64,000 nt of DNA, from IMG/VR virus record IMGVR_UViG_3300029305_004322, positions 92,855-156,854 of that record. One strand, written 5' to 3'. The translations under genes were made by a program, and so were the position numbers. Positions 1-64,000 of the stretch are shown here, piece after piece. Origin of the DNA: a virus (Duplodnaviria; Caudoviricetes). Within the stretch, counting starts at the first letter, position 1. Every line of letters begins with the position of its first letter. The notes under the pieces are model-generated. The model ran no database searches. It saw nothing but the letters and a program-made list of their open reading frames with translations, and was not told the DNA's origin.

Positions 1-577
1 ATTCGTAAGTAGAATCATAAGCTTCAGTTAAGCTAAATCTGAAACCTAAGTTATTATATCCCTTACCTCTACCATTTGGAATTACTGCAAACAGCATATT
101 GTTTGTATAACCATCAATAGTTTCAGCAGTGACACGTCTTAATTCAGACTCAATTTCCGTTTTAGACGTATTGTTAAGGTTAGTATAAGTAATGCAAGGA
201 CGTAACTCGACATTATCTACAACTACAAGCTCACCATTAACATCTAATACTTCTTTCTGGGTTTTCTTAGTCTGAATGTTAACAATAGCATTTGCATAGC
301 CAGCATCTTCAGGAAGAACACGTAAGCAATATACAGCACCGCCAGCATTCAACCAGTTAACAATATTGTAACCAGCCTGACCATATAGCTTCATGTTAGG
401 TTCGCCATAGTTAAAAATAAACTCAGAAGCAGAAGTTATAGTTTGGATTTCATTGTCAATACCCTTTTCAGAAGTAAAAACAGCGAATAATTTAGTAGTT
501 CCTGAAGCAGTAATATACGTAGTAGAATTGTCAGTAATAGTACTGCTTACAGAAGGATGTACATAACTAATTGCCAT
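1..577 (-). CDS. Contractile tail sheath protein, N-terminal part (runs off the window)
   Basis: Translated by hand from ATG at 577: MAISYVHPSVSSTITDNS...FIFNYGEPNMKLYGQAGYNIVNWLNAGGAVYCLRVLP. The HPxV, F..YGxP and WL..GG..Y..RV pattern is typical of sheath N-termini. Not in the ORF track. Confidence 0.8.
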   Translation of the reverse strand, partial: MAISYVHPSVSSTITDNSTTYITASGTTKLFAVFTSEKGIDNEIQTITSASEFIFNYGEPNMKLYGQAGYNIVNWLNAGGAVYCLRVLPEDAGYANAIVNIQTKKTQKEVLDVNGELVVVDNVELRPCITYTNLNNTSKTEIESELRRVTAETIDGYTNNMLFAVIPNGRGKGYNNLGFRFSLTEAYDSTYE

Positions 578-644
578 ATAAAATTTCCTGCTGTTAAAAA
601 TATAATGTAGTTGTTTATTTTATATTATACAGCAGAAACCTCCT
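578..644 (-). promoter_or_regulatory. Split ribosome-binding site: AGGAGG, then a hairpin, then AUG (sheath gene)
   Basis: SD at 639-644. Arms 629-638 and 585-594 pair (10 bp, one G-U), leaving about 7 nt to the AUG at 577. Confidence 0.6.
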
Positions 645-693
645 TTCTTTTTTTGTCATAAATTTTATAAAGTTATAGCAGTTTATAAAGTTT

Positions 694-767
694 TATATAT
701 TTGTTGAAACGAATGAGAACTTTTCATAGAATTCATAAAACTAGGAGAATAAATCTAATATCTTGTT
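694..767 (-). promoter_or_regulatory. Two putative late promoters, AACA-N6-TA (694-705 and 756-767)
   Basis: The same motif precedes most structural genes in the window and matches the AR9 late promoter consensus as I recall it. Confidence 0.55.
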
Positions 768-782
768 CTGAAAAAATGATAA

Positions 783-820
783 AAACTTCGATTATTCTAA
801 AAAAAGAATAATCGAAGTTT
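783..820 (-). terminator. Intrinsic terminator hairpin
   Basis: AAACTTCGATTATTCT / AGAATAATCGAAGTTT inverted repeat downstream of 829..1620. Confidence 0.7.
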
Positions 821-828
821 AAATGTTA

Positions 829-1620
829 TTAGTACTTTATGGTTGGTTCGATTGGAGTTTCTGCTTCTTTTCCGCCATCTCTGGATTTAGAAACAGAATA
901 TACAATCGCTTTGTTAATGTTTTCACTAGTCATAGCTGTAAATGAGGAGGAAAGCATAGCTAATTCCTTAATAGATGCCTGCTTGTAATCTAATTCTGAA
1001 ATCTTTGAATTAGATTTTCCTATAACTTGTCTAAATGGAATTTCTGGATTTTGCTTATACCTTGCTAACTCAGAAATAGTCATTTCTAGAATTAATGAAG
1101 GAACCTGTAAATCAGTACTATTTGTTTCCATGTTTTCTAGATAAAGTTTAATAAAGTCACTATACTTAATCATTTTTGGGAGTTTTCCCTTCTGATGTAA
1201 CTTTAATAACTTTTCTGTGTTTTTATAGCTTTTTGCATGGTTAAGATTATTGATGAAAATGTCATTTTGATAAAGAGTAAAAATCTTATAACTATCTTCT
1301 ACTTCATCATCACTATCAAGTTCTTCATCTATTCCATCTTCATTAAAATTCCTCTCAACTAATACTTCTTTAACATTATCTTTGAACTCAGAAAATGAAA
1401 AAGTAATATCTTCTGGTAAAGATAGCTGATAAGTTTCATACTTAGTACTGTCAGGGTCTTTATAATAACGCATTACAAAGCAAGCTATAGTCTTGATCTG
1501 AGTTCCAAGTTCTTCAGCAAGCATATCTTCATCAAAATAAGATTTAGGGAGGTAAATATCTAGTCTATTGCCTACAAATACAACTTTATCTTCTTCTTGT
1601 TTTAAAAAGGTATAAGTCAT
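829..1620 (-). CDS. Hypothetical protein, possibly a phage RNA polymerase beta'-like C-terminal fragment
   Basis: LILEMTISELAR and SIKELAMLSSSFTAMTSENINKAIVYSV resemble the beta' C-terminal blocks (KHIEVIVRQM..., GITKASL..ESF.SAASFQET.RVL). Confidence 0.4.
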   Translation of the reverse strand: MTYTFLKQEEDKVVFVGNRLDIYLPKSYFDEDMLAEELGTQIKTIACFVMRYYKDPDSTKYETYQLSLPEDITFSFSEFKDNVKEVLVERNFNEDGIDEELDSDDEVEDSYKIFTLYQNDIFINNLNHAKSYKNTEKLLKLHQKGKLPKMIKYSDFIKLYLENMETNSTDLQVPSLILEMTISELARYKQNPEIPFRQVIGKSNSKISELDYKQASIKELAMLSSSFTAMTSENINKAIVYSVSKSRDGGKEAETPIEPTIKY

Positions 1621-1626
1621 AGTTAA

Positions 1627-2349
1627 TTAATTCTCGCATTCTTCAGTATTATCGACATCTTTCTTAAAGTCTTTTACTAAAAATTCTACAAGAGGATCCG
1701 TACTATCTAAAATTAGGAGGTTTTTAATGGTATTTGAAATGTAAATGTAATACCTGTCAACATCATTCTGCTCAATAAAGTAACAGAACTGGTAAAATCT
1801 ATAATGTAACAGGTGTTTAATACAATCTACATTTGTATTTTCAATAACTTCAAGAACAGACTTTAGAGATTCAAATTTCTTTCCACTATTTTCTAGTTTC
1901 TCGCTAGCCTTATCAAGCAATTCTTCATATCCATCGTACAGATGATATTTATCATTTTTCAAAGGTCTAGTCCAATCATAGATCCAGTCAATCTGTTCTA
2001 AAGCTTCAGTACAAACAGTTTGAGCATCATAGAATTCCTTGATATTTTCATCTTCTTGATGTTCTGCAATATATTGAGTGTACATATCAAGTTTGTTCTG
2101 AACGTTCTTTCTAAGCAATTCAAAAATAATGATTCTGGAATTGTTAGGAATCTTTTCAGGGTCTAAATTGTTTTCTCTAATAAAGTCACCTATGATAGCA
2201 TTAACAGATTCTTCGTAATCCTGTTTGTACTGTGCTATCTTACGATTAGTTTTATTGATAGCATGATTCATGTTCGATGCAGACTTATTTTGTAAATGTC
2301 GATTATATTTTTGTTGTTGTACGAATTTACTTCTTTTTTTGCTACCCAT
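1627..2349 (-). CDS. Hypothetical protein
   Basis: 240-aa ORF tightly packed in the operon. Confidence 0.8.
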   Translation of the reverse strand: MGSKKRSKFVQQQKYNRHLQNKSASNMNHAINKTNRKIAQYKQDYEESVNAIIGDFIRENNLDPEKIPNNSRIIIFELLRKNVQNKLDMYTQYIAEHQEDENIKEFYDAQTVCTEALEQIDWIYDWTRPLKNDKYHLYDGYEELLDKASEKLENSGKKFESLKSVLEVIENTNVDCIKHLLHYRFYQFCYFIEQNDVDRYYIYISNTIKNLLILDSTDPLVEFLVKDFKKDVDNTEECEN

Positions 2350-2355
2350 AAACTA

Positions 2356-3159
2356 TTATACCTTTCTACTTTCTTCATGTCTTAGCAGAGTGATTAAGTC
2401 AATTCTAATGGAAGAATACAGATCATATTTGAAGTCATCATCATTGATAGGTTTAAAGTACTCTTCAATGAACATCTTTTCCAAGTAAGTGTTAAACTTG
2501 TTTTCAACAAGTAACTCTTTCATTGCAAAATTAGTAGCTTCATACTCATCAGTACTTATAATTTCTTCCACAATAGATTCTGGTTCATCATTGTATTGAG
2601 ATATGTTCTCTATGATTTCCTCGATGTTATAAAGAAGTGTGATATTATCAGGATTACTTAAAGATTTCTTTAAAGACTTGAACATTAAATCTTTCTTTTC
2701 TTCTTCATCGACATAGTTTACGATTAAGTCTTTTTTATGTGAGTACAAGTAACTGACAAAGAAATTGATGAGGTTATTCTTATACTTTAGAACTAGGAAA
2801 TTATACAGTTCTCTAGTATAAAAAAAGAAATCATCGCTGTCTAAGTTATTACTAAGCTCAGATGAAATTGAAAAACGTTCTGCTAATGCATCATAGATCT
2901 TTTTGTAAACACTTTTTCTAATATCTTTACATCTTTCAATGATTATTTCATCTTCTGGATAGAACTGTGTTATAAATTGAAAACGTGTTTCAAATACAGC
3001 AAGCATATCATTGTATATTGCAGAGTTAACCATAGTTGTCTTTAACTGTTCTTCAATGTTAGAAGTAATGATATCATCTGATAATTTTGCTAAAAGATCA
3101 GCACGTTCTGTTTCAGTTGGCTGAAACAAGTTAAAGTCATTGTCTATTTGATTGACCAT
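2356..3159 (-). CDS. Hypothetical protein
   Basis: 267-aa ORF with an upstream GAGAGG SD. Confidence 0.8.
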   Translation of the reverse strand: MVNQIDNDFNLFQPTETERADLLAKLSDDIITSNIEEQLKTTMVNSAIYNDMLAVFETRFQFITQFYPEDEIIIERCKDIRKSVYKKIYDALAERFSISSELSNNLDSDDFFFYTRELYNFLVLKYKNNLINFFVSYLYSHKKDLIVNYVDEEEKKDLMFKSLKKSLSNPDNITLLYNIEEIIENISQYNDEPESIVEEIISTDEYEATNFAMKELLVENKFNTYLEKMFIEEYFKPINDDDFKYDLYSSIRIDLITLLRHEESRKV

Positions 3160-3183
3160 TTTACTTATTTCCTCTCTTTCTAT

Positions 3184-3486
3184 TTAATTCTCTGGCATTT
3201 TTTCATAAGTAGCACCTTCTACAACTGCCAGAATATCTGATTCGTTGACCATTATATACTTAAATCCCTCAAAAGGTACCCATTTTCCAGTTCTTTTAGG
3301 AATAATTACAACTGCACCTTCTTTAATATCTTTGTTTCTTACTTTTGGACCAACAGAAGATACAATATGGAATGCAGGAACCTCCGTCTCTACTAATTTT
3401 GAAGGAAGTACTATACCGCTTTCAGTTTCTTTTTGAATATAGGGGATTACGATAACATTGTCATTTAAAGGTCTTAATTCGCTCAT
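3184..3486 (-). CDS. groES: Co-chaperonin GroES (Cpn10)
   Basis: LRPLNDNVIV...ETESGIVLP...VGP...IKEG...YIMVNESDILAVV is the Cpn10 signature. Confidence 0.92.
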   Translation of the reverse strand: MSELRPLNDNVIVIPYIQKETESGIVLPSKLVETEVPAFHIVSSVGPKVRNKDIKEGAVVIIPKRTGKWVPFEGFKYIMVNESDILAVVEGATYEKMPEN

Positions 3487-3605
3487 TTTAAACTAATTTC
3501 CTTTCCTTATAAGTATGTGGATTTTTAATGTATTTTTACATTTCTACTTTAAAATTAAAAAAAGAAAGTATCTATAATTCTGATACTTCCTTTTAAATTA
3601 AAGAT

Positions 3606-3956
3606 TTAGTCAAACTTATAGGTAGCTAAAACTGTAAAATATTCTGGTAGAGTAGATGTCATTTCCATTTTTAAATTCTTTCGTTCAATTGCATAACTCT
3701 TTGAGTAAACATCAGATCGTCTATTTAGAAAGTCTATATAAAAGATACAACTAAATGCTTTAAACTTAGCCGATGTATATAGTAAGTGGTCGATATAGGC
3801 TTCATTAGTAGAAATTTTTAAGAATTTAGTAACGTAAATCCATAATAAATATAACTCACTTCTATCATTAATTAGAAAATACGCAGGATTGTATTTGAAT
3901 GTTAAGTCAAATTCAAATCTTTTGAAAATATCGTTAACAGCTTTAGATTCATTCAC
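3606..3956 (-). CDS. Hypothetical protein (probably early)
   Basis: AGGAGG SD, GTG start, TATATATC motif upstream (3991-4000). Confidence 0.7.
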   Translation of the reverse strand: MNESKAVNDIFKRFEFDLTFKYNPAYFLINDRSELYLLWIYVTKFLKISTNEAYIDHLLYTSAKFKAFSCIFYIDFLNRRSDVYSKSYAIERKNLKMEMTSTLPEYFTVLATYKFD

Positions 3957-4069
3957 TTTAATAGCCTCCTTTGTTTTTATGTAAATCTAGGATATATATT
4001 TAAAAAATACTTTGTACGGTTCAACAAATTTATAAATTGATCTTCAAGAAAGGAAGGTACAAAAGATAT

Positions 4070-4918
4070 ATGGCACATTTAGTAAAAATTTTTAATGCAC
4101 TGGTTCTTTACTCTTACAATATGCGAGCATTACATTGGAAGATTAAGGGTAAGAACTTTGATGGGAAACATTTTCTAGCTCAAGACTACTATCAAAGACT
4201 AGATGCTTTTGTAGATGAAGTTGCAGAAATGATGATGATGTTAGGTCACGCGCCTAAAGATCTTAAGACTGTTTTAGACAGTACTGCTAATGATCCAAGT
4301 GAAACTTTTTTAGTAGTATCCTGTGAATATGGACAGTCTTATACTGAGGAACAGATGACACAATCTGTAAATGAAATGTTCTGTCATTTGATGGCTCTTT
4401 ATGAAGCTGCAGGTAAGGATGAAAGCCTACCTAGTGATGTTAGATCTAAGCTTGATGAGCATGTTTACTATTTCCGTTTAGAAGCTAGATATAAAGGAAA
4501 TGCTCGTAATATGTCTGATGAGAAAACTGCAGAACTACCTGTTACTCCTCAAGTTACTCTACAACCAGTTAAAGAAGATACGAAAATTCTAGCTGAAGGT
4601 ATTAGAGATGTCTTTGCAAGAGTTAAAGAACAAATGCAAACGAATAAAGAATACAATAAGAAGTATCAAGAATGGAGAAAGAAAGCTAAAGCTGAAGGTA
4701 AAGCATTCTTCCCTGCATTATCTGAATCTGAGGTTGATGAATTCTTTAGACTTGATACTAAGAGTGGTGTATTTGTTAAACATCCCAACCAATTAAAGAA
4801 TATGTATGACAATGTTGTCAAAAATGTAAAGGCAAATAACTACATTTCTGAGCAAATGCCAATTATGAAACATTGGATTCAAGTTTATACTCCTCTTTAC
4901 AATCAAGTCGTAAAGTAA
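4070..4918 (+). CDS. dps: Dps/ferritin-like protein with a C-terminal extension of about 130 aa
   Basis: LHWKIKGKNF...H...YYQRLDAFVDEVAEMM is the Dps ferroxidase motif. SD AGGAAGG places the start at 4070. AACA-N6-TA promoter at 4023-4034. Confidence 0.8.
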   Translation: MAHLVKIFNALVLYSYNMRALHWKIKGKNFDGKHFLAQDYYQRLDAFVDEVAEMMMMLGHAPKDLKTVLDSTANDPSETFLVVSCEYGQSYTEEQMTQSVNEMFCHLMALYEAAGKDESLPSDVRSKLDEHVYYFRLEARYKGNARNMSDEKTAELPVTPQVTLQPVKEDTKILAEGIRDVFARVKEQMQTNKEYNKKYQEWRKKAKAEGKAFFPALSESEVDEFFRLDTKSGVFVKHPNQLKNMYDNVVKNVKANNYISEQMPIMKHWIQVYTPLYNQVVK

Positions 4919-4922
4919 TTTT

Positions 4923-4959
4923 ATTTGAGATATAACCTGTATTGGGTTATATCTCAAAT
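4923..4959 (+). terminator. Intrinsic terminator
   Basis: 15-bp inverted repeat ATTTGAGATATAACC / GGTTATATCTCAAAT followed by T-run. Confidence 0.75.
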
Positions 4960-5048
4960 TTTTCAAATAACGTATTTTGAGTGTTTATATCTATATATCT
5001 TTACCTTGTAAATGGAATAATTTTTATCATGAAAAGGAGAGATGTATT

Positions 5049-5600
5049 ATGTTATCTAAAGACGACCAACAACTTATGAAAGTATTAGACACACATAATC
5101 TTAAAAAGATTGAGGAGGTATTAAAGACTGGTAAGGCAACCTATTACACATACATACCAGTTGCACTTACAAGAGCATTAGCATATGGTAGTTTTGAAGA
5201 AGCAGAATTGCTAGTTAAATATGGATGTGATCCTCATATTGGTGATGACAACCATCTGACAGTTGCAGCTATCAATGGTAAATTTGAAAATGTAATTTAT
5301 TGGCTTGATAAGTATGGTACTGTTTGTGAAGAAAAAGAATTACTATCTATAGCATTAACTGGTTGTATTGACAGAAAGTCACTTGATTGGTTTAAGTATT
5401 TTGTAGAGAAGCGAAATGTTGAAATTACTGAGTCTGTTGTTAATTATACACTTGCATATGGTAACAAACCTATACTTGAGTACATACTTAATAGAGGAAA
5501 TATTACAGTAGATCCTGAAACTGTGAAAAAGTTTATTAGAGAGTTCTTTATGTTTTATGATAAAGAATACAAAGTATACTTAGAAAAATTATGTAGTTAA
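5049..5600 (+). CDS. Ankyrin-repeat-like protein
   Basis: ALTRALAYGSFEEAELLVKYGCD and LTVAAINGKFENVIYWL helical repeats. SD AAGGAG favours a start at 5049. Confidence 0.7.
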   Translation: MLSKDDQQLMKVLDTHNLKKIEEVLKTGKATYYTYIPVALTRALAYGSFEEAELLVKYGCDPHIGDDNHLTVAAINGKFENVIYWLDKYGTVCEEKELLSIALTGCIDRKSLDWFKYFVEKRNVEITESVVNYTLAYGNKPILEYILNRGNITVDPETVKKFIREFFMFYDKEYKVYLEKLCS

Positions 5601-5722
5601 AATTAATGATAGAAAAAGTAATAGGTTATCTTCACCTTCTTATTACTTTTTTTTTTGGCATCGGGAACATAGAAAAAAAAAATAGTAAGTTTTATTGGAA
5701 CTTACTATTTTTTTTCTTGCTA

Positions 5723-5995
5723 TCAAATATATCCTTCTTGCATCAATTCTTTTTTGAATTCTACTGATAGAGTATAGAGTAAACTGTAATTAGTTTTTAT
5801 AATATCCCAATTGAGATGTTCTTTAAATTCTCTTAGAAATCCTTCAGGTAAGTCTTTCTTCAAAGAAATAAGATTCCAATTAAATTGGTGTTCCCACCAG
5901 TTTTTAACTGCACTATTATTAAAATTTATTGGATAGATATATGACCATTTAATTTGTAGATTGAATATTTGTTGTTTTGTTAAGTTAATCTCCAC
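5723..5995 (-). CDS. Trp-repeat paralog (LTKxQIFxL family) 1
   Basis: LTKQQIFNLQIKW N-terminus, LPEGFLREFKEHLNW repeat, EGYI end. Confidence 0.8.
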   Translation of the reverse strand: MEINLTKQQIFNLQIKWSYIYPINFNNSAVKNWWEHQFNWNLISLKKDLPEGFLREFKEHLNWDIIKTNYSLLYTLSVEFKKELMQEGYI

Positions 5996-6467
5996 TTGGA
6001 ATATACCCTTCCTCTCTCATTTCTCGTCTAAATTCTCTGGAAATAAAGTTTATAGTATAAGCATATTTCCATTTTATTTTGTCTTTCATTTCTCTAATGA
6101 AGTCTTCTGAAAGTATACAACACTCAGAAATTATCTTCCAATCTACTTTATCTTGGAATTCTCTTATGAAATCTTCAGAGAGATCTTGATTGATAGAAAT
6201 ACACTCCCAATCTACTTTATCTTGGAATTCTCTTATGAAATCTTCAGAGAGATCTTGACGAATTGAAATAAACCTCCAATTTACCACATCTATATATTCT
6301 CTTATGAAGTCTTCAGGTAATGTTGAAAATGCACAAAGATCATCCCAATATTTTTTATATCTCCACCATTCACCATTCTTGATATTTTTACTTCTTATAG
6401 TAAGTGGCTTTATATTAGAGTACTTGAATCGTAGATCAAATAGTTGTTTCTTTGATAGTTTCTTCAT
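5985..6467 (-). CDS. Trp-repeat paralog 2, with four ~23-aa L(S/P)EDFIRE..D...W repeats
   Basis: LSKKQLFDLRFKY N-terminus, near-identical 69-nt DNA repeats at about 6130-6260, EGYI near the end. Confidence 0.85.
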   Translation of the reverse strand: MKKLSKKQLFDLRFKYSNIKPLTIRSKNIKNGEWWRYKKYWDDLCAFSTLPEDFIREYIDVVNWRFISIRQDLSEDFIREFQDKVDWECISINQDLSEDFIREFQDKVDWKIISECCILSEDFIREMKDKIKWKYAYTINFISREFRREMREEGYIPSGD

Positions 6468-6681
6468 TTTCTTTTTTCTTCTTACAATTCAAATTTATAT
6501 CAAATTCTTTAATAAGCCGTTGCCAAATCATTCGATTTAAGTTTAGACTTAGGGTTAAGAGCCTTGGATTGCCTTCTTTTTTGTAATAGAAGTGATCACC
6601 ATTCATCCTAACTAATTTCCAACCATTCTTATATACAATCCGTTGTGCTTCTTTAAAGCTGTAAACTTTCATTTTTGGCAT
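6436..6681 (-). CDS. hicA: HicA-family mRNA interferase (no HicB in view)
   Basis: NGWKLVRMNGDHFYYKKEG matches the HicA G(W/F)..R..GxH motif; 81 aa. Confidence 0.8.
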   Translation of the reverse strand: MPKMKVYSFKEAQRIVYKNGWKLVRMNGDHFYYKKEGNPRLLTLSLNLNRMIWQRLIKEFDINLNCKKKKENEETIKETTI

Positions 6682-6727
6682 GTTTTATCTATAGTTCCTT
6701 TCTAATATCTATCAAGTTTAAAAAAAG

Positions 6728-6755
6728 GAAGGTTACCTATTTCTAGGTAACCTTC
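6728..6755 (-). terminator. Intrinsic terminator (GATTACC/GGTAATC family)
   Basis: GAAGGTTACCTA / TAGGTAACCTTC with A-run on the left. Confidence 0.75.
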
Positions 6756-6763
6756 TAAAGTTT

Positions 6764-7135
6764 TTAATCAAGTTCAGTAAGCATAGCTTCAAGCTCTTCA
6801 ATAGTTTTACCTTCAAGAGCTTCATTCTTCTTTGCTTCCATGATAGCCATAATCTTCTGCTTCTGTTCCTTCTTTGCCTTAGCTTCAGTTCTTGCCTTAG
6901 CTTCAGCGAGCTTAACAGAAACAATGTGCTTGACAATCTCAATCTTCTGGTTGAGTTCTACATCTGCTTCGGTCTGAGTGTGAAGCAGACTTTCTTCATT
7001 GATTTGCTTCTTCTGAGAGTTAAGAGTCTTGAAAATACTATCGAGATCTTCTACCTTAAGATCCCAAAGATCCTCAACACTTACCATACCTCTAAAGGGG
7101 AATCTAAACTTCTTTCTAGTTGCAATTTCAAACAT
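6764..7135 (-). CDS. Conserved phage coiled-coil protein
   Basis: MFEIATRKKFRFPFRGMVSVEDLWDL N-terminus, AGGAG SD, highly expressed codon bias. Confidence 0.8.
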   Translation of the reverse strand: MFEIATRKKFRFPFRGMVSVEDLWDLKVEDLDSIFKTLNSQKKQINEESLLHTQTEADVELNQKIEIVKHIVSVKLAEAKARTEAKAKKEQKQKIMAIMEAKKNEALEGKTIEELEAMLTELD

Positions 7136-7168
7136 GATATTTTCTCCTTTGTATAATTTTATTTTGTT

Positions 7169-7345
7169 TTACTTGGTTTTTAAGTCTTGAACGAAATTCA
7201 AGACAAGTTCGTATGCTTCAGCTGCAATTCGGCAGTCATGTTGGTCTAGGCCACTATACTCTTTAGAATTAGCATACTCAGTTACTTCTGCTATGTGTTC
7301 ATTTAAGAATTCAATGACCTGATCAAGTTTATTATTCTCATCCAT
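7169..7345 (-). CDS. Small hypothetical protein (58 aa)
   Basis: Translated by hand: MDENNKLDQVIEFLNEHIAEV...FVQDLKTK. Fills the gap in the operon. Confidence 0.6.
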   Translation of the reverse strand: MDENNKLDQVIEFLNEHIAEVTEYANSKEYSGLDQHDCRIAAEAYELVLNFVQDLKTK

Positions 7346-7346
7346 A

Positions 7347-9395
7347 TCAGAATTTCACCTTGAGAACTCTTTCAGTGGTTCCCTTAACCTTTACGATTAC
7401 TTCATTTCTCTTAGTAGAAGAGAATCCAATGCCAGAGAGCTGATCATTGGTGTCTTCAACATTCATCTTACCACCGAGAGCTTCAAATACTCTCTTATGC
7501 TTTTCAAGTTCTTGCTTGAGGAATTCATTATAGAATCCATTAGGAGATTCAGGGTTAATACAATCCTTCAGCATGAAGAAATAGTGTCTATGACCAATGC
7601 CATTCTGTTCATCCCAGTAATTAGGCGAGTAACACATAACAGAAACAGGAATAAACTGGTTGGTATTAAGTCCCCATACTTCTTTAGAGGAAGTACTTGA
7701 AGGAAGCTTTTCCTTGATAGTAAAGCTCTGACCGTCCCATGTAACATCAGCTACATAAACTTTCTCTCCAGTTCTAAGTTCTTTATTGTAAGCGAAAGAA
7801 TAGATTTGTCCATCGAATTCAATCTCTGCACTAAATCCATCTCTACCACCCTTGTTATTATAGCAGTGTACAAAGAACTGATAAGTACCCTTCGGCATCT
7901 TATTTCTACTTGCATAAGTAATATTTTCTACAGCAGCTTTATTTTGAATGGGGTTGATAATATCTACGTCAAGCATACCAGAGGAAGGATGACGATAGCT
8001 CTTATTACCATAATAGATTTCAAGACCGCTGGGTTCAATGCAATGAGCATCAAAGTCATTAGGATTGTAGGATGTATCGTTCCACTGAATGGAGAATCTG
8101 AGATCACCAGTGACATCACCACCAGCAGCCTTGACATTTTCCTTCATAGTGCTGTCAGTCATATTACCAGAATATGCCCAGCTAAATCCATTGTTCCACT
8201 TGAACATGGTCTTACTATTCGTATCCTTGGGTGCAATCAAAGATACCATGCTAGAAGCATGCTTATTCTCAAACAGAACTTCAAGTTCTCTTGCTGTAGG
8301 AAGAACATTGCTGATGAAATTGTCAATTGTAATTTCCTCAACCTTAGAGAACTTCTTAGGGTTTACAGCTACCTCCTTGGACATCTGATCAAAGATATCA
8401 AGTCCTCCCTGAATTCTCTTAGCAGAATCCTTATTAGAGAAGAGGATATTGTTGACCGTAATATCATCAAGTGTAGCATATCTTCTGGACAAAGAATCCA
8501 TGTAACCGAGTTCTTCAATGGTCTTCTTTGCATCTTCAAGCATCTTCTGAGTGAAGATAGCCTTAGGTCTCTTGTAAGTACTAGGAGCTACGATCTGTTC
8601 ATACTTACGAACAGCAAGATCAAGATCCATATCTTCACTGATGTTTAAAAGAAGTGTACCAATACTATGATTACGGATACGTCCAATAACTGCACCTACT
8701 TTAGAAGACATAACCCAAGCATAGTTATTTTTTTCTTCTTCTGTAGTAAGCTTTTCATACTGCTTCTTGTACTTTAAGAGATCAGTAAGAGCATGCTTCC
8801 ATTCATCACCCCTATAAAGCGTGTTGGAAGAAATAAGTTCAAGTACAGTATCGATACTTTCCTTGGTAATTTCGTCAAGAGAACGTTTAAAAACATTCTT
8901 AGTGTCTCTAAAATCACCCTGAAGATCACCAATGGAACGATTAGATCTGTCAACAAACTTAGATGGAAGATCAATAAAGAAGTGTTCCCATTTCTTTACT
9001 TCTCCATTTCCAAGATCTTCAAAGTTGGATGCAGTACCGATTTTATTAAACTTGCTGATGTAAACATTTGTGATGACATTAGCCTTGATAAATGCATCAA
9101 GAGCGTTTACAACAGGCTGGAAGGTTGTACTACATGCATCAAACTCCCAAATAGTCTTGATCATGTTGTCCTTAATGACGACAACATTACCAAACTGCTT
9201 GATGAAATGTCTGCAACAGCTACAATCAAACTCTCTTCTTTCTCTGTAAATGGGGTTGGTTCCTTCAGGGAAACTGTCGAGATAAAGATTCCAGAGTACA
9301 TCCTTATCTACTTCAACTTCATAAAGATGAGTTTCATCTTTTGTAAGATTTTTGAAGTTTTCCTGAAATTTGATTAGGAAGTTTTTAAATTCCAT
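7347..9395 (-). CDS. Large conserved phage protein with a CxCC motif and a YfaP/DUF2135-like domain
   Basis: DCSCCRHF near the N-terminus; LRFSIQW...[14 protein letters not shown]...GMLDVD...VENI near the C-terminus. Confidence 0.7.
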
Positions 9396-9421
9396 TTTGT
9401 GTTTCTCCTTTTATAAAAATT

Positions 9422-10639
9422 TTAAATTTTTTCCTTTAGTCTATAATCGACTGCGTTTTTCAAATATGCAAGATAACTATTATCTTGACACATTGCCTTT
9501 CCAGGTGTATCACTGATCTTTGCTACAGGATGTCCATTAACATACTGAAGTTTGATAACAATGTTTAATGGATCAACATCTGTATCATTGGAGAGATAAG
9601 TTCCAATACCAAAACTTACATTGATACGTCCTCTGAAATGGTTATATATGTCTTGTGCTTTAACAAAGTTAAGACTATCACTAAACAATAAAGTCTTTGT
9701 TTTGGGATCAATGCCAAGCTTGATATAATGAGCGATAATCTTTTCACCCCATTCAATAGGATCGCCACTATCATGTCTTACCCCAGTATAACAGGTAGCT
9801 TGAAGCTTGTTGAAATCCATGAGGAACAAATCAGTTCCCAGTGTATCAGTTAATGCAGTTCCATTATCACCTTGATATTCATCAAACCATTCTTCCATTG
9901 CCATTTTATTTGTATATGCAAGAGTAACACCAGGAATGCCTTGATACATCTGTACATACTCATGAGCATAAGTTCCAATAGGCTTACAACCATATTTCAT
10001 AGCAAGATAAACATTTGATGTACCAACACACTTACCAGTTTTAAGTAGTTCACCTACTACATAATCTTGCCATTCTCTGGAAAGTCTTCTACGACAACCA
10101 AATTCTGCAAACTTGAAATTATATTCTTCTGTTTTGAATCCTTCGATCTTATGATCAAGTTTTTCTTTTGCAGAATCCATAAGACGCATATAATCATACT
10201 TCATTCTGAAATAGGTTTCATTAACAATTTCAAGAAGATAGATTTCAAATTGCATGACTGAGAAGAGTGGACCTTCAATTGTAATATTCAAGTCTCCTAT
10301 AATATTTCCATTTTCAAGTTTCTTAGGAGACCTCCAACAATTTACATATCTACGGAGAGGTCTCCAAAGTCTAAGGAACTCTACATAGTCACTCTTAATA
10401 AATCTTAAAGAGCCAAGATAATCAAGTTCTTCATCTGAAAAAGTAAGAGAACATAAATAGTCAATTTGTTCGTTAATTTCCTTAACCATTTCAGGAGTAA
10501 AGTCAATATTCTCATTTCTACACTTGAATAGATATTTACCATTCAAGTTAGTGTGTTTATGGAACATGACCTGATTCATGTTGAACTTGTACAGATCAGT
10601 ATCAAGAAGCGATACAATAATAGGACTTAGAGTCATCAT
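9422..10639 (-). CDS. pncB: Nicotinate phosphoribosyltransferase
   Basis: LLDTDLYKFNM, FAEFGCRRR, GTSNV, PIGTYAHE, ALTDT, GVRHDSGDP, LFSDSL, FGIGT motifs. Confidence 0.95.
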   Translation of the reverse strand: MMTLSPIIVSLLDTDLYKFNMNQVMFHKHTNLNGKYLFKCRNENIDFTPEMVKEINEQIDYLCSLTFSDEELDYLGSLRFIKSDYVEFLRLWRPLRRYVNCWRSPKKLENGNIIGDLNITIEGPLFSVMQFEIYLLEIVNETYFRMKYDYMRLMDSAKEKLDHKIEGFKTEEYNFKFAEFGCRRRLSREWQDYVVGELLKTGKCVGTSNVYLAMKYGCKPIGTYAHEYVQMYQGIPGVTLAYTNKMAMEEWFDEYQGDNGTALTDTLGTDLFLMDFNKLQATCYTGVRHDSGDPIEWGEKIIAHYIKLGIDPKTKTLLFSDSLNFVKAQDIYNHFRGRINVSFGIGTYLSNDTDVDPLNIVIKLQYVNGHPVAKISDTPGKAMCQDNSYLAYLKNAVDYRLKEKI

Positions 10640-10641
10640 AA

Positions 10642-11190
10642 TTATTTCCCTTTCTGATTGGTTTTACACATCTTTTTCAAACGGTCAAACATAATATCTT
10701 CTCCAGATAAAGCCATCACTAATAAAAGGTCTTCTAATTTTTCTCTATCTGAAAGATTAAACTGGTTTTCATCTCTATGAGTTCTATAATACCTCAAAGG
10801 AGACTCGCAAGTATACTCATCTTTCAAATAGATTTTAGATGCCGCTACTCTATCACACATCATTTCTGCAAAATATTTTACTGGCATTCTAATAGGTCCA
10901 GACTTTCCATCTGGTAGAATATCTTGCCAATATTCTGCATGATGCTTGTTATGACTTTTATGATGAAGCCATGCTTTTGAATAACCATACTTAGCTCTTT
11001 CACCAAGATGGGGTGATCCTTTCCCAGTAAAGAATCTAACTCCATTAATAAACTCAGTGGGAGAGTATTTTGACAAGTCATGTGTAATTCCTTGCCAATA
11101 TAATCCACAACGGAAACAAAGTCTACGGACTGTTTTACGATGTTTATGAACAGTCATTAAATGACCAAAAAACTTTTTGATGATGTTCAT
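10642..11190 (-). CDS. HD-like domain protein (DUF5662-like)
   Basis: H...H...HDLSKYSPTEF...AWLHHKSHNKHH.EYW...EMMCD. Confidence 0.7.
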   Translation of the reverse strand: MNIIKKFFGHLMTVHKHRKTVRRLCFRCGLYWQGITHDLSKYSPTEFINGVRFFTGKGSPHLGERAKYGYSKAWLHHKSHNKHHAEYWQDILPDGKSGPIRMPVKYFAEMMCDRVAASKIYLKDEYTCESPLRYYRTHRDENQFNLSDREKLEDLLLVMALSGEDIMFDRLKKMCKTNQKGK

Positions 11191-11193
11191 ATA

Positions 11194-11739
11194 TTATTCT
11201 CCGATCACTTCGATTTGACACATTTTCATAGTGGTCAATGCTGCTTTATGAGTTTCAGGGGTTACGCCAGCACAGCAAGAAGCATCAACAATGATTTTAG
11301 TCTCAGGAAGGAAAGCTTTAAGAAGCATCGCATTAGAAACCACACAGATGTCAGTACAAAGACCAATGAGTGTAATTTCACCAATTCTCTCATACTGTTC
11401 ACCATATTCTTTTAAAGTTTCAGCTATATAAGTACTGCCAAAAGTTGCCTTTTTAACATAGTCAACATTGTTTAAACGGAAAAGAAGATCATCAACCTCT
11501 CTATTAAGTTCCCATCCAGTAGTTCCATCAATACAATGCTCTACAGGTAGTAATCTTCCTTCCTGAGTTACAGAATAATCTCTTCTGTTATGGGTATCCT
11601 TGGTTACAATTATATCCTGACCATCAAAATTTTTGATCTTTTCAATGACCTTTGGTACAATTGCTTGTGCTTCCTTAGTTCCAAGAGCACCGTCGATAAA
11701 ATCATTTTGCATATCGACAACGATTAAAACTTTTTTCAT
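11194..11739 (-). CDS. pncA: Nicotinamidase (isochorismatase-family cysteine hydrolase)
   Basis: VVDMQNDFIDGALG, DTH, HCIDGT.GW, K.TFGS, GLCTDICV; lies two genes upstream of pncB. Confidence 0.88.
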   Translation of the reverse strand: MKKVLIVVDMQNDFIDGALGTKEAQAIVPKVIEKIKNFDGQDIIVTKDTHNRRDYSVTQEGRLLPVEHCIDGTTGWELNREVDDLLFRLNNVDYVKKATFGSTYIAETLKEYGEQYERIGEITLIGLCTDICVVSNAMLLKAFLPETKIIVDASCCAGVTPETHKAALTTMKMCQIEVIGE

Positions 11740-11785
11740 TTTTGTTTCTCCTTGTAAAAAATATTGATTTTTGAATCAAATTTAG

Positions 11786-11794
11786 GATATATAG
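11786..11794 (-). promoter_or_regulatory. Putative early promoter motif TATATATC upstream of the pncA operon
   Basis: The same motif occurs at 3991, 4991, 14231, 17804 and 23896, each upstream of non-structural genes in the correct orientation. Confidence 0.5.
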
Positions 11795-11822
11795 TTAAAA
11801 CGAGGATAAATACGGAATATGA

Positions 11823-12110
11823 TTATTCATCTAAGATACATTCAGGATACTCCTTAGACCAATAGCCACCATCTTCTAAAAACCATTCTATCTGTGGCCA
11901 ATAATCCATTACAAACTCAGAATTAAGTCTATCAAGCTCATCTAATGATAGTTCATCACCTATAAAAAGATCAAAACTATCAAATACATCATACCAAAAT
12001 TCATCATCGTTATAATAAGGATCTTGATATGCATTTGGAACATCTGGGTTGGGTTGTATTTGCCATTTAAATTTTAGGTTAAATATTTGATGCTTTGTTA
12101 ATGTTTTCAT
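11823..12110 (-). CDS. LTKxQIFxL family paralog 3 (acidic, divergent body)
   Basis: MKTLTKHQIFNLKFKW N-terminus. Confidence 0.8.
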   Translation of the reverse strand: MKTLTKHQIFNLKFKWQIQPNPDVPNAYQDPYYNDDEFWYDVFDSFDLFIGDELSLDELDRLNSEFVMDYWPQIEWFLEDGGYWSKEYPECILDE

Positions 12111-12417
12111 TTATATATCCTTCTTTCTTCATTTTCTCATAGAGCGCAGTAGATAATTTTTGACTGTTAATTATTATCTGCCAGTTTACATAATTTTTCA
12201 TTTCTTCAATGAAGTCTTCTGATAACTGTTGGTATCTAGAAATACCATCCCAATCTAACTGATCTTTGAAATCTCTTATAAATTCCTCAGATAAAATAGC
12301 TTTGTATGCAACATCTATAAAGAATAATTTTTGAAAAAGTGGACTTTCAAAATTTCCCTTCTCTACACCCCATTTAAACTTTAAATCGAATATCTGTTTC
12401 TTAGTTAGTGATACCAT
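12079..12417 (-). CDS. Trp-repeat paralog 4
   Basis: LTKKQIFDLKFKW, LSEEFIRDFKDQLDW, EGYI. Confidence 0.85.
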   Translation of the reverse strand: MVSLTKKQIFDLKFKWGVEKGNFESPLFQKLFFIDVAYKAILSEEFIRDFKDQLDWDGISRYQQLSEDFIEEMKNYVNWQIIINSQKLSTALYEKMKKEGYINENINKASNI

Positions 12418-12746
12418 GGTTTTATATAACCTTCATGTTTCATTTTTTGGTAAAAATCTAAAGAAATATTATCTCTTTGATATTCAATCAAACATCTCCA
12501 ATCTATATATTCTCTCAACTCATAGATAAATTCTTCTGATGATAATTTTTGCCACATACAAACACTTTTCCAATCTAAATTATCTTTAAACTCTCTCATA
12601 AAGTCTTCAGATAATTCAGTAGTATATGCTAAAACTCTAAAGAATAGTAAAACATCGCCTTCGTCTAATAGACCAGTATCTAAGTTCCATTTAAACTTTA
12701 AATCAAATATCTGTTTTTTCGTTAGTGGTTTTGGTAAAATACTCAT
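12405..12746 (-). CDS. Trp-repeat paralog 5
   Basis: PLTKKQIFDLKFKW, LSEDFMREFKDNLDW, EGYI. Confidence 0.85.
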   Translation of the reverse strand: MSILPKPLTKKQIFDLKFKWNLDTGLLDEGDVLLFFRVLAYTTELSEDFMREFKDNLDWKSVCMWQKLSSEEFIYELREYIDWRCLIEYQRDNISLDFYQKMKHEGYIKPWYH

Positions 12747-12780
12747 AATAATTTCCTTTAACGAGTCATTAAAAAAGAAA

Positions 12781-12810
12781 GAAGATTACCTAATGAAATA
12801 GGTAATCTTC
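12781..12810 (-). terminator. Intrinsic terminator (GATTACC/GGTAATC family)
   Basis: GAAGATTACCTA / TAGGTAATCTTC. Confidence 0.75.
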
Positions 12811-12818
12811 TAAACGTT

Positions 12819-13259
12819 TTATTGTGTTAATGCTTTTCTTGTATCATCTAATAGACTTGGTGGTAAAAACCGTTCTTTGTTTAAATAGTTCAAGTATTCT
12901 GACATTTCATCTAAAAATGATAAAGAAAGTTTCTGGAACATAAGAATATACGGCCAGTATAGATAATCTTTATACTTTTTCATAAATTCTTCAGAAAGTT
13001 CATAGTGTTCACAAATGCAATAAACATTCACCCATGTTACTTGCTCTATAAACTCACTAAGGAATTCTTCAGTTAGTTTATCTTTATGATTTGTAATAAG
13101 AAAATTCCAAGTTTCTTCATTTTCGTACCAACTTAGAAAATTCTTATAATAGCCACCGTATCTACCAAGATCAATATTATTCCTTCCAATTTCATCTATT
13201 TCAGGATACTTGAACTGTAAATCAAATAGTTGTTTTTTAGTTAGTTCTAGTGGTTTCAT
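12819..13259 (-). CDS. Trp-repeat paralog 6
   Basis: MKPLELTKKQLFDLQFKY (start moved to 13259 to match the family), LSEEFMKKYKDYLYW. Confidence 0.8.
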   Translation of the reverse strand: MKPLELTKKQLFDLQFKYPEIDEIGRNNIDLGRYGGYYKNFLSWYENEETWNFLITNHKDKLTEEFLSEFIEQVTWVNVYCICEHYELSEEFMKKYKDYLYWPYILMFQKLSLSFLDEMSEYLNYLNKERFLPPSLLDDTRKALTQ

Positions 13260-13260
13260 G

Positions 13261-13536
13261 TTAGCTGTATCTACTATATTCTCCCATTCTATTTGCAGAT
13301 GGTAACTCAATTATAGATGCATATGCTTCTTTCTCAGTGTAATAATACTTGTCTACATGTCTTACAACTGTAGAAGTTATATCTCCTAATGAAACAATAT
13401 ACTTTTGCTTATTACCAAGTGAATACTGAGCAAGTAAGTAACCATGATTTACTTCATGATATTCTTTAAAGCCTTCTGCCCACCAGACCTGTTCAAGATA
13501 ATCATCAGGTACATTAAGATTGTTTTTTCTGGACAT
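13261..13536 (-). CDS. Hypothetical protein
   Basis: GGAGG SD, 91 aa. Confidence 0.75.
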   Translation of the reverse strand: MSRKNNLNVPDDYLEQVWWAEGFKEYHEVNHGYLLAQYSLGNKQKYIVSLGDITSTVVRHVDKYYYTEKEAYASIIELPSANRMGEYSRYS

Positions 13537-13565
13537 ATGATTAAACCTCCAAAGTTAATAATTTA

Positions 13566-14192
13566 TTACCAACAAAAAACAGCCAAGAATGCATCATCAT
13601 CTGTGTAATAAAATCTATCATGATTCTTTTGGTCGGAAATATAGTCAAGTTGTTTCTTATATTGCTTCTTAAATTGATTGATTATATCTTGGTCGAAATA
13701 ATCGACACTCATTTCAGTGATAAATTCATGCATATCTCGCCAAAATCTTATATCGTAAAACTTATTATAGAAATCACTAGTATGATATTGTTTAACGAAA
13801 TCATCAGTAATACTGAAATATTTACCTCCGAGATCGTCATACTGAGAATCATCTAAAGTTGGTTCTATGTAATGCTCTTTTATCATATCATTGATAAAGT
13901 TGTTAGAAAATGGTGGAAATCTAACTTTTATAGAAAACCAGTCTATATCTTTTTTATCCTTGAATTTTCTAAAAACTTCTTCTGATATTGATTCGTTATT
14001 AGAAAGCTCATAGAAGTCCAAATACTCATTAAATTCGTCAATGAAGTCATTAGGTAACTCGCAATTTTCAGAAATCCAATCCCAGTACTCTTTATGATTC
14101 CACCAATTTTTCTTTTTCATTATACTTGGTGATGCCTTAATGTTCCATTTGAGCTGCAAATCAAATACTTGTTGCTTAGTTAGTGGTTTCAT
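13566..14192 (-). CDS. Trp-repeat paralog 7
   Basis: MKPLTKQQVFDLQLKW, WDWISENCELPNDFIDEF, internal KEHYI. Confidence 0.85.
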   Translation of the reverse strand: MKPLTKQQVFDLQLKWNIKASPSIMKKKNWWNHKEYWDWISENCELPNDFIDEFNEYLDFYELSNNESISEEVFRKFKDKKDIDWFSIKVRFPPFSNNFINDMIKEHYIEPTLDDSQYDDLGGKYFSITDDFVKQYHTSDFYNKFYDIRFWRDMHEFITEMSVDYFDQDIINQFKKQYKKQLDYISDQKNHDRFYYTDDDAFLAVFCW

Positions 14193-14352
14193 AGTCTATC
14201 CTTTCCTTATTAAAATTTTACTAAGGTAATGATATATAAATAAAATTTTCATTCATTTTTAATGTTTTGATAAATTATATTTTTACATGAAAAACAATAG
14301 ATTAATAGGAAAACTTACTAATTCATAAGGAAAGGATGGAGTAAGAAAAGTT

Positions 14353-15180
14353 ATGATTTTAAATGAAAAACAAACAGAAATGTATAAAAATTGTGTGTTC
14401 CTGAACGAAAGTTTATTTAATAAACAATCCGTAGGTTACTACGCAACTACATATCCAGTAAGTGGTAATACGTTAAGAACTAACACTAGTGTACATGAGA
14501 CAAAAAGCAAAACATTAAGAGTTCAAATAGGTTTTAGTGCTAAAGGACGATTAGCAGAATGGAAAGAACATGAATCAAGTATTAATGAATATAATACTCC
14601 TATCATCATAAACAGAAAGTATGAATCTGCTTTAAAAAACTTAAAGATTTACTTATATAAGGTAAGATTTCAAGGTTCATTTGTTAGTAAGAGTGATAAA
14701 AAATACGGTAAACAATTAAGAACAGAAACAGAAATATTAGAAACTGAAGTTGATAGTGCTGCTAATTTCATCAAGAAATATAATATCCCAATTACATTTG
14801 AAGATAGTAAGAGTAATCCTGATGAGCGTAAAAAGCTGCTAGTATTTGCAATAAATACTTTCAAGGAAGAGTTAAAAGCAATAAAAGCTAAGTATCCAAT
14901 AAAGAACTCAATTGGCATTTTAGATTATGCTAGTGAATCTTATAAGGATAACTACAGAGATGACTTTATAGATGGTGTTAAGGATAAACTTCCTATAGGT
15001 GATTATGACTTACTTAAATTTAGTAAGACTCCTAGAGACACAGATATTCAAAATGAATTCTGGAAGTATTCTGATGAGTTTGAAAGAAATGTTAATGCAA
15101 AGTTATCTAAGTATAAATGCCAGATAAAAGCAGATGGTGACTGGGATGACGGTTACTATTATTTAAAAGTCCTAAAGTAA
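14353..15180 (+). CDS. Putative internal head protein with shared leader MxLNExQxEMYKxCxFLNE
   Basis: Leader shared with 15198 and 15829; late-type promoter at 14293-14304. Confidence 0.7.
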   Translation: MILNEKQTEMYKNCVFLNESLFNKQSVGYYATTYPVSGNTLRTNTSVHETKSKTLRVQIGFSAKGRLAEWKEHESSINEYNTPIIINRKYESALKNLKIYLYKVRFQGSFVSKSDKKYGKQLRTETEILETEVDSAANFIKKYNIPITFEDSKSNPDERKKLLVFAINTFKEELKAIKAKYPIKNSIGILDYASESYKDNYRDDFIDGVKDKLPIGDYDLLKFSKTPRDTDIQNEFWKYSDEFERNVNAKLSKYKCQIKADGDWDDGYYYLKVLK

Positions 15181-15197
15181 AGGAGTGAAATAAAAAG

Positions 15198-15788
15198 ATG
15201 AAGCTTAATGAAAAACAAATAGAAATGTATAAAGATTGTACATTTTTGAATGAAGGAATTGTTGGAGCAGGATTAACAATTACTGCCGTGTTAGCTATTC
15301 TTACTGCTGCAGACGTCATTGTTGAGGGTGTCTTAAATAAAAAGGCTATAAAAGCTTTACCTATTGCTATGGATGATTATGCTAGTATAAAAAAATTACC
15401 TAAATGCAGTGAGGTAAAGTTAATTACACTAGGAAATAATAGTTTTAGTTTAGACTATATAAATAAACACCCAGAACTAAAAAAGTATTTAATAAAAGAT
15501 TATGAAACTACACATGACGAAAAACCAAAATCTGATAAAGATTTAATACAGTATTTAAATGGATTTTGTTTTGAATATCAAAACAAACTTCAATTTTATA
15601 TGGAATTTGTAGGATATAAAAATTCAATGCAGCATTGTAAGTTCTTTAATAAAATTTTTACTAAAGAACATAAAAACTATGTAGATGCTATTGCATATAT
15701 AAAACTAGTCCAAGAATCAAATTTAAAAATTTCTATTAATGTAAGAAATTTTATAAATGAATACAAACGATTAAAAAATGCTAAGTAA
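15198..15788 (+). CDS. Putative internal head protein with shared leader followed by a hydrophobic segment
   Basis: MKLNEKQIEMYKDCTFLNE then GIVGAGLTITAVLAILTAA. Confidence 0.7.
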   Translation: MKLNEKQIEMYKDCTFLNEGIVGAGLTITAVLAILTAADVIVEGVLNKKAIKALPIAMDDYASIKKLPKCSEVKLITLGNNSFSLDYINKHPELKKYLIKDYETTHDEKPKSDKDLIQYLNGFCFEYQNKLQFYMEFVGYKNSMQHCKFFNKIFTKEHKNYVDAIAYIKLVQESNLKISINVRNFINEYKRLKNAK

Positions 15789-15793
15789 TAAAT

Positions 15794-15823
15794 AAGAGGA
15801 TTACCTACTTTGGTAATCCTCTT
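15794..15823. terminator. Bidirectional terminator (GATTACC/GGTAATC family)
   Basis: AAGAGGATTACC / GGTAATCCTCTT between convergent genes. Confidence 0.75.
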
Positions 15824-15828
15824 TAAAT

Positions 15829-16269
15829 TTACTTAACATATTTAAACTTAATCTGAAAATTATCATCTTCATGATAAAAAGAAATCTTTACAATAAACTC
15901 ACTAAAATCTAAATAGTAGTTTGATACAGTATCATGCAACTCAGTTTTATCTCTTACTAGTTTCTTTAAACTACCTAAAACTTTATCGATATCCTTTATA
16001 CTATCACTCCATATCTTTTCATCTTTAGCATTTTCAAAACGAAATTTATCTGTAGGATATTTTAAAGTAATAATCAAATTGTGGTCATCTTTATTGGCAT
16101 TCACTGATTTTATCGTTTTTATTTGAAGTATCTTAGTTGATAAAGCTGAGCTTAACTGAGCTATAGTAGTATAGTAAGTTGCTGGAATAGTTTCTTTCTT
16201 TTTAGTTAGACTTTCATTTAAGAAAATACAATTTTTATACATTTCTTTTTGATTTTCATTGAGTGTCAT
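15829..16269 (-). CDS. Putative internal head protein with shared leader
   Basis: MTLNENQKEMYKNCIFLNES. Confidence 0.7.
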   Translation of the reverse strand: MTLNENQKEMYKNCIFLNESLTKKKETIPATYYTTIAQLSSALSTKILQIKTIKSVNANKDDHNLIITLKYPTDKFRFENAKDEKIWSDSIKDIDKVLGSLKKLVRDKTELHDTVSNYYLDFSEFIVKISFYHEDDNFQIKFKYVK

Positions 16270-16364
16270 TTTTAGTATTTCTACCTTTCTTTATAAAAGA
16301 TTTCTATTTTTTACCATTTATACCAATTAAGATATAAGGGAAACTCGTATTAATTGTCATCTTA

Positions 16365-17657
16365 TTAGACCATACTATACCATGTGTCTCTTAGACCTGT
16401 TTTTTCATTTCTTATATCACACACTATTGCATTTACTGGCGATTTATATCCTTGTTGATGTTCCCAATAACTTGATGCACATATAGTTGGAAAATATCTT
16501 ACTCTTGAACCATTAATAGACTTTACTTCTTCATCATGATAATGGCCCAAGTTTATTTCAACAAACTTTGCATATGATAATTCTTCTTTTGCATATTTCA
16601 TTGGCAATTCTGCAATATTCTTTTTAGGAGCATCACCATGGTGGTATAATACCAAACCAACTCCATATCTTCTATATTTAATTGGATTTGGTGATATATC
16701 ACACGTAATATTCTTATCATTTCTAAAAGCATTTGAAACACTTCTTGCAAGCATATAACCGACTGTTCTATCATGATTACCACAAAGATATATGTATTCA
16801 ACTGGTGCTTTATCTCCCAGCATTGTAAGTGTATCTATTAATAAATCTTCTGCACACTCTGTTATCTTAGCTACTCTTCCATCTACTTGCTGGAAAGTAC
16901 CATTTGTAGTTTCTTGTTTATCATTATCTACATGGAGTAAATCTCCTAAAGTTACGAATACTATCTTTTTAAATTTACGTCCTTTACATCTTTCAAGTAT
17001 ATCATTAATGCATTGGAAGAATCTTTGTTTTACTATCTTCAAATCATAATCTACATTGGTTTCTTCTCTCCATGATAGTAAACCAATATGTAAATCAGGA
17101 ATTTTTATCTCTAATATTTCGCCATCTGGATCATAATCATAACTACAAGTAGGTAACTTATCTTTTGAATAGTCTTTATCCTTAAAATAGTCATCTATAT
17201 CTTCAAATGTAATCTCTACCTTATCTTTTGGTTTTACAGTAAGTTTGCTCTGATATAAGAGTGCTTTTTTATTATCTTTTGCTTGCGCTTGCCAGTAGTT
17301 TGTTTTATAATTGAGTACTTCCCATTGTCTTGGATTAAGATTATGTGCTTCTATTATTTCTTCTGGGCTTATATCTTTTTCATTTTCCATGACAGTTAGA
17401 ATATCTTCAAACACTCTACTTCCATCTGCTCTTATTTCATAGCTTTTTTGCTGGATTCTTTCCTCTGATTCATTGATTTTTATGTCTTGTTCTTGTTGAG
17501 TTTTAAGTTTTCTTTCACGTCTCCATACATTTCTTGCTTTATCGTAGCATTGTTGGAAAGTTAAATCTGGATAATCGATTGCTAGATTAGTAGCTATCTC
17601 TCTCCATGTTAGTCCATTGTTTCGCATTTGAAACACTTTTTCATCAAAGGTCAACAT
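16365..17657 (-). CDS. Calcineurin-like metallophosphoesterase with an N-terminal HTH-like region
   Basis: PDLHIG, GDLLHVDN, GNHD, HHGD and GHYH motifs; GLTWREIA at the N-terminus. Confidence 0.85.
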   Translation of the reverse strand: MLTFDEKVFQMRNNGLTWREIATNLAIDYPDLTFQQCYDKARNVWRRERKLKTQQEQDIKINESEERIQQKSYEIRADGSRVFEDILTVMENEKDISPEEIIEAHNLNPRQWEVLNYKTNYWQAQAKDNKKALLYQSKLTVKPKDKVEITFEDIDDYFKDKDYSKDKLPTCSYDYDPDGEILEIKIPDLHIGLLSWREETNVDYDLKIVKQRFFQCINDILERCKGRKFKKIVFVTLGDLLHVDNDKQETTNGTFQQVDGRVAKITECAEDLLIDTLTMLGDKAPVEYIYLCGNHDRTVGYMLARSVSNAFRNDKNITCDISPNPIKYRRYGVGLVLYHHGDAPKKNIAELPMKYAKEELSYAKFVEINLGHYHDEEVKSINGSRVRYFPTICASSYWEHQQGYKSPVNAIVCDIRNEKTGLRDTWYSMV

Positions 17658-17870
17658 AATTCACCCTTTCTTTTTAAATTTAATGTATTAAGTTATATGC
17701 TTTATACATTGTTTAATAACTTGTTTTTCATAAGAAGATTAGCAACTATTTTCTTAATTATTCTTCTTATATTTTTTCCAATTCGTATTATCAACCCTTA
17801 CATCTATATATCTTTCAACTATAAGAACCATTGTTAGTTTAAATTTACCATACAAAAGGAGATATATACT

Positions 17871-18488
17871 ATGTACAGATTTTATGATTACGCCAAATAT
17901 TACAATTATCCTGAGAACCTTTTCAGAGCAATTTTAGATTCAGATGATGAAAAATATACTTCCGATATAGGTGATAGACTTATCAGTGTCATACAAAATG
18001 ATGAAATTTTTCCTGATAGGTCTAAAGATATCCTTAAACTATATTTTTCTGATGGATTAGCCTTAAAAGAGATTAGTAAAATACATGACATAACAACAGG
18101 AAGAATAACACAAATCATACTTAAAGAACTAAGAAAATTAAGAATGAGAGAAAGGATGAGTTATATTAATAATGGTGGATTTAGTGAGTATAAGTCAAGG
18201 AACTATTCTAGTAGAAATGTTAATGGAGTTGACAGTAGTAATGGATTATTTTTCTGGACTGTTAATGGAATTAGTATGGTTTTCATTAAACATGACAAAA
18301 TGAAAGTTAGAATCGAAAGAGCTATGACTAGGAAAGGGATTAAGACTTTTGATGAGATATTGAAATTAAATAGTAGGAAGGAACTTTATGATATACGTGG
18401 TATAGGTAATGCTGCTATTACTAGGATTATGGAGTACTTTGAGCATCTTGGAATTGATGTTGATAAGTTTAAAGAACCATGGGAATAA
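17871..18488 (+). CDS. Fusion of a sigma70 region-4-like HTH and an RNA polymerase alpha-CTD-like domain
   Basis: DILKLYF...LKEIS...ITTGRITQIILKELRKLR (sigma4) and VRIERAMTRKGIKTFDEIL...ELYDIRGIGNAAITRI (alpha-CTD HhH). Confidence 0.65.
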   Translation: MYRFYDYAKYYNYPENLFRAILDSDDEKYTSDIGDRLISVIQNDEIFPDRSKDILKLYFSDGLALKEISKIHDITTGRITQIILKELRKLRMRERMSYINNGGFSEYKSRNYSSRNVNGVDSSNGLFFWTVNGISMVFIKHDKMKVRIERAMTRKGIKTFDEILKLNSRKELYDIRGIGNAAITRIMEYFEHLGIDVDKFKEPWE

Positions 18489-18490
18489 TA

Positions 18491-18569
18491 AAAAAAAGAA
18501 ACTCTTATTACCAAGAGTTTCTTTTTTTTTTTTGAAAGAAGATTACCTAATTCATTTAGGTAATCTTCT
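18491..18569. terminator. Back-to-back terminators for convergent genes
   Basis: AAGAAACTCTT/AAGAGTTTCTT plus T-run, and AGAAGATTACCTAA/TTAGGTAATCTTCT. Confidence 0.75.
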
Positions 18570-18654
18570 ATAATTTTCTATACATTCTAATCCAAAATAG
18601 TTTGCTGCTCTTATAGTACGGCTTAGATCTAGTCCATCCCATAAGTTATGTTTA

Positions 18655-18981
18655 TCATTCAAAATTAAAATAATCCAGCCACCAGTCAGGATCATCAGTA
18701 TTAGGATTATCAATATGTTTAAACTCTGTAAATAATTCTGATTCATATATACCATCATATAATTTATCAGTTCCAACTTCTTTAATTACATAAGTAAATT
18801 CTTTAAAAAATAAACCGCTCTTCTTACTAGATACTTCCTCAACAGTATACTCAACACAGAATCTTAAAGTTCGTTTTAATATATTGGGGCGGATTTCAAC
18901 TATCTTAAATACCTTATCGCCTACTTTAAATCTAGGCTTATCACCACTTTTATAAAATGTTTTTGCGTCTAACCATCCCAT
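18655..18981 (-). CDS. Hypothetical protein (SH3-like barrel)
   Basis: PRFKVGDKV...YTV...Y.I...ESEL pattern; AGGAG SD. Confidence 0.7.
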   Translation of the reverse strand: MGWLDAKTFYKSGDKPRFKVGDKVFKIVEIRPNILKRTLRFCVEYTVEEVSSKKSGLFFKEFTYVIKEVGTDKLYDGIYESELFTEFKHIDNPNTDDPDWWLDYFNFE

Positions 18982-19045
18982 AATACTTACTCCTTATCTT
19001 TTTATTTTATTGTTTTTCATACATTTTTAATACTTTATCGAATTT

Positions 19046-19279
19046 TTATCCAAAATAGTACTTCTCGACACTAATAACTTCAGTATCATTCCAAATAATT
19101 TCCCAATCCTCATCATGACCTGATGAACAGTTAGTACAACTACATAAACTAGCTGTATTACCATCGTTATTAGTAAGTGAGACTTGTATGATGAGTTCTT
19201 TATTACAGATAGGACATATTGGGAAGAGTTTGTGGGAGTTGATAGTGGTATTATTGATGAAAGGGTAGGGTGAGGTCAT
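19046..19279 (-). CDS. Small zinc-finger protein
   Basis: CPIC...CTNC; ATGA overlap with the upstream endonuclease gene. Confidence 0.7.
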   Translation of the reverse strand: MTSPYPFINNTTINSHKLFPICPICNKELIIQVSLTNNDGNTASLCSCTNCSSGHDEDWEIIWNDTEVISVEKYYFG

Positions 19280-20271
19280 ATATCTAACTCCTTAAGATAT
19301 TCATTTAGATCTTTCTTTAAAACTTTTTCTAAATTATCAAAGTCTTTGTAACTAATTCGTATGAGACCAATATTGTTATCTAAACAATAGTTAGTTTTGA
19401 TTTCATCATGTAATTGAATTGTATCTAAGTCAGCTGCATAAGAACCAAAATTAGCTTTTTCGTAATGTTGTATACCATCAAACTCTATACAAAGATCATA
19501 AGCTGGAATATAAAAATCAAATGGTAAAGGATTTTTATCTCTACAGTCTTTAAATCTGTATTGCTGTATAAATTCTATATTTCTACTTTCTAAGACTTTT
19601 CTTACTCTTTGCTCACCTACAGATTCATTACATCTTGGACATTTATAGTCTTTTCTTTTGAAATGGTCTATATCGGTATCGAAGTCTCTACCACAACCAC
19701 CAATATGTAAGATTTTTATCAAACTCTTAGTGTTTTTATAATTGTCTGAAAGAAGTTTATATTCACCAGAATGTTTAGTTTCAACAATTTTCTTAACATC
19801 TTCATAAGATAACCTATTTGGATGATTAATTACTTGGTATTGTCTAGAACATATAGGACATCTAGTATTTGCTTTATTCTTTGGATTTGTTAAGAATCCA
19901 ACAGTTGGTTTTTTAAATTTTTCACCACATATTTTATGGAAAAATTCCATTGGTGTTTTGTTATCTTTACACTCAACACTTAGTAATTCGTATTCATCTC
20001 CATCTGGTAGGTTTTTGATTTCTTCTCTAAAACTTTCTAAAGTTCTTTCTTTATTTCCATAACATTTTGGACATCTTCTTCCTTGTTGAAATTTATTTGG
20101 TGTAACTTCATATTGATGTCCACATGTGTTATGCCTCATTTTAATTTTTACATCAGTTTTCACATATTTTCCTAAAACCGTATACTCATCTCCCACTAAA
20201 CTATAAACTAAATCTCTAAATTCTTTATCTGTCATAGGAGGAACATAACCCTTTGCATTTTTATTACTCAT
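19276..20271 (-). CDS. Free-standing homing endonuclease (Vsr/DUF559-like EDxHD nuclease with Zn-ribbon repeats)
   Basis: Repeated H..CG...CP.C modules; LPFDFYIP...IEFDGIQH...HDEIK...LIRISY; own AACA-N6-TA promoter at 20321-20332. Confidence 0.8.
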   Translation of the reverse strand: MSNKNAKGYVPPMTDKEFRDLVYSLVGDEYTVLGKYVKTDVKIKMRHNTCGHQYEVTPNKFQQGRRCPKCYGNKERTLESFREEIKNLPDGDEYELLSVECKDNKTPMEFFHKICGEKFKKPTVGFLTNPKNKANTRCPICSRQYQVINHPNRLSYEDVKKIVETKHSGEYKLLSDNYKNTKSLIKILHIGGCGRDFDTDIDHFKRKDYKCPRCNESVGEQRVRKVLESRNIEFIQQYRFKDCRDKNPLPFDFYIPAYDLCIEFDGIQHYEKANFGSYAADLDTIQLHDEIKTNYCLDNNIGLIRISYKDFDNLEKVLKKDLNEYLKELDI

Positions 20272-20350
20272 ATTATTTTCCTTTCTTATATTTCTTATTT
20301 TTATAACCAGGTGTATAATATATATTTTTGTTCTCTTTTAACAAATAAAA

Positions 20351-20380
20351 ATCCCCTATTCCATTTAAGGAATAGGGGAT
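20351..20380 (-). terminator. Terminator after the major capsid gene
   Basis: ATCCCCTATTCC / GGAATAGGGGAT. Confidence 0.8.
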
Positions 20381-20417
20381 CAATATATCTAGCTATACTC
20401 TATTAAGAATTCCTAGA

Positions 20418-22331
20418 TTAATATCCAGGAGTCTGAGGTCTAATATCTTAGTTTGACATTTGTTAGATGTCAGTCTTCTATTTTCATAGAAGTAGAGATT
20501 ATATCATAATCCATTTCTCGCTTTTGGATTCTAAATACAGATCGCAAACTTATGCGACACTTAATCGTTGAACCTTATTTCTAAGGATGCTGATTGGCAA
20601 TAGCTTTTCCAGCAATTCTTTTAGATTTGATATGCATTTCTGCATAAAACCGCTATATTTGTTAACGGCACCGATATTATTCTTGATAGTAATACGGCAG
20701 ATAAGGGGAGTGAACTCCTCAAGTGCATGACGCTTAGTCATCATAAGACTAGGAACGTTAGGCATATTAGGATCACGGTAACCTCTTTCTACGTTAAAGG
20801 TGTAAGGATAGTACTTGTAGGTCATGAGACGATCAATTCCAGGTACGAAGAACATAATGAACGCACCTGCAGGAACTAGGTCACTAGAAACCATCTCATA
20901 CTTGTTAGCACCAGAGAAAGCACCAAGGTTGAAGGATACATCAACACCAGACATCTGGTCAGAAGTGTGGTTGAATACCCAGTCAACGTTAGGAATGATC
21001 TGCATGTCAATGGGGTTACCAATGATCATGAACTTACCACCGTGGAACTTAGCATCAGACTTCATCTTGATTGCATAGTAGTCAATGACAGTCTTCAGCT
21101 CTTCACGCCAGCTCTTAGGAGTACCATTGTAACCAGCGGAAGGAATCATATTGAACTCACCTAAGTACTGAATGTTATTTACTTCGATAGAGTTGTTAAG
21201 GAAGTTGTAAATCTCAATTTCAAGCTGCTGAGCAACGGTCTGAGACATTAAGTCAACAACTTCAGCTGCGCCATCGATATTGTAGATAGCCATAGTATCC
21301 TGAAGCCACTCAATAGGCAGAGGAGCATTCAGGTGGCTGCCAACACCGATGGTAACGTCCTTAGTAAGAACGTCGAAGCTTACAGACTGACCGTAGTCAT
21401 TTGCTTCTTGAGAGAGACGAGCATCAATAAATGCATGAGTAATCATGTTGCCAGAAGACATTAAAGTGAACTTACCATCTGCATAGTCAACACGACCAAG
21501 TAGAGTCTCGTAAACTTCACCGTACTTAGTAACTACACCAGTAGTAGGATCAGTTAACTGAACGGGAATAGCAACACGAGCAGAAATAAGAGCATTCAGG
21601 TCGGTCTTGATGTGAACACGAATGGTCATCTCATCAATGTCACCACCTGCATAGCCATTCATGCTACCAGCAGCAGCCTGTTCAGCAGCTTGAGCAGCAG
21701 CCTGAACTGCAGCCTTGTTAACCTTAACAGTCTCAACATAGAAGACCTTGTCAATGGTGTCAGTGCCTTTTAGAGCAGGAACCTGTGGGAAACCATTAGC
21801 ATAGAGGTCGAAGTCAATCATAGGAAGTACAAGACCATCAGCAGGGTTAACGAATCTAGGAAGCTGAGCTTCTCTGTTGTTTAGATTATTGATAGCATCG
21901 GGAAGCTCTTTCTTGTTGCCTTCAGCATCCATTAAGTATGCCTTGGTGTAAGAAATAGCAAAACGAGGAGTTGCAACAACCTGAGTAGGAATAGCATGCT
22001 TTAGAGCTACCTTTGCCCACATCTTACGAATGGTAGGCATAGATAAGCCAGCGATTTGCTGAACGCCAGATACAGATGCTTCCTGAAGCATGCTGGTACG
22101 AGCGTTGTCCATAAGTTGATTGAAGTTTTCAACCTGGTCAGGCTCCATACCTTCAAGTAAGTGATCTTTATACTCATTGAAGAGAGTCTGCTCAGATAGA
22201 ATTTCTTCCATACCCTGATGGGAAGTCATCTGAATGCCTTTGTTAGCAAAGAACTCAGCTGCTTCTCTTAATACATCAGAGAAACCATCGTTCATTCTAG
22301 AACGAGCTGTTTGACGATATTCAATAGACAT
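20418..22331 (-). CDS. Major capsid protein (T4 gp23-like), spliced: 22331-20665 joined to 20439-20418 (or to 20446-20440)
   Basis: WLQDTMAIYNIDGAAEVVDLMSQTVAQQLEIEI resembles the gp23 LAQDLRAVHGMDADAEL segment; strong expression codon bias; near the prohead protease gene; the ORF-track C-terminus is intron sequence. Confidence 0.85.
20440..20664 (-). mobile_element. ORF-less group I intron in the major capsid gene
   Basis: Core AAUUGCUGGAA...AAUCAGCAUCCU...GGUUCAACGAUUA...GAUAUAAUC; P1 GCCGU|UA pairs with UAGCGGU giving the U-G pair; the 3' G is at 20440 or 20447. Confidence 0.85.
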
Positions 22332-22393
22332 AAGTTTAAATATCATACGTAATTTGATCGAAAGAGATCAAATCCAGTGTATGATTTCCTCCT
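22332..22393 (-). promoter_or_regulatory. Split ribosome-binding site: AGGAGG, then a hairpin, then AUG (capsid gene)
   Basis: SD at 22388-22393; outer stem AUCAUAC/GUAUGAU, inner stem AUUUGAUC/GAUCAAAU; AUG at 22331. Confidence 0.65.
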
Positions 22394-22518
22394 TTCATTT
22401 AGAAAAAATTTAATTTTTGTTTGATTTAATATGATGTAGTATATTAAAATCTTTTCTATAATTTGTAGTGTCATAGTTAGTTTTACTATTACCACTGCAA
22501 ATACATAATTTAGTAGAC

Positions 22519-22530
22519 TATTTATTTGTT
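22519..22530 (-). promoter_or_regulatory. Putative late promoter AACA-N6-TA for the capsid gene
   Basis: AACA AATAAA TA on the minus strand. Confidence 0.5.
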
Positions 22531-22562
22531 TACTTTTTTGTTTAGAAAAAATTTCGTTTTAG

Positions 22563-23156
22563 TTATTGATACATGACACTAATTTGTTTTACTATATCCG
22601 CATATGACTTTGTGGCTATTTTGATGTACATATAAAGCGTTAAAAGCTGCTTATAAGGCAAAATTAGGTACTGCTCAGTTAAAATAATTAATACCTTCTG
22701 TTTGTTTTCTTCCATTTTTTGGTTTACAAACATGTATATTTTTTGGGCATCATCTGAAAGATCTCTGGATAATATTTTATTTGTTGTTCCTAATAATTCT
22801 TCAATTACTTCTAGTAATGCTTTGTAGTCATTAAATAGCTTTCTTTTCTTAAAGATATCCTTGACATTTACTGAAGGACTACCAAGACCCATAGATGGAT
22901 CTCCACCCATTGTCATATCACCAGACATATTATTTCCACTGCCCATATCCATTTCTTCCATACCTGGGTCAAAACTTCCCTCACCCATATCATTCTCAAT
23001 CCCCATACTTGCATCTTGTTCTTGTGGTTCGTATGTAGTATTAGGTTCATTTGAGAATGTTGTTTGAGTTTGGTTAGTTTGTTGTACGTTACCAGGTGCT
23101 TCATTTAAAAGGGATAATAAGTATTCTTCACTTAAAATTTTAAAATCTCTTTCCAT
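22563..23156 (-). CDS. Probable prohead scaffold/core protein
   Basis: Directly upstream of the capsid gene; ILSEE and LLNE|A possible cleavage sites; acidic Met/Gly-rich linker. Confidence 0.55.
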   Translation of the reverse strand: MERDFKILSEEYLLSLLNEAPGNVQQTNQTQTTFSNEPNTTYEPQEQDASMGIENDMGEGSFDPGMEEMDMGSGNNMSGDMTMGGDPSMGLGSPSVNVKDIFKKRKLFNDYKALLEVIEELLGTTNKILSRDLSDDAQKIYMFVNQKMEENKQKVLIILTEQYLILPYKQLLTLYMYIKIATKSYADIVKQISVMYQ

Positions 23157-23180
23157 TTCTTTACTCCCTTTTATAGATAA

Positions 23181-23786
23181 TTACATTTTGTAAATCTTTC
23201 TTCCTGAACTAAAGGAATTCTTAGATCGAGCTGCTTCTATATGGGACATCTTAAAATTATATTCTACACGCTTTAAATTAAATTCCAGTTCAGCTGACAT
23301 CTTCTTTAAAAGAATTAGTTGCTCTTTTTGTTCTTTTTTAGGTTTTTGTAACTTTTCTAAAATAGCAATCTGAGCATCAACAGCTGCTTTATCGCCTTTA
23401 AGTGTAGTATATACTTTTAGAGCTTTTTCTTGTTCCATTTTTCTACTGATGGCATTATTTGTAACAGTTCTAGTAATTGCCATTAGCGGCATACCAATTG
23501 TTTTACCTAAGAATGGGAATTTTGTCGACATTTTATATAATGTTTTGCTATGATAACCGTAGCCGTTAACGATATATTCTTCATCACTAACTCTTTTTTG
23601 CATGTGCTTAAGAATCTCATTGCCTTTATTGACTATTTTCTTCTTTAGTACGTCTTTCTTATTATCATCTTGAATGCTTTCAATTGGTTTGTTTTCATTC
23701 TTTTCTTCAGATAATAGATTTAGTTCTTCTAATAATACATTACTTTCATTTTCTATTTCTTGCAAAATATTCTTTTCGTCAATCAT
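23181..23786 (-). CDS. Probable processed head protein
   Basis: Acidic N-terminus with ILQE, LLEE and LLSE sites, basic body; late promoter at 23850-23861. Confidence 0.55.
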   Translation of the reverse strand: MIDEKNILQEIENESNVLLEELNLLSEEKNENKPIESIQDDNKKDVLKKKIVNKGNEILKHMQKRVSDEEYIVNGYGYHSKTLYKMSTKFPFLGKTIGMPLMAITRTVTNNAISRKMEQEKALKVYTTLKGDKAAVDAQIAILEKLQKPKKEQKEQLILLKKMSAELEFNLKRVEYNFKMSHIEAARSKNSFSSGRKIYKM

Positions 23787-23952
23787 GAAATATTATCTCC
23801 TTTCTGTATATTCTAGGATTAAAGTTAAACATTAATTTTTGTCATACTTTAATGTAATGTTGGAATTTTATTGAAAAATTATAAAGCCTGTTTCAAATAT
23901 ATATTCTCATCTTGTAATCAAATAAAAACAAGAAAGGTAGGATTTAAATTTT

Positions 23953-24168
23953 ATGACAATTTCTGATGATGCAATCCGAAAGATAAAAGGTGCTTACAGA
24001 AGCAATAGAGAAGAACTACGTGAACTAGAGAATATTATAGATGAAAATGGAATCACAGATGATGGAATTTCTGATGTATCAATTTCTTTTGAGCAAGGAT
24101 ATAACAATGCTTTAGAGTTTGTTTTAACTTTGTTAGCGATTGATATAGTAGAAGCAAGAAAAGAGTAA
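23953..24168 (+). CDS. Hypothetical protein in a stand-alone cassette
   Basis: 71 aa, with TATATAT motif at 23896 and terminator at about 24181-24210. Confidence 0.7.
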   Translation: MTISDDAIRKIKGAYRSNREELRELENIIDENGITDDGISDVSISFEQGYNNALEFVLTLLAIDIVEARKE

Positions 24169-24302
24169 GAAACTTTACTAAAAACTTCCTTTACTTAAAA
24201 AGGAAGTTTTTTTTTTTGGAATGTAATCGTATATCATAGCTTAAATTATAAAAGTCAACATTACATTAAATAATCTAATACAGAAAGGAGCTGTTATTTA
24301 AC

Positions 24303-26623
24303 TTGAGAGATGAAAAAATTAAGGGTTATATCATTTCTGAAGACGCTATGATTAGTACACCTAAGATTATCAGTGATAAATCTGGTCAGCCTACTGTCAT
24401 AGAAACTGTTCTTCAAGAGGGTGATATACAAAATAGAAATAAACGTATCTATCCTGCTGATGTAATTAAAAATGCTCTTAGATCTGAATATGTTCAAGAA
24501 CGTTTGAGAACTAAATCATGGTTGGGAGAGGCTGGTAAATAAGGATTGCCGATTTGCATAGTGATATGCAAACTACTTATTTCTTTAATTGCTGGAAGTA
24601 CTTAATATAAGGTAATCAGCATCCTTAATTTAAATTAAGGTTCAACGACTATAGAGAACTAAAATTGGTTCTAAATGAGAAACATCTGGTAAACAGATGA
24701 AGATATAGTCTAAACTCTAGTGTCTAAACTAGAGATGATAATCTGTGCAAGTGTAATGAACTTGTATGAATATTTTGCATCCATTATCCCCAACTGTAGA
24801 GAGACAGCTATACATTGATCAATCAAATCTATCTCACTTAATTACTGATGTTTGGTGGGAAAGAAACTTACTTAAAGGACGAGTAGAAACATGTCTAACT
24901 GAAAGAGGTCGAGACATGCAAGGCTTAATCAGACAAGGAATGCAAGTGGCTTTCTCAATGAGAGGATTCGGTAAACCCGAAATTTTAAGCTAAGTCTAAT
25001 AATTTACAAAAAAGAAAAACCACTCATGCAACAAATTATTAATTTTATTAAAAGGAGTTGATTACATGGGTGCTACTAAAACTTTAAAACAACGAGAAGA
25101 GATTCTAAAAGATAGAATTAAAAAACATTATCCTGATTATACGCTTATAACTCCATATCCACCTGAAGGTGCTAGAGGAGATATTGCATTAAGACATAAA
25201 GATGGACATATTTGGAATACTAAACCACGTTACTTAGATGATAAAGGGACATGTGGAGATCCTGCATTTTTTTATAAAAAACGTAAGGTATCTCATAGAG
25301 GTAATAAACCTATGACACAACAAGAATATGAAGAACGATTTTATTCACGTTGGTCTATAGATGTCTATGAAATCGTAGGACCTTTTAGTAAGGTACATAC
25401 TAATATAGCTGTCCTTTGTAAAAAATGTGGGGAAGTATGGTATCCAAAAGCTAATGATATGATTCACGATAAAATATCTAAAGGCTGTAAATATTGTTAT
25501 GGAACTATAAAACCTACTCTTGAAGAATATAAAAAGCAGGTTGAAGACCTAACGGATAAAGAATATACAGTCATAGCTGATGAATATATTGACTGTAAGA
25601 TTCCAATAAAAATGAAACATTTTTCAGATATTTGTAACAATCATGAATACGATTGTAGTCCAAATGAATTTATAAATCATAATGCTAGGTGTCCAAGATG
25701 CAATGAAATATTAGGTGAATCATTAGGAAGTAGAATGATAACAAAGTATTTAGAAACTCGAAATATCGAATATCAAAAAGAAGTTTGTTTTAAAGATTGT
25801 AGAGATATTTTACCATTGCCATTTGATTTTTATATAGAATCCTATGATATGCTTATTGAGTTTGATGGAAAACAACATTTTGAACCATCATATGGTTCAA
25901 CTAAAGAAAATAAAATAAAAAATCTTGAAAAAACTCAAAAGCATGATAGAATTAAAGATGAATGGGCAATTGAAAATAATATGAATTTTATCCGCATCTC
26001 ATATAAAGAGATGTCTGATATTGAAAAATTATTAGATGACTTTTTTAATAACTGTGCTGAATCCATAATATAAATTCTTTTAATTGCTGGAAACTCAAAA
26101 GACAATCAGCATCCTAGTATAGCTAGGTCCAACGACTATTGGCGTATTAAGTATTACGTCTATAAAGAATACCATTCATTAAAATGGTAAAGATATAGTC
26201 TAAACTTTACAGATATGTAAAGAATGTATAGCTTCACGTACTATACAAAATAACCTGCCAGTTTCAGAGAAAAAAGGCGATATTACCTATATCAAGGATC
26301 CACTCCATATTCTGACCTATGACTGGGTAATTCATCCTTCACACCGTCCTGCTTATATGACTTCCGTCTTACAAGAATCTACTTCTTATATGCCTGTTTC
26401 TGAGTCATATTTCATTCCTTTAACGGAAGATTCCATTATCAATTACCTTAACACTGAAAGTAAGAATGTAAAGTCTCTAAAGGATCAACTTAACTTCCAA
26501 GATGCCAAGACTTTAGGTAAGAAAGGCAACTTAATTTACTTCCAAGAAGGTAACACTATCTTAGCTGCTTATCTAGAAGACTACATAACTGTAGAACTTG
26601 ATAGATATTTAGCAAATTTGTAA
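24303..26623 (+). CDS. Prohead protease (T4 gp21-like), three exons: 24303-24536, 24778-24972, 26258-26623 (264 aa)
   Basis: Joined product reads NRNKRIYP...WLGEAG|HP...AFSMRGFG|PVSE...YDWVIHPSH, restoring all gp21-family motifs in frame. Confidence 0.9.
24537..24777 (+). mobile_element. ORF-less group I intron 1 in the prohead protease gene (241 nt)
   Basis: Exon ends GGU; P1 GGU|AA pairs with UUGCC (U-G); P10 GGAU pairs with AUCC; core UUGCUGGAA/AAUCAGCA, P7 GACUA/UAGUC; ends in G. Confidence 0.9.
24973..26257 (+). mobile_element. Group I intron 2 in the prohead protease gene, carrying a homing endonuclease in the P1 loop
   Basis: P1 GGAUUCGGU pairs with GCUGAAUCC (26056-26064); P10 AACUG pairs with CAGUU; core at about 26080-26210; terminal G at 26257. 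Confidence 0.9.
25066..26073 (+). CDS. Intron-encoded homing endonuclease (EDxHD/Vsr-like, Zn-ribbon repeats)
   Basis: LPFDFYIESYDMLIEFDGKQH...KHDRIKD...FIRISY; paralogous to 19276..20271; own promoter motif at 25030-25041. Confidence 0.85.
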   Translation: MGATKTLKQREEILKDRIKKHYPDYTLITPYPPEGARGDIALRHKDGHIWNTKPRYLDDKGTCGDPAFFYKKRKVSHRGNKPMTQQEYEERFYSRWSIDVYEIVGPFSKVHTNIAVLCKKCGEVWYPKANDMIHDKISKGCKYCYGTIKPTLEEYKKQVEDLTDKEYTVIADEYIDCKIPIKMKHFSDICNNHEYDCSPNEFINHNARCPRCNEILGESLGSRMITKYLETRNIEYQKEVCFKDCRDILPLPFDFYIESYDMLIEFDGKQHFEPSYGSTKENKIKNLEKTQKHDRIKDEWAIENNMNFIRISYKEMSDIEKLLDDFFNNCAESII

Positions 26624-26759
26624 ACTTTTAATGAAAGATTAGCTAGTTTTATGATATAGCTAATCTTTCATTTTCTTTTTTTTGGAAACGAACATACTAT
26701 TAAAGCAGTGATATTACACCTTTATAATTTGGAAAAAATACGACAGAAAGGAGACTTAT

Positions 26760-27020
26760 ATGCCTGGCAATCATAAAATACATGCAAAACAAATTGACAT
26801 TCAGAGTGTGGAAACTGCTCTGGATGAATTATTTTTAAAGAAGAATGAAATTGTTACTGATGTTGAAGAAGTAGTTCCAGAAGTGTATGAACTTCCTGTA
26901 GCAACTAAAGTAGTAGCCGCTGTAATTGAGCAAAAAGCTGACTGTGAGCATAAGCATAGCGTTAGTGATATTGTTGATTTAAATGTGTCAATAGATGTCA
27001 TTGATGGCGGTGAAATTTAA
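26760..27020 (+). CDS. Small fibre-associated protein
   Basis: HKHSVSDIVDL (HxH fibre repeat) and VIDGGEI C-terminus; late promoter at 26691-26702. Confidence 0.7.
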   Translation: MPGNHKIHAKQIDIQSVETALDELFLKKNEIVTDVEEVVPEVYELPVATKVVAAVIEQKADCEHKHSVSDIVDLNVSIDVIDGGEI

Positions 27021-27039
27021 GTCTATGGGTGGTTGATAT

Positions 27040-28278
27040 ATGGGACAAACGATTCAATTTAAACGTGGTACTACTGATAGATGGGATGTAAAAAAGGATA
27101 CAATCTTAAAGGCTGGTGAACCTGGTTATGACGTTGCTAAACATAAGCTTAAAATTGGCGATGGTATAAATGCTTGGTCAGAACTTCCTTATGTTGATGA
27201 CGCGCATATATTTGGTGTTATTATAGAAAAAGGTGAAGATCATATAGCTGCTTTAACAGCTGCGGTTGGTACTACTGAACTTAATATCCATGACATTGGT
27301 ATTGTAAAAGAACTTATTGTTGCTGATAAATACCTTTATACGTCATATCTTTATGATGGCGAAAAATGGATTGCTATGGACGGTAATTATAATGCGTCGA
27401 ATGTCTATTTTGATACTGATATGGATGTTACTATAGATGTAGGATATATTAAGACCACTAATGGTGTTGGTACTATTCCATCTACTGGTAAAAATCTTAT
27501 TGGTGTATTTGAGGCAATGTATAATAAGGAATTGGATCCTGAAAAAACAGATCCTTCTGTGTCTGTAACATTAACTGGTGCTGGTTCTTATGAAGTTGGT
27601 ACTGTTGTCACTGATATTAAGTATACTGCTTCTTTTGAAGACGGTAAATATAGTTATGGTCCTGAACCCACTGGTGTTGAGGTTATAGATTGGACTATAA
27701 CTGATACCAATAATGAGTTTTATTCTACACCTTCTAGTGATTTACCTGATGTAACTGTAACTGATACTACTAAGTTTAATGTAGCTGTTAAAGTTACTTA
27801 TACTGCAGGTAGTGTTCCTTTAACTAATAAAGGTAATCCTTGTAAATTACTTACTAAGAAGATTGCTGCTGGTAGTAAAAGTAAAACTTCTAGTTCAATT
27901 ACTGGCTATAGAAGTTTCTTTTATGGTGTGCTTGCTACTTCTTCTACAGAAGCTCCTTTAACTTCTGCAATTATTCGTGAGCAACTCATTAATGGAGGTG
28001 CTTATGATGAACCTAAATCTCTTACACTTACTGGTAAAGATATAGAAAATGCTAAACGATTTGTTATTGTAATTCCTAGTAATTCTAGTCGTAGTGGCTT
28101 AAAAGAAGTAATTCTAACTTCTGCTATGAATACACCTATAACTGATTCTTATGATAAAACATCTGCTGCAGTAAGAGTAGAAGGCGTAAATGGTGCGGAT
28201 GCTGTTAATTACGATGTTTGGGTGTATGAACCTGCATCTATTGATGCTGGTGAAATTCATGCTATTGAACTTGCATAA
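27040..28278 (+). CDS. Fibre protein with an Mtd-N/HylP-N-like N-terminal domain
   Basis: IQFKRGTT..W....LKAGEPGYD....LKIGDG..AWSELPY. Confidence 0.8.
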   Translation: MGQTIQFKRGTTDRWDVKKDTILKAGEPGYDVAKHKLKIGDGINAWSELPYVDDAHIFGVIIEKGEDHIAALTAAVGTTELNIHDIGIVKELIVADKYLYTSYLYDGEKWIAMDGNYNASNVYFDTDMDVTIDVGYIKTTNGVGTIPSTGKNLIGVFEAMYNKELDPEKTDPSVSVTLTGAGSYEVGTVVTDIKYTASFEDGKYSYGPEPTGVEVIDWTITDTNNEFYSTPSSDLPDVTVTDTTKFNVAVKVTYTAGSVPLTNKGNPCKLLTKKIAAGSKSKTSSSITGYRSFFYGVLATSSTEAPLTSAIIREQLINGGAYDEPKSLTLTGKDIENAKRFVIVIPSNSSRSGLKEVILTSAMNTPITDSYDKTSAAVRVEGVNGADAVNYDVWVYEPASIDAGEIHAIELA

Positions 28279-28294
28279 GAAAGGAGGATGAAAG

Positions 28295-29629
28295 ATGGCT
28301 ATTTATAATCTGCTCAAATACACTGAAAAAGATGGCATTGGATTTCCAATGAACTTTAGACGTGGTAATCCTAATCCTCTTGACAATAGTTCTGTACACA
28401 TTTCTTTAGAAGCTGCACAGACCTATGCTAGAACAAGTCCTATAGCTTATGTAGGTCAAATCCTATCTGTAGTTAATAGAGCTAACGATGGTACCTTATC
28501 AGTTGACGTCTATAAAATTGACAATGAAGCTGGTGATCTTAAGCGAGTTGGTAGTCATAATGACGATCTTGAAGTCGATATTGAAGATCTAAGGTCAAGA
28601 TTAACTGAACTTAGCGATACAATTGATCAGAAGATTGAAAGTGCAGTAAAAGAAACTAATAAAGAGCTTACAGATCTCAAATCGATAGTTACTAGTAATA
28701 CTACAAACATAGCTAGTAATACTAGTCTTCTCAATACTATCAAGGGAGATGTAGATAATCTTCAAGTTGTATATACTGAACTTAAGGATACCATTGATCA
28801 GAAGATTGAAAATGCAGTAAAACCTGTTAGTAAGGAAGTTACAGACCTTAAGGCAATTGTTACTACTAATCAGTCTGATATTAGTAACATGAAGCAACTT
28901 ATTACTAACCTTCAATCTGCACATACTGATCTTGTTGATACTATTGACCAGAAGATTGAAGATAAAGTATCCGATCTTAGAAGTATCGTTTCTAGTAATA
29001 GCACTACGATTGATGCTATTAAGAAAGACTATTTGACTTCTGCAGATAAACGTTCTCTATTAGACACAATTAGTTTAAAAGTAGATCAATCTGATTACGA
29101 ACAACTTGTATCTAAAGTCGATGCCAATACAACATCTATTGGTGTCTTAACTGGTAATAGTACTGTTGAAGGTTCTGTAGATTATAAAATTGAAAAAGCA
29201 TTCAATGACTTTATGACAACTGAAACTGCCGATGAGGTTGTCAATACGTATAAGGAATTGATTACTTACGTCAAGAATCACGGACCAGAAGCAGCTAACA
29301 TGTCTTCTCTTATTAATAGACTTGAAACTCAAGTAAGTGAAAATGCTACTAGATTAGACGATCTAGAAAGTAGTCAACAAAATAGTCTTATTAAGCGAAT
29401 CTCTATTAATAAAGTAGATCTACCAATTGTAGATAACGCAGTAGATATTCCTATTGCGACATCTGAACTCTTTGGTGTTGTAAAATCATCCACTGAAGAG
29501 AACAAAATTATAATCCATGAGGATGGTGCTATGGAAGTAAATAGCATCAACTTTAATAAGCTAGTTCAAACCGAAGGTGATTTAATCATACTTGACGGTA
29601 GTTCTTGGCTTTTAAATTCTAAAACATAA
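28295..29629 (+). CDS. Coiled-coil fibre protein
   Basis: Repeated TELxDTIDQKIE heptad blocks; IILDGS C-terminus. Confidence 0.75.
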   Translation: MAIYNLLKYTEKDGIGFPMNFRRGNPNPLDNSSVHISLEAAQTYARTSPIAYVGQILSVVNRANDGTLSVDVYKIDNEAGDLKRVGSHNDDLEVDIEDLRSRLTELSDTIDQKIESAVKETNKELTDLKSIVTSNTTNIASNTSLLNTIKGDVDNLQVVYTELKDTIDQKIENAVKPVSKEVTDLKAIVTTNQSDISNMKQLITNLQSAHTDLVDTIDQKIEDKVSDLRSIVSSNSTTIDAIKKDYLTSADKRSLLDTISLKVDQSDYEQLVSKVDANTTSIGVLTGNSTVEGSVDYKIEKAFNDFMTTETADEVVNTYKELITYVKNHGPEAANMSSLINRLETQVSENATRLDDLESSQQNSLIKRISINKVDLPIVDNAVDIPIATSELFGVVKSSTEENKIIIHEDGAMEVNSINFNKLVQTEGDLIILDGSSWLLNSKT

Positions 29630-29659
29630 AAAAATTTAAAAAAGGAAGGTAAATTTATT

Positions 29660-31108
29660 ATGGCTAATGAGCAAATTTTACAAACTAGAGTTCAGCTACT
29701 CTATGATACGCTTAGCAACTGGGAATCTGACGCTGCCAAGGCAGTAGTACTTAAGGCTGGTGAAGTTGCATTTGTTGAAGTTACCAATGAAGATGGTTCT
29801 AAGGACGTTATCTTTAAGGTAGGCGACGGTGTAACTCCTTTTGGAACTCTTGCATATGGTAGTGCAAAGGCAGCAGATGTTGAGGCTTGGGCTAAGCAGT
29901 CTGAGGAAGAGTTTCTAGAATACCTTAATGGACTTCTGACTACTGAAGGTAAATTAGAAAATGGTCCTTTCGTTCAGGTAAGCAACTATGACGAATTTGT
30001 AACCGCTATCAAGGGTTATGACGAAGCTGACGAAACCCAGCCTGCTTACAAGTCTGTTAAGGCATTAAGTGATGCTATCGCAAACTTAGAGGCAGAAGTT
30101 ACTGGTGGTGTAGCTGGTAATGGTCAGACTATTAGTGCTAGAGTTGGTGAACTAGAGACTTCTGTAGGTAAGGCTGCTACTGATACTGAGGAAGCTACTG
30201 GTCTATTCCTTGCTGATGAGCAGATTTGGGAATATGTTAAGGATGGCGAAGATAGCTTAGCTGCTCAGATTGATAAGAACGCTGAGGATATCAAGACCTT
30301 AAATGACAACTTCGATAAGAATGTTGAAGATAAGGTTAATGCAATGCTCAACACTGATACCAATCAGGCTGCTATTGACACTTATAACGAAATGTTAGAG
30401 TTCTTTGCAGGTCATGAGGAAGATGGTGCAACTGCAACTCAGATCGTTACTGATATCAACGATATCAATGAAGCATTATTCGATACTACAGGTGAAGATG
30501 GTAGCGTAACTAAGAAGGGTCTTGTAACTAAGGTTGACGAGTACATTACTGCTAACGATGAAGCTATTGGCGAACTTGAGCAGGATGTTGCTGATAAGGA
30601 TAAGGCTCTTTGGGACTATGTTAGAGACGAAGAGGGTTCCTTAGTTAAGCAGATCGAAGCTAATGATACTGAACTTGCTGCTATCAATGCTACTCTGTAT
30701 GGTACTGAAGCTGCTGAAGGTGGCGAAGCTACTAAGGGTCTTGTAGATAAGGTTGACGAGTACATTACTGCTAACGATGAAGCTGTTGAAGCTCTTGAGA
30801 CTGCTGTAGGTAAGCCTGCTGCAGAAGGTCAGGATGCTACTGGTCTCTATGCTGCTGATAAGGCTCTCTGGGACTATGTAAGAGATGCTGACGGTTCCTT
30901 AGATAAGAGAGTTGCAGCTAACGATGCTGATAACAAGGCTCTCTGGAAGTATATTACTGGCTCTGAGAGCAGTGCAACTGCTGCAGAAGGTAAGGATTTA
31001 GTCACTAGACTGGATGCAGTAGAACAGGTATTCGTTAAGAACACTGATACTTTAGTTCTACAGTGTGGTAATGTAGCTTCTTTAACAGGAACTCAGGCTG
31101 CTGAATAA
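29660..31108 (+). CDS. Acidic coiled-coil fibre protein with an Mtd-N-like N-terminus
   Basis: LKAGEVAF...FKVGDGVTPF..L.Y; DKALWDYVRD repeats. Confidence 0.75.
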   Translation: MANEQILQTRVQLLYDTLSNWESDAAKAVVLKAGEVAFVEVTNEDGSKDVIFKVGDGVTPFGTLAYGSAKAADVEAWAKQSEEEFLEYLNGLLTTEGKLENGPFVQVSNYDEFVTAIKGYDEADETQPAYKSVKALSDAIANLEAEVTGGVAGNGQTISARVGELETSVGKAATDTEEATGLFLADEQIWEYVKDGEDSLAAQIDKNAEDIKTLNDNFDKNVEDKVNAMLNTDTNQAAIDTYNEMLEFFAGHEEDGATATQIVTDINDINEALFDTTGEDGSVTKKGLVTKVDEYITANDEAIGELEQDVADKDKALWDYVRDEEGSLVKQIEANDTELAAINATLYGTEAAEGGEATKGLVDKVDEYITANDEAVEALETAVGKPAAEGQDATGLYAADKALWDYVRDADGSLDKRVAANDADNKALWKYITGSESSATAAEGKDLVTRLDAVEQVFVKNTDTLVLQCGNVASLTGTQAAE

Positions 31109-31207
31109 TCACAGATTATAAAAAAAAATAACTTTTAAAAGACATTACCCTATCATAGCATTATGATAGGGTAATTTCTAAATCTAATAAAGGAAGTGAT
31201 ACCGAAT

Positions 31208-34200
31208 ATGTCCGATTCTCAAAACACAACGATTATTAAACATAAAAGAGGTACTACTGAACGATGGAATGAACTAAATCCAATCATTGAACGTGGTGAA
31301 ATAGTTTTAGAGTATTGTGAAGATGGCACAATTAAAGCTAAAGCTGGTGATGGAGACACATTCAAAAATTCGCAATATATAGGCGGAACTATCATCAACA
31401 ATGGCACTACTGGAGATGTTAACTGTAATTGCGATTTAACTTCCATTGAAGATAGTATTGACGATCTTAAAACTAGAGTAGAAGTACTCGAAAATAATAG
31501 CGGTGATGATAGTGATGTTAATTGTAATTGTGATCTAACTTCTATTGAAAATGACATTTCTAGCATCATCACTAGATTAGAAACACTTGAAAGTGGTAAT
31601 GACAGTGGCGATGATACTGATTGTGATTGTGATCTAACTTCAATTCAAGAAGATATTTCTAACATCATTACCAGATTAGACGCAATTGAAGGCGACAGTG
31701 ATGTTGAATGTAATTGTGATTTAACTTCTCTTCAAAATGATATTAACAACATCGTTTCTAGATTAGAGATACTTGAAAACAGTGAAGACGATGGTTGTGA
31801 TTGTGATCTAACTGTCATTGAAACTATTCGAACTGATATTTCTAACATCATTACCAGATTAGACGCATTTGAGGGTGCTAATAATGTTAACGTTGATGGT
31901 TTAACCTACGATAAGAATACGTACGAACTATTTCTGACTTCTAATGGCGAGAAAGTAGGAAATCCAGTTATTATTGCTGGCGGCTCTGGTGTGGTTGGCG
32001 AGCCTGGATATAGTACACGTCTTAGAACTAATATGACATCAACTGAGTTTACAGTTGCTAAAACTGATGAAACTTTATTAAATGCTACGTTCTATGAATA
32101 TTGTGATGGTGTGCCTACAACGCTTGAATGTAAACTCGAAGTAACTTATAAACTTCATGAGGACGATGATACAAAATGGCAAGTCTTTAAAACAGAAAAT
32201 ATTAAGAACTGCAGAGAATTCTCAGTAAACGTAGCAAATATTCTTGTAAATGATACGGCAGTAGACATTAAACTTACTGTTACTGGTGGTGAGTCTAAAG
32301 AGTCTCGTTACTTAGACTTTACACTTACACAGGTTGAAGCTAAGATTGAAGCTTTGAATGTTGGTAGCTTTGCAGCATATAGTGGTAACATCGAGTACCA
32401 GTATAAATGCATAGGACGTAACCTGAATAAAGTCGTCTATTTTGAAATCGATGGTGATGTATATGATGAGATTGACGTAGGTGCTAGCCATAATGAAACT
32501 AAGCAAAAGATCATCAACATGAGTGAATACGGCTATGGTGTCCATAGTTTAAATGTTTACTTTATGACTGATACAGGAGCACCTTCTGTAATTTTACAAC
32601 ACGAAATATTCTATTACGACAAGAGTTCTTTAAATTCTGAACCTATGATTGGCATTATATGTAACAAAACCGAGTATACATATGGTGAACAGATTGAAAT
32701 AGAATATGATGTGTATACCCCTAAAAAAGAAACTACAGATGAATTAAGCATTCGTCTTTATACTATAGAAAATAGTGGAGAGCATACTTATGATGCTACT
32801 TCACTTGAAAAAATCCCTTTTATTAATCCTGAAACTGAAAAACCAGGATATAAATGGATTCCAGTATCTTATCCTACTTCTGGTGTAGCTTATATCGAAT
32901 TTACCAGTAAGAATATTAAGAGAACTATCGAGCTTAAGATTAACGAACTTAAGAGTAAATATCCTTTACAACCAGTTTCTGCAAACCTCGTTTATTCCTA
33001 TACTGCTAATGGTCGTACTAATAACGATGTAAATAAGAATAGCTATAGCTATTCTTACACAACCATTAACAATGAGACGATTGATATTAAGAGTACCTTT
33101 GAGAACTTTAACTGGGTTTCCAATGGTTATGTTGAAAGTGGCGCATTAACTTTAAGCGGTGATGCTCGTCATACCATTAAGTTCCCAATTTTCTCTACTA
33201 CCTATACAGATGAGGATGGCATTATTCATGATCTTGAAAGTGCTACAGATGCTAGCGTTGTAACTAATGGACGTACATTTGAAGTTGAGTTTAAAATTAG
33301 CAATGTAACTGATGATACAGCTCATGTAATTGAATGCACACCAAGTGCTAATGCCGCAGGTTTTGTAGTTACTCCTCAGCATTGCTATTTGCTTGCTAAC
33401 GGACAGGAGATCAAGTTTGATGAATTTGAGTCTGTTGATAAAGATGGTAACACAATTACTAGTACTACAGGTTTCATTATGAATGAGAAAAATATCGCAG
33501 CTGCATATATTAAGAGTGATGAACGCATTTATTTGAGCTTTGTAGTTCAACCTTTCCATTTCTTAAAGAGCTACGATGGCAATAGATTTGGTCAGTGTAT
33601 CGACATTTATATCAATGGTGAATATGCAAAATCTGTACCTTATTTAGATAATGCATCTTTCTCAAACGACGGTTTTATAACCTTTGGTAGTAATACTTGT
33701 ATCCTAGATGTATATAATGTCCGTATCTATAATCGTGGTCTTAGTGACTCTGAAATTCTTCAGAATTACATGGTATCTCCTTCTGTAATTGACGATAAGA
33801 TTGCCAGACATAAAGAAAATGACGTACTAAAAGATGACGGTACTGGAGACATTGACTACTACAAGGCTAGAAATAAGTATAGCTGTATGTTAATAACTGG
33901 TACGTTAGCAGCATATAAAGGAAACAAAAACAAGTGTGCATGTATGCTTACTAGACCAGATGGTAAGGGTAGCTTTACTGAAGAGTTTAATCTGATGGGT
34001 ATGAAGGATGGAAAGTATGTATGTGAAAATGACGTACAGGGTACATCTTCAGCAAAATATCCTAGAAAGAACTATAAGTTTAAGCTTGCAAAAGTTAAAG
34101 AAGAATTTAATGAAGAGACTGGACTAACTACTATAACCACACCAAAGGTCAATTATGCACTTAAGGGTCTTGATTCTGATGGTAACCCAATCTCTATTCC

Positions 34201-37200
34201 TGAATCTACATTATGTTGGAAGGCTGACTTCATGTCCTCTGACCACCCTAATACTTTTAACGCTAACTTGGCAGATACTTTATTCCAAGATACTTTACCT
34301 TCTCAAAATGAATCTTTAGGTGGTGACCCTCGTGTTCAGAATACTGTCTATGGTTTCCGTTGCTTACTCTTCCAGAGAGATACTGTTGACGGAGCAATTA
34401 ACTTTGTAGGTGATGGTGCTTTAAACAACGATAAAGGTAACTCGAAGACGTTTGGTCTGGAATGTGATGGTGACAAAGGTAATGTAACTAAGCGTCAAAA
34501 GTGGGAATTCTTAAACAATAGTGACGCTCTTTGTATGTTTAAAACAGATAGATTACAAGAAGTAATAGATGCTTTAGACGATAAAGGAAATCCTATTAGA
34601 GCTAAACGTGCAATACTTGGTTTAGAGTCTATGTATCCTGACCAGGGTGATCTTGAAGATAAAGGATTAATTCCTATCTATGACTATATCCAGACTTTAT
34701 TTACTTGGGTATGTCAGAGAGCTAATTACTGGGATGCTAAAACTGATATTAGAGAAACTCCTTTTACCTATACTGTTAAGGTTAAGGATCCAACTACTGG
34801 TGTTGAAACATTAGAGACACAAGAATTTTATACTGAACGTGAATATCGTAAGGTAATTTTCATAAACGAATTTGAAAAACACTTTAACAAAAACCATGCT
34901 TTGGTTTATTATCTGTTCCTAGAATTTACTGGATTGTGCGATAACTTTGCAAAGAACATGTTCTTGAAATGTGAAGATGTTACAGCCGAAAAGCTAAAGA
35001 ACGCATATACTGGTGAAGATATGAAAATTAGCGATGCCATTAATACATCTACTGGTGAAGTAAACGCTGATATGATAGACTGGGAGAATTCTGAATTTGG
35101 AATTTGGTACACCGACCTATATGACCTTGACTCTGGTTTTGGTGTAAATAATGAAGGTTCTATGAATATTCCTTATCATGCAAGTTGGGATTATAAACAC
35201 GAAAGAGATAATGTATTCAATGGTATAGACTCAAGACTTTGGAATATGATTATGGATGCTTTTTCTGGTGAAATTAAGGGCAAAGCACAAACACTTACAA
35301 ATAGAAGTGTTGATGGTGGTGGCTTAAACTATGGTAGTTTGTATAAGTACCATATCGAAGATAACGCTAAACTTGTATGTCCTGCAATTGTCAACCAAGA
35401 TATGAAATTCAAATATGAAGACCACTGGGTTGATGGCTTTGTAGATTTATCCAATCCAGAAAAACCAACTACAATATATACGTCTGACTATAAATATTTA
35501 CACCGTGGTAGCCGTACTCAGCAAAAAGACTCGTATATTTATAAACGTTCTAACATGCTTTACAGTAAGTATAACTGCTTAACATTTAATATTGGTAACA
35601 CTACAAATACTATCAACTTCCGTGTTGGTAGGTCTGACGGTGTTGCAGCTGAAGATACTGGCATTGAAATAAAGGCTAACCAGACTTTATATCCATCTAT
35701 CAAATATAGTGATACTATGGATCCTAGTGCATTAGTTACTGGTCCTAAAACTAATGCAAATACCTCAATAGAACTTAAAAGTAACAACCAGACCATGGGT
35801 TATAGTGACGCTATTTATATCTATGGTAGTTCATTCATTACAGAAATTGGTGACATTTCAAAGTTTAGACCGTACGACGTTAAATTGTATAACGCTACAT
35901 GTTTAAAGAAATTAATCATTGGTTCAAATGAAGAAGGGTATGTAGGTAACTCTCTTTTAGAAGGACTTGACCTTTCTAACTGTAAGTTACTTGAAGAATT
36001 AAATATTGCAGGTTGTTCTGCAATTAGTGTATTGGATCTAACTAATAATGGACTTTTGAAGAAACTTGATGCACGTAATACCAATCTTACATCTTTAAAT
36101 CTTCCTGTTGGTGGTGTTATTGAAGAACTTTACCTTGGTACGGTTAAGAATCTTGAGATTCTGAACCAGACTAAATTAAGGGAATTTGATTGTACTGACA
36201 TCAGTGGTATCAACAGATTACGTATTGAGAATACTCCTAGTATTCCTGTAGTAGAAATGTTGACAGATTACCTCACTCAATTAACTAACGGTGTTAGAAT
36301 TGTAGGTCTTAATGAAGTAGTAGGTGATAATAGAGATTTCATCAACTTACTTTTGAGTGATGATGCTAAGGGTAAGTACATTGACAACAATGGTGTACTT
36401 TCTGGTGATAAAACTAAGTATCCTTACATTTCTGGTACTTTAACTGTAGGTGAAATTGATGGTGCAACTCTTAAGAGATTAAGAGAAGCTTATCCTGAAT
36501 TAGATGTTGTTTATACTACTTTACATGCAACTGTCACTTATATGAATGATCTTGGTACTGAAACTCTTCATACTATAGACTTTACAAAGGCATATGGTGA
36601 AACCTATAATGCTACTGATATAGTTGCAAAGGGAATTATTTCTACTCCTACAAGAGCAGAAGATGCTCAATATACGTATGTGTATGGTGGCTGGTCTAGA
36701 GAAATTGATGGTGATCCAAATACTTCTGCTCTAAAGAATATAGAGTACAATACAACTATTTATGTTGCTTATAAGAAGACAGTTAAGAAGTATAAGGTAT
36801 ACTTCTATCGTGCTAGTATAGCTGCAGAAAATTTATTATCAACTGTTACAGTTGAATATGGTAAGGATGCAGCATATCCTGGTCAAGTACCAGTTAACTC
36901 AGATACATTATGTCCTGAGTATTATGAACTTACTGGTTGGTATCCTGAACCTATAAATGTCAAGGGAGATATGTACTGTGTAGCTCAGTATGTTTTCAAT
37001 GAGGACAATGTCTATGATTACGAAATTGATGATTTTATTTATACAAAAAATACAGCCAACAATACCATAACTATTACTGGCTTTAAAGATGTAGGCACTG
37101 ATGAAAACAAAAAGAAGTACGCATTTGGTAGATTTGCAGAGAGTTATATGATAGATGGAGTAGATTATACTCTAGCTGGTATTGGCTCTGATGCATTTAA

Positions 37201-37705
37201 CTATGAGAACTCAACTTATTCTTTAGAAAAACTTTATTTCTCTGATTCGATAACTACATTTGGGTCTAGTGCGTTTAAGGCTAACTCAAGATTAGTAATT
37301 GACAAACTACCAGACAATGTAGGATATTTTGGTAACTTCTCTTTCATGAACTGTAAGGTTACTGAAAATGCAGAACTGGTAATTCCTAAACAAGTTTACG
37401 ATATAAACGGAATGGTATTCTATAAGTCTAAGGTATCTAAGTTCTATATCCCTTGTAATGGTCTTGAAGTTGGTGCAAGATTGTGTTCTTACTCAACTGC
37501 AGACAATGTTGAAATTGTTTTCTATAAGATCAAGGATCAGGAAATCATTCTACCAAATATATCTTCTGAAGCTTTCATTAACTGTAGTAATCTTACTAAG
37601 ATCAGTGTACCATGGAAACAAGGAGAACTTACTCCTACAAATGGTTACTGGGGTGCTTCCTCTTCAACCGTAGTAATGGAATATGAAAACGGTGTGGAGT
37701 TGTAA
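31208..37705 (+). CDS. Giant multidomain virion protein: Mtd-N, CxCD coiled-coil repeats, LamG-like, CotH-like kinase, LRR, BspA-type LRR
   Basis: KHKRGTTERW..GE; IYINGE...VYNVRIYNRGLSDSEI (LamG-like); QGTSS.KYPRKNYK, DNFAKN, YDLDSGFG (CotH-like); LDLSNCKLLEELNI (LRR). Start at 31208 (SD-supported ATG) or 31196. Confidence 0.7.
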   Translation: MSDSQNTTIIKHKRGTTERWNELNPIIERGEIVLEYCEDGTIKAKAGDGDTFKNSQYIGGTIINNGTTGDVNCNCDLTSIEDSIDDLKTRVEVLENNSGDDSDVNCNCDLTSIENDISSIITRLETLESGNDSGDDTDCDCDLTSIQEDISNIITRLDAIEGDSDVECNCDLTSLQNDINNIVSRLEILENSEDDGCDCDLTVIETIRTDISNIITRLDAFEGANNVNVDGLTYDKNTYELFLTSNGEKVGNPVIIAGGSGVVGEPGYSTRLRTNMTSTEFTVAKTDETLLNATFYEYCDGVPTTLECKLEVTYKLHEDDDTKWQVFKTENIKNCREFSVNVANILVNDTAVDIKLTVTGGESKESRYLDFTLTQVEAKIEALNVGSFAAYSGNIEYQYKCIGRNLNKVVYFEIDGDVYDEIDVGASHNETKQKIINMSEYGYGVHSLNVYFMTDTGAPSVILQHEIFYYDKSSLNSEPMIGIICNKTEYTYGEQIEIEYDVYTPKKETTDELSIRLYTIENSGEHTYDATSLEKIPFINPETEKPGYKWIPVSYPTSGVAYIEFTSKNIKRTIELKINELKSKYPLQPVSANLVYSYTANGRTNNDVNKNSYSYSYTTINNETIDIKSTFENFNWVSNGYVESGALTLSGDARHTIKFPIFSTTYTDEDGIIHDLESATDASVVTNGRTFEVEFKISNVTDDTAHVIECTPSANAAGFVVTPQHCYLLANGQEIKFDEFESVDKDGNTITSTTGFIMNEKNIAAAYIKSDERIYLSFVVQPFHFLKSYDGNRFGQCIDIYINGEYAKSVPYLDNASFSNDGFITFGSNTCILDVYNVRIYNRGLSDSEILQNYMVSPSVIDDKIARHKENDVLKDDGTGDIDYYKARNKYSCMLITGTLAAYKGNKNKCACMLTRPDGKGSFTEEFNLMGMKDGKYVCENDVQGTSSAKYPRKNYKFKLAKVKEEFNEETGLTTITTPKVNYALKGLDSDGNPISIPESTLCWKADFMSSDHPNTFNANLADTLFQDTLPSQNESLGGDPRVQNTVYGFRCLLFQRDTVDGAINFVGDGALNNDKGNSKTFGLECDGDKGNVTKRQKWEFLNNSDALCMFKTDRLQEVIDALDDKGNPIRAKRAILGLESMYPDQGDLEDKGLIPIYDYIQTLFTWVCQRANYWDAKTDIRETPFTYTVKVKDPTTGVETLETQEFYTEREYRKVIFINEFEKHFNKNHALVYYLFLEFTGLCDNFAKNMFLKCEDVTAEKLKNAYTGEDMKISDAINTSTGEVNADMIDWENSEFGIWYTDLYDLDSGFGVNNEGSMNIPYHASWDYKHERDNVFNGIDSRLWNMIMDAFSGEIKGKAQTLTNRSVDGGGLNYGSLYKYHIEDNAKLVCPAIVNQDMKFKYEDHWVDGFVDLSNPEKPTTIYTSDYKYLHRGSRTQQKDSYIYKRSNMLYSKYNCLTFNIGNTTNTINFRVGRSDGVAAEDTGIEIKANQTLYPSIKYSDTMDPSALVTGPKTNANTSIELKSNNQTMGYSDAIYIYGSSFITEIGDISKFRPYDVKLYNATCLKKLIIGSNEEGYVGNSLLEGLDLSNCKLLEELNIAGCSAISVLDLTNNGLLKKLDARNTNLTSLNLPVGGVIEELYLGTVKNLEILNQTKLREFDCTDISGINRLRIENTPSIPVVEMLTDYLTQLTNGVRIVGLNEVVGDNRDFINLLLSDDAKGKYIDNNGVLSGDKTKYPYISGTLTVGEIDGATLKRLREAYPELDVVYTTLHATVTYMNDLGTETLHTIDFTKAYGETYNATDIVAKGIISTPTRAEDAQYTYVYGGWSREIDGDPNTSALKNIEYNTTIYVAYKKTVKKYKVYFYRASIAAENLLSTVTVEYGKDAAYPGQVPVNSDTLCPEYYELTGWYPEPINVKGDMYCVAQYVFNEDNVYDYEIDDFIYTKNTANNTITITGFKDVGTDENKKKYAFGRFAESYMIDGVDYTLAGIGSDAFNYENSTYSLEKLYFSDSITTFGSSAFKANSRLVIDKLPDNVGYFGNFSFMNCKVTENAELVIPKQVYDINGMVFYKSKVSKFYIPCNGLEVGARLCSYSTADNVEIVFYKIKDQEIILPNISSEAFINCSNLTKISVPWKQGELTPTNGYWGASSSTVVMEYENGVEL

Positions 37706-37708
37706 GAA

Positions 37709-38356
37709 ATGTATAAGGTAATTCATAATAATGTCGTAATCGATGTTCTAAAAAAACTAGAATACCGAAAGTTTTTACCCTCAATAAATCAGTTACTCTC
37801 AGCTAATGAAAAAACTGCAAACTGTATACTTGCATCAAATAATGAAGACAAGTATTGTACAGACAGTATGGTAGTTCCTAAAGGAATTGTCTGTAAGATT
37901 GTTAATTTAGAAGAGATTTCAGAATCTGAATATGACAGACTTGCTAGTTTACTAGCAGCTAATGTTACAATCTATGCTGATGAAACTGTAAAAGAAAAAC
38001 TAAAAGCAGAAAAAATAGAAGAAATGAGTGCAATTTGCCATAAAAATATCGTTGATGGTGTTACTGTTGTTCTTAGTGATAAGAAAGAACATCATTTTGC
38101 ATTGACAATTGAAGATCAGATTAATCTACTTTCAATTAAGAATGCAATTGACAATGGTGCTAAGAAAGTTACCTATCATGAAACAGATGGTGAATATGTT
38201 ACTTACACTTCAAAAGATATGCTTTTGCTATATAAGTCGGCTGAACAACATAAAATGTATCATCTGACTTACTTTAATCAACTGAAACGCTATATAAATG
38301 GATTAGATAGTGTTGAGGAAATTAGAAAGATTGAATATGGATTCAAGCTTTTCTAA
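37709..38356 (+). CDS. DUF4376-like tail fibre assembly protein
   Basis: KIEEMSAIC...GV.V...HFALTIEDQINL...YFNQLK.YI...VEEI. Confidence 0.65.
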   Translation: MYKVIHNNVVIDVLKKLEYRKFLPSINQLLSANEKTANCILASNNEDKYCTDSMVVPKGIVCKIVNLEEISESEYDRLASLLAANVTIYADETVKEKLKAEKIEEMSAICHKNIVDGVTVVLSDKKEHHFALTIEDQINLLSIKNAIDNGAKKVTYHETDGEYVTYTSKDMLLLYKSAEQHKMYHLTYFNQLKRYINGLDSVEEIRKIEYGFKLF

Positions 38357-38453
38357 ATTAAAAAATTATGGGGGCGAACCTAAAACAATTGGTTCGTCCC
38401 TTTTCTTAAATATTTTTGCAAAAATAACAAATGAAAGGAGTTGACTTATAAGT

Positions 38454-39344
38454 ATGGCTGAAGAACAAATCTTACAAGCTAGAATACAACATTTGTACGA
38501 TACTGAAGCAAACTGGAAAACTATTGAAGAGAGTTTTGTACCAAAGTCTGGTGAGATTATTATTTATGCAGTTGATGATACACATAGTCAACCTCGTATG
38601 AAGGTAGGTAGTAATGGTAAAACACTTAAAGAGTTACTATTCTGCCATGAAGGTGTCGCAGTTGATAATACATTAGCTAATTCTGGTCAAGCTGCTGATG
38701 CAAGTGTAGTTGGTGAAGCTCTCGATGAGATTAAAACTAGATTAGAAGAACTAGAGTATGTACCTATCACTATTTCTAGTTTTACTAATACAACTGGAAC
38801 TGTTGAAATGGGTACTAAACTAACTTCAGTTACTTTAAACTGGACGACTAGTAAGACTCCTACAACTTTAACATTAGATGGTACTACTATTGAAAAAACT
38901 CTAACATCTCATACCTATACTTATAGTGCTGAGTCACCTTTAACTGCTACTAAGAAATATAAGCTGGTAGTTACTGACAATAAAGGAGCTACTGACAATA
39001 AAGAAACATCTGTATATTTCTACAATCGTGTTTGTTATGGTGTGGCTGCACAGCCAGATGAAGTTAATAGCGATTTCGTTAATAGCCTTGCTACAAAGAA
39101 ATTAGCTGGCTCTAGAACTAATAGTAAGGTAGCATATAATGCAGGTAATGGTCAATATCTCTGGTATTGTGTACCTACTCGTTTAGGTGCATGCTCCTTT
39201 ACTGATATTGAGACTGGATTAGGTGCTGGTTTATCTTTAGTTGCTACTATTGATGTTACGAATGCATCTAATTACACAGAAAAATACTATGTTTATAGAT
39301 CTGACTATGCTGGCCTTGGCAGCATAAATGTCAAGGTATCTTAA
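38454..39344 (+). CDS. Fibre connector protein (Mtd-N-like N-terminus, beta-sandwich C-terminus)
   Basis: RIQHLYDTEANW...PKSGEIIIY...RMKVG. Confidence 0.7.
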   Translation: MAEEQILQARIQHLYDTEANWKTIEESFVPKSGEIIIYAVDDTHSQPRMKVGSNGKTLKELLFCHEGVAVDNTLANSGQAADASVVGEALDEIKTRLEELEYVPITISSFTNTTGTVEMGTKLTSVTLNWTTSKTPTTLTLDGTTIEKTLTSHTYTYSAESPLTATKKYKLVVTDNKGATDNKETSVYFYNRVCYGVAAQPDEVNSDFVNSLATKKLAGSRTNSKVAYNAGNGQYLWYCVPTRLGACSFTDIETGLGAGLSLVATIDVTNASNYTEKYYVYRSDYAGLGSINVKVS

Positions 39345-39368
39345 TAAAGAGGGGAGGAATAATGAACT

Positions 39369-42287
39369 ATGGCGTTTAAAGGTGGTGTACCTGTTAACTC
39401 AGGTTTCTATCCAAGAAATGACTTCCCTATTGCAGAAGCAAAAGATATTTATGTTTCTGACGAACAAAGATTAAATGAAGCACTTGATGAATTGCATACT
39501 AAAATTGGTACTGTACCAGAAGATACTGATGTAGTTAGTATGATCGGTAAACCTGAAGTTACTGATGAAAATGGTAATGTTATTGAAGAAGCTACTGGTA
39601 TCTATGCTCTGATTGACGAAAAGATTGGTGAAGTTGATTTAAGTGAGATAACTGATGAAATCGGTAATCCTAAAGTTACTGATGATGAAGGTAATGTTAC
39701 TGAAGAAGCTACTGGTTTGTATGCTTTAATCGATGAAAAAGCTGATCAGGACGACTTAGATGAACTAGCTACTACTATTGGTGATGAAGATTCTGGTCTA
39801 GTTAAAGATGTAGCTGGTTTACAGACTGCTGTTGGTAATGCTACTAGTGGCTTAGTTAAAAATGTAGCTGGTTTACAGACTGCTGTTGGTAATGCAGCTG
39901 AATATGAAGAAGTTGAAGATGAATCTACTGGTGAAACTTCTACTGTATTAAAAACTCCTGCTACTGGTTTGTATGCTCTGATTGACAATAAGGCATCTCA
40001 GATTGAAGTAGATACTCATACTATACGTATTGGTACTCTTGAAGAACAAATTGATGGTTTATCTGGTGCTATGCACTTTGTTGGTGTTAAGAGTGAAGTA
40101 CCTACTACTGGACTAAGTGACTATAACAATGGTGACGTAATCGTTGTTGGTGAGAAAGAATACGTCTTTAGCAATGGTACATTTATTGAGTTTGGTGATG
40201 TTTCTGCTGAAGGTAATCGTATTTCTGCTTTAGAAACTGCAGTTGGTAGTGCTGAATCTGAAAAAACAGTTGAAGATGAAATTACTGGTGAAACTTCTAC
40301 TGTAAAGATACCTGCATCTGGTTTGTATGCTTTAATCGATGCTAAAGCTAATACAGGTGATTTAGACACTTTAAGTACTAAAATTGGTGAAATCCCTGAA
40401 GATACCGATGTAGCTAGTATGATCGGTAATCTTTCTAGAGAAATAGGTGATCCTAAATCTACTGATGAGGATGGTAACCCTATTGCATCTACTGGTTTAC
40501 ATGCATTAATTGACGACCTTTCTGAAGAAGTAGGTAATCCTGCAGTTACCGATAATGAAGGAAATATTATTACTTCATCTACTGGTCTGTATGCTCTGAT
40601 TGATGCTAAACCTGATCATGAAGATCTTGATGTCTTAGCTACTACTTTGGGTGATGAAATTGGTGATCCTAAAGTTACTGATGCAGAAGGTAACGTTACT
40701 AAGGCTGCTACTGGTATCTATGCTTTGATTGATGCTAACCAGACTGAAATAAATAACTTATCCTCTGAAATTGGTGATGCTGCAGTTTATGAGACAGATG
40801 AAACTACTGGTGAAACTACATTAAAAACTGCTTCTACTGGTATTTACGCATTGGTCGATGAGAAAGCTGATCAAGATGATGTAGATGAAATCAAAACTGA
40901 AATAGGTAAAGCTACTCATACTGATGGAAATGGTGATACTGTTGCATCTACTGGTATCTATGCTCTAATTGATGCTAAAGCCGATCAAACTGAAGTAGGT
41001 ACTCCTGCATATATTGACGAGAATCATGTACTTGTCCATTCTACTGGTATTTACGCATTAATTGACAACTTATCTGAAGAAATAGGTGATTCAGCTGTTA
41101 CTGATGAAGATGGTAATGTTATTACTCCATCTACTGGTCTGTATGAATTAATCGATGAGAAAGCTGATCAAGATGATGTAGATGAAATCAAAACTGAAAT
41201 AGGTGAAACTGCTCATACTGATGCAGATGGTGAACCTGTTGCTTCTACTGGTTTGTATGCTCTAATTGATGCTAAAGCTAATCAAGATGATTTTAATAAT
41301 TTATCTCTTGAAGTAGGTGATCCTACTACTTATAAGATAGTCGAAGTTACAGATGAAGAAACTGGTGAAACTACTACTGAAACTGTAGTAGATAAAGAAG
41401 CTACTGGTCTGTATGCTCTGATTGATGCTAAACCTGATCATGATGATTTAGATGAACTAGCTACTAACATAGGTGAAGAAATTGGTGAAGCAGCTGTTAC
41501 TGATGATGAAGGTAATGTTACTAAAGCATCTACTGGTCTGTATGCTCTAATTGATGAGAATAAGACTGGCTTAGCTAATCTTTCTGATGAAGTTGGTAAC
41601 GCAGCTGAATATGAGACAGTTGAAGATGAATCTACTGGCGAGACTTCTACTGTACTAAAAACTCCAGCATCTGGTTTGTATTCACTAATCGATGAAAAAG
41701 CTGATCAGGATGACTTAGATGAGCTAGCTACTACTGTTGGTAATGAAGATAGCGGTTTAGTTGCTGATGTATCTGCTTTAAAGACTACTGTTGGTAGTTC
41801 TAGTAGTGGTTTAGTTCAAGATGTTACTGATCTAAAGACTACTGTTGGTAATGCAGCAGTTTATGAGACAGTTGAAGATGAAACTACTGGTGAAACTTCT
41901 ACTGTATTAAAAACCGCATCTACTGGATTACATGCATTAATTGATGAGAAAGCTGCTTTATCTTATGTAGCCGATCAAGTAGATGTATTAAAAACTAAAA
42001 TTGAAGAGTATATAAAGGAACTAACAATACTTGGTTCTTTAATTTCTTTCACTAAAGGTGATGGAACTACTGGATCATTTAATACTACATGGGTTGGTAC
42101 TAGAGCTGAATATGATACTGCATATGCAGCTAATCAAATTCCAGTTGGTACTATAGTAGTGATTACTGATGAGGAAGATGATGACATTACTTCTGGCGGC
42201 GATATTCCTAGTGGAGATATTCCTAGTGGAGATAAAACGTCTTCTATCTTAGGTACTGGTGTTCTAGGATATATGGTTCTAGGATGA
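39369..42287 (+). CDS. Highly acidic repeat fibre protein (many TGLYALID repeats)
   Basis: About 20 copies of (A/S)TG(L/I)YALID; ends SSILGTGVLGYMVLG. Confidence 0.8.
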   Translation: MAFKGGVPVNSGFYPRNDFPIAEAKDIYVSDEQRLNEALDELHTKIGTVPEDTDVVSMIGKPEVTDENGNVIEEATGIYALIDEKIGEVDLSEITDEIGNPKVTDDEGNVTEEATGLYALIDEKADQDDLDELATTIGDEDSGLVKDVAGLQTAVGNATSGLVKNVAGLQTAVGNAAEYEEVEDESTGETSTVLKTPATGLYALIDNKASQIEVDTHTIRIGTLEEQIDGLSGAMHFVGVKSEVPTTGLSDYNNGDVIVVGEKEYVFSNGTFIEFGDVSAEGNRISALETAVGSAESEKTVEDEITGETSTVKIPASGLYALIDAKANTGDLDTLSTKIGEIPEDTDVASMIGNLSREIGDPKSTDEDGNPIASTGLHALIDDLSEEVGNPAVTDNEGNIITSSTGLYALIDAKPDHEDLDVLATTLGDEIGDPKVTDAEGNVTKAATGIYALIDANQTEINNLSSEIGDAAVYETDETTGETTLKTASTGIYALVDEKADQDDVDEIKTEIGKATHTDGNGDTVASTGIYALIDAKADQTEVGTPAYIDENHVLVHSTGIYALIDNLSEEIGDSAVTDEDGNVITPSTGLYELIDEKADQDDVDEIKTEIGETAHTDADGEPVASTGLYALIDAKANQDDFNNLSLEVGDPTTYKIVEVTDEETGETTTETVVDKEATGLYALIDAKPDHDDLDELATNIGEEIGEAAVTDDEGNVTKASTGLYALIDENKTGLANLSDEVGNAAEYETVEDESTGETSTVLKTPASGLYSLIDEKADQDDLDELATTVGNEDSGLVADVSALKTTVGSSSSGLVQDVTDLKTTVGNAAVYETVEDETTGETSTVLKTASTGLHALIDEKAALSYVADQVDVLKTKIEEYIKELTILGSLISFTKGDGTTGSFNTTWVGTRAEYDTAYAANQIPVGTIVVITDEEDDDITSGGDIPSGDIPSGDKTSSILGTGVLGYMVLG

Positions 42288-42360
42288 TGTAATCCTAAAT
42301 TTTTATATAAAATGAAAACAACAACAAAAAATAAAAATAGATAAAAGGAGGAAACTCTAT

Positions 42361-43452
42361 ATGATTATTAAGTTAAAAGGTGCCGATTTTAGTGGCGAAG
42401 GTAAGCATATTGCCACATTAACAACTTGGAGTATTTCTAAGGCTTTAGGAAGTGGTGTAGATAGTAATACTATTCCTTCTTCCGTAACTAAAGGTGCTGC
42501 TCTTAATGCAACTGTAACTCTTAAGGATGGTTATGAAATTGGTACCGCTGGTGTAACTGTTACTATGGTTGGAAGTGGTGATATAACTAGTACTGCTGTT
42601 ACTACAAATGGTAATACAATTACTATTGCTATTGCATCTGTTACTGGTAATGTTACAATTAACGTTCCTACTAAGAATACTTCTACTGGTGAAGAAGGCA
42701 GTGGTGAGGTTGTTGAACCCGATACTTCTGAACAGCCTACTACTGTATATACTGTTACAAAAGGATCTGCCTATGCTGCATCTACAGCAAGCTCAGCTAA
42801 TAGAGCATCTATTAATCCTGTCACTATTAAGATTCCTAATGGTGTAACAATTACACCAAAAGATGGATATAAGATTGGTATTTTCTATGCTGTTAACCCA
42901 GATGACCCTACAAATGGATTTAGATGTCCAGATGGATGGAAATTAACAGAGTGGACTGGTAATGGTGTTACAACTATCGGTTTAAGTATTAAGAAATCAG
43001 ACGATAGTGATTTTAGTGATAGTGACTTTGGTAAACCAATTTCTGATTTCGTTGACGCTACCGATACTTCAATTTGGGAAGTTAAAGAAGAAGTTGTGCC
43101 TACTCAGTATACTTTATATGCTGGTAACTGGTTTGATGATTCTGCTTCATCCAACCAGATGCAAAATCGTGCAACACATGATCCTTACACCATCGTTGTT
43201 CCTTCTGGCGTAGTTATTACTCCTAAGAGTGGTTATCAGATTTCTGTATGGTCTGGTTTAAATAAGTATGATATTCCAACTCCAGAAGCAACATTTACTG
43301 CTTGGTCTAGTGAAGCTTACACAGGAGACGGTAGTGAAGTTGGTATCTGCATAAGGAAAACAGATAACAACAATTTTGATTTTGCCACTGAAAGCACATT
43401 TATTGGTGATTATTTAGATTCTACTGATATTTCTATTTGGGAAGTAAAGTAA
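42361..43452 (+). CDS. Virion adhesin-like protein with a duplicated ~115-aa module
   Basis: MIIKLKGADFS N-terminus; two modules ending D.TD.SIWEVK. Confidence 0.7.
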   Translation: MIIKLKGADFSGEGKHIATLTTWSISKALGSGVDSNTIPSSVTKGAALNATVTLKDGYEIGTAGVTVTMVGSGDITSTAVTTNGNTITIAIASVTGNVTINVPTKNTSTGEEGSGEVVEPDTSEQPTTVYTVTKGSAYAASTASSANRASINPVTIKIPNGVTITPKDGYKIGIFYAVNPDDPTNGFRCPDGWKLTEWTGNGVTTIGLSIKKSDDSDFSDSDFGKPISDFVDATDTSIWEVKEEVVPTQYTLYAGNWFDDSASSNQMQNRATHDPYTIVVPSGVVITPKSGYQISVWSGLNKYDIPTPEATFTAWSSEAYTGDGSEVGICIRKTDNNNFDFATESTFIGDYLDSTDISIWEVK

Positions 43453-43465
43453 GGAGGCAGAATAT

Positions 43466-45091
43466 ATGTCTTATACCAAACAAAATTTTAATAATGGACA
43501 AACACTAACAGCAGCGCATTTGAATGCCATGGAAAATGGCATTCTTAATGCGTATAAAGATTTTAGTTTCTGGGAAGGTAAGACTGCTGTTTGTGTTGGT
43601 GATAGTATTACTCATGGTGTTGGTACAACTAAAATATATTGGCAAATGCTTGAAGAAATTTTGAAATTAGGTAAAGTAATTGGCATGGGTGTTTCTGGTT
43701 CATGTGTAAGTGCTAAATCAGACTATGGAACAGATAGAGAACCATTAATTAATCGCTGGCAAAATATTCCTGATGCTGATTTAATTACATTATTTATAGG
43801 AACTAATGATTACGGACACGGAACACCATTGGGTACTATTACAGATGTTGGAGATATATCATTTTATGGAGCATTAAATGTAATTATTCCGGGCATTATT
43901 GAAGCTCATCCAAATTCTCGTCTCGTTTATATAACTCCTATGCATAGATATTATAAAAACGTGGATGAAGAAAGTAAAAATGCCAGTGGTTATGTGTTAA
44001 AAGACTATGTAGATGCTATAAAAGAAGTGTGTACTAGATATTCTGTTCCAGTAGTTGATTTTTTCAATGACGTAGGATTTTATCCAAAGCTATCAGTTAT
44101 TCGTGATTTATATATGCCAGATGGAATCCATCCAAATGAGGCAGGACATAAGAAAATGGCTTATTTATTACAAAAATGGTTAAATGTTTACGCTAATCAT
44201 GAAACCATAGTAACAATTCCCGTTACTGGTGTTGAATTGGATGTAACAAGCTCACCGTTGCAAATAAATCAAACCATTGCAATAACTGCCTCAATATTAC
44301 CATCAAATGCTACTAATCAAAATATTAGTTGGGAAATTAAATCTGGAAATACTAATATATCTATTTCAAGTAATAAAAATGTATGTACAGTTACTGGTTT
44401 AGCTAATGGCACTGCTATTATAGAAGCGAAAACAAGTGATGGAAGTTACACTGCTCAGTGTGCTTTAACTGTTACAAATCAATCAATCCCTGTAAGCGCA
44501 GTATCAATAATATCTTCAGAAGATAGCGTAAGTGTTAACGGTTCAGTTACTTTAACGGCTAAACTTCAACCAGTTACATCTACAAATCAAAATGTTACTT
44601 GGTCAATAAATAGTGGAGATAGTTACGTATCAATTGAACCAAATGGATTAAATTGTATTGTTAAAGGTTTAGCAGAAGGAAGTGCAACTATTTCTGTTGC
44701 TACACAAGATGGAAATCATCAAGGAAATTTCAATATTAAGGTTATTAAGAAATATACTGTAACAGTAGGTTCTGCCTATGCTGCAACTACAGCTACAAGC
44801 AAAAAGAGATTAAGTATTAACCCTATTACTATCGTTATTCCAAATAACGTGGTTATTTCTCCTAAGATGGGGTATGATTTAGGTATTTTCTATGATGTTA
44901 ATGTTGATGACCCTACAAATGGAAATAGATGCCCAGATGGATGGAAAACAGAAACTTATATTGGAAACGGAGAAGAAGCTATTGGCATCTCTATTCGTAA
45001 AGAGGACGAAGCCGAGTTTGATTTAACTGTTGACGCCACTGATCCTTCTGCCTATTTAGATTCAACAGACCCATCTATTTGGATTATTTAA
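43466..45091 (+). CDS. SGNH/GDSL esterase with two Ig-like (Big_2) domains
   Basis: GDSIT, GTND and DGIHPN catalytic blocks; P.NATNQNISW Ig repeats. Confidence 0.85.
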   Translation: MSYTKQNFNNGQTLTAAHLNAMENGILNAYKDFSFWEGKTAVCVGDSITHGVGTTKIYWQMLEEILKLGKVIGMGVSGSCVSAKSDYGTDREPLINRWQNIPDADLITLFIGTNDYGHGTPLGTITDVGDISFYGALNVIIPGIIEAHPNSRLVYITPMHRYYKNVDEESKNASGYVLKDYVDAIKEVCTRYSVPVVDFFNDVGFYPKLSVIRDLYMPDGIHPNEAGHKKMAYLLQKWLNVYANHETIVTIPVTGVELDVTSSPLQINQTIAITASILPSNATNQNISWEIKSGNTNISISSNKNVCTVTGLANGTAIIEAKTSDGSYTAQCALTVTNQSIPVSAVSIISSEDSVSVNGSVTLTAKLQPVTSTNQNVTWSINSGDSYVSIEPNGLNCIVKGLAEGSATISVATQDGNHQGNFNIKVIKKYTVTVGSAYAATTATSKKRLSINPITIVIPNNVVISPKMGYDLGIFYDVNVDDPTNGNRCPDGWKTETYIGNGEEAIGISIRKEDEAEFDLTVDATDPSAYLDSTDPSIWII

Positions 45092-45266
45092 TTAAGAATA
45101 AATAATTTTATAGGAGGTGAACTCATTGAGTTTAAATTCAAACTGCCACTGCTCTTTTGGAAATCAGAGGTAAAGTTAAAAAAGAAATAGTAATACTTCT
45201 TTTACACTTCAATGTGTTCATTCTCCTATTAAAAATTCTCTAGTTAGTATCTTTATACTAAACAAA

Positions 45267-45320
45267 AAGTGAATCTATTGAATCTAAAAATTTCTCTTTT
45301 GTCATTCAATAGATTCACTT
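45267..45320. repeat. Perfect 17-bp inverted repeat with a 20-nt loop
   Basis: AAGTGAATCTATTGAAT ... ATTCAATAGATTCACTT. Confidence 0.9.
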
Positions 45321-45437
45321 CCTAAAAAAAAGAAAATTCCTTAAGCTATAGGAAATCATATTCCTATAGCTTTTTACAAAAATATAGAAAAAAGAAATTT
45401 CTCTATTTAAAAATTTGAAAGGAGGTAATTTCAAAAA

Positions 45438-48400
45438 ATGAGTGTAAATATTCAACTTGAAGGTAAATTAAAGAAACTTTCAGGACAATCAATAACAAAA
45501 GAAAAAGTCACTACAGCACTAGGTTATACACCAGCTAGTAATGACGATTTAGATGTTTTAAATACTACTGTCGATGAGCATATAGATGATACAGATATTC
45601 ACGTTACAGAAGCTGATAAAAATAAGTGGAACGCTAAATCAGATTTTTCTGGTAACTACAATGATTTAACTAATCTTCCTACAGACCACGCTACTATTAC
45701 TCAAGTAGATACTGTAGCAACTAACTTATCTACTCATACTGAAAATACAGATATTCACCTTACAAATGATGAAAAAACTACCATAGGTACTATTAGATCT
45801 GATGGTGATGATAAAAAACTAGAAATTACTGATGAAGCTGGTAACATTGTTTTCAGAGTTGATGAGAATGGTGTCAACACTACTGATGTAAAGGTTCACG
45901 GTGAAAGTATTGTTACTAGAATTGATGAACTAGATACTACTATTGATGTTTTAGATGTTGCTTTTGTTGAACACGTACAAAATACAGATACTCTTCATGT
46001 TACAGATGATGAAAAGACTACCCTTAGTAATATCTCAGCTAGTGATAGTGATACTGAACTACTAGTTACTGATAACAATGGTAATATCGTCATGAAAGTA
46101 GGCGAAACAAGTGTAAACAATAGTAGTGGAAATCCTGAAGTAGGTTTAGAAATTACTACTGTTGTTGCAAAGAAGTTATTCGTTGGTGGAGAAGATATTG
46201 TTGAAAATATAGATGAACTACAACAGTTAATCACTGGTGTAAATGGTGCCATGCACTTTATTGATGTTATGGATAAGGTACCCACTGCTGAAAATGGTGA
46301 TGACCTATCTGTTTATGATAATGGTGATGTAATTGCTGTTGGTGAAGAAGAATGGGTATTTGTCAATGGTAAATTCGTTGAATTTGGTGACATTACTGCT
46401 GAAGGTCAACGTATTACTACACTGGAGAATAAAGTTAACCATGCAACTACTGGTCTTGATAGTAAAGCATCAAAAGACGAACTTAATGAGGTAGCTACTA
46501 ACTTAAGTACTCATACTGAGAATGGTAATATCCATTTAACAAATGATGAGAAAACTACTATAGGTAATATCTCAGCTACTGATAGTGATACTGAACTACT
46601 AGTTACAGATAATAATGGTAATGTCGTTCTTAAAGTAGGCGAAACAAGTGTAGTAGATGAAAACAATAACCCTGAAGTAGGTTTAGAAACTACTAACGTT
46701 GTTGCACAAAAAGTGTTTATTGGTAGTAAAGATGTTCAAACAGAAATTGATGCTATAAATACTAAAATCGGTACCGTTCCAGATGATTATGACGATGTAG
46801 TTAGTATGGTTAGCGATCTTACTGACAATCTAGACAATAAGATTGGTGATGTTGCTGAAGGTACTAATGTAGTTACCATGATCAGTGATTTATCTACTGA
46901 AATAGGTGATCCTAAGACTTCTACTAAAGATGCTACTGGTCTGTATGCTTTAATCAATGAGAAAATAGATGAAGTAATTACTGACTTAACCACTCAACAC
47001 AATACTGATTTAGATAATCTGCGTGAAGAAATTGTATCTGAATCTGATGAATGGATTGTAGCTGATGGATCTGGCAATATAATTGCAAAAGTAGGTGAAA
47101 CTAGTGTAAATGGTAGTAATGGAAATCCTGAAGTAGGTTTAGAAACTACTACTGTAGTTGCAAAGAAAGTATTTATCGATGATACAAATGTTGCTGATAC
47201 AATCGATGAGTTAAGAACTGAAATTGATACACATACTGAAGAGTCTGATAATAGAACTGACAAATTGCATATTACTGCTGCAGAAAGAACTGCATGGAAT
47301 GCTAAATCTGACTTCTCTGGTAGCTACAATGATCTAACAAATCTACCTACTAATCATGCTACTACTTCTTATGTAGATGAAGCAATTACTAGTCTGACGA
47401 CTAAACATAACACTGATTTAGATAATCTACGTGAAGAAATTGTATCTGAATCTGATGAATGGATTGTAGCTGATGGATCTGGCAATATTGTAGCACGAGT
47501 TGATGAAAATGGGTTAAATACCACTGTTGTTAATGCTACTACCGATATACAGCTTAATGGTGAAAGTATCATTGACATGATTGATGAGTTAGATACTGAG
47601 ATTAAAACTCGTAAGATAACTGCAACTGCTTCTGATGATGACGTAGTTGTTCTTAGTGGTACAGGTGGAGAAAATAGTGTATCTTATACAGCGTCTCATG
47701 CAAAATCTGGTGTTACTGCTGGAACCTACACAAATGTAACTGTAAATGCTTATGGGCACGTTACTGCTGGTTCCAATCCAACTATTTTACAAGATACTAC
47801 AAGCAATGTATCGCCATCTAATAGCAACAATGACACGTTTACTGCTATCGACAGTGTTACTAGAGACAGTAATGGTCATGTAACTAAAGTTAATACAAAG
47901 ACAGTTAATCTTAGTACTTTCAGAGATGAAATCACTGAGGAAATTGTATCTGAATCTACTTCATTTACGATTGTAGATGGTAGTGGAAATATTGGAACTA
48001 CAATCGATGCAAATGGTTTGGATACTACTACTGTAACTGCAGATACTATTTCACTTAATGGCGTTGATATTGGCAATTCAGATACTGGTATGATGTTAAA
48101 ATCTACTTATGATACAAATCATGATGGTATTGTTGATAAAGCAGCAAAACTTGCTACTGCAAGAACAATTTCTTTAACTGGAGATGCTAGTGGTTCTACC
48201 ACTTTTGATGGTTCTGGTAATGTATCAATTAACGTTACTGTTGCTAATGATAGTCATACTCACAGCCAATATCTAACTGAACACCCAGATGTAAACACTA
48301 CAACAGGTAATATAGATACTGGTAATACTGTATCACCATCTAATAGCAATAATGACACGTTTACTGCCTTTGATAGTCTTACTAGAGACAATTATGGACA

Positions 48401-49907
48401 TGTAACTAAAGTTAATACAAAGACAGTTAGTCTTAGTACTTTCAGAGATGAGATTACTGAGGAAATCGTATCTGGTTCTACTTCATTTACTATTGTAGAT
48501 GGTAGTGGAAATATTGGAACTACAATCGATGCTGAAGGTCTTGAAACTACTACTGTAACTGCAGATACTGTTGTGATTGACGGCCTTACAATTGGTCCAG
48601 CTGGTACTGATTTAGGTCTTGTTAAAACTGGTGGTGATGTAACCATTACAAATGGTGTGATTGCTGTAAATGATGATTCTCATAATCATAGCAACTATGC
48701 AAAAGAAGTAAAAATTACTGGTAGTGGCAATGCTATTACTGCTATCTCACAAAGTGGTAATACCATTACAGCAACTAAAGGAGCTACATTCTTAACTAAG
48801 CATCCAGATATAACAATGGGTGCAGATGATAATGATGACATCGAGACACCATCTAGTAGTAACAATGACAGATTTACCGCTGTCGATAGTGTTACTAGAG
48901 ATGGTAATGGTCATGTAACAGCAGTCAATACAAAAACAGTTGATCTTAGTACTTTCAGAGATGAAATTACTGAAGAAATTGTATCTGGTTCTACTTCATT
49001 TACTATTGTAGATGGTAGTGGAAATATTGGAACTACCATTGACTCTAGTGGGTTAGATACTACTACTGTAACTGCAAATACTATTGCTTTAGACGGACAA
49101 GATCTACAAGAGAAGTTAGAAGATCTTGAAGTATCTTGGAATCAGATTCAAAAATCTGGTACTAAGATTGCTACAATTAAAATAGGTGATGCAGCAGCCA
49201 CAGATGTCTATGCACCTTCTCCAGATGGCGTAGGTGGCGGTGGTGACACTGTAAATGTCACTCAACATTTAACATCTGGAACAAAAATTGCCACAATTGA
49301 TGTTAATGGTACAGATACTGATATTTATGCACCTTCTCCAGATGGCGTAGGCGGTGGTGATGAAGTATCTTGGAGCCAGATTCAAAAATCTGGTACTAAG
49401 ATTGCATCTATTAATATTAATGGTACAAATACTGATGTTTACGCTCCAACAGCTGGTGAATCCGTTGGAGATGGTAATACTCAGTTTACCACTTGTGTTG
49501 GTAATGTCGGCGTTACAGCTAACGCAGCTACTACAAATGGTAATACTTATTTAAAATTGTTTCCTGATGGTGGTGTAGTAAAATCACAACACAAAATTGC
49601 TGGAACTGGCGGTGTTGCCGTAGTATCAGATGCTAGCGGCAATATTCAGATTAGCTCGACTATTGTAACACAGGGCAGTGGAAAAGCTGTTACAGGTGTT
49701 TCAAGTGAAAATGGTATTATCACTGTTAGCAAAGACGGGAACTATGCCGATATAGACCATGTTCACACACTGCCAGTGGCTTCTGCTAGCACTTTTGGAT
49801 GTGTGAAACTTAGTTACGATGCTGCTACTAATACACTTACTATTTCAACTACCGAATCTACGGATCCTGTTGTATCTGGTAAGACCTATGAAGCGGTAGC
49901 GATGTAA
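45438..49907 (+). CDS. Long tail fibre protein with internal repeats
   Basis: H....IH repeats, KLATARTISLTGDASGSTTFDGS.NV, and repeated EEIVS.S...IVDGSGNI blocks. Confidence 0.8.
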   Translation: MSVNIQLEGKLKKLSGQSITKEKVTTALGYTPASNDDLDVLNTTVDEHIDDTDIHVTEADKNKWNAKSDFSGNYNDLTNLPTDHATITQVDTVATNLSTHTENTDIHLTNDEKTTIGTIRSDGDDKKLEITDEAGNIVFRVDENGVNTTDVKVHGESIVTRIDELDTTIDVLDVAFVEHVQNTDTLHVTDDEKTTLSNISASDSDTELLVTDNNGNIVMKVGETSVNNSSGNPEVGLEITTVVAKKLFVGGEDIVENIDELQQLITGVNGAMHFIDVMDKVPTAENGDDLSVYDNGDVIAVGEEEWVFVNGKFVEFGDITAEGQRITTLENKVNHATTGLDSKASKDELNEVATNLSTHTENGNIHLTNDEKTTIGNISATDSDTELLVTDNNGNVVLKVGETSVVDENNNPEVGLETTNVVAQKVFIGSKDVQTEIDAINTKIGTVPDDYDDVVSMVSDLTDNLDNKIGDVAEGTNVVTMISDLSTEIGDPKTSTKDATGLYALINEKIDEVITDLTTQHNTDLDNLREEIVSESDEWIVADGSGNIIAKVGETSVNGSNGNPEVGLETTTVVAKKVFIDDTNVADTIDELRTEIDTHTEESDNRTDKLHITAAERTAWNAKSDFSGSYNDLTNLPTNHATTSYVDEAITSLTTKHNTDLDNLREEIVSESDEWIVADGSGNIVARVDENGLNTTVVNATTDIQLNGESIIDMIDELDTEIKTRKITATASDDDVVVLSGTGGENSVSYTASHAKSGVTAGTYTNVTVNAYGHVTAGSNPTILQDTTSNVSPSNSNNDTFTAIDSVTRDSNGHVTKVNTKTVNLSTFRDEITEEIVSESTSFTIVDGSGNIGTTIDANGLDTTTVTADTISLNGVDIGNSDTGMMLKSTYDTNHDGIVDKAAKLATARTISLTGDASGSTTFDGSGNVSINVTVANDSHTHSQYLTEHPDVNTTTGNIDTGNTVSPSNSNNDTFTAFDSLTRDNYGHVTKVNTKTVSLSTFRDEITEEIVSGSTSFTIVDGSGNIGTTIDAEGLETTTVTADTVVIDGLTIGPAGTDLGLVKTGGDVTITNGVIAVNDDSHNHSNYAKEVKITGSGNAITAISQSGNTITATKGATFLTKHPDITMGADDNDDIETPSSSNNDRFTAVDSVTRDGNGHVTAVNTKTVDLSTFRDEITEEIVSGSTSFTIVDGSGNIGTTIDSSGLDTTTVTANTIALDGQDLQEKLEDLEVSWNQIQKSGTKIATIKIGDAAATDVYAPSPDGVGGGGDTVNVTQHLTSGTKIATIDVNGTDTDIYAPSPDGVGGGDEVSWSQIQKSGTKIASININGTNTDVYAPTAGESVGDGNTQFTTCVGNVGVTANAATTNGNTYLKLFPDGGVVKSQHKIAGTGGVAVVSDASGNIQISSTIVTQGSGKAVTGVSSENGIITVSKDGNYADIDHVHTLPVASASTFGCVKLSYDAATNTLTISTTESTDPVVSGKTYEAVAM

Positions 49908-49919
49908 GGAGGAAGAAAT

Positions 49920-52900
49920 ATGCCTTTAAAATATGGTAACTCTGAATTAAGTGCTGTAATATGGAAAGATAAAAATAATCCAAATGGTGTTTATTTAGAC
50001 AGGGTAGTATTTAATGGGGTGACTATATGGGAAAACTCATATTTTGTCTTTAACTATTTGGATTGGAGTGACTCATATTCAGTAACGTCTGCGGCTGGTA
50101 AAGAAGCACCTTCTTCTTTAGTAATTCCTAGTACGTATAACAATAAAGCTGTCACTGGTATTTCTAATAGTAATGCTGTTGAAGTTAATAGTTTTAGCAG
50201 TAAGAATATTACTAGTATTACCATTCCCGATAGTATTACTTGGATTGGACGTCATACATTTAACAATTGTTCTATTACAAATCTGATTATCCCAGATTCT
50301 GTTACAGAAATTGGAGATGGTTTTGCTCAAGATTGTTCTAATCTTGATTGGGTAGTGCTTCCAGCTAGTCTTTCTACTTTTGGCAATTACACATTTTATG
50401 ATTCATCTACAAAAGGGTATAATCTTAACAAAGTTTATTTTAAGGGTACAGAAGAACAGTGGAGTAACTTTGTTCTAAAAATAGTAGACATCTCAACTAA
50501 CCAATGGGCAACTGTTATAAATGGTGTTCCGCACTATTACTATAGTGCGGAACATCCGCAAGAGAAAATACCAGAAGATTATCCATACTGGCGTTACGAA
50601 AATGGTGTTCCTACTTTGATACAGCACCATTATACAAGTACTACTATACAACCAACCTGTACGTCAGAGGGTAAAACTACTTATACTTGTTCTGACTGCG
50701 GATTTTCTTACACTGACACATTACCTGCAAGAGGTCACGCTTATACAGTAGAAGAAATAGAAGCTACATGTACTGTTCAAGCACACAAGAAGTATACTTG
50801 TAGTAGATGTAATCATTCTTACACAGACGGTTATAGTGGCAGTCTTCTTCCTCATACTTGGATTGATGCAACGTGTGATACAGCAAAAACTTGTTCCGTA
50901 TGTGGTACTACTGAAGGATTACCACTTGGACATGACTGGTTCGATCCTGTATATACTTGGACTGGTTATACCGCATGTAGTGCTACAAGGGCATGTAAAC
51001 GAAATCTCAGACACTCAGAAACTGCTACTTTAGTATCTATCACAAGTGAAATTACTAAACAGCCAACTGAGACTCAAGAAGGAGAAAGAACGTATACTGC
51101 TACATTTGATAAAGATTGGGCTTATGATCAGAAGATTGAACCTATCCCGATGTTGAATCACGTTCATGAATGGGGTGATACAGAATATGATTGGGCAGAC
51201 GATTATTCAACTTGTGTTGCAACTAGAACTTGTAAGCTTAACTCAAATCATATAGAAACTGCTACAGGCGAAGTTACTGATACTGTTACATTTGCTCCAA
51301 CTTGTACTCAAGACGGTACTCGAATGTTCACTGCTAAATTTGCTAACGATAAAGATTGGGCAGAGAGACAGGATGTTAATGTTGTAGAACCTGCTACTGG
51401 ACACAGTTGGAATGAACCTACCTATTCGTGGGCTGGCTATAGTGTATGTGTTGCAACTAGAACTTGTAAAACTGATCCAAATCATCAAGAAACTACTACA
51501 ACTGACAGCATTATTAGTGTAGAAACAGAGGCAGCAACATGTACTACTAATGGTGTAATGACCTATATTCCTCGTTTTGCAGAAGCTTGGGCACAAGATG
51601 GTATTGCAAATGGAACAACAACTGCTCCTATTTATGCTACTGGACATAAGTGGTCTGTATCTTATGAGTGGAGTAGTGACTATAAGAAATGTACTGCTAC
51701 AAGAGCGTGTGGAAATGATTCTAGTCATGACTTAACCGAAACAGTCGATACAACTGCTGTTATTACAACTTCTCCTACTTGTACAACCAAAGGTTGGACG
51801 ACTTATACTGCAAAGTTTACAGCAGATTGGGCGTCTAAACAAACAGAGGAAGTTCAAAATGTTGCTATTGTATCTACAGCGCATAGTTGGAATGAACCTA
51901 ATTATTCAGGAGATGGTATCTCAGGTTATTATGCAACTAGAACATGTAAGAATAGCTCTTCTCATATTGAGACCGCAGAGGCTAAGATCACAAGCACTGT
52001 CTTAGTTAACCCAACTTGTGAATCTGATGGTACTAGATCTTACACAGCAAACTTTACTGAAACTTGGGCAAAAGATAAAACAACCACAGGACCAGAACCT
52101 GCTACTGGACATAAGTGGAATAGTCCTACTTATGAATGGGCTGGTTATAGTGTATGTGTTGCTTATAGAACTTGTAAGAATGATTCAAGTCACAAAGAAA
52201 CCGCTACATCTAACAGTGTTAATGACGTAGTAACAAAAGCAGCAACATGTACTACTAATGGTACTATGACATATACTCCTCATTTTAAAGAATCTTGGGC
52301 AGAAGCTGAAAATGCAAATGGAACAACAACTGCTCCTATTTACGCTACTGGACATACATTTGGTGATTGGTATGAAACTAAAGCACCTACTGAAAGTGCA
52401 AAAGGTGAAAAGCGTAGAGATTGTTCAGTTTGTGATGCTTATGAAACTGCTACAATTCCAGCTCTTGGACATAGCCATGATAACTGGGATAAGATTATTC
52501 TTGCTGCAGTTGCGCCCACATGTACTGCTACTGGTTTAACAGAAGGTTCTAAGTGCTCAGGCTGTGATGAAATACTCGTGGCACAAACTGTCGTTCCAGC
52601 TTTAGGTCATAAGTATAACTCAGTGGTAACTAATCCTACTTGTACTACAGATGGTTACACAACTTATACTTGTTCTGTATGTAATGCTACGTACACTGAT
52701 AATTTCGTACCAGCAATCGGAGATGATTGGAAAGAACCTACTTACTCGTGGAATAGTACAAATTCTACTTGTACTGCTACTAGAATTTGTAAGAACGATT
52801 CCAGCCATAATGAACAGGAAACAGTTAATACAACTGCCGTTATTACAACTTCTCCTACTTGTACGACTAAAGGTACAACAACTTATACTGCTACATTTAC

Positions 52901-55502
52901 TAAATCTTGGGCGTCTAAGCAAACTAAGTCCGTGCAAAATGTTGCTATTGTATCTACAGCGCATAGTTGGAATGAACCTAATTATTCAGGAGATGGTATC
53001 TCAGGTTATTATGCAACTAGAACATGTAAGAATAGCTCTTCTCATATTGAGACCGCAACGGCTAAGATCACAAGCTCTATCTTAGTTAACCCAACATGTA
53101 CTCAAGATGGTACTAGATCTTACACAGCAAACTTTACTGAAACTTGGGCTACTGATAAGACAACCACAGGACCAGAACCTGCTACTGGACATAGTTGGAA
53201 TGATCCTACTTATGCGTGGGCTGGTTATAGTGCATGTGTTGCAACTAGAACTTGTAAAACCGATCAAAATCATAAAGAAACTGCTACAACTTATACCATC
53301 ATTAGTGCAGAAACAAAGGCAGCAACATGTACAACTGATGGTACAATGACTTACACTGCTCACTTTACAGAAAGTTGGGCTGATGCTGGTATTGCACAAA
53401 CATCCGCTACTATTCCTGCTACTGGGCATAGTTGGAATGATCCTACTTATAGTTGGAGTAGTGATTATAAGACATGTACAGCTACAAGAACTTGTGCTAA
53501 TGCAAACCATCCAGAAACTGAAACAGTTAATACAACTGCTGTTATTACAACTTCTCCTACTTGTACAACAAAGGGTACAACTACTTACACTGCTACATTT
53601 ACTAAATCTTGGGCATCTAAGCAAACTAAAGCAGTGCAAAATGTTAATATTGTCTCAACAGCACATAGTTGGAACAGTCCTTCTTATACATGGGATGGTA
53701 CGAACTCTACTTGTACTGCAACTAGAATATGTAAGAATGATTCCAGTCATAATGAACAAGAATCTGTTAATACTACCAGCCAAGTTACAACTAATCCTAC
53801 TTGTACGGCAACTGGTATTAGAACATTCTATGCTAACTTTACTAAGTCTTGGGCAACGGATCAGACTAAGGATGTTACTGAACCTAAGCTTGGACACAAC
53901 TGGGATACTGTTACTTACTCTTGGAGTAATGATAATTCTAAGTGTACAGCAACCAGAGCATGTAAGAATGATACTACTCATCCTGAATCTGAAACAGTCA
54001 ATAGTACAAGTACTGTTACTAAAGCAGCAACCTGTACTACAGCAGGTAATAGACGATATACTGCAGACTTCACTAAATCTTGGGCAACAGATCAGACTAA
54101 GGATGTGACTATTAATGCTACTGGACACAACTGGGATAGTCCTACTTATGTATGGGATGGTACTAATTCTTCTTGTACTGCAACTAGAACATGTAAAAAT
54201 GACTCCAGTCATAATGAGCAAGAAGCAGTTAATACTACAAATTCTGTTAAAACTGCAGCAACTTGTACAGCAACTGGTGTTAGAACGTATAAAGCTGACT
54301 TCACTAAATCTTGGGCAACGGATCAGACTAAGGACGTAACTATTCCTGCTACTGGACACAGTTGGGATACAGTTAGTTATTCTTGGAACAGTGATTATTC
54401 AAAGTGTACTGCTGTAAGAGCATGTAAGAATGATTCCACTCACCCTGAATCTGAAACTGTTAATACTACAAGCTCTGTTAAAACTGCAGCTACTTGTACG
54501 GCAACTGGTGTTAGAACGTATAAAGCTGACTTCACTAAGTCTTGGGCAACGGATCAGACTAAGGACGTTCAAAATATTCCTGCTACTGGACATAATTGGG
54601 AAGTTACTTATACATGGGATGGTACTAATTCTACTTGTACTGCAACTAGAACGTGTAAGAATGATAGTTCTCATAAGGAACAAGAAACTGTTAGTACTAC
54701 AAGTTCTGTTACTAAAGCAGCTACTTGCACTGCAACTGGTGTTAGAACGTATAAAGCTGACTTCACTAAGTCTTGGGCGACTGATCAGACTAAGGACGTA
54801 ACTATTCCTGCTACTGGACACAGTTGGAAAACTACAACCTATGTTTGGTCTAGTGATAACTCTAAGTGTACTGCATCTAGAGTTTGTAATAATGCAAACC
54901 ACCCAGAAAGCTCTACAGTTAACACAACTAACTCTGTTACTAAAGCAGCTACTTGTACGGCAAAAGGTACCAGACGTTATACTGCTGATTTCACAGTAGA
55001 TTGGGCAACTGACCAGACTAAGGATGTAGATATTCCTGCTACTGGACACAGTTGGAATGATCCTAATTACACTTGGACTGGTTACACAGCATGTACAGCA
55101 ACAAGAACCTGTCAAAACAACTTGTCACACAGTGAAACTTCTACTGCAACTATCACAAGTAAGATTACAACTCCGATAGATTGTCTCACTCCTGGTGTAA
55201 GAACATATACAGCTACATTCAGTGATTCTTGGGCTACAACTCAGACTAAGACAGAATCAATTCCTGCACCTGGACAGCATGTTTGGTTGCCAACAATAGT
55301 TTATACATGGGCTGACGATGGTTCATCTTGTACAGCAACAAGAACATGTAGTGCAAACTTTAACCACATAGAAACCGCAACTGCAGCTATTACAAGCAGT
55401 GTATCTGGTACTACAAAAACGTATACAGCAACCTTCAGTGTTTCTTGGGCAACCACTCAGACTAAGTCTGTCGAAGTTGAAGAAGATACATCTACTGCAT
55501 AA
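49920..55502 (+). CDS. BspA-type LRR protein with a long Cys/His/Trp repeat array
   Basis: ITIPDSITWIGRHTF LRR; many ~78-aa repeats of TCT..G.RTY.A.F...WA...GH.W...Y.W....CTATR.C....H. Confidence 0.8.
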   Translation: MPLKYGNSELSAVIWKDKNNPNGVYLDRVVFNGVTIWENSYFVFNYLDWSDSYSVTSAAGKEAPSSLVIPSTYNNKAVTGISNSNAVEVNSFSSKNITSITIPDSITWIGRHTFNNCSITNLIIPDSVTEIGDGFAQDCSNLDWVVLPASLSTFGNYTFYDSSTKGYNLNKVYFKGTEEQWSNFVLKIVDISTNQWATVINGVPHYYYSAEHPQEKIPEDYPYWRYENGVPTLIQHHYTSTTIQPTCTSEGKTTYTCSDCGFSYTDTLPARGHAYTVEEIEATCTVQAHKKYTCSRCNHSYTDGYSGSLLPHTWIDATCDTAKTCSVCGTTEGLPLGHDWFDPVYTWTGYTACSATRACKRNLRHSETATLVSITSEITKQPTETQEGERTYTATFDKDWAYDQKIEPIPMLNHVHEWGDTEYDWADDYSTCVATRTCKLNSNHIETATGEVTDTVTFAPTCTQDGTRMFTAKFANDKDWAERQDVNVVEPATGHSWNEPTYSWAGYSVCVATRTCKTDPNHQETTTTDSIISVETEAATCTTNGVMTYIPRFAEAWAQDGIANGTTTAPIYATGHKWSVSYEWSSDYKKCTATRACGNDSSHDLTETVDTTAVITTSPTCTTKGWTTYTAKFTADWASKQTEEVQNVAIVSTAHSWNEPNYSGDGISGYYATRTCKNSSSHIETAEAKITSTVLVNPTCESDGTRSYTANFTETWAKDKTTTGPEPATGHKWNSPTYEWAGYSVCVAYRTCKNDSSHKETATSNSVNDVVTKAATCTTNGTMTYTPHFKESWAEAENANGTTTAPIYATGHTFGDWYETKAPTESAKGEKRRDCSVCDAYETATIPALGHSHDNWDKIILAAVAPTCTATGLTEGSKCSGCDEILVAQTVVPALGHKYNSVVTNPTCTTDGYTTYTCSVCNATYTDNFVPAIGDDWKEPTYSWNSTNSTCTATRICKNDSSHNEQETVNTTAVITTSPTCTTKGTTTYTATFTKSWASKQTKSVQNVAIVSTAHSWNEPNYSGDGISGYYATRTCKNSSSHIETATAKITSSILVNPTCTQDGTRSYTANFTETWATDKTTTGPEPATGHSWNDPTYAWAGYSACVATRTCKTDQNHKETATTYTIISAETKAATCTTDGTMTYTAHFTESWADAGIAQTSATIPATGHSWNDPTYSWSSDYKTCTATRTCANANHPETETVNTTAVITTSPTCTTKGTTTYTATFTKSWASKQTKAVQNVNIVSTAHSWNSPSYTWDGTNSTCTATRICKNDSSHNEQESVNTTSQVTTNPTCTATGIRTFYANFTKSWATDQTKDVTEPKLGHNWDTVTYSWSNDNSKCTATRACKNDTTHPESETVNSTSTVTKAATCTTAGNRRYTADFTKSWATDQTKDVTINATGHNWDSPTYVWDGTNSSCTATRTCKNDSSHNEQEAVNTTNSVKTAATCTATGVRTYKADFTKSWATDQTKDVTIPATGHSWDTVSYSWNSDYSKCTAVRACKNDSTHPESETVNTTSSVKTAATCTATGVRTYKADFTKSWATDQTKDVQNIPATGHNWEVTYTWDGTNSTCTATRTCKNDSSHKEQETVSTTSSVTKAATCTATGVRTYKADFTKSWATDQTKDVTIPATGHSWKTTTYVWSSDNSKCTASRVCNNANHPESSTVNTTNSVTKAATCTAKGTRRYTADFTVDWATDQTKDVDIPATGHSWNDPNYTWTGYTACTATRTCQNNLSHSETSTATITSKITTPIDCLTPGVRTYTATFSDSWATTQTKTESIPAPGQHVWLPTIVYTWADDGSSCTATRTCSANFNHIETATAAITSSVSGTTKTYTATFSVSWATTQTKSVEVEEDTSTA

Positions 55503-55514
55503 TAAGGTGGTTGT

Positions 55515-55760
55515 ATGACAAATAGTACTAAGTTTAAACAAATTTCAACTGAAGGGGAGTTTTCCTTATGGGCTGACTCCCCCATGTACAAATCATATAG
55601 TATCAATGAAGGCGGTTATATTCGAAATACAAAAACAGGTGAAAATTGTGGAAAAGAAGTAATTTTAAGAAAATACTATTATGATGGTGTAGTACGGCTA
55701 AAAGAGCCAATCTGTGATGAAGATTGCTATGAAATTATTTTTGAAGAGGTAGACAAATGA
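55515..55760 (+). CDS. Hypothetical protein
   Basis: 81 aa, ATGA-coupled to the next gene. Confidence 0.65.
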   Translation: MTNSTKFKQISTEGEFSLWADSPMYKSYSINEGGYIRNTKTGENCGKEVILRKYYYDGVVRLKEPICDEDCYEIIFEEVDK

Positions 55761-56482
55761 AAGAATTTATTGAAGCTTTTAAGAATACGTCTTACTATGA
55801 GAATATTTTCAAGTTTAATCCAACAGAAATAGTGTTTATCTATGTAAGTGGCTCAATGCTTATTGATGTCACAGATGACAGAAGTGACTACGATATTGTC
55901 GTTTATACCATAGGCGGAGAATTTATTGATGCTTCACAATATGAATATCTTATGTATAGAGGTAGAAAAGTACATTGGTACTTTCGACCAATCAATAAAA
56001 TATTTGATATTGATAATTCTCCAGTATCGAGTTGCATTGGAAATTTATTTATAAGTAATCTTTGCGATGATTTTATTATCTATGAGAATCCTAAATACAA
56101 AGAACTTATAGACAAAATACACTCTGTAAAAAATCAACTAAGTCACATAAGTGCTTATTGTTTTTTCAACATTCAAAGAGACTTAATAGAACGAATTCTT
56201 ACAGAAGGAAAAATCCTTGAAGATCATTACACTAAATACCTTTATCATCTATGCGTAGGTTCCTATTATCTAACAAATGAACCGCTTGATAAAGATTTTT
56301 TAGTAAGTCTTAAACGAATTAGATGGACACCTGTATCTGATGAGTACAAACAACTTGCTGTTAACAGATTAAGAATTTATAAAAATTACTTAGAACAAAA
56401 CCCAATAGATCTTGAAGACCAACTAAAAAAACTATATGATCAACTAGAACTAGAACAATATGAAATAAGATGTGATGACTAA
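55757..56482 (+). CDS. Pol-beta superfamily nucleotidyltransferase
   Basis: YVSGS.......SDYDIVV (GS...DxD) motif. Confidence 0.7.
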   Translation: MKEFIEAFKNTSYYENIFKFNPTEIVFIYVSGSMLIDVTDDRSDYDIVVYTIGGEFIDASQYEYLMYRGRKVHWYFRPINKIFDIDNSPVSSCIGNLFISNLCDDFIIYENPKYKELIDKIHSVKNQLSHISAYCFFNIQRDLIERILTEGKILEDHYTKYLYHLCVGSYYLTNEPLDKDFLVSLKRIRWTPVSDEYKQLAVNRLRIYKNYLEQNPIDLEDQLKKLYDQLELEQYEIRCDD

Positions 56483-56540
56483 ATGTCTCACTCCTAAATA
56501 GTATGGTCTTAAAAACAATAAGGGAAGAGGTAAAACAAAA

Positions 56541-56816
56541 ATGAATCAGGAAAACACATCTCGTCATTTAGCTTTAGAACTAGATGATATTAAGAACAAT
56601 TTAGTACAAGTTGTTAACAACGCTGTTATGAAAGGTGTTCCATGCTTTTTGCTAGAATATATTGTGTCTGAGCTTAACTCTCAGGTACACAATAGAGCTA
56701 ACGAAGAACGTGAGATGGCTAGAAAAGAAGAAGAACAGCGTAACTTTGCTAAACAGCAAGAAGAGCTTAAGCAAGCTCAAGAAGAGAATAAAGCTAAACA
56801 AGATACTACTGTTTAA
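56541..56816 (+). CDS. Small coiled-coil protein
   Basis: 91 aa with SD; terminator at 56872-56897 downstream. Confidence 0.7.
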   Translation: MNQENTSRHLALELDDIKNNLVQVVNNAVMKGVPCFLLEYIVSELNSQVHNRANEEREMARKEEEQRNFAKQQEELKQAQEENKAKQDTTV

Positions 56817-57031
56817 AAACAAAGAAATATCGTGTAGGCTAAAACTCTTACAAAATTTTAATACAAAACTGGGGTAAAGGGAATCTTCCCTTTACCCTTC
56901 TTAAAATATTCTAACAACTTCCTTCAAAACAAACTATTAGAAATATGGTTCTCTTGTATCTTACAATGCAATACAGAACAAATACATATAAGATTTCTAA
57001 TTTTTATATAGGAAAGGAGTAAACAAAAATT

Positions 57032-57784
57032 ATGTCTGAAATTTTAAAAATAAAACTTCCTAATACAGAAAATTTTAGTGGCAACGGTGCTTTAACTACG
57101 TTCACTTTACAAAATACTCCGCATCAAGTTACACAAATTATGGTAGGAACTACTGAAATTGAAGCTACTGCATATAGTGTATCTGGTAAAAATATAGTAT
57201 TTGCAACTGCACCTGTCAGTGGAACTAACAATATTACTGTCACATATGAGTACTGGACTCCACTACCTACCATATCTGGTGAAGATGGTAAGTCTGCTTA
57301 TGAAGCAGCTGTTAGTGCTGGTTATCAAGGAACAGAAGCTGCTTTTAATGCTGCTTTAGCATCTATTGCAGGTAAGCAAGCAACTATCAATATTAATGGC
57401 ATGTTAAAGGGAACTGGTAGCGGTAATGTTACTCAAGCTATTGCTGGTACTGATTATGTTGTACCTACTGGTAATGTAGCTTCTGCTACTAAGTTAGCTA
57501 ATGCTAGAAAGATTACTATTGGTAATGCAAGCAATAAGACATTCAATGGTGAAGCAGATGTATCTTATACTTTAGCTGAAATTGGTGCAGCTGCATCTTC
57601 TCACAATCAAGCAGCTAACACTATTACTGCTGGTACTTTAGGTGGACAAGTTGTAGCTAATGCTTCTGCAGTTACAGGTCTTACTACTGCGCAGGTTAGA
57701 AATATTAGAGCTGGTACTACTGATATGGTAGCAGGAACAACTGCTTTAGCAACTGGTGAAATCTATATTTACTACGAAGCGTAA
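57032..57784 (+). CDS. Short tail fibre protein
   Basis: GEDGKSAYEAAV..GYQGTEAAF and ATKLANARKI motifs; promoter motifs at 56928 and 56977. Confidence 0.75.
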   Translation: MSEILKIKLPNTENFSGNGALTTFTLQNTPHQVTQIMVGTTEIEATAYSVSGKNIVFATAPVSGTNNITVTYEYWTPLPTISGEDGKSAYEAAVSAGYQGTEAAFNAALASIAGKQATININGMLKGTGSGNVTQAIAGTDYVVPTGNVASATKLANARKITIGNASNKTFNGEADVSYTLAEIGAAASSHNQAANTITAGTLGGQVVANASAVTGLTTAQVRNIRAGTTDMVAGTTALATGEIYIYYEA

Positions 57785-57814
57785 TTAAGTTTATAAAGAG
57801 AGGAGGATAAAATT

Positions 57815-59011
57815 ATGGCTCAAGGTCTCTTTATAGGCAGTGGAAATGTAGCTAAAAAGGCTAGAAATGCTTACATTGGTGTTAATGGAGTTGCTAAGAA
57901 AATTAAAAAGATCTATATTGGTGATGCTAATGGTATTGCTAGAACAGTGTATTTTAATCCTGTAACTTTAGAATCTGTAAATGCAACTGTTGAAAACTTA
58001 AGTTTCCCTTCAGGTTATTCTCAACGTCAAAAAATGTATGCAGGTACAACTAGTGATAAAAATCATGCATTTTTTATGGGCGGACAAATAGGTTCTAACA
58101 GTAGTTATCATGCAATTTACACAGATATAGCTGATGTTTATAACTCTAGTTTAACAAAAGTTACATTATCTGCAAACATTGGTAAGAATAGTGCTCGTGG
58201 TGTTACTAATTTAGGAAACAATGCAGTAATATTTGGTGGACTTAAGTCAACTTATAACACTGCAAACGTAGAATCTGGCTCAGTTACTATGACAGATATC
58301 CATACACTGAACAATAGCTTAACATTTACATTAGCAGCTAATTTACCAACTGGTTTTTCAAATATATTAGTTGAAAGAATTAACAATGACTACGCAGTTT
58401 TTTGTGGTAATAGCTCTGGTGATGTTTATAGTATCAATAGTAGTTTAACTGTTAGTAAGCTAAGCAATATTAATGAATCTATGCTTCCTATTGATGACAC
58501 TTCTAGTTACATTGATAACTCTTATGCAATCTTTTGTGGAGGTACTAATCTAGAAGTTTATAACAGTTCTGGTACAAAAGTAAGTACAAGTGCCAAATTA
58601 TCAACATCTCGCTTTTATGTTGCAGGTGCATCAACAGGTAACCATGCTTTATTTGCTGGTGGTAACCCTACTTATACTAGTTTGGACGTAGTTGATATTG
58701 TTAGCAAGGATTTAGTGGTTACAACAACTAAATTATCAAAAGCATTACAAAAATTGGCTGGATTTAGTAGCTCAAATGGTTCTGCATATTTTATGGGTGG
58801 TGAAGTATATACTTACAATCCTACTATTATTACACCATCTAATACAATTGAATCATTTGACAGTAGTTTAGTTCGAAAATTAGAACCAGTAACATTAAAT
58901 ACCACTCAAGAAATACCTTTTGTTTTTGAGCTTGGCAACTATATAATTGTAACAGGTGGTATAAAAAATAATGCCCCTGTTCCTACAATTCAAGTATTTA
59001 AACAAGTTTAA
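57815..59011 (+). CDS. Kelch-like beta-propeller receptor-binding protein
   Basis: Repeated A.F.GG...D.Y.S.L blades; YIGVNGVAKKIKKIYIG N-terminus. Confidence 0.7.
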   Translation: MAQGLFIGSGNVAKKARNAYIGVNGVAKKIKKIYIGDANGIARTVYFNPVTLESVNATVENLSFPSGYSQRQKMYAGTTSDKNHAFFMGGQIGSNSSYHAIYTDIADVYNSSLTKVTLSANIGKNSARGVTNLGNNAVIFGGLKSTYNTANVESGSVTMTDIHTLNNSLTFTLAANLPTGFSNILVERINNDYAVFCGNSSGDVYSINSSLTVSKLSNINESMLPIDDTSSYIDNSYAIFCGGTNLEVYNSSGTKVSTSAKLSTSRFYVAGASTGNHALFAGGNPTYTSLDVVDIVSKDLVVTTTKLSKALQKLAGFSSSNGSAYFMGGEVYTYNPTIITPSNTIESFDSSLVRKLEPVTLNTTQEIPFVFELGNYIIVTGGIKNNAPVPTIQVFKQV

Positions 59012-59071
59012 ACTTATAAAATTTTTCAAAACAATATAAAAAAGTAAACTTTTCAAGGAGGAAAAGGTAAA

Positions 59072-59431
59072 ATGGCAAAATACCAGATTTGGGATAAAAA
59101 GTCAAATATTTACACACCTGTTGGTGAAGAATTAACTGCTGAACAATGGATGTCTCGTTATGGCTGGGTTAGAATTCCTGCTGTTAAGATGGTTGTTGCT
59201 GGTGGTATTATTAACGGTGCATTTGTAGCAGAGTTTAGTTCTTTTGTAGATACTTATAGAAAGATGGGTGTAGATTTCTCTGCTTGTGTAGAAGATCAAG
59301 ACTATCTTGATGCTATCGAAGCTTATGAGGATGCTCCTGTTGTAAGCACTGGTGAATCTACTGCAGAGGAACGTATTGCTGCTGCTCTTGAGTATCAGAT
59401 TCTTAATGACATGATGAAAGAGGAGGCTTAA
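59072..59431 (+). CDS. Fibre-associated small protein
   Basis: TAEERIAAALE C-terminus; precedes an XkdX-like gene. Confidence 0.65.
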   Translation: MAKYQIWDKKSNIYTPVGEELTAEQWMSRYGWVRIPAVKMVVAGGIINGAFVAEFSSFVDTYRKMGVDFSACVEDQDYLDAIEAYEDAPVVSTGESTAEERIAAALEYQILNDMMKEEA

Positions 59432-59435
59432 GATT

Positions 59436-59576
59436 ATGGTTGACATTCGTCGTATTAAGAAAAACTATGAGAATTGTATGGTTGGTTGGACTGAAGAATT
59501 TATCAGAAAAATGGTAGTTAAGGGTCTTATCACTGCTGACCAGTTCAAGGAAATTACTGGTAAAGATTACGAGTAA
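59436..59576 (+). CDS. XkdX-family small protein (46 aa)
   Basis: Translated by hand: MVDIRRIKKNYENCMVGWTEEFIRKMVVKGLITADQFKEITGKDYE. Confidence 0.75.
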   Translation: MVDIRRIKKNYENCMVGWTEEFIRKMVVKGLITADQFKEITGKDYE

Positions 59577-59593
59577 GAAAGTTTAAAATAAAA

Positions 59594-59624
59594 ATAGGAT
59601 AAAGGGAGAAATCCCTTTATCCTA
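59594..59624. terminator. Terminator between convergent fibre genes
   Basis: ATAGGATAAAGGGA / TCCCTTTATCCTAT. Confidence 0.75.
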
Positions 59625-59726
59625 TATAATTTTTAAAATTGTTGTTTGTAAGTTTTAAAAACTAACAGACAAATATAGACTTTTTGATTCTACAAATTAG
59701 ATTTTTTTTCACTGTATATTTTATAC

Positions 59727-62700
59727 TTATGAGTTAAGTAATGTCTGTACCGCATCGGCCAAATATTCAATTGCTTTTGCAACGTTAATATGAGTTGCGG
59801 TTTTTAACTCTTGTCCATTAGAACTTACACTTCCAAGCAATGCAGTATCTGGAAGTTTGTTCAAAATGGCACTACTGCTAGTTACATTAACATAGAAATT
59901 GTTACTCGTTCTCCATGTACCAGTAAGAGCCATATAATCTTTATTTGCAGCAGTGATACTACCGACTGAGCTTACTCCATTTTTCCAATAAATAGAGTCT
60001 GGTGCTATAGCTACATTTAAATTATTTGAGGATTTATTTAAAGTAAGCATACTACCATTTAAATTAGATGCTCCAGAAGCACTTATTAAAGAAATATTAC
60101 CTCCATCGCATAAAATATCACCACAGCATAAGATGTCATTAGCTTTAACAAGTCCACTACTAGTGACATAGAAATTACATTTAGTAGTATTACCTGCAGC
60201 ATCTTCATTTAATGATGCATCTGAATCACTCTTACCACTAAATAATACAATAGGAGAACTTCCACTTTTTGTTGTAGTTATACTATATGTGCTAGAGTTA
60301 ATGTTTAAACTAATACTACTGTAACCATTGAAATTGTTATTTGTTCCCACTCCCCAAGATGCAACTGCTAGCGTTGCACTATTTGCAATACCATACTCAT
60401 TACTAATGGTTACAGGACCGATGCCACCACTTGTTGCAGTAATTACACCAGAAATTTCTGCATTACTAGCTTTTAAAACACCATCAGATGTAATTTGAGC
60501 GTATTTTGTACCTCTAGTATCACCTATGGTTAAAGCACCGCCTGTGATATCTACATTATTCGCAATTAATCTACCAGAAGATGCTTCTATCGTAACACCT
60601 GGATAAGAAATACTGCCATTGTTATTGACTAGTGGGTGGCCAACGGCTATGCCATCAGGGCCAATATATACGCCTTCCACAGTGGTACAGTCAATACTAG
60701 ATTTTGTCTGGTTAGTAGTTAATTTGTTATCATTTAATATAAAGCCACCGATCTTACCCTTTGTAGCAGTAATATCATTTGTAGTAACCTTACCAATAAT
60801 TTCTGCATTATTTGCAATCAATTTACCTGTAGATGCATCTAATGTAATACTAGAATCTATGTCAGCACCTACACAGATACCGTCTGTACCGATATAAACA
60901 CCTGATTCATCAATTGCAGTAAGTGAATTTTTATATTCATTGGTATAAAGTTTAGTACCAGATATTGTAAATCCAGCAATACTACCACCATCTGCTTCTA
61001 TATGAGTTACATCAATTTCGCCTGCATTAATTTTATCGGCAGTAATATTACTTGCTTCAATAGCAATTGCATTGATAGCAGTTGCGTCAATTTTTTCAGC
61101 AGTAATAGCACCTGCCTTAATCTTATCAGCAGTTACAGCATCAGCAGTAATCTTTTCAGCAGTAATAGCACCTGCCTTAATCTTATCAGCAGTTACAGCA
61201 TCAGCAGTAATCTTTTCAGCAGTAATAGCACCTGCGTCTATCTTTCCAGCAGTAATAGCTCCTGCAGCAATCGCATCTGCATCAACAGCACCTGCCTTAA
61301 TCTTATCAGCAGTTACAGCATCAGCAGCAATAGCATTAGCATTAACAATACCTGCAGCAAGCGTACCACTAAATGTACCACTAGTTGCATGAATTTCGCC
61401 TTTAATAATAGCATTGTTTGCTTCAAGAAGTCCATTTTTGGATATCTTTATAAGACTATCGCCTGATCCCCACTCGTTGGTTTTATTCAATAATACGTAG
61501 TTACTACCGTCAGTAGTATAAGTAGTAGTAGTATGTGTTTTACCATTGGAATCTTTGTAAGTTGATGTTGTCGTAGTAATTCCTGTTGTAGTATCAGTAG
61601 TTTGAGTTGTTGTTACGTCACCATTATACGCAACATTCAATGTACCCAACTTAGCATTTAAATCGTTGGTTTTGAGATAAGCAGATAGATCTCCAGATTT
61701 TGTTGCATAATTTGCTAACTGATTTGATAAAGTTGTGTTAGTAACATAACTACTTAAATCAGGATTTCCAGTTAAATCACTATATTTACCACTAGTTGCA
61801 ACTGTAGATAATCCGCTAACATTACTTGTAGGAACCTTTACATCAGACCCTAATGTTAAAGAAGTAGCAGTAATCTTACCAGAAATATCAGCACCAGTAG
61901 CAGTTAATTTACCAGCAGATGTAATTTGAGCTGAAGTAGTAGAACCACCAATGGACAAAGAACCACCACTAATGGTAGCACCTGTAATGGTAGAACCTGA
62001 TGTAATATCACCCTTAAATTCACCGTCAGTAGCGTGAATAGTACCAGTAAATTCACCACTTGTTGCAGTAACCTTACCTTTAAATTCACCATCAGTAGCA
62101 TAGACTTTACCTCTAAATTCACCACTTGTTGCTTCAACTTCACCAGTAAATTTACCATCAGTAGCATATACGGTACCATAGACAATAGCATTCTTAGCAG
62201 TTAATAAACCATCTGAAGAAATTTTAGTATAACTCTTTGAACCATTTGTTGTATCTGTACCTAAACCAATATCAGTTAAAACAAACCTACCATTGGTAAT
62301 ACTAGTATATTCCTTAGTACCAACAGTAATTTTCTGAGTGGTAATACCATTTTCATCTACTTCGTCACTAATTACAACACTGTCTGCAGTTAAAACATTA
62401 GCTGGTATTACCACTTCGCCAGACCCACTAATATCTTCTAACTTTGCGTAGCTTCCCAATTTAGCAGTTAATGCTGCATCAGTAACATAATTGTTCAAAC
62501 CAGGAATATTCTTGGTGGGTATAGAAACACCAGATCCTAAATTTAACGTAGTAGCATTAATCACGCCAGTAATATTTGCGCCTTTAGCAGTTAAAACACC
62601 ATCAGATGAAACTTGAGCTGAAGTCGTACCATCAGAACTAGTGATAGATAAAGAACCACCTTCAATAGTAGAGCCTTTAATAGTGGATGCTTCAACAGTG

Positions 62701-64000
62701 CCAGAAAATTCACCATCGGTAGCATAGACAGTGCCATAAACAACTGCATTTCTAGCAGTCAATAAACCTTCCTTGCTAACGCAAATATAGTTTTGTCCAT
62801 CACTATCTGTACCCTTACTTCTACCGAAAACCATATAGTCGTCTGCATCATAGGTTGAATACGTAACGTTTCCATTAGAAGTAGGTACTGTAGTTTCAAC
62901 ATACGAAACACCATCGCTATCTGTTTTTTGAGTTTGAGTAATGTCACCTTTATAGACAATGTTAGAATCATCAAATCCAAGGTCACTAACAGATTTTGGG
63001 AGGTCTGCTTTTTTCGCATAATTGTTTAAACTACTTGTTGTTGCATAGTTGTTAATGCCATCGATCTTACTAGTAGAAATCTTAACATCGTTTCCTAAAG
63101 TTAACGAATTAGCTACGATATCACCAGTAAATCTACCTTCATTAGCATATACGGTACCATAAACAAGTGCGTTCTTAGCAGTTAACAGACCGTCTTTAGA
63201 AATTTTAGTGTAGCTCTTTGATCCGTCATCAGTATTTTCACCTAAACCAACGTCAGTTATAATAAAATTACCATCATCACTACTAATAGTGGTAAATATT
63301 GTATCTCCAACTTTAACTTTTTTAGTAGTAACACCGTTTTCAGTAGTTTCACTGATGACTTCAACACTATCTGATGTTAAAATATTGCTTGGAATTACTA
63401 CTTCACCAGATCCGCTAATGTCACTTAACTTTGCATATTGATCAATACCATCAATATCACTAGTAGAAATCTTAACACCAGATCCTAATGTTAATTCGGT
63501 AGCTGTAACTTTACCTCTAAATTCACCATCAGTAGCTCTTACAGTACCAGAAAATTCACCGCCAGTAGCATATACAGTACCATGGATAATTGCATTGTTA
63601 GCAGTAAGTAATCCTTCTTTAGAAATCTTAGTATAAGTACCATCTTCTTGACCTAAACCTACATTAGTTAAAACGAAGTCACCACCAATGATACTTGTAT
63701 ATTCCTTATCACCAACAGTAATTGTCTGAGTTTTGATACCATTTTCATCTACTTCTTCACTAATTTCTACCTTATCTGCAGTTATAACATTACTTGGAAT
63801 TACTACTTCACCAGATCCGCTAATGTCACTTAACTTTGCATATTGATCAATACCATCAATATCACTAGTAGAAATCTTAACACCAGATCCTAATGTTAAC
63901 TCAGTAGCATGGACTTTACCTCTAAATTCACCACTTGTTGCTTCAACTTCACCAGTAAATTTACCATCAGTAGCATATACAGTACCATGGATAATTGCAT
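59727..64000 (-). CDS. Large tail fibre/spike protein, C-terminal part (start lies beyond the window)
   Basis: The frame stays open upstream of 62834 where checked and is in phase at the window edge; repeated GLLTA.NA...GTVYATDG.F.G blocks. Confidence 0.8.
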   Translation of the reverse strand, partial: AIIHGTVYATDGKFTGEVEATSGEFRGKVHATELTLGSGVKISTSDIDGIDQYAKLSDISGSGEVVIPSNVITADKVEISEEVDENGIKTQTITVGDKEYTSIIGGDFVLTNVGLGQEDGTYTKISKEGLLTANNAIIHGTVYATGGEFSGTVRATDGEFRGKVTATELTLGSGVKISTSDIDGIDQYAKLSDISGSGEVVIPSNILTSDSVEVISETTENGVTTKKVKVGDTIFTTISSDDGNFIITDVGLGENTDDGSKSYTKISKDGLLTAKNALVYGTVYANEGRFTGDIVANSLTLGNDVKISTSKIDGINNYATTSSLNNYAKKADLPKSVSDLGFDDSNIVYKGDITQTQKTDSDGVSYVETTVPTSNGNVTYSTYDADDYMVFGRSKGTDSDGQNYICVSKEGLLTARNAVVYGTVYATDGEFSGTVEASTIKGSTIEGGSLSITSSDGTTSAQVSSDGVLTAKGANITGVINATTLNLGSGVSIPTKNIPGLNNYVTDAALTAKLGSYAKLEDISGSGEVVIPANVLTADSVVISDEVDENGITTQKITVGTKEYTSITNGRFVLTDIGLGTDTTNGSKSYTKISSDGLLTAKNAIVYGTVYATDGKFTGEVEATSGEFRGKVYATDGEFKGKVTATSGEFTGTIHATDGEFKGDITSGSTITGATISGGSLSIGGSTTSAQITSAGKLTATGADISGKITATSLTLGSDVKVPTSNVSGLSTVATSGKYSDLTGNPDLSSYVTNTTLSNQLANYATKSGDLSAYLKTNDLNAKLGTLNVAYNGDVTTTQTTDTTTGITTTTSTYKDSNGKTHTTTTYTTDGSNYVLLNKTNEWGSGDSLIKISKNGLLEANNAIIKGEIHATSGTFSGTLAAGIVNANAIAADAVTADKIKAGAVDADAIAAGAITAGKIDAGAITAEKITADAVTADKIKAGAITAEKITADAVTADKIKAGAITAEKIDATAINAIAIEASNITADKINAGEIDVTHIEADGGSIAGFTISGTKLYTNEYKNSLTAIDESGVYIGTDGICVGADIDSSITLDASTGKLIANNAEIIGKVTTNDITATKGKIGGFILNDNKLTTNQTKSSIDCTTVEGVYIGPDGIAVGHPLVNNNGSISYPGVTIEASSGRLIANNVDITGGALTIGDTRGTKYAQITSDGVLKASNAEISGVITATSGGIGPVTISNEYGIANSATLAVASWGVGTNNNFNGYSSISLNINSSTYSITTTKSGSSPIVLFSGKSDSDASLNEDAAGNTTKCNFYVTSSGLVKANDILCCGDILCDGGNISLISASGASNLNGSMLTLNKSSNNLNVAIAPDSIYWKNGVSSVGSITAANKDYMALTGTWRTSNNFYVNVTSSSAILNKLPDTALLGSVSSNGQELKTATHINVAKAIEYLADAVQTLLNS
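61085..61335 (-). repeat. 30/60-nt tandem repeats encoding AITAEKI/AVTADKI
   Basis: Near-perfect 60-nt copies visible at 61093-61230. Confidence 0.85.

What the first reader, a model, noticed from the sequence alone, without database searches (positions are those of the whole stretch)
14353..16269. Three unrelated proteins share a 19-aa leader ending FLNE: probable capsid-targeting and cleavage tag for injected cargo
Seen: MILNEKQTEMYKNCVFLNE|S, MKLNEKQIEMYKDCTFLNE|G and MTLNENQKEMYKNCIFLNE|S, after which the proteins are unrelated. The genes lie on both strands and the first has a late-type promoter. Known: T4 internal proteins share an N-terminal capsid-targeting sequence removed by gp21 after (I/L)xE. 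This window encodes a gp21-like protease, and LxE sites recur in the capsid, 22563 and 23181 proteins. Inference: a portable packaging signal loads interchangeable effectors into the head for delivery at infection. In 15198, cleavage would expose a membrane-like helix.
Basis: partly seen in the sequence, partly recalled or inferred. Interest (0 to 1): 0.8.

Follow-up and report, generated by a model that had tools for sequence, protein, structure and literature searches.

The report
Shared head-loading tag on phage cargo proteins
Three unrelated small proteins of an uncultured giant phage start with the same 19-residue tag, which also heads at least 19 unrelated protein families in related phages and most likely loads them into the phage head before the head protease cuts it off, as in phage T4.

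Summary
ORFs 14353-15180(+), 15198-15788(+) and 15829-16269(-) share a 19-aa N-terminus (M-x-L-N-E-x-Q-x-E-M-Y-K-x-C-x-F-L-N-E, then S or G). Their bodies are unrelated.

The window is part of an uncultured AR9/PBS1-like jumbo phage with a T4 gp21-family prohead protease. A profile of the leader, searched against 1.84 billion proteins, found only proteins that carry it at residue 1. In total 28 proteins fall into 19 unrelated body families.

- **Level of conservation:** it acts on the peptide, because synonymous codons vary freely.
- **Link to the head module:** the motif [FLIM]LNE+small occurs five times in this proteome. Four of these are at residues 16-20: the three leaders and the scaffold-like protein next to the capsid gene.
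- **Cargo bodies:** 27 of 28 are basic (median pI 9.2), against a proteome median of 5.6. T4 internal proteins are also basic.
- **Expression:** leader operons carry the AR9 late-promoter motif at -51 to -68.
- **Turnover:** the cargo set differs between close relatives.

Best reading (about 0.62): a T4-type capsid-targeting propeptide removed after Glu19. This is inferred, since no proteomics exist. I rate it a new member of a known kind, with moderate to high interest.

The parts
14353..15180 (+). Cargo gene A (275 aa). The leader is codons 1-19 (14353-14409), ending FLNE|S. The body is basic (pI 9.1) with no known family.
15198..15788 (+). Cargo gene B (196 aa). The leader is 15198-15254, ending FLNE|G, followed directly by a hydrophobic helix (residues 24-42). 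Body pI is 9.2. It starts 17 nt after A's stop, so it is probably co-transcribed with A.
15829..16269 (-). Cargo gene C (146 aa). The leader is 16213-16269, ending FLNE|S. The model shows a leader helix (5-19), a low-confidence linker (17-23) and a confident alpha/beta body (30-146). Body pI is 9.1.
14293..14304 (+). AR9-type late-promoter motif AACAATAGATTA, 60 nt upstream of A. The identical 12-mer lies 51 nt upstream of the leader operon in relative G001.
   Evidence: consensus from PMC5312081
17714..17725 (-). Late-promoter motif AACAAGTTATTA, 68 nt upstream of the exonuclease gene 16365-17657(-). Gene C lies directly downstream of that gene on the same strand.
15794..15823 (.). Perfect 12-bp hairpin (AAGAGGATTACC / GGTAATCCTCTT) between the convergent genes B and C. 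Probably a two-way terminator.
   Evidence: read from sequence
22563..23156 (-). Scaffold-like head-core protein. Its N-terminal 19 residues end LLNE|A, followed by an acidic Met/Gly-rich low-complexity stretch and a C-terminal helical part weakly similar to AR9 g116.
23181..23786 (-). Small head-module protein with several LxE sites near its N-terminus (ILQE, LLEE, LSE). A late motif lies 75 nt upstream.
20550..22346 (-). Major capsid protein (gp23-like, 41% identical to AR9's). Conserved candidate maturation site ...SMLQE|ASVSG, about residues 85-90, aligned with AILQE|S in AR9.
24279..26623 (+). gp21-family (Peptidase_S77) prohead protease, read as three ORF fragments (24279-24542, 24760-24993, 26204-26623). 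An HNH endonuclease ORF (25066-26073) lies in the second gap. The C-terminal part contains VLQE|S.
   Evidence: AR9 g114 is likewise annotated as joined from two pieces

Best explanation
The 19-residue leader is a capsid-targeting propeptide of the T4 internal-protein type. Proposed mechanism:
1. The genes are transcribed late, together with the head genes.
2. The leader docks each protein onto the assembling prohead core. The scaffold-like protein 22563-23156, whose own N-terminus has the same length and ending, is the likely core partner.
3. Once the shell closes, the gp21-family protease cuts after Glu19 (F-L-N-E | G/S/T/A). This frees a basic mature protein that stays with the DNA and is released into the host at infection.
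4. Because the tag is portable, recombination places it on new bodies, so the cargo set differs even between close relatives.

What is shown: the tag's portability, its peptide-level conservation, its motif link to the head module, the presence of the protease, the basic bodies, the promoter motif and the cargo turnover. What is inferred: the docking partner, the cut itself, packaging and ejection.

For B, and for two other families, the cut would leave a transmembrane helix at the new N-terminus. This suggests a membrane-acting ejection protein.
For: - **Portability:** a profile of the first 32 residues, searched against 1.84 billion proteins, gave 17 hits. 15 of them start at residue 1 of proteins 129-388 aa long. 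A DNA pattern scan and whole-record searches added more. In total 28 proteins fall into 19 body families by blastp.
- **Peptide-level selection:** invariant Leu3 uses 5 codons, Leu17 uses 4, and Phe16 is split 7 to 6.
- **Cut-site logic:** all studied gp21-family proteases cut after Glu in an x-X-E motif (PMC5694885). Here position 19 is Glu in 25 of 28 and position 20 is G/S/T/A in 23 of 28.
- **Link to the head module:** [FLIM]LNE[GSAT] occurs 5 times in 46,186 residues. Four are at residues 16-20: A, B, C and the scaffold-like protein. The capsid site (I/M)L(Q/M)E|(A/S) is conserved across the AR9 group. The protease C-terminus has VLQE|S.
- **Protease:** PF03420 scores above its cut-off here and in G001 and G003.
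- **Basic bodies:** 27 of 28 have pI above 8 (median 9.2). Other 100-400 aa proteins of this phage have median pI 5.6, with 21% above 8 (p = 2.5e-11). T4 IPI-III have pI 8.9-9.5, and the IPI targeting sequence is also 19 residues ending ITE|A.
- **Late motif:** it lies at -51 to -68 of leader operons in all lineages, and no AR9-type early motif is present.
- **Turnover:** complete relative G001, whose capsid protein is 86% identical, lacks the A and C bodies but has three other tagged bodies. In G001 the locus lies 2.7 kb from the capsid gene.
- **Model of C:** the leader helix is separate, and the only segment below pLDDT 50 is residues 17-23.
- **Precedent for B:** SPN3US gp47 loses a propeptide and has a transmembrane helix at its mature N-terminus (PMC5694885).
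- **Contrast within the genome:** the two other constant-head families are acidic true paralogs without an LxE junction.
Against: - No virion proteomics or N-terminal data exist for this uncultured clade.
- The leader is absent from AR9, BpSp, SA1 and LPJP1, and AR9 has no comparable shared-leader family. The experimental AR9 virion proteome therefore cannot be used as an anchor.
- Some copies break the cut rule: the 191-aa family ends FLKD, one copy has FLKE|E, and the G001 B orthologue has FLNE|E, though LVLSE|G follows it.
- Gln7, Tyr11 and Cys14 are nearly invariant but are not explained by cleavage.
- The leader is not detectably amphipathic.
- The head modules of the second lineage (G002, G004, G005) were not recovered, so co-occurrence with the protease is shown for one lineage only.
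- The background for the pI comparison comes from one genome, and the 28 proteins are not fully independent.
Confidence: 0.62

Rival explanations
1. The leader is a docking tag for a partner other than the prohead core. The partner could be a membrane site, a packaged enzyme complex or a host factor. It is either not removed by the prohead protease or removed by another enzyme.
For: Positions that a gp21-type cut does not need are nearly invariant: Gln7, Tyr11, Cys14 and Phe16. Three body families carry a transmembrane helix right after the tag. Some copies have Asp or a non-small residue at the junction.
Against: - The same [FL]LNE+small ending sits at the same residue number in the scaffold-like head protein.
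- The uniformly basic bodies fit DNA-associated head proteins.
- The late motif, and the position next to the head genes in G001, also point to the head.
- AR9-like phages lie outside the nucleus-forming Chimalliviridae (PMC13282480), so a nuclear-import tag is unlikely.
- In T4, an Asp at the last targeting-sequence position blocks processing but still allows packaging (PMC9026906). The exceptions therefore do not argue against head targeting.
Confidence: 0.15
2. The proteins are one fast-diverging paralog family. Their bodies are homologous beyond detection, and the N-terminus is simply the slowest-evolving part, with no sorting role.
For: This genome has two other multigene families with constant N-terminal heads and divergent bodies. 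All the bodies are orphans, so distant homology cannot be excluded.
Against: - Lengths run from 129 to 388 aa.
- Some bodies are membrane-anchored, one is P-loop kinase-like, and C is a compact alpha/beta domain.
- hhalign of the A family against the C family aligns residues 1-25 only.
- Conservation stops sharply at residues 19-22 in all 28 proteins.
- The other two families behave differently: many body pairs are related, lengths are uniform, and bodies are acidic.
Confidence: 0.1
3. The leader is a regulatory N-terminal peptide, such as a degradation tag or a translation-control element, that times or limits the level of these proteins.
For: It is N-terminal, short and separable from the body. 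Nothing here excludes recognition by a host or phage protease other than the prohead protease.
Against: - This does not explain the shared ending with the scaffold-like protein.
- It does not explain the basic bodies.
- It does not explain the turnover of bodies at a locus beside the head genes.
- An RNA-level element is ruled out by the free synonymous variation.
Confidence: 0.07
4. The shared 5' end is a DNA-level recombination or cassette boundary with no function as a peptide.
For: Within this genome the three copies are highly similar at the DNA level over about 57 nt. Bodies are swapped at these loci.
Against: Across 13 distinct leader DNAs, the invariant residues use many synonymous codons while the amino acids stay fixed. 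The upstream DNA is not conserved.
Confidence: 0.03

Closest known systems
T4 capsid targeting sequence (CTS) of internal proteins IPI, IPII, IPIII and Alt, removed by prohead protease gp21
   Same: - Both are short N-terminal tags of 10-19 residues in T4. IPI's is 19 residues ending ITE|A, and IPII and IPIII start MKTYQEFIAE|A.
- Both end in hydrophobic-x-Glu followed by a small residue.
- Both are fused to otherwise unrelated, basic, non-essential-looking proteins that vary among related phages (PMC3012670, PMC9026906).
- Both phages have a protease of the same family (PF03420).
- In both, the genes lie in variable regions.
   Different: - There is no sequence relationship to the T4 tags.
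- This leader has a fixed 19-residue length, with a second L-N-E at residues 3-5 and near-invariant Gln7, Tyr11 and Cys14.
- It occurs in an AR9-like jumbo phage clade, not in Straboviridae.
- Some cargo carries a transmembrane helix.
- Packaging and cleavage are proven in T4 and only inferred here.
Propeptides of ejection and inner-body proteins of giant phages phiKZ, 201phi2-1 and SPN3US
   Same: - These are jumbo phages with a gp21-family protease that cuts after Glu in x-X-E.
- Many of their head proteins are processed and ejected.
- SPN3US paralogs gp53 and gp54 share an identical 15-residue N-terminus.
- SPN3US gp47 has a transmembrane helix at its mature N-terminus (PMC5694885).
   Different: - Those propeptides are mostly over 100 residues long, and the P3 residue is A/S/G rather than L.
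- The shared N-termini there belong to paralogs.
- Here a short tag heads many unrelated bodies.
AR9/PBS1 (Takahashivirus) head module
   Same: The capsid protein is 41% identical. The order protease, small head proteins, capsid gene is the same. The protease gene is interrupted in both. The AACA-N6-TA late-promoter motif is shared (PMC5312081).
   Different: AR9 and the other cultured relatives lack the leader and lack any shared-leader, unrelated-body family.

Membership tests
T4-type capsid-targeting propeptide (functional class) | A short N-terminal peptide shared by otherwise unrelated proteins of one phage | tested here: met
   19 residues, always at residue 1. 28 proteins fall into 19 body families.
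T4-type capsid-targeting propeptide (functional class) | It ends at a site matching the prohead protease specificity (x-X-Glu, cut after Glu) | tested here: met
   L17-N18-E19 followed by G/S/T/A in 23 of 28. The same form occurs at the capsid site, the scaffold-like N-terminus and the protease C-terminus. The specificity itself is inferred from relatives (PMC5694885).
T4-type capsid-targeting propeptide (functional class) | The phage encodes a gp21-family prohead protease | tested here: met
   PF03420 scores 28.8 bits against a cut-off of 27 in this genome. It is also found in G001 and G003.
T4-type capsid-targeting propeptide (functional class) | Tagged proteins are incorporated into the prohead, and the tag alone is sufficient for packaging | not testable with these tools
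   Needs virion proteomics or reporter fusions. The phage is uncultured.
T4-type capsid-targeting propeptide (functional class) | The tag is removed during head maturation | not testable with these tools
   There is only indirect support. The low-confidence linker at residues 17-23 in the model of C shows an accessible site, not a cut.
T4-type capsid-targeting propeptide (functional class) | The mature cargo is basic and DNA-associated | tested here: met
   Median pI is 9.2 against 5.6 for the proteome. T4 internal proteins have pI 8.9-9.5. DNA association itself was not tested.
Sequence homologue of the T4 CTS | Detectable sequence similarity to MKTYQEFIAE or MKTFKEFTSTTTPVSTITE | tested here: not met
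   Compared by eye with the T4 record. Only the hydrophobic-x-Glu ending is shared. I do not file it as a homologue.
Sec/lipoprotein signal peptide | A hydrophobic core with a positively charged N-region, or a lipobox before the Cys | tested here: not met
   The leader is hydrophilic with net charge 0 to -5. YK(N/D)C is not a lipobox.

The most novel reading that the evidence does not exclude
The leader is a sorting signal with requirements beyond a protease site, shown by the invariant Gln7, Tyr11, Cys14 and Phe16. It would tether cargo, possibly through the single Cys, to a specific packaged structure or to a non-capsid destination. That would define a new class of phage protein-sorting peptide. 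It would also give a sequence key for reading out the full set of delivered effectors, membrane-inserting ones included, in an uncultured jumbo-phage clade.
Probability: 0.12. Interest if true: 0.8.

Novelty: new member of a known kind. Interest (0 to 1): 0.62.

Why it matters
If the tag is a head-loading signal, it works as a simple sequence key. It identifies, in uncultured giant phages, the proteins delivered into the host together with the DNA. In T4 such proteins include restriction inhibitors and host-takeover enzymes.

At least 19 orphan families become candidate early-acting effectors, including three membrane-anchored families and one kinase-like family. Their turnover between close relatives marks an arms-race locus.

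The finding would also show that a short T4-style tag exists in a jumbo-phage lineage. Studied giant phages mostly use propeptides longer than 100 residues. A portable tag of this kind could in principle be used to load proteins into these capsids.

Tried and rejected
- **Strict pattern scan:** the exact back-translated leader pattern found nothing in IMG/VR. A pattern restricted to the invariant positions worked.
- **Searches with protein A:** The search for related loci in viral contigs found nothing. The one metagenome scan gave only a distant leaderless protein sharing A's C-terminal 80 residues.
- The contexts of P0002, P0004, P0006 and P0007 and the 299-kb contig could not be fetched. 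Whether P0007's short N-terminus (MGIFFTEG) is real or a mis-called start is unknown.
- **Family scans:** Pfam, PHROGs, NCBIfam and PADLOC give nothing for A, B or C. For the other bodies they give only isolated marginal hits.
- **Structure searches for A:** PDB sequence search and the protein atlas gave nothing. The AlphaFold model of A was unusable (pLDDT 49).
- **Fold search for C:** no Foldseek match at E <= 0.001. The best exhaustive match, LppA (2v7s), has Z 8.9 at rmsd 4.6 A over 115 residues. That is within the range the tool calls common for unmatched models, so no function is assigned.
- **ADP-ribosyltransferase idea:** P0026 and its G001 orthologue have an LYHGS/LYHAS motif and a faint DUF3990 hit (E 0.025).
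- **AR9 as an experimental anchor:** the leader is absent from AR9 and no analogous family exists there.
- **Papers:** the AR9 genome paper and the phiKZ protease paper are not held.
- **Introns:** Rfam found no group I intron in 13000-27500 at E <= 0.01. The intron reading of the split protease is not confirmed here.
- **Promoter motif:** the genome-wide count of AACA-N6-TR is not enriched. Only the positional analysis is informative.
- **Amphipathic helix:** the hydrophobic moment of the leader equals the shuffled mean.
Full report
**What is in the window.** ORFs A (14353-15180, +, 275 aa), B (15198-15788, +, 196 aa) and C (15829-16269, -, 146 aa) begin with MILNEKQTEMYKNCVFLNE|S, MKLNEKQIEMYKDCTFLNE|G and MTLNENQKEMYKNCIFLNE|S. 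A fuzzy six-frame scan of the whole 156,854-base record finds exactly these three copies. The DNA alignment shows that similarity starts at the ATG and stops at about codon 20, and the upstream DNA is not conserved. A and B are 17 nt apart. B and C converge on a perfect 12-bp hairpin at 15794-15823. After the leader the proteins do not match by blastp, apart from a marginal uncorrected A-C hit. A profile-profile comparison of the A and C families aligns residues 1-25 only. B has a strongly hydrophobic segment at residues 24-42. None of the three matches Pfam, PHROGs or NCBIfam.

**What the genome is.** The record is an IMG/VR contig that CheckV rates 61% complete. Its major capsid protein (20550-22346, -) is gp23-like and 41% identical to that of Bacillus phage AR9/PBS1. 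Weaker matches go to Staphylococcus, Listeria and Yersinia jumbo phages. The head module resembles AR9's. It has a gp21-family protease (PF03420, 28.8 bits against a cut-off of 27) read as three ORF fragments with an HNH endonuclease ORF in one gap. It also has two small proteins (23181-23786 and 22563-23156) followed by the capsid gene. AR9's protease gene is likewise annotated as joined from pieces. Rfam does not call introns here, so I leave the nature of the interruptions open.

**The leader is a portable module.** Each body has only one or two relatives among 5.8 billion proteins. The orthologues keep the leader with substitutions: P0002 has MILNENQKSLYNNCIFLNES and P0006 has MILNESQKRMYENCIFLNES. 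A profile of the first 32 residues of A, B and C, run against 1.84 billion representatives, gave 17 hits at E <= 0.001. Fifteen of them begin at residue 1 of proteins 129-388 aa long, and the other two are long repetitive proteins. A DNA pattern built on the invariant positions found seven IMG/VR contigs. Profile searches of those records found more copies.

In all, 28 distinct leader proteins fall into 19 body families by blastp on residues 24 to the end. M1, L3, F16 and L17 are invariant. N4, E5, Q7, Y11, C14 and E19 are nearly invariant. Position 20 is G/S/T/A in 23 of 28, position 21 is Leu in 15, and conservation then stops. Across 13 distinct leader DNAs the invariant Leu3 uses five codons, Leu17 uses four and Phe16 is split 7 to 6. 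This follows genomic codon usage, so selection acts on the peptide and not on an RNA or DNA element.

**Link to head assembly.**
- The motif [FLIM]LNE[GSAT] occurs five times in the 46,186 residues of this genome's ORFs. Four are at residues 16-20: A, B, C and the protein 22563-23156, whose N-terminus is MERDFKILSEEYLLSLLNE|APGN.
- That protein has an acidic low-complexity middle and a helical C-terminal part weakly similar to AR9 g116 (pairwise E 7e-4). AR9 g116 occupies the same position just before the capsid gene. It is not annotated as a virion protein, whereas its neighbours are. This fits a scaffold that leaves the head, although the label is an inference.
- Its counterparts in Staphylococcus phage SA1 (INILNE|A) and Listeria phage LPJP1 (NYLFE|A) keep the ending.
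- The capsid proteins of this phage, AR9, BpSp and SA1 share (I/M)L(Q/M)E|(A/S) just before the conserved core. This is the expected place for a gp23-type maturation cut.
- The protease C-terminal part contains VLQE|S. C-terminal self-processing is known in this protease family (PMC5694885).
- All characterised gp21-family proteases (T4, phiKZ, 201phi2-1, SPN3US) cut after Glu in an x-X-E motif (PMC5694885).

**Independent properties of the cargo.** 27 of 28 mature bodies (18 of 19 families) have pI above 8, with a median of 9.2. The other 100-400 aa proteins of this phage have a median pI of 5.6, and 21% are above 8 (Mann-Whitney p = 2.5e-11). T4 internal proteins are basic and thought to contact DNA (PMC9026906). 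Computed from the T4 record, they have pI 8.9-9.5. Their targeting sequences read MKTYQEFIAE|A (IPII, IPIII) and MKTFKEFTSTTTPVSTITE|A (IPI, 19 residues).

The AlphaFold model of the C family is good (mean pLDDT 80, pTM 0.71). It shows the leader as a separate helix (residues 5-19, pLDDT 50-60). The only segment below pLDDT 50 is residues 17-23, and the alpha/beta body (30-146) is confident. The fold has no convincing match. The model of A was unusable.

**Timing.** The AR9 late-promoter consensus is AACA-N6-TA/G (PMC5312081). Genome-wide this loose motif is not enriched (294 found, about 334 expected). Upstream of genes it is orientation-biased: 29 of 137 in the right orientation, 8 in the wrong one, and 19.9 +/- 4.2 after shuffling. 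More tellingly, leader genes or operons in every lineage carry it at -51 to -68:
- AACAATAGATTA before A, and the identical 12-mer before the G001 operon.
- Close variants before the G001 156-aa gene and before the G002, G004 and G005 genes.
- A copy before the exonuclease gene that precedes C.

No AR9-type early motif is present. With a chance of roughly 3% per gene for such a window, this is far beyond chance. That it works as a late promoter in these phages is inferred from AR9.

**Locus plasticity.** G001 is a 319,626-base relative that CheckV rates complete, with a capsid protein 86% identical. Its leader locus lies 2.7 kb from the capsid gene and holds a B orthologue plus a new 143-aa body. 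Two further leader genes, of 156 and 219 aa, lie elsewhere in the genome. The A and C profiles hit G001 only through the leader, so those bodies are absent.

A second lineage (G002, G004, G005) slots different leader bodies between conserved neighbours. These include a P-loop kinase-like protein (AAA_33, E 2e-4). They sit beside a 191-aa family whose leader has drifted to MKLNENQxExQSKTxFLKD. In T4, an Asp at the last targeting-sequence position blocks processing but not packaging (PMC9026906). By analogy, this family may be loaded but not trimmed.

**Controls and cautions.**
- AR9, BpSp, SA1 and LPJP1 lack the leader.
- In AR9, every shared N-terminus belongs to paralogs with related bodies. 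The AR9 virion proteome therefore cannot anchor the inference.
- The same procedure on this genome recovers A, B and C. It also reveals two other constant-head families: 13 tandem genes starting MTNEEIRKRFEFDL, and the Trp-repeat family starting ...LTKKQIFDLKFKW.
- Those families are true paralogs (31 of 78 and 17 of 28 body pairs related). They have uniform lengths, acidic bodies (median pI 5.3 and 4.7) and no LxE junction. The FLNE leader family is therefore a different kind of thing.
- The head modules of the second lineage were not recovered.

**Verdict.** The best explanation is a T4-type capsid-targeting propeptide cut after Glu19 by the gp21-family protease, loading a changing set of basic proteins for delivery with the DNA. 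For B and two other families the cut would expose a transmembrane helix, as in SPN3US gp47 (PMC5694885). Packaging, cleavage and ejection are inferred and not shown, so I put this at about 0.62.

It is a new example of a known kind of system, in a phage lineage where it has not been described.

Noticed in passing
G000:C1:7268-11610 (-), outside the window: Tandem array of 13 small genes (96-135 aa), all starting MTNEEIRKRFEFDL. Bodies are acidic (median pI 5.3) and only partly related to each other (31 of 78 pairs). It looks like a fast-diverging paralog array of unknown role.
   Followed up: partly
window 5985-14192 and G000:C1:28568-29750: Eight-member family with a constant N-terminal head (...LTKKQIFDLKFKW) and Trp-repeat bodies. 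Bodies are acidic (median pI 4.7) and 17 of 28 pairs are related. A 487-aa protein with the same repeats occurs in lineage-2 contig L009:4088-5551.
   Followed up: partly
window 24279-26623 (+): The prohead protease reads as three ORF fragments, with an HNH endonuclease ORF (25066-26073) in the second gap. Relatives G001 and G003 show the same split. Rfam calls no group I intron here at E <= 0.01, so the nature of the intervening sequences is unconfirmed.
   Followed up: partly
window 20337-20456 (-): Weak Rfam hit to the L10 leader (36 bits, gathering score 44) just 3' of the capsid ORF end. It is probably spurious or part of an unrecognised structured element.
   Followed up: no
L003:1168-2751 (metagenome contig JAEEGL011389339.1): A leaderless 527-aa protein shares only the last ~80 residues of A (...GDWDDG[YF]Y...). 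A's C-terminus may therefore be a separate module.
   Followed up: no
L027:910-1569 (-) in G001, and P0026: A leader-bearing 218-219 aa body with an LYHGS/LYHAS motif and a faint DUF3990 hit (E 0.025). It could be an ADP-ribosyltransferase-like enzyme, which would parallel T4 Alt. Not tested.
   Followed up: no
L009:1297-1947 (+) in G004 (same protein in L010 and L012): A leader-bearing 216-aa protein with a Walker A motif and weak AAA_33 and nucleotide-kinase-like hits.
   Followed up: partly
L008:8980-9555, L009:2059-2631, L014:7480-8055: A conserved 190-191 aa family with a drifted leader (MKLNENQxExQSKTxFLKD). It lacks Tyr11 and Cys14 and ends in Asp, and it sits next to the variable leader genes.
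   Followed up: partly
window 17871-18488 (+): A 205-aa protein with a sigma-70 region 4 domain (E 1.4e-8) and a helix-hairpin-helix tail, lying between the leader locus and the head module.
   Followed up: no
L011:8159-8758 (-) in G001/G003: The B orthologue has five extra residues after the leader (FLNE-ELVLSE|GVGL...). This creates a second L-x-E+Gly site immediately before the transmembrane helix.
   Followed up: no

Follow-up and report, generated by a model that had tools for sequence, protein, structure and literature searches.

Background

How a ribosome can select the start codon of an mRNA whose Shine-Dalgarno (SD) sequence lies well out of the usual range is the question raised by the major capsid gene examined here, in which a potential hairpin occupies most of the interval between the two signals. 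The gene belongs to an uncultured AR9/PBS1-like jumbo phage of animal guts. The window, by which the whole stretch of 64,000 nucleotides analysed is meant, forms part of a 156,854-bp IMG/VR contig, and the features described below lie on its minus strand. Public runs with a matching stretch are from animal faeces and bovine gut samples, and a search for near-identical DNA among the cultured phages gave no match.

The phage group is one with Gram-positive-type translation signals. Split ribosome-binding sites, in which the SD and the start codon are brought together by a fold, are to our knowledge textbook curiosities known from a pair of T4 genes and a small number of E. coli operators. The T4 cases, the split initiation regions of genes 38 and 25, are reportedly the work of Gold in 1988, Nivinskas et al. 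in 1999 and Malys and Nivinskas in 2009. A different use of a distant SD-like sequence, the STAB-SD 5' stabiliser of Bacillus thuringiensis cry3A, is said to have been described by Agaisse and Lereclus in 1996.

Methods

Capsid homologues were collected from IMG/VR and JGI metagenomes, and sheath homologues were likewise gathered for the comparison of leaders. Two leaders were kept out of the count of clear cases: L102, which needs two hairpins and still leaves 22 nt, and L093, in which either of two AUGs is possible. For the analysis of covariation in the sheath leaders the stem arms were anchored by script, since MAFFT misaligned the 3' arms.

Six genomes were scanned for strong SDs with no nearby start and a long ORF 15-160 nt downstream. 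These comprise the window's contig, G001 (complete, 319,626 bp) and G002-G004, which have split leaders, and G005, which has ordinary ones; the scan sizes given are 157 kb, 320 kb, 99 kb, 15 kb and 14 kb.

Results and discussion

The capsid gene and its start codon

The longest capsid ORF (20550-22346, 598 aa) matches PHROG 20655 in a profile search (E 9e-148), and the protein is 40.7% identical to the major head protein of AR9/PBS1. Because the PHROG 20655 profile and AR9 gp117 both align from residue 6 of this longer ORF, and because the relative L006 (88% identical) has an in-frame stop 12 nt 5' of its capsid AUG, the capsid start is, on these sequence comparisons, AUG 22331. The other in-frame AUG (22346-22344), which sits within the 3' arm of the outer stem described below, is probably not used. 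At its other end the open frame as read stops at 20550, and its final 32 residues are non-homologous.

The elements of the capsid leader and gene are as follows.

22519..22530, minus strand: late promoter motif AACA-N6-TA, with a second copy at 22542-22531
22388..22396, minus strand: SD GAAAGGAGG, a 9-nt perfect complement to the 16S rRNA 3' end
22379..22385, minus strand: 5' arm of the predicted outer stem, AUCAUAC, from folding; the same arm is present in L006
22352..22373, minus strand: predicted inner hairpin AUUUGAUC-UCUUUC loop-GAUCAAAU, with arms at 22373-22366 and 22359-22352
22342..22348, minus strand: 3' arm of the predicted outer stem, GUAUGAU, pairing with AUCAUAC at 22385-22379
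22332..22341, minus strand: unpaired A/U-rich 10-nt spacer from the helix to AUG-UCU, from sequence and folding
20550..22331, minus strand: major capsid protein gene, starting at AUG 22331, assigned by PHROG 20655 and by AR9/PBS1 homology

The final G of the SD and the A of AUG 22331 are separated by exactly 56 nt. The sequence-only reading of this DNA had described an SD at that distance with a two-part stem in between, and all of these elements were found, the stem being followed by 10 nt and then AUG-UCU. Its statement that no other SD lies near either candidate AUG was likewise confirmed from the sequence, the 10 nt before the AUG being without SD-like sequence. The distant SD is an unusually strong one, with a duplex energy of -15.0 kcal/mol against the anti-SD as compared to -7.5 for the AAAGGAG of AR9.

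An N-terminal extension of the capsid protein back to the SD is ruled out because the in-frame UGA at 22370-22368, inside the inner hairpin, separates the SD from the AUG; such stops interrupt this interval in every capsid leader. A leader peptide translated from the SD was also considered and rejected, there being no canonical start codon 3-14 nt downstream of the SD in the window, and the short ORFs that follow the SD in L004, L005 and L094 are not conserved.

Folding of the capsid leader

The two-tier hairpin predicted at 22385-22342 leaves 2 + 10 unpaired nucleotides between SD and AUG. In comparison with shuffled sequences the predicted fold of the spacer alone (-15.8 kcal/mol) has a z-score of -5.4, and that of an 81-nt context (-17.2 kcal/mol) a z-score of -3.0, with 1 of 200 shuffles equally good; the pair probability of the outer helix, taken in context, is about 0.7. 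The proposed hairpin is thus predicted to be steadier than shuffles in both settings. When the full 221-nt leader is folded, a 9-bp hairpin around the AUG replaces the outer stem in the MFE structure, the SD is weakly paired with an upstream U-run and the ensemble is diffuse. This alternative fold is not conserved among the relatives, and the predicted accessibility of SD and AUG differs widely between leaders. A comparison of the window, L006 and a bovine gut RNA-library contig reveals that the UUUGAU/AUCAAA core of the inner stem is kept and that its apical pairs differ on both sides.

A search of Rfam 15 gave no gathering-score match in the window and none at E values up to 1 in 22250-22620. 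An intrinsic terminator was rejected as an identity for the capsid hairpin, which is not called by the terminator scan and has no U-run after its stem. The ATATTAAAT motif was found to have no enrichment in the window.

The sheath leader

The tail sheath gene had been claimed to share the design of the capsid gene, and this was borne out by the following features.

694..705, minus strand: late promoter motif AACA-N6-TA, conserved in L024, L131 and L027
639..647, minus strand: SD GAAAGGAGG, 61 nt from the AUG, followed by three U
588..635, minus strand: predicted hairpin in which CUGCUGU (635-629) pairs with ACAGCAG (594-588), with an A/U-rich interior
1..577, minus strand: tail sheath gene (975 aa), AUG at 577-575, running off the window start; PHROG 19666, E 6e-239

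The distance from the helix to AUG 577 is 10 nt, and the predicted fold has an energy of -15.3 kcal/mol and a z-score of -3.1. The layout is that of the capsid leader and the stem sequences are unrelated. A core stem of 7 bp lies at the same position in six phages, with compensatory changes at three of the seven pairs (G:C to C:G, C:G to U:A and G:C to A:U) and no mismatches. Covariation in related phages, proposed in the sequence-only reading as a check on the hairpin, is therefore present in the sheath stem.

Recurrence of the layout in related phages

Seventeen leaders with the split layout, ten of capsid and seven of sheath genes, were identified in related uncultured phages. The SD lies 26-91 nt from the AUG in these leaders, 0-4 nt separate the SD from the helix and 6-13 nt the helix from the AUG, and in the predicted folds 7-14 unpaired nucleotides remain in 17 of 17, which is within ordinary SD spacing. 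The stems differ wholly between lineages. They range from a short hairpin in L106 (5 bp, 6-nt loop) to branched structures of 80 nt, many of them being two-tiered or branched, and the same geometry is built from G+C-rich stems in G004, a relative with 58% G+C.

Folding z-scores of the spacers range from -2.0 to -5.4. A joint geometry was defined post hoc as a single enclosing helix with no more than 4 nt between it and the SD and with 6-13 nt between it and the AUG. Seventeen of 18 leaders have it, compared with an expectation of 1.8 from shuffled sequences, in which it almost never occurred at equal stability; several of the 18 are close relatives, and about 14 independent hairpins were counted. 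The number of exterior unpaired nucleotides taken alone was not lower than in dinucleotide shuffles (combined p 0.29), since MFE folding finds some partner for most A/U-rich sequence.

Distribution within the genomes

SD-led initiation is the norm for the window's phage. A start codon opening an ORF of at least 40 aa is present 3-13 nt downstream of 25 of the 73 GGAGG and 72 of the 110 AAGGAG sequences, and the ordinary SD spacing in the genomes of the phage group has a median of 9 nt and a 5-95% range of 4-14 nt. Even GAAAGGAGG itself occurs ahead of seven other genes in the window's genome with an ordinary unstructured spacer of 7-13 nt, mostly 12 nt.

Only the capsid and sheath genes carry the split design in the scanned genomes. 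The remaining orphan SDs are all found inside coding regions or tRNAs, or in a terminator that precedes a real SD. Each genome has two hairpin modules that share no similarity with each other beyond the SD, and no repeat copies were found elsewhere. A pattern of the exact stem arms matched only the two nearest relatives of the window in IMG/VR. A dispersed or mobile hairpin-leader repeat was rejected on these grounds, there being no similar copies and neither repeat ends nor a transposase near the hairpins.

Phylogenetic distribution

In a tree of 40 capsid proteins the window falls within a fully supported clade of seven, of which six have split leaders and one (L093) is ambiguous; L007, the sister of this clade, is ordinary. 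Other split capsid leaders occur elsewhere on the tree (L009 with L106; L102/L103; L105), and a scan of IMG/VR with the L103 capsid found no close relative. At least five changes of leader state are needed on the tree, and a topology that unites the window clade with L009/L106 is rejected (p-AU 0.0016). Thus, on the capsid tree, the split state needs at least two origins or several losses. Gains and losses would both be easy because the folded spacing equals the ordinary spacing, so that the insertion or deletion of one palindrome switches the state.

The states of the two genes agree in all 11 genomes where both are visible. Five are split for both (G000-G004, in two lineages, the window clade and G004) and six are ordinary for both (G005, the L018 contig, AR9, SA1, G006 and G007).

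Transcription signals

The late promoter of AR9 has been determined by dRNA-seq as AACA-N6-TA/G, the last base being the transcription start, and late genes of AR9-type phages are transcribed by the phages' own polymerase (PMC5312081). On this motif, which is short, A/T-rich and weak, the capsid transcript is predicted to start at 22519 with a 5' UTR of about 188 nt, and the sheath transcript at 694 with a 5' UTR of 117 nt. AACA-N6-TR motifs are found 5' of the SD in 18 of 18 split leaders, including that of the relative with 58% G+C, and none is found between SD and AUG.

Four public RNA libraries contain short contigs 90-99% alike, none of which spans the interval from SD to AUG; contigs cannot show 5' ends. 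One RNA-library contig of 157 nt extends over the SD into the 5' portion of a variant hairpin, DNA carry-over being possible. We infer that the SD is part of the transcript and that initiation depends on the fold.

A probable split ribosome-binding site

The capsid and sheath leaders are best read as split (noncontiguous) ribosome-binding sites like those of T4 genes 25 and 38, though larger, a reading to which a probability of roughly 0.7 is assigned from sequence, predicted structure and analogy. The hairpin-bridged initiation proposed in the sequence-only reading thereby gains support from the 17 leaders and their normal folded spacing. It is also favoured by the conserved shape of the leaders, by the compensatory changes in the sheath stem, by the restriction to two genes, by the co-occurrence of the design in both and by the position of the predicted late promoters, all of them 5' of the SD. 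Points against it are the number of exterior unpaired nucleotides, which is no lower than in shuffles, the competing fold of the full leader and the widely differing predicted accessibility of SD and AUG.

The following course of events would account for the observations. The capsid and sheath genes would be transcribed late from AACA-N6-TA promoters, probably by the phage's own RNA polymerase, giving two mRNAs in which the very strong SD GAAAGGAGG lies 56-61 nt 5' of the AUG. The interval would fold locally into a hairpin, leaving 0-4 nt free on the SD side and 6-13 nt on the AUG side. If the 30S platform accommodates this hairpin as a looped-out insert, about 7-14 unpaired nucleotides would separate SD and AUG; because this folded spacing equals the normal one, a single 30S subunit could hold both together.

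Since a plain 12-nt spacer would otherwise do, the hairpin appears to serve some further purpose, which may be the protection of very abundant late mRNAs. It is conceivable, and proposed here only tentatively, that the hairpin is an adaptive module repeatedly acquired by gut-anaerobe AR9-like jumbo phages, always in the capsid and the sheath gene. If so, a cause at the level of the genome would be expected, such as a phage factor or some feature of the host's ribosome or RNases. In one version a 30S subunit locked on the 9-nt SD against the helix would both initiate and shield the late mRNAs from 5'-to-3' decay; in another the fold would determine when the capsid and sheath mRNAs become translatable.

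Alternative explanations

The unusual strength of the SD (-15.0 kcal/mol) and its presence on the two genes needing most mRNA could also be taken as signs of a stabiliser of the STAB-SD type, in which a parked 30S subunit and the hairpin block 5'-to-3' decay by RNase J1 and the AUG is used independently of the SD. SD-like sequences of the GAAAGGAGG kind act on cry3A mRNA as stabilisers that do not direct initiation, and cry3A resembles the present leaders in carrying such a sequence far 5' of the start of a very highly expressed Gram-positive-type mRNA (PMC4113751). However, the STAB-SD is non-initiating and a separate, functional SD at the start codon serves the AUG of STAB-SD mRNAs, whereas no second SD is near either AUG here. 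A stabiliser would not need the tight limits on the distances from helix to SD (0-4 nt) and from helix to AUG (6-13 nt) kept in 17 leaders, and the predicted 5' end does not adjoin the SD, lying about 124 nt upstream of it. As a replacement for bridging, the stabiliser is therefore considered rather unlikely; stabilisation could well coexist with bridging as a second function of one module.

The lability of the trait, with its five or more changes on the tree, and the ease with which one indel switches between states of equal effective spacing would also suit hairpins that are neutral or selfish palindromic insertions, tolerated since they fold out and kept paired lest translation die, with no adaptive benefit. 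Insertions of this sort would not be expected always in the same two genes and always in both, in at least two lineages, nor as only two mutually dissimilar copies per genome with none elsewhere and with no transposase or repeat ends nearby. The seven other GAAAGGAGG genes in the window's genome, with their 7-13-nt spacers, have remained without a hairpin. Neutral insertion is accordingly rated as rather improbable.

The hairpin is dispensable for bridging as such, and a further role is to be expected. It might thus be a regulatory operator or processing site, bound by an RNA-binding protein of phage or host, used for autogenous repression by the capsid and sheath proteins, cut by RNase III or acting as a timing switch, with bridging incidental. 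Each gene has a hairpin of its own, as autogenous control would need, and the window offers an alternative AUG hairpin as well as a U-run that could pair with the SD. Against this, no loop or stem motif is common to the capsid and sheath leaders of one genome or to relatives with 70-88% identical proteins. One sequence-specific binder is argued against because the hairpins and loops differ within a genome and turn over between close relatives. The size range of 5 bp to branched 80-nt structures offers no uniform RNase III substrate, and cleavage of the stem would part the only SD from the AUG. Nor is the alternative fold conserved, and the predicted accessibilities are inconsistent. The regulator-binding or timing switch suggested in the sequence-only reading thus found no support, and an operator or processing site in place of bridging is judged decidedly unlikely.

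A host-type promoter within the hairpin (TTGATC, 18 nt, TATGAT; 22371-22342), matching the sigma-70 consensus at 9 of 12 positions and ending 10 nt before the AUG, would yield a nearly leaderless capsid mRNA and make the SD irrelevant, but is hardly credible, such sites being at chance level (6 in 500 nt against 3.2 in shuffles) and missing from the unrelated hairpins of the relatives, and the late genes of AR9-type phages using the phage polymerase (PMC5312081).

Comparison with known initiation regions

The nearest counterparts of the proposed split ribosome-binding site are two T4 genes, in which folding shortens a spacing of 22 nt to 5 nt (gene 38) and one of 27 nt to 11 nt (gene 25), as proven by mutation and probing (PMC3014915; PMC7297116). 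In both systems the SD is too far from the AUG and a stable hairpin cuts the spacing, to a usable 5-11 nt in T4; in both, the structure is kept in close relatives and absent in more distant ones, and the genes are late structural genes of phages. The systems differ in the width of the gap (26-91 nt here, 22-27 nt in T4), in the many two-tiered or branched hairpins and the 9-nt Gram-positive-type SD found here, and in position, with long monocistronic leaders here and an intercistronic junction in T4. In the present phage group, which is unrelated to T4, the design is also shared by the two most abundant virion genes and recurs in several lineages. The T4 cases have mutational proof, while the leaders described here are known from sequence and predicted folds. 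The size of the insert, the 9-nt SD, the joint occurrence in the two most abundant virion genes and the recurrence across lineages set the present leaders apart from those of T4.

The E. coli genes thrS and rpmE are further examples of structured initiation regions with split ribosome-binding sites (PMC3936740; PMC7297116), and they show a similar accommodation of a long hairpin in the binding site of the ribosome without its unfolding. Their hairpin lies upstream of the SD and is a repressor operator, whereas the hairpin here occupies the SD-AUG interval, and nothing points to a binder.

The major head (g117) and sheath (g126) genes of AR9/PBS1 are homologous to the present genes, which they also resemble in late promoter type and in their long 5' UTRs. 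In contrast to the split leaders, the capsid SD is ordinary in all five cultured relatives inspected (AR9, BpSp, SA1, LPJP1 and phiR1-37), 6-11 nt from the AUG and without a hairpin, and the sheath leaders of AR9 and SA1 are ordinary too.

The 17 leaders constitute a natural series in which structures of 16-80 nt would be looped out with a normal spacing remaining, on the most highly expressed genes of the group. Such a series provides material for studies of the limit on insert size at the 30S platform and of effects on mRNA stability or timing. The strict co-occurrence in capsid and sheath genes of separate lineages points to a cause at the level of the genome. For annotation, gene callers that require an SD are likely to misplace or down-score the capsid and sheath starts in phages of this kind; the longest capsid ORF in the window, which appears to start at the wrong AUG, inside the stem, is an example.

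Shine-Dalgarno spacing in the capsid and sheath leaders

Predicted folding of the split leaders of the window, in which a hairpin lies between a distant Shine-Dalgarno (SD) sequence and the AUG, leaves a spacing of 12 nt, the same as that found in most of the ordinary genes carrying the full 9-nt SD. Seven GAAAGGAGG sites with nearby starts were identified in the genome of the window's own phage, with spacers mostly of 12 nt, a length that exceeds the median of 9 nt for the whole genome. In the sheath leader of G002, a relative with split leaders, the hairpin and the AUG are 9 nt apart, and this gap holds a second GAAAGGA; only 2 nt separate its end from the AUG, too few for it to serve as an SD, and it resembles a partly duplicated SD.

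Sequence elements upstream of the capsid SD

Two further elements are present 5' of the capsid SD:

22432-22424, minus strand: ATATTAAAT-like sequence
22554-22541 and 22411-22398, minus strand: two copies of a 14-nt direct repeat, AAATTTTTTCTAAA

In many capsid leaders, split and ordinary alike, a ATATTAAAT-like sequence precedes the SD by 20-45 nt, and ATTAAAT is found in 19 of 40 leaders against 9.2 expected. Similar sequences also lie within the interiors of the sheath hairpins, and the motif shows no enrichment across the window as a whole. A late 5'-UTR motif of the cultured relative AR9 is mentioned in PMC5312081 (Fig. S3), and the ATATTAAAT-like sequence may correspond to it.

Of the two copies of the direct repeat, one adjoins the promoter-like motif that lies further upstream; its counterpart lies immediately 5' of the capsid SD. 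The U-run of the repeat is weakly paired with this SD in the predicted minimum free energy fold of the full leader.

A 157-nt contig from the bovine gut metatranscriptome run X9 matches 22378-22431, covering leader and SD, and runs on 3' of the SD into an inner stem of variant sequence, UGAUUUUU/AAAAAUCA. Cattle gut RNA libraries thus contain relatives, a presence not equivalent to proven transcription.

A probable sheath transcription unit

820-781, minus strand: terminator-like hairpin and U-run, just 5' of the sheath promoter motifs

Since this hairpin lies directly upstream of the promoter motifs, the sheath gene probably forms a late transcription unit of its own.

The 3' end of the capsid gene

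As read on the minus strand of the window, the capsid ORF ends in 32 residues that have no homologue. The capsids of relatives end in ...NN(V/I)GxVPxTPGY, and a frame reading PQTPGY-stop is present at 20438-20418 (minus), about 200 nt past the last homologous codon; this arrangement, within 20412-20664 (minus), is consistent with a small intron among the final capsid codons. No group I intron was matched in Rfam at the gathering score. Downstream of the capsid gene lies:

19276-20271, minus strand: HNH homing-endonuclease ORF (PHROG 559)

The capsid gene of the closest relatives, L003 and L006, is interrupted differently (at about 4513-4747), with the frame stopping after ...PGIDRL and continuing with MTYKYYPY some 235 nt on, indicating that intron positions vary among close relatives.
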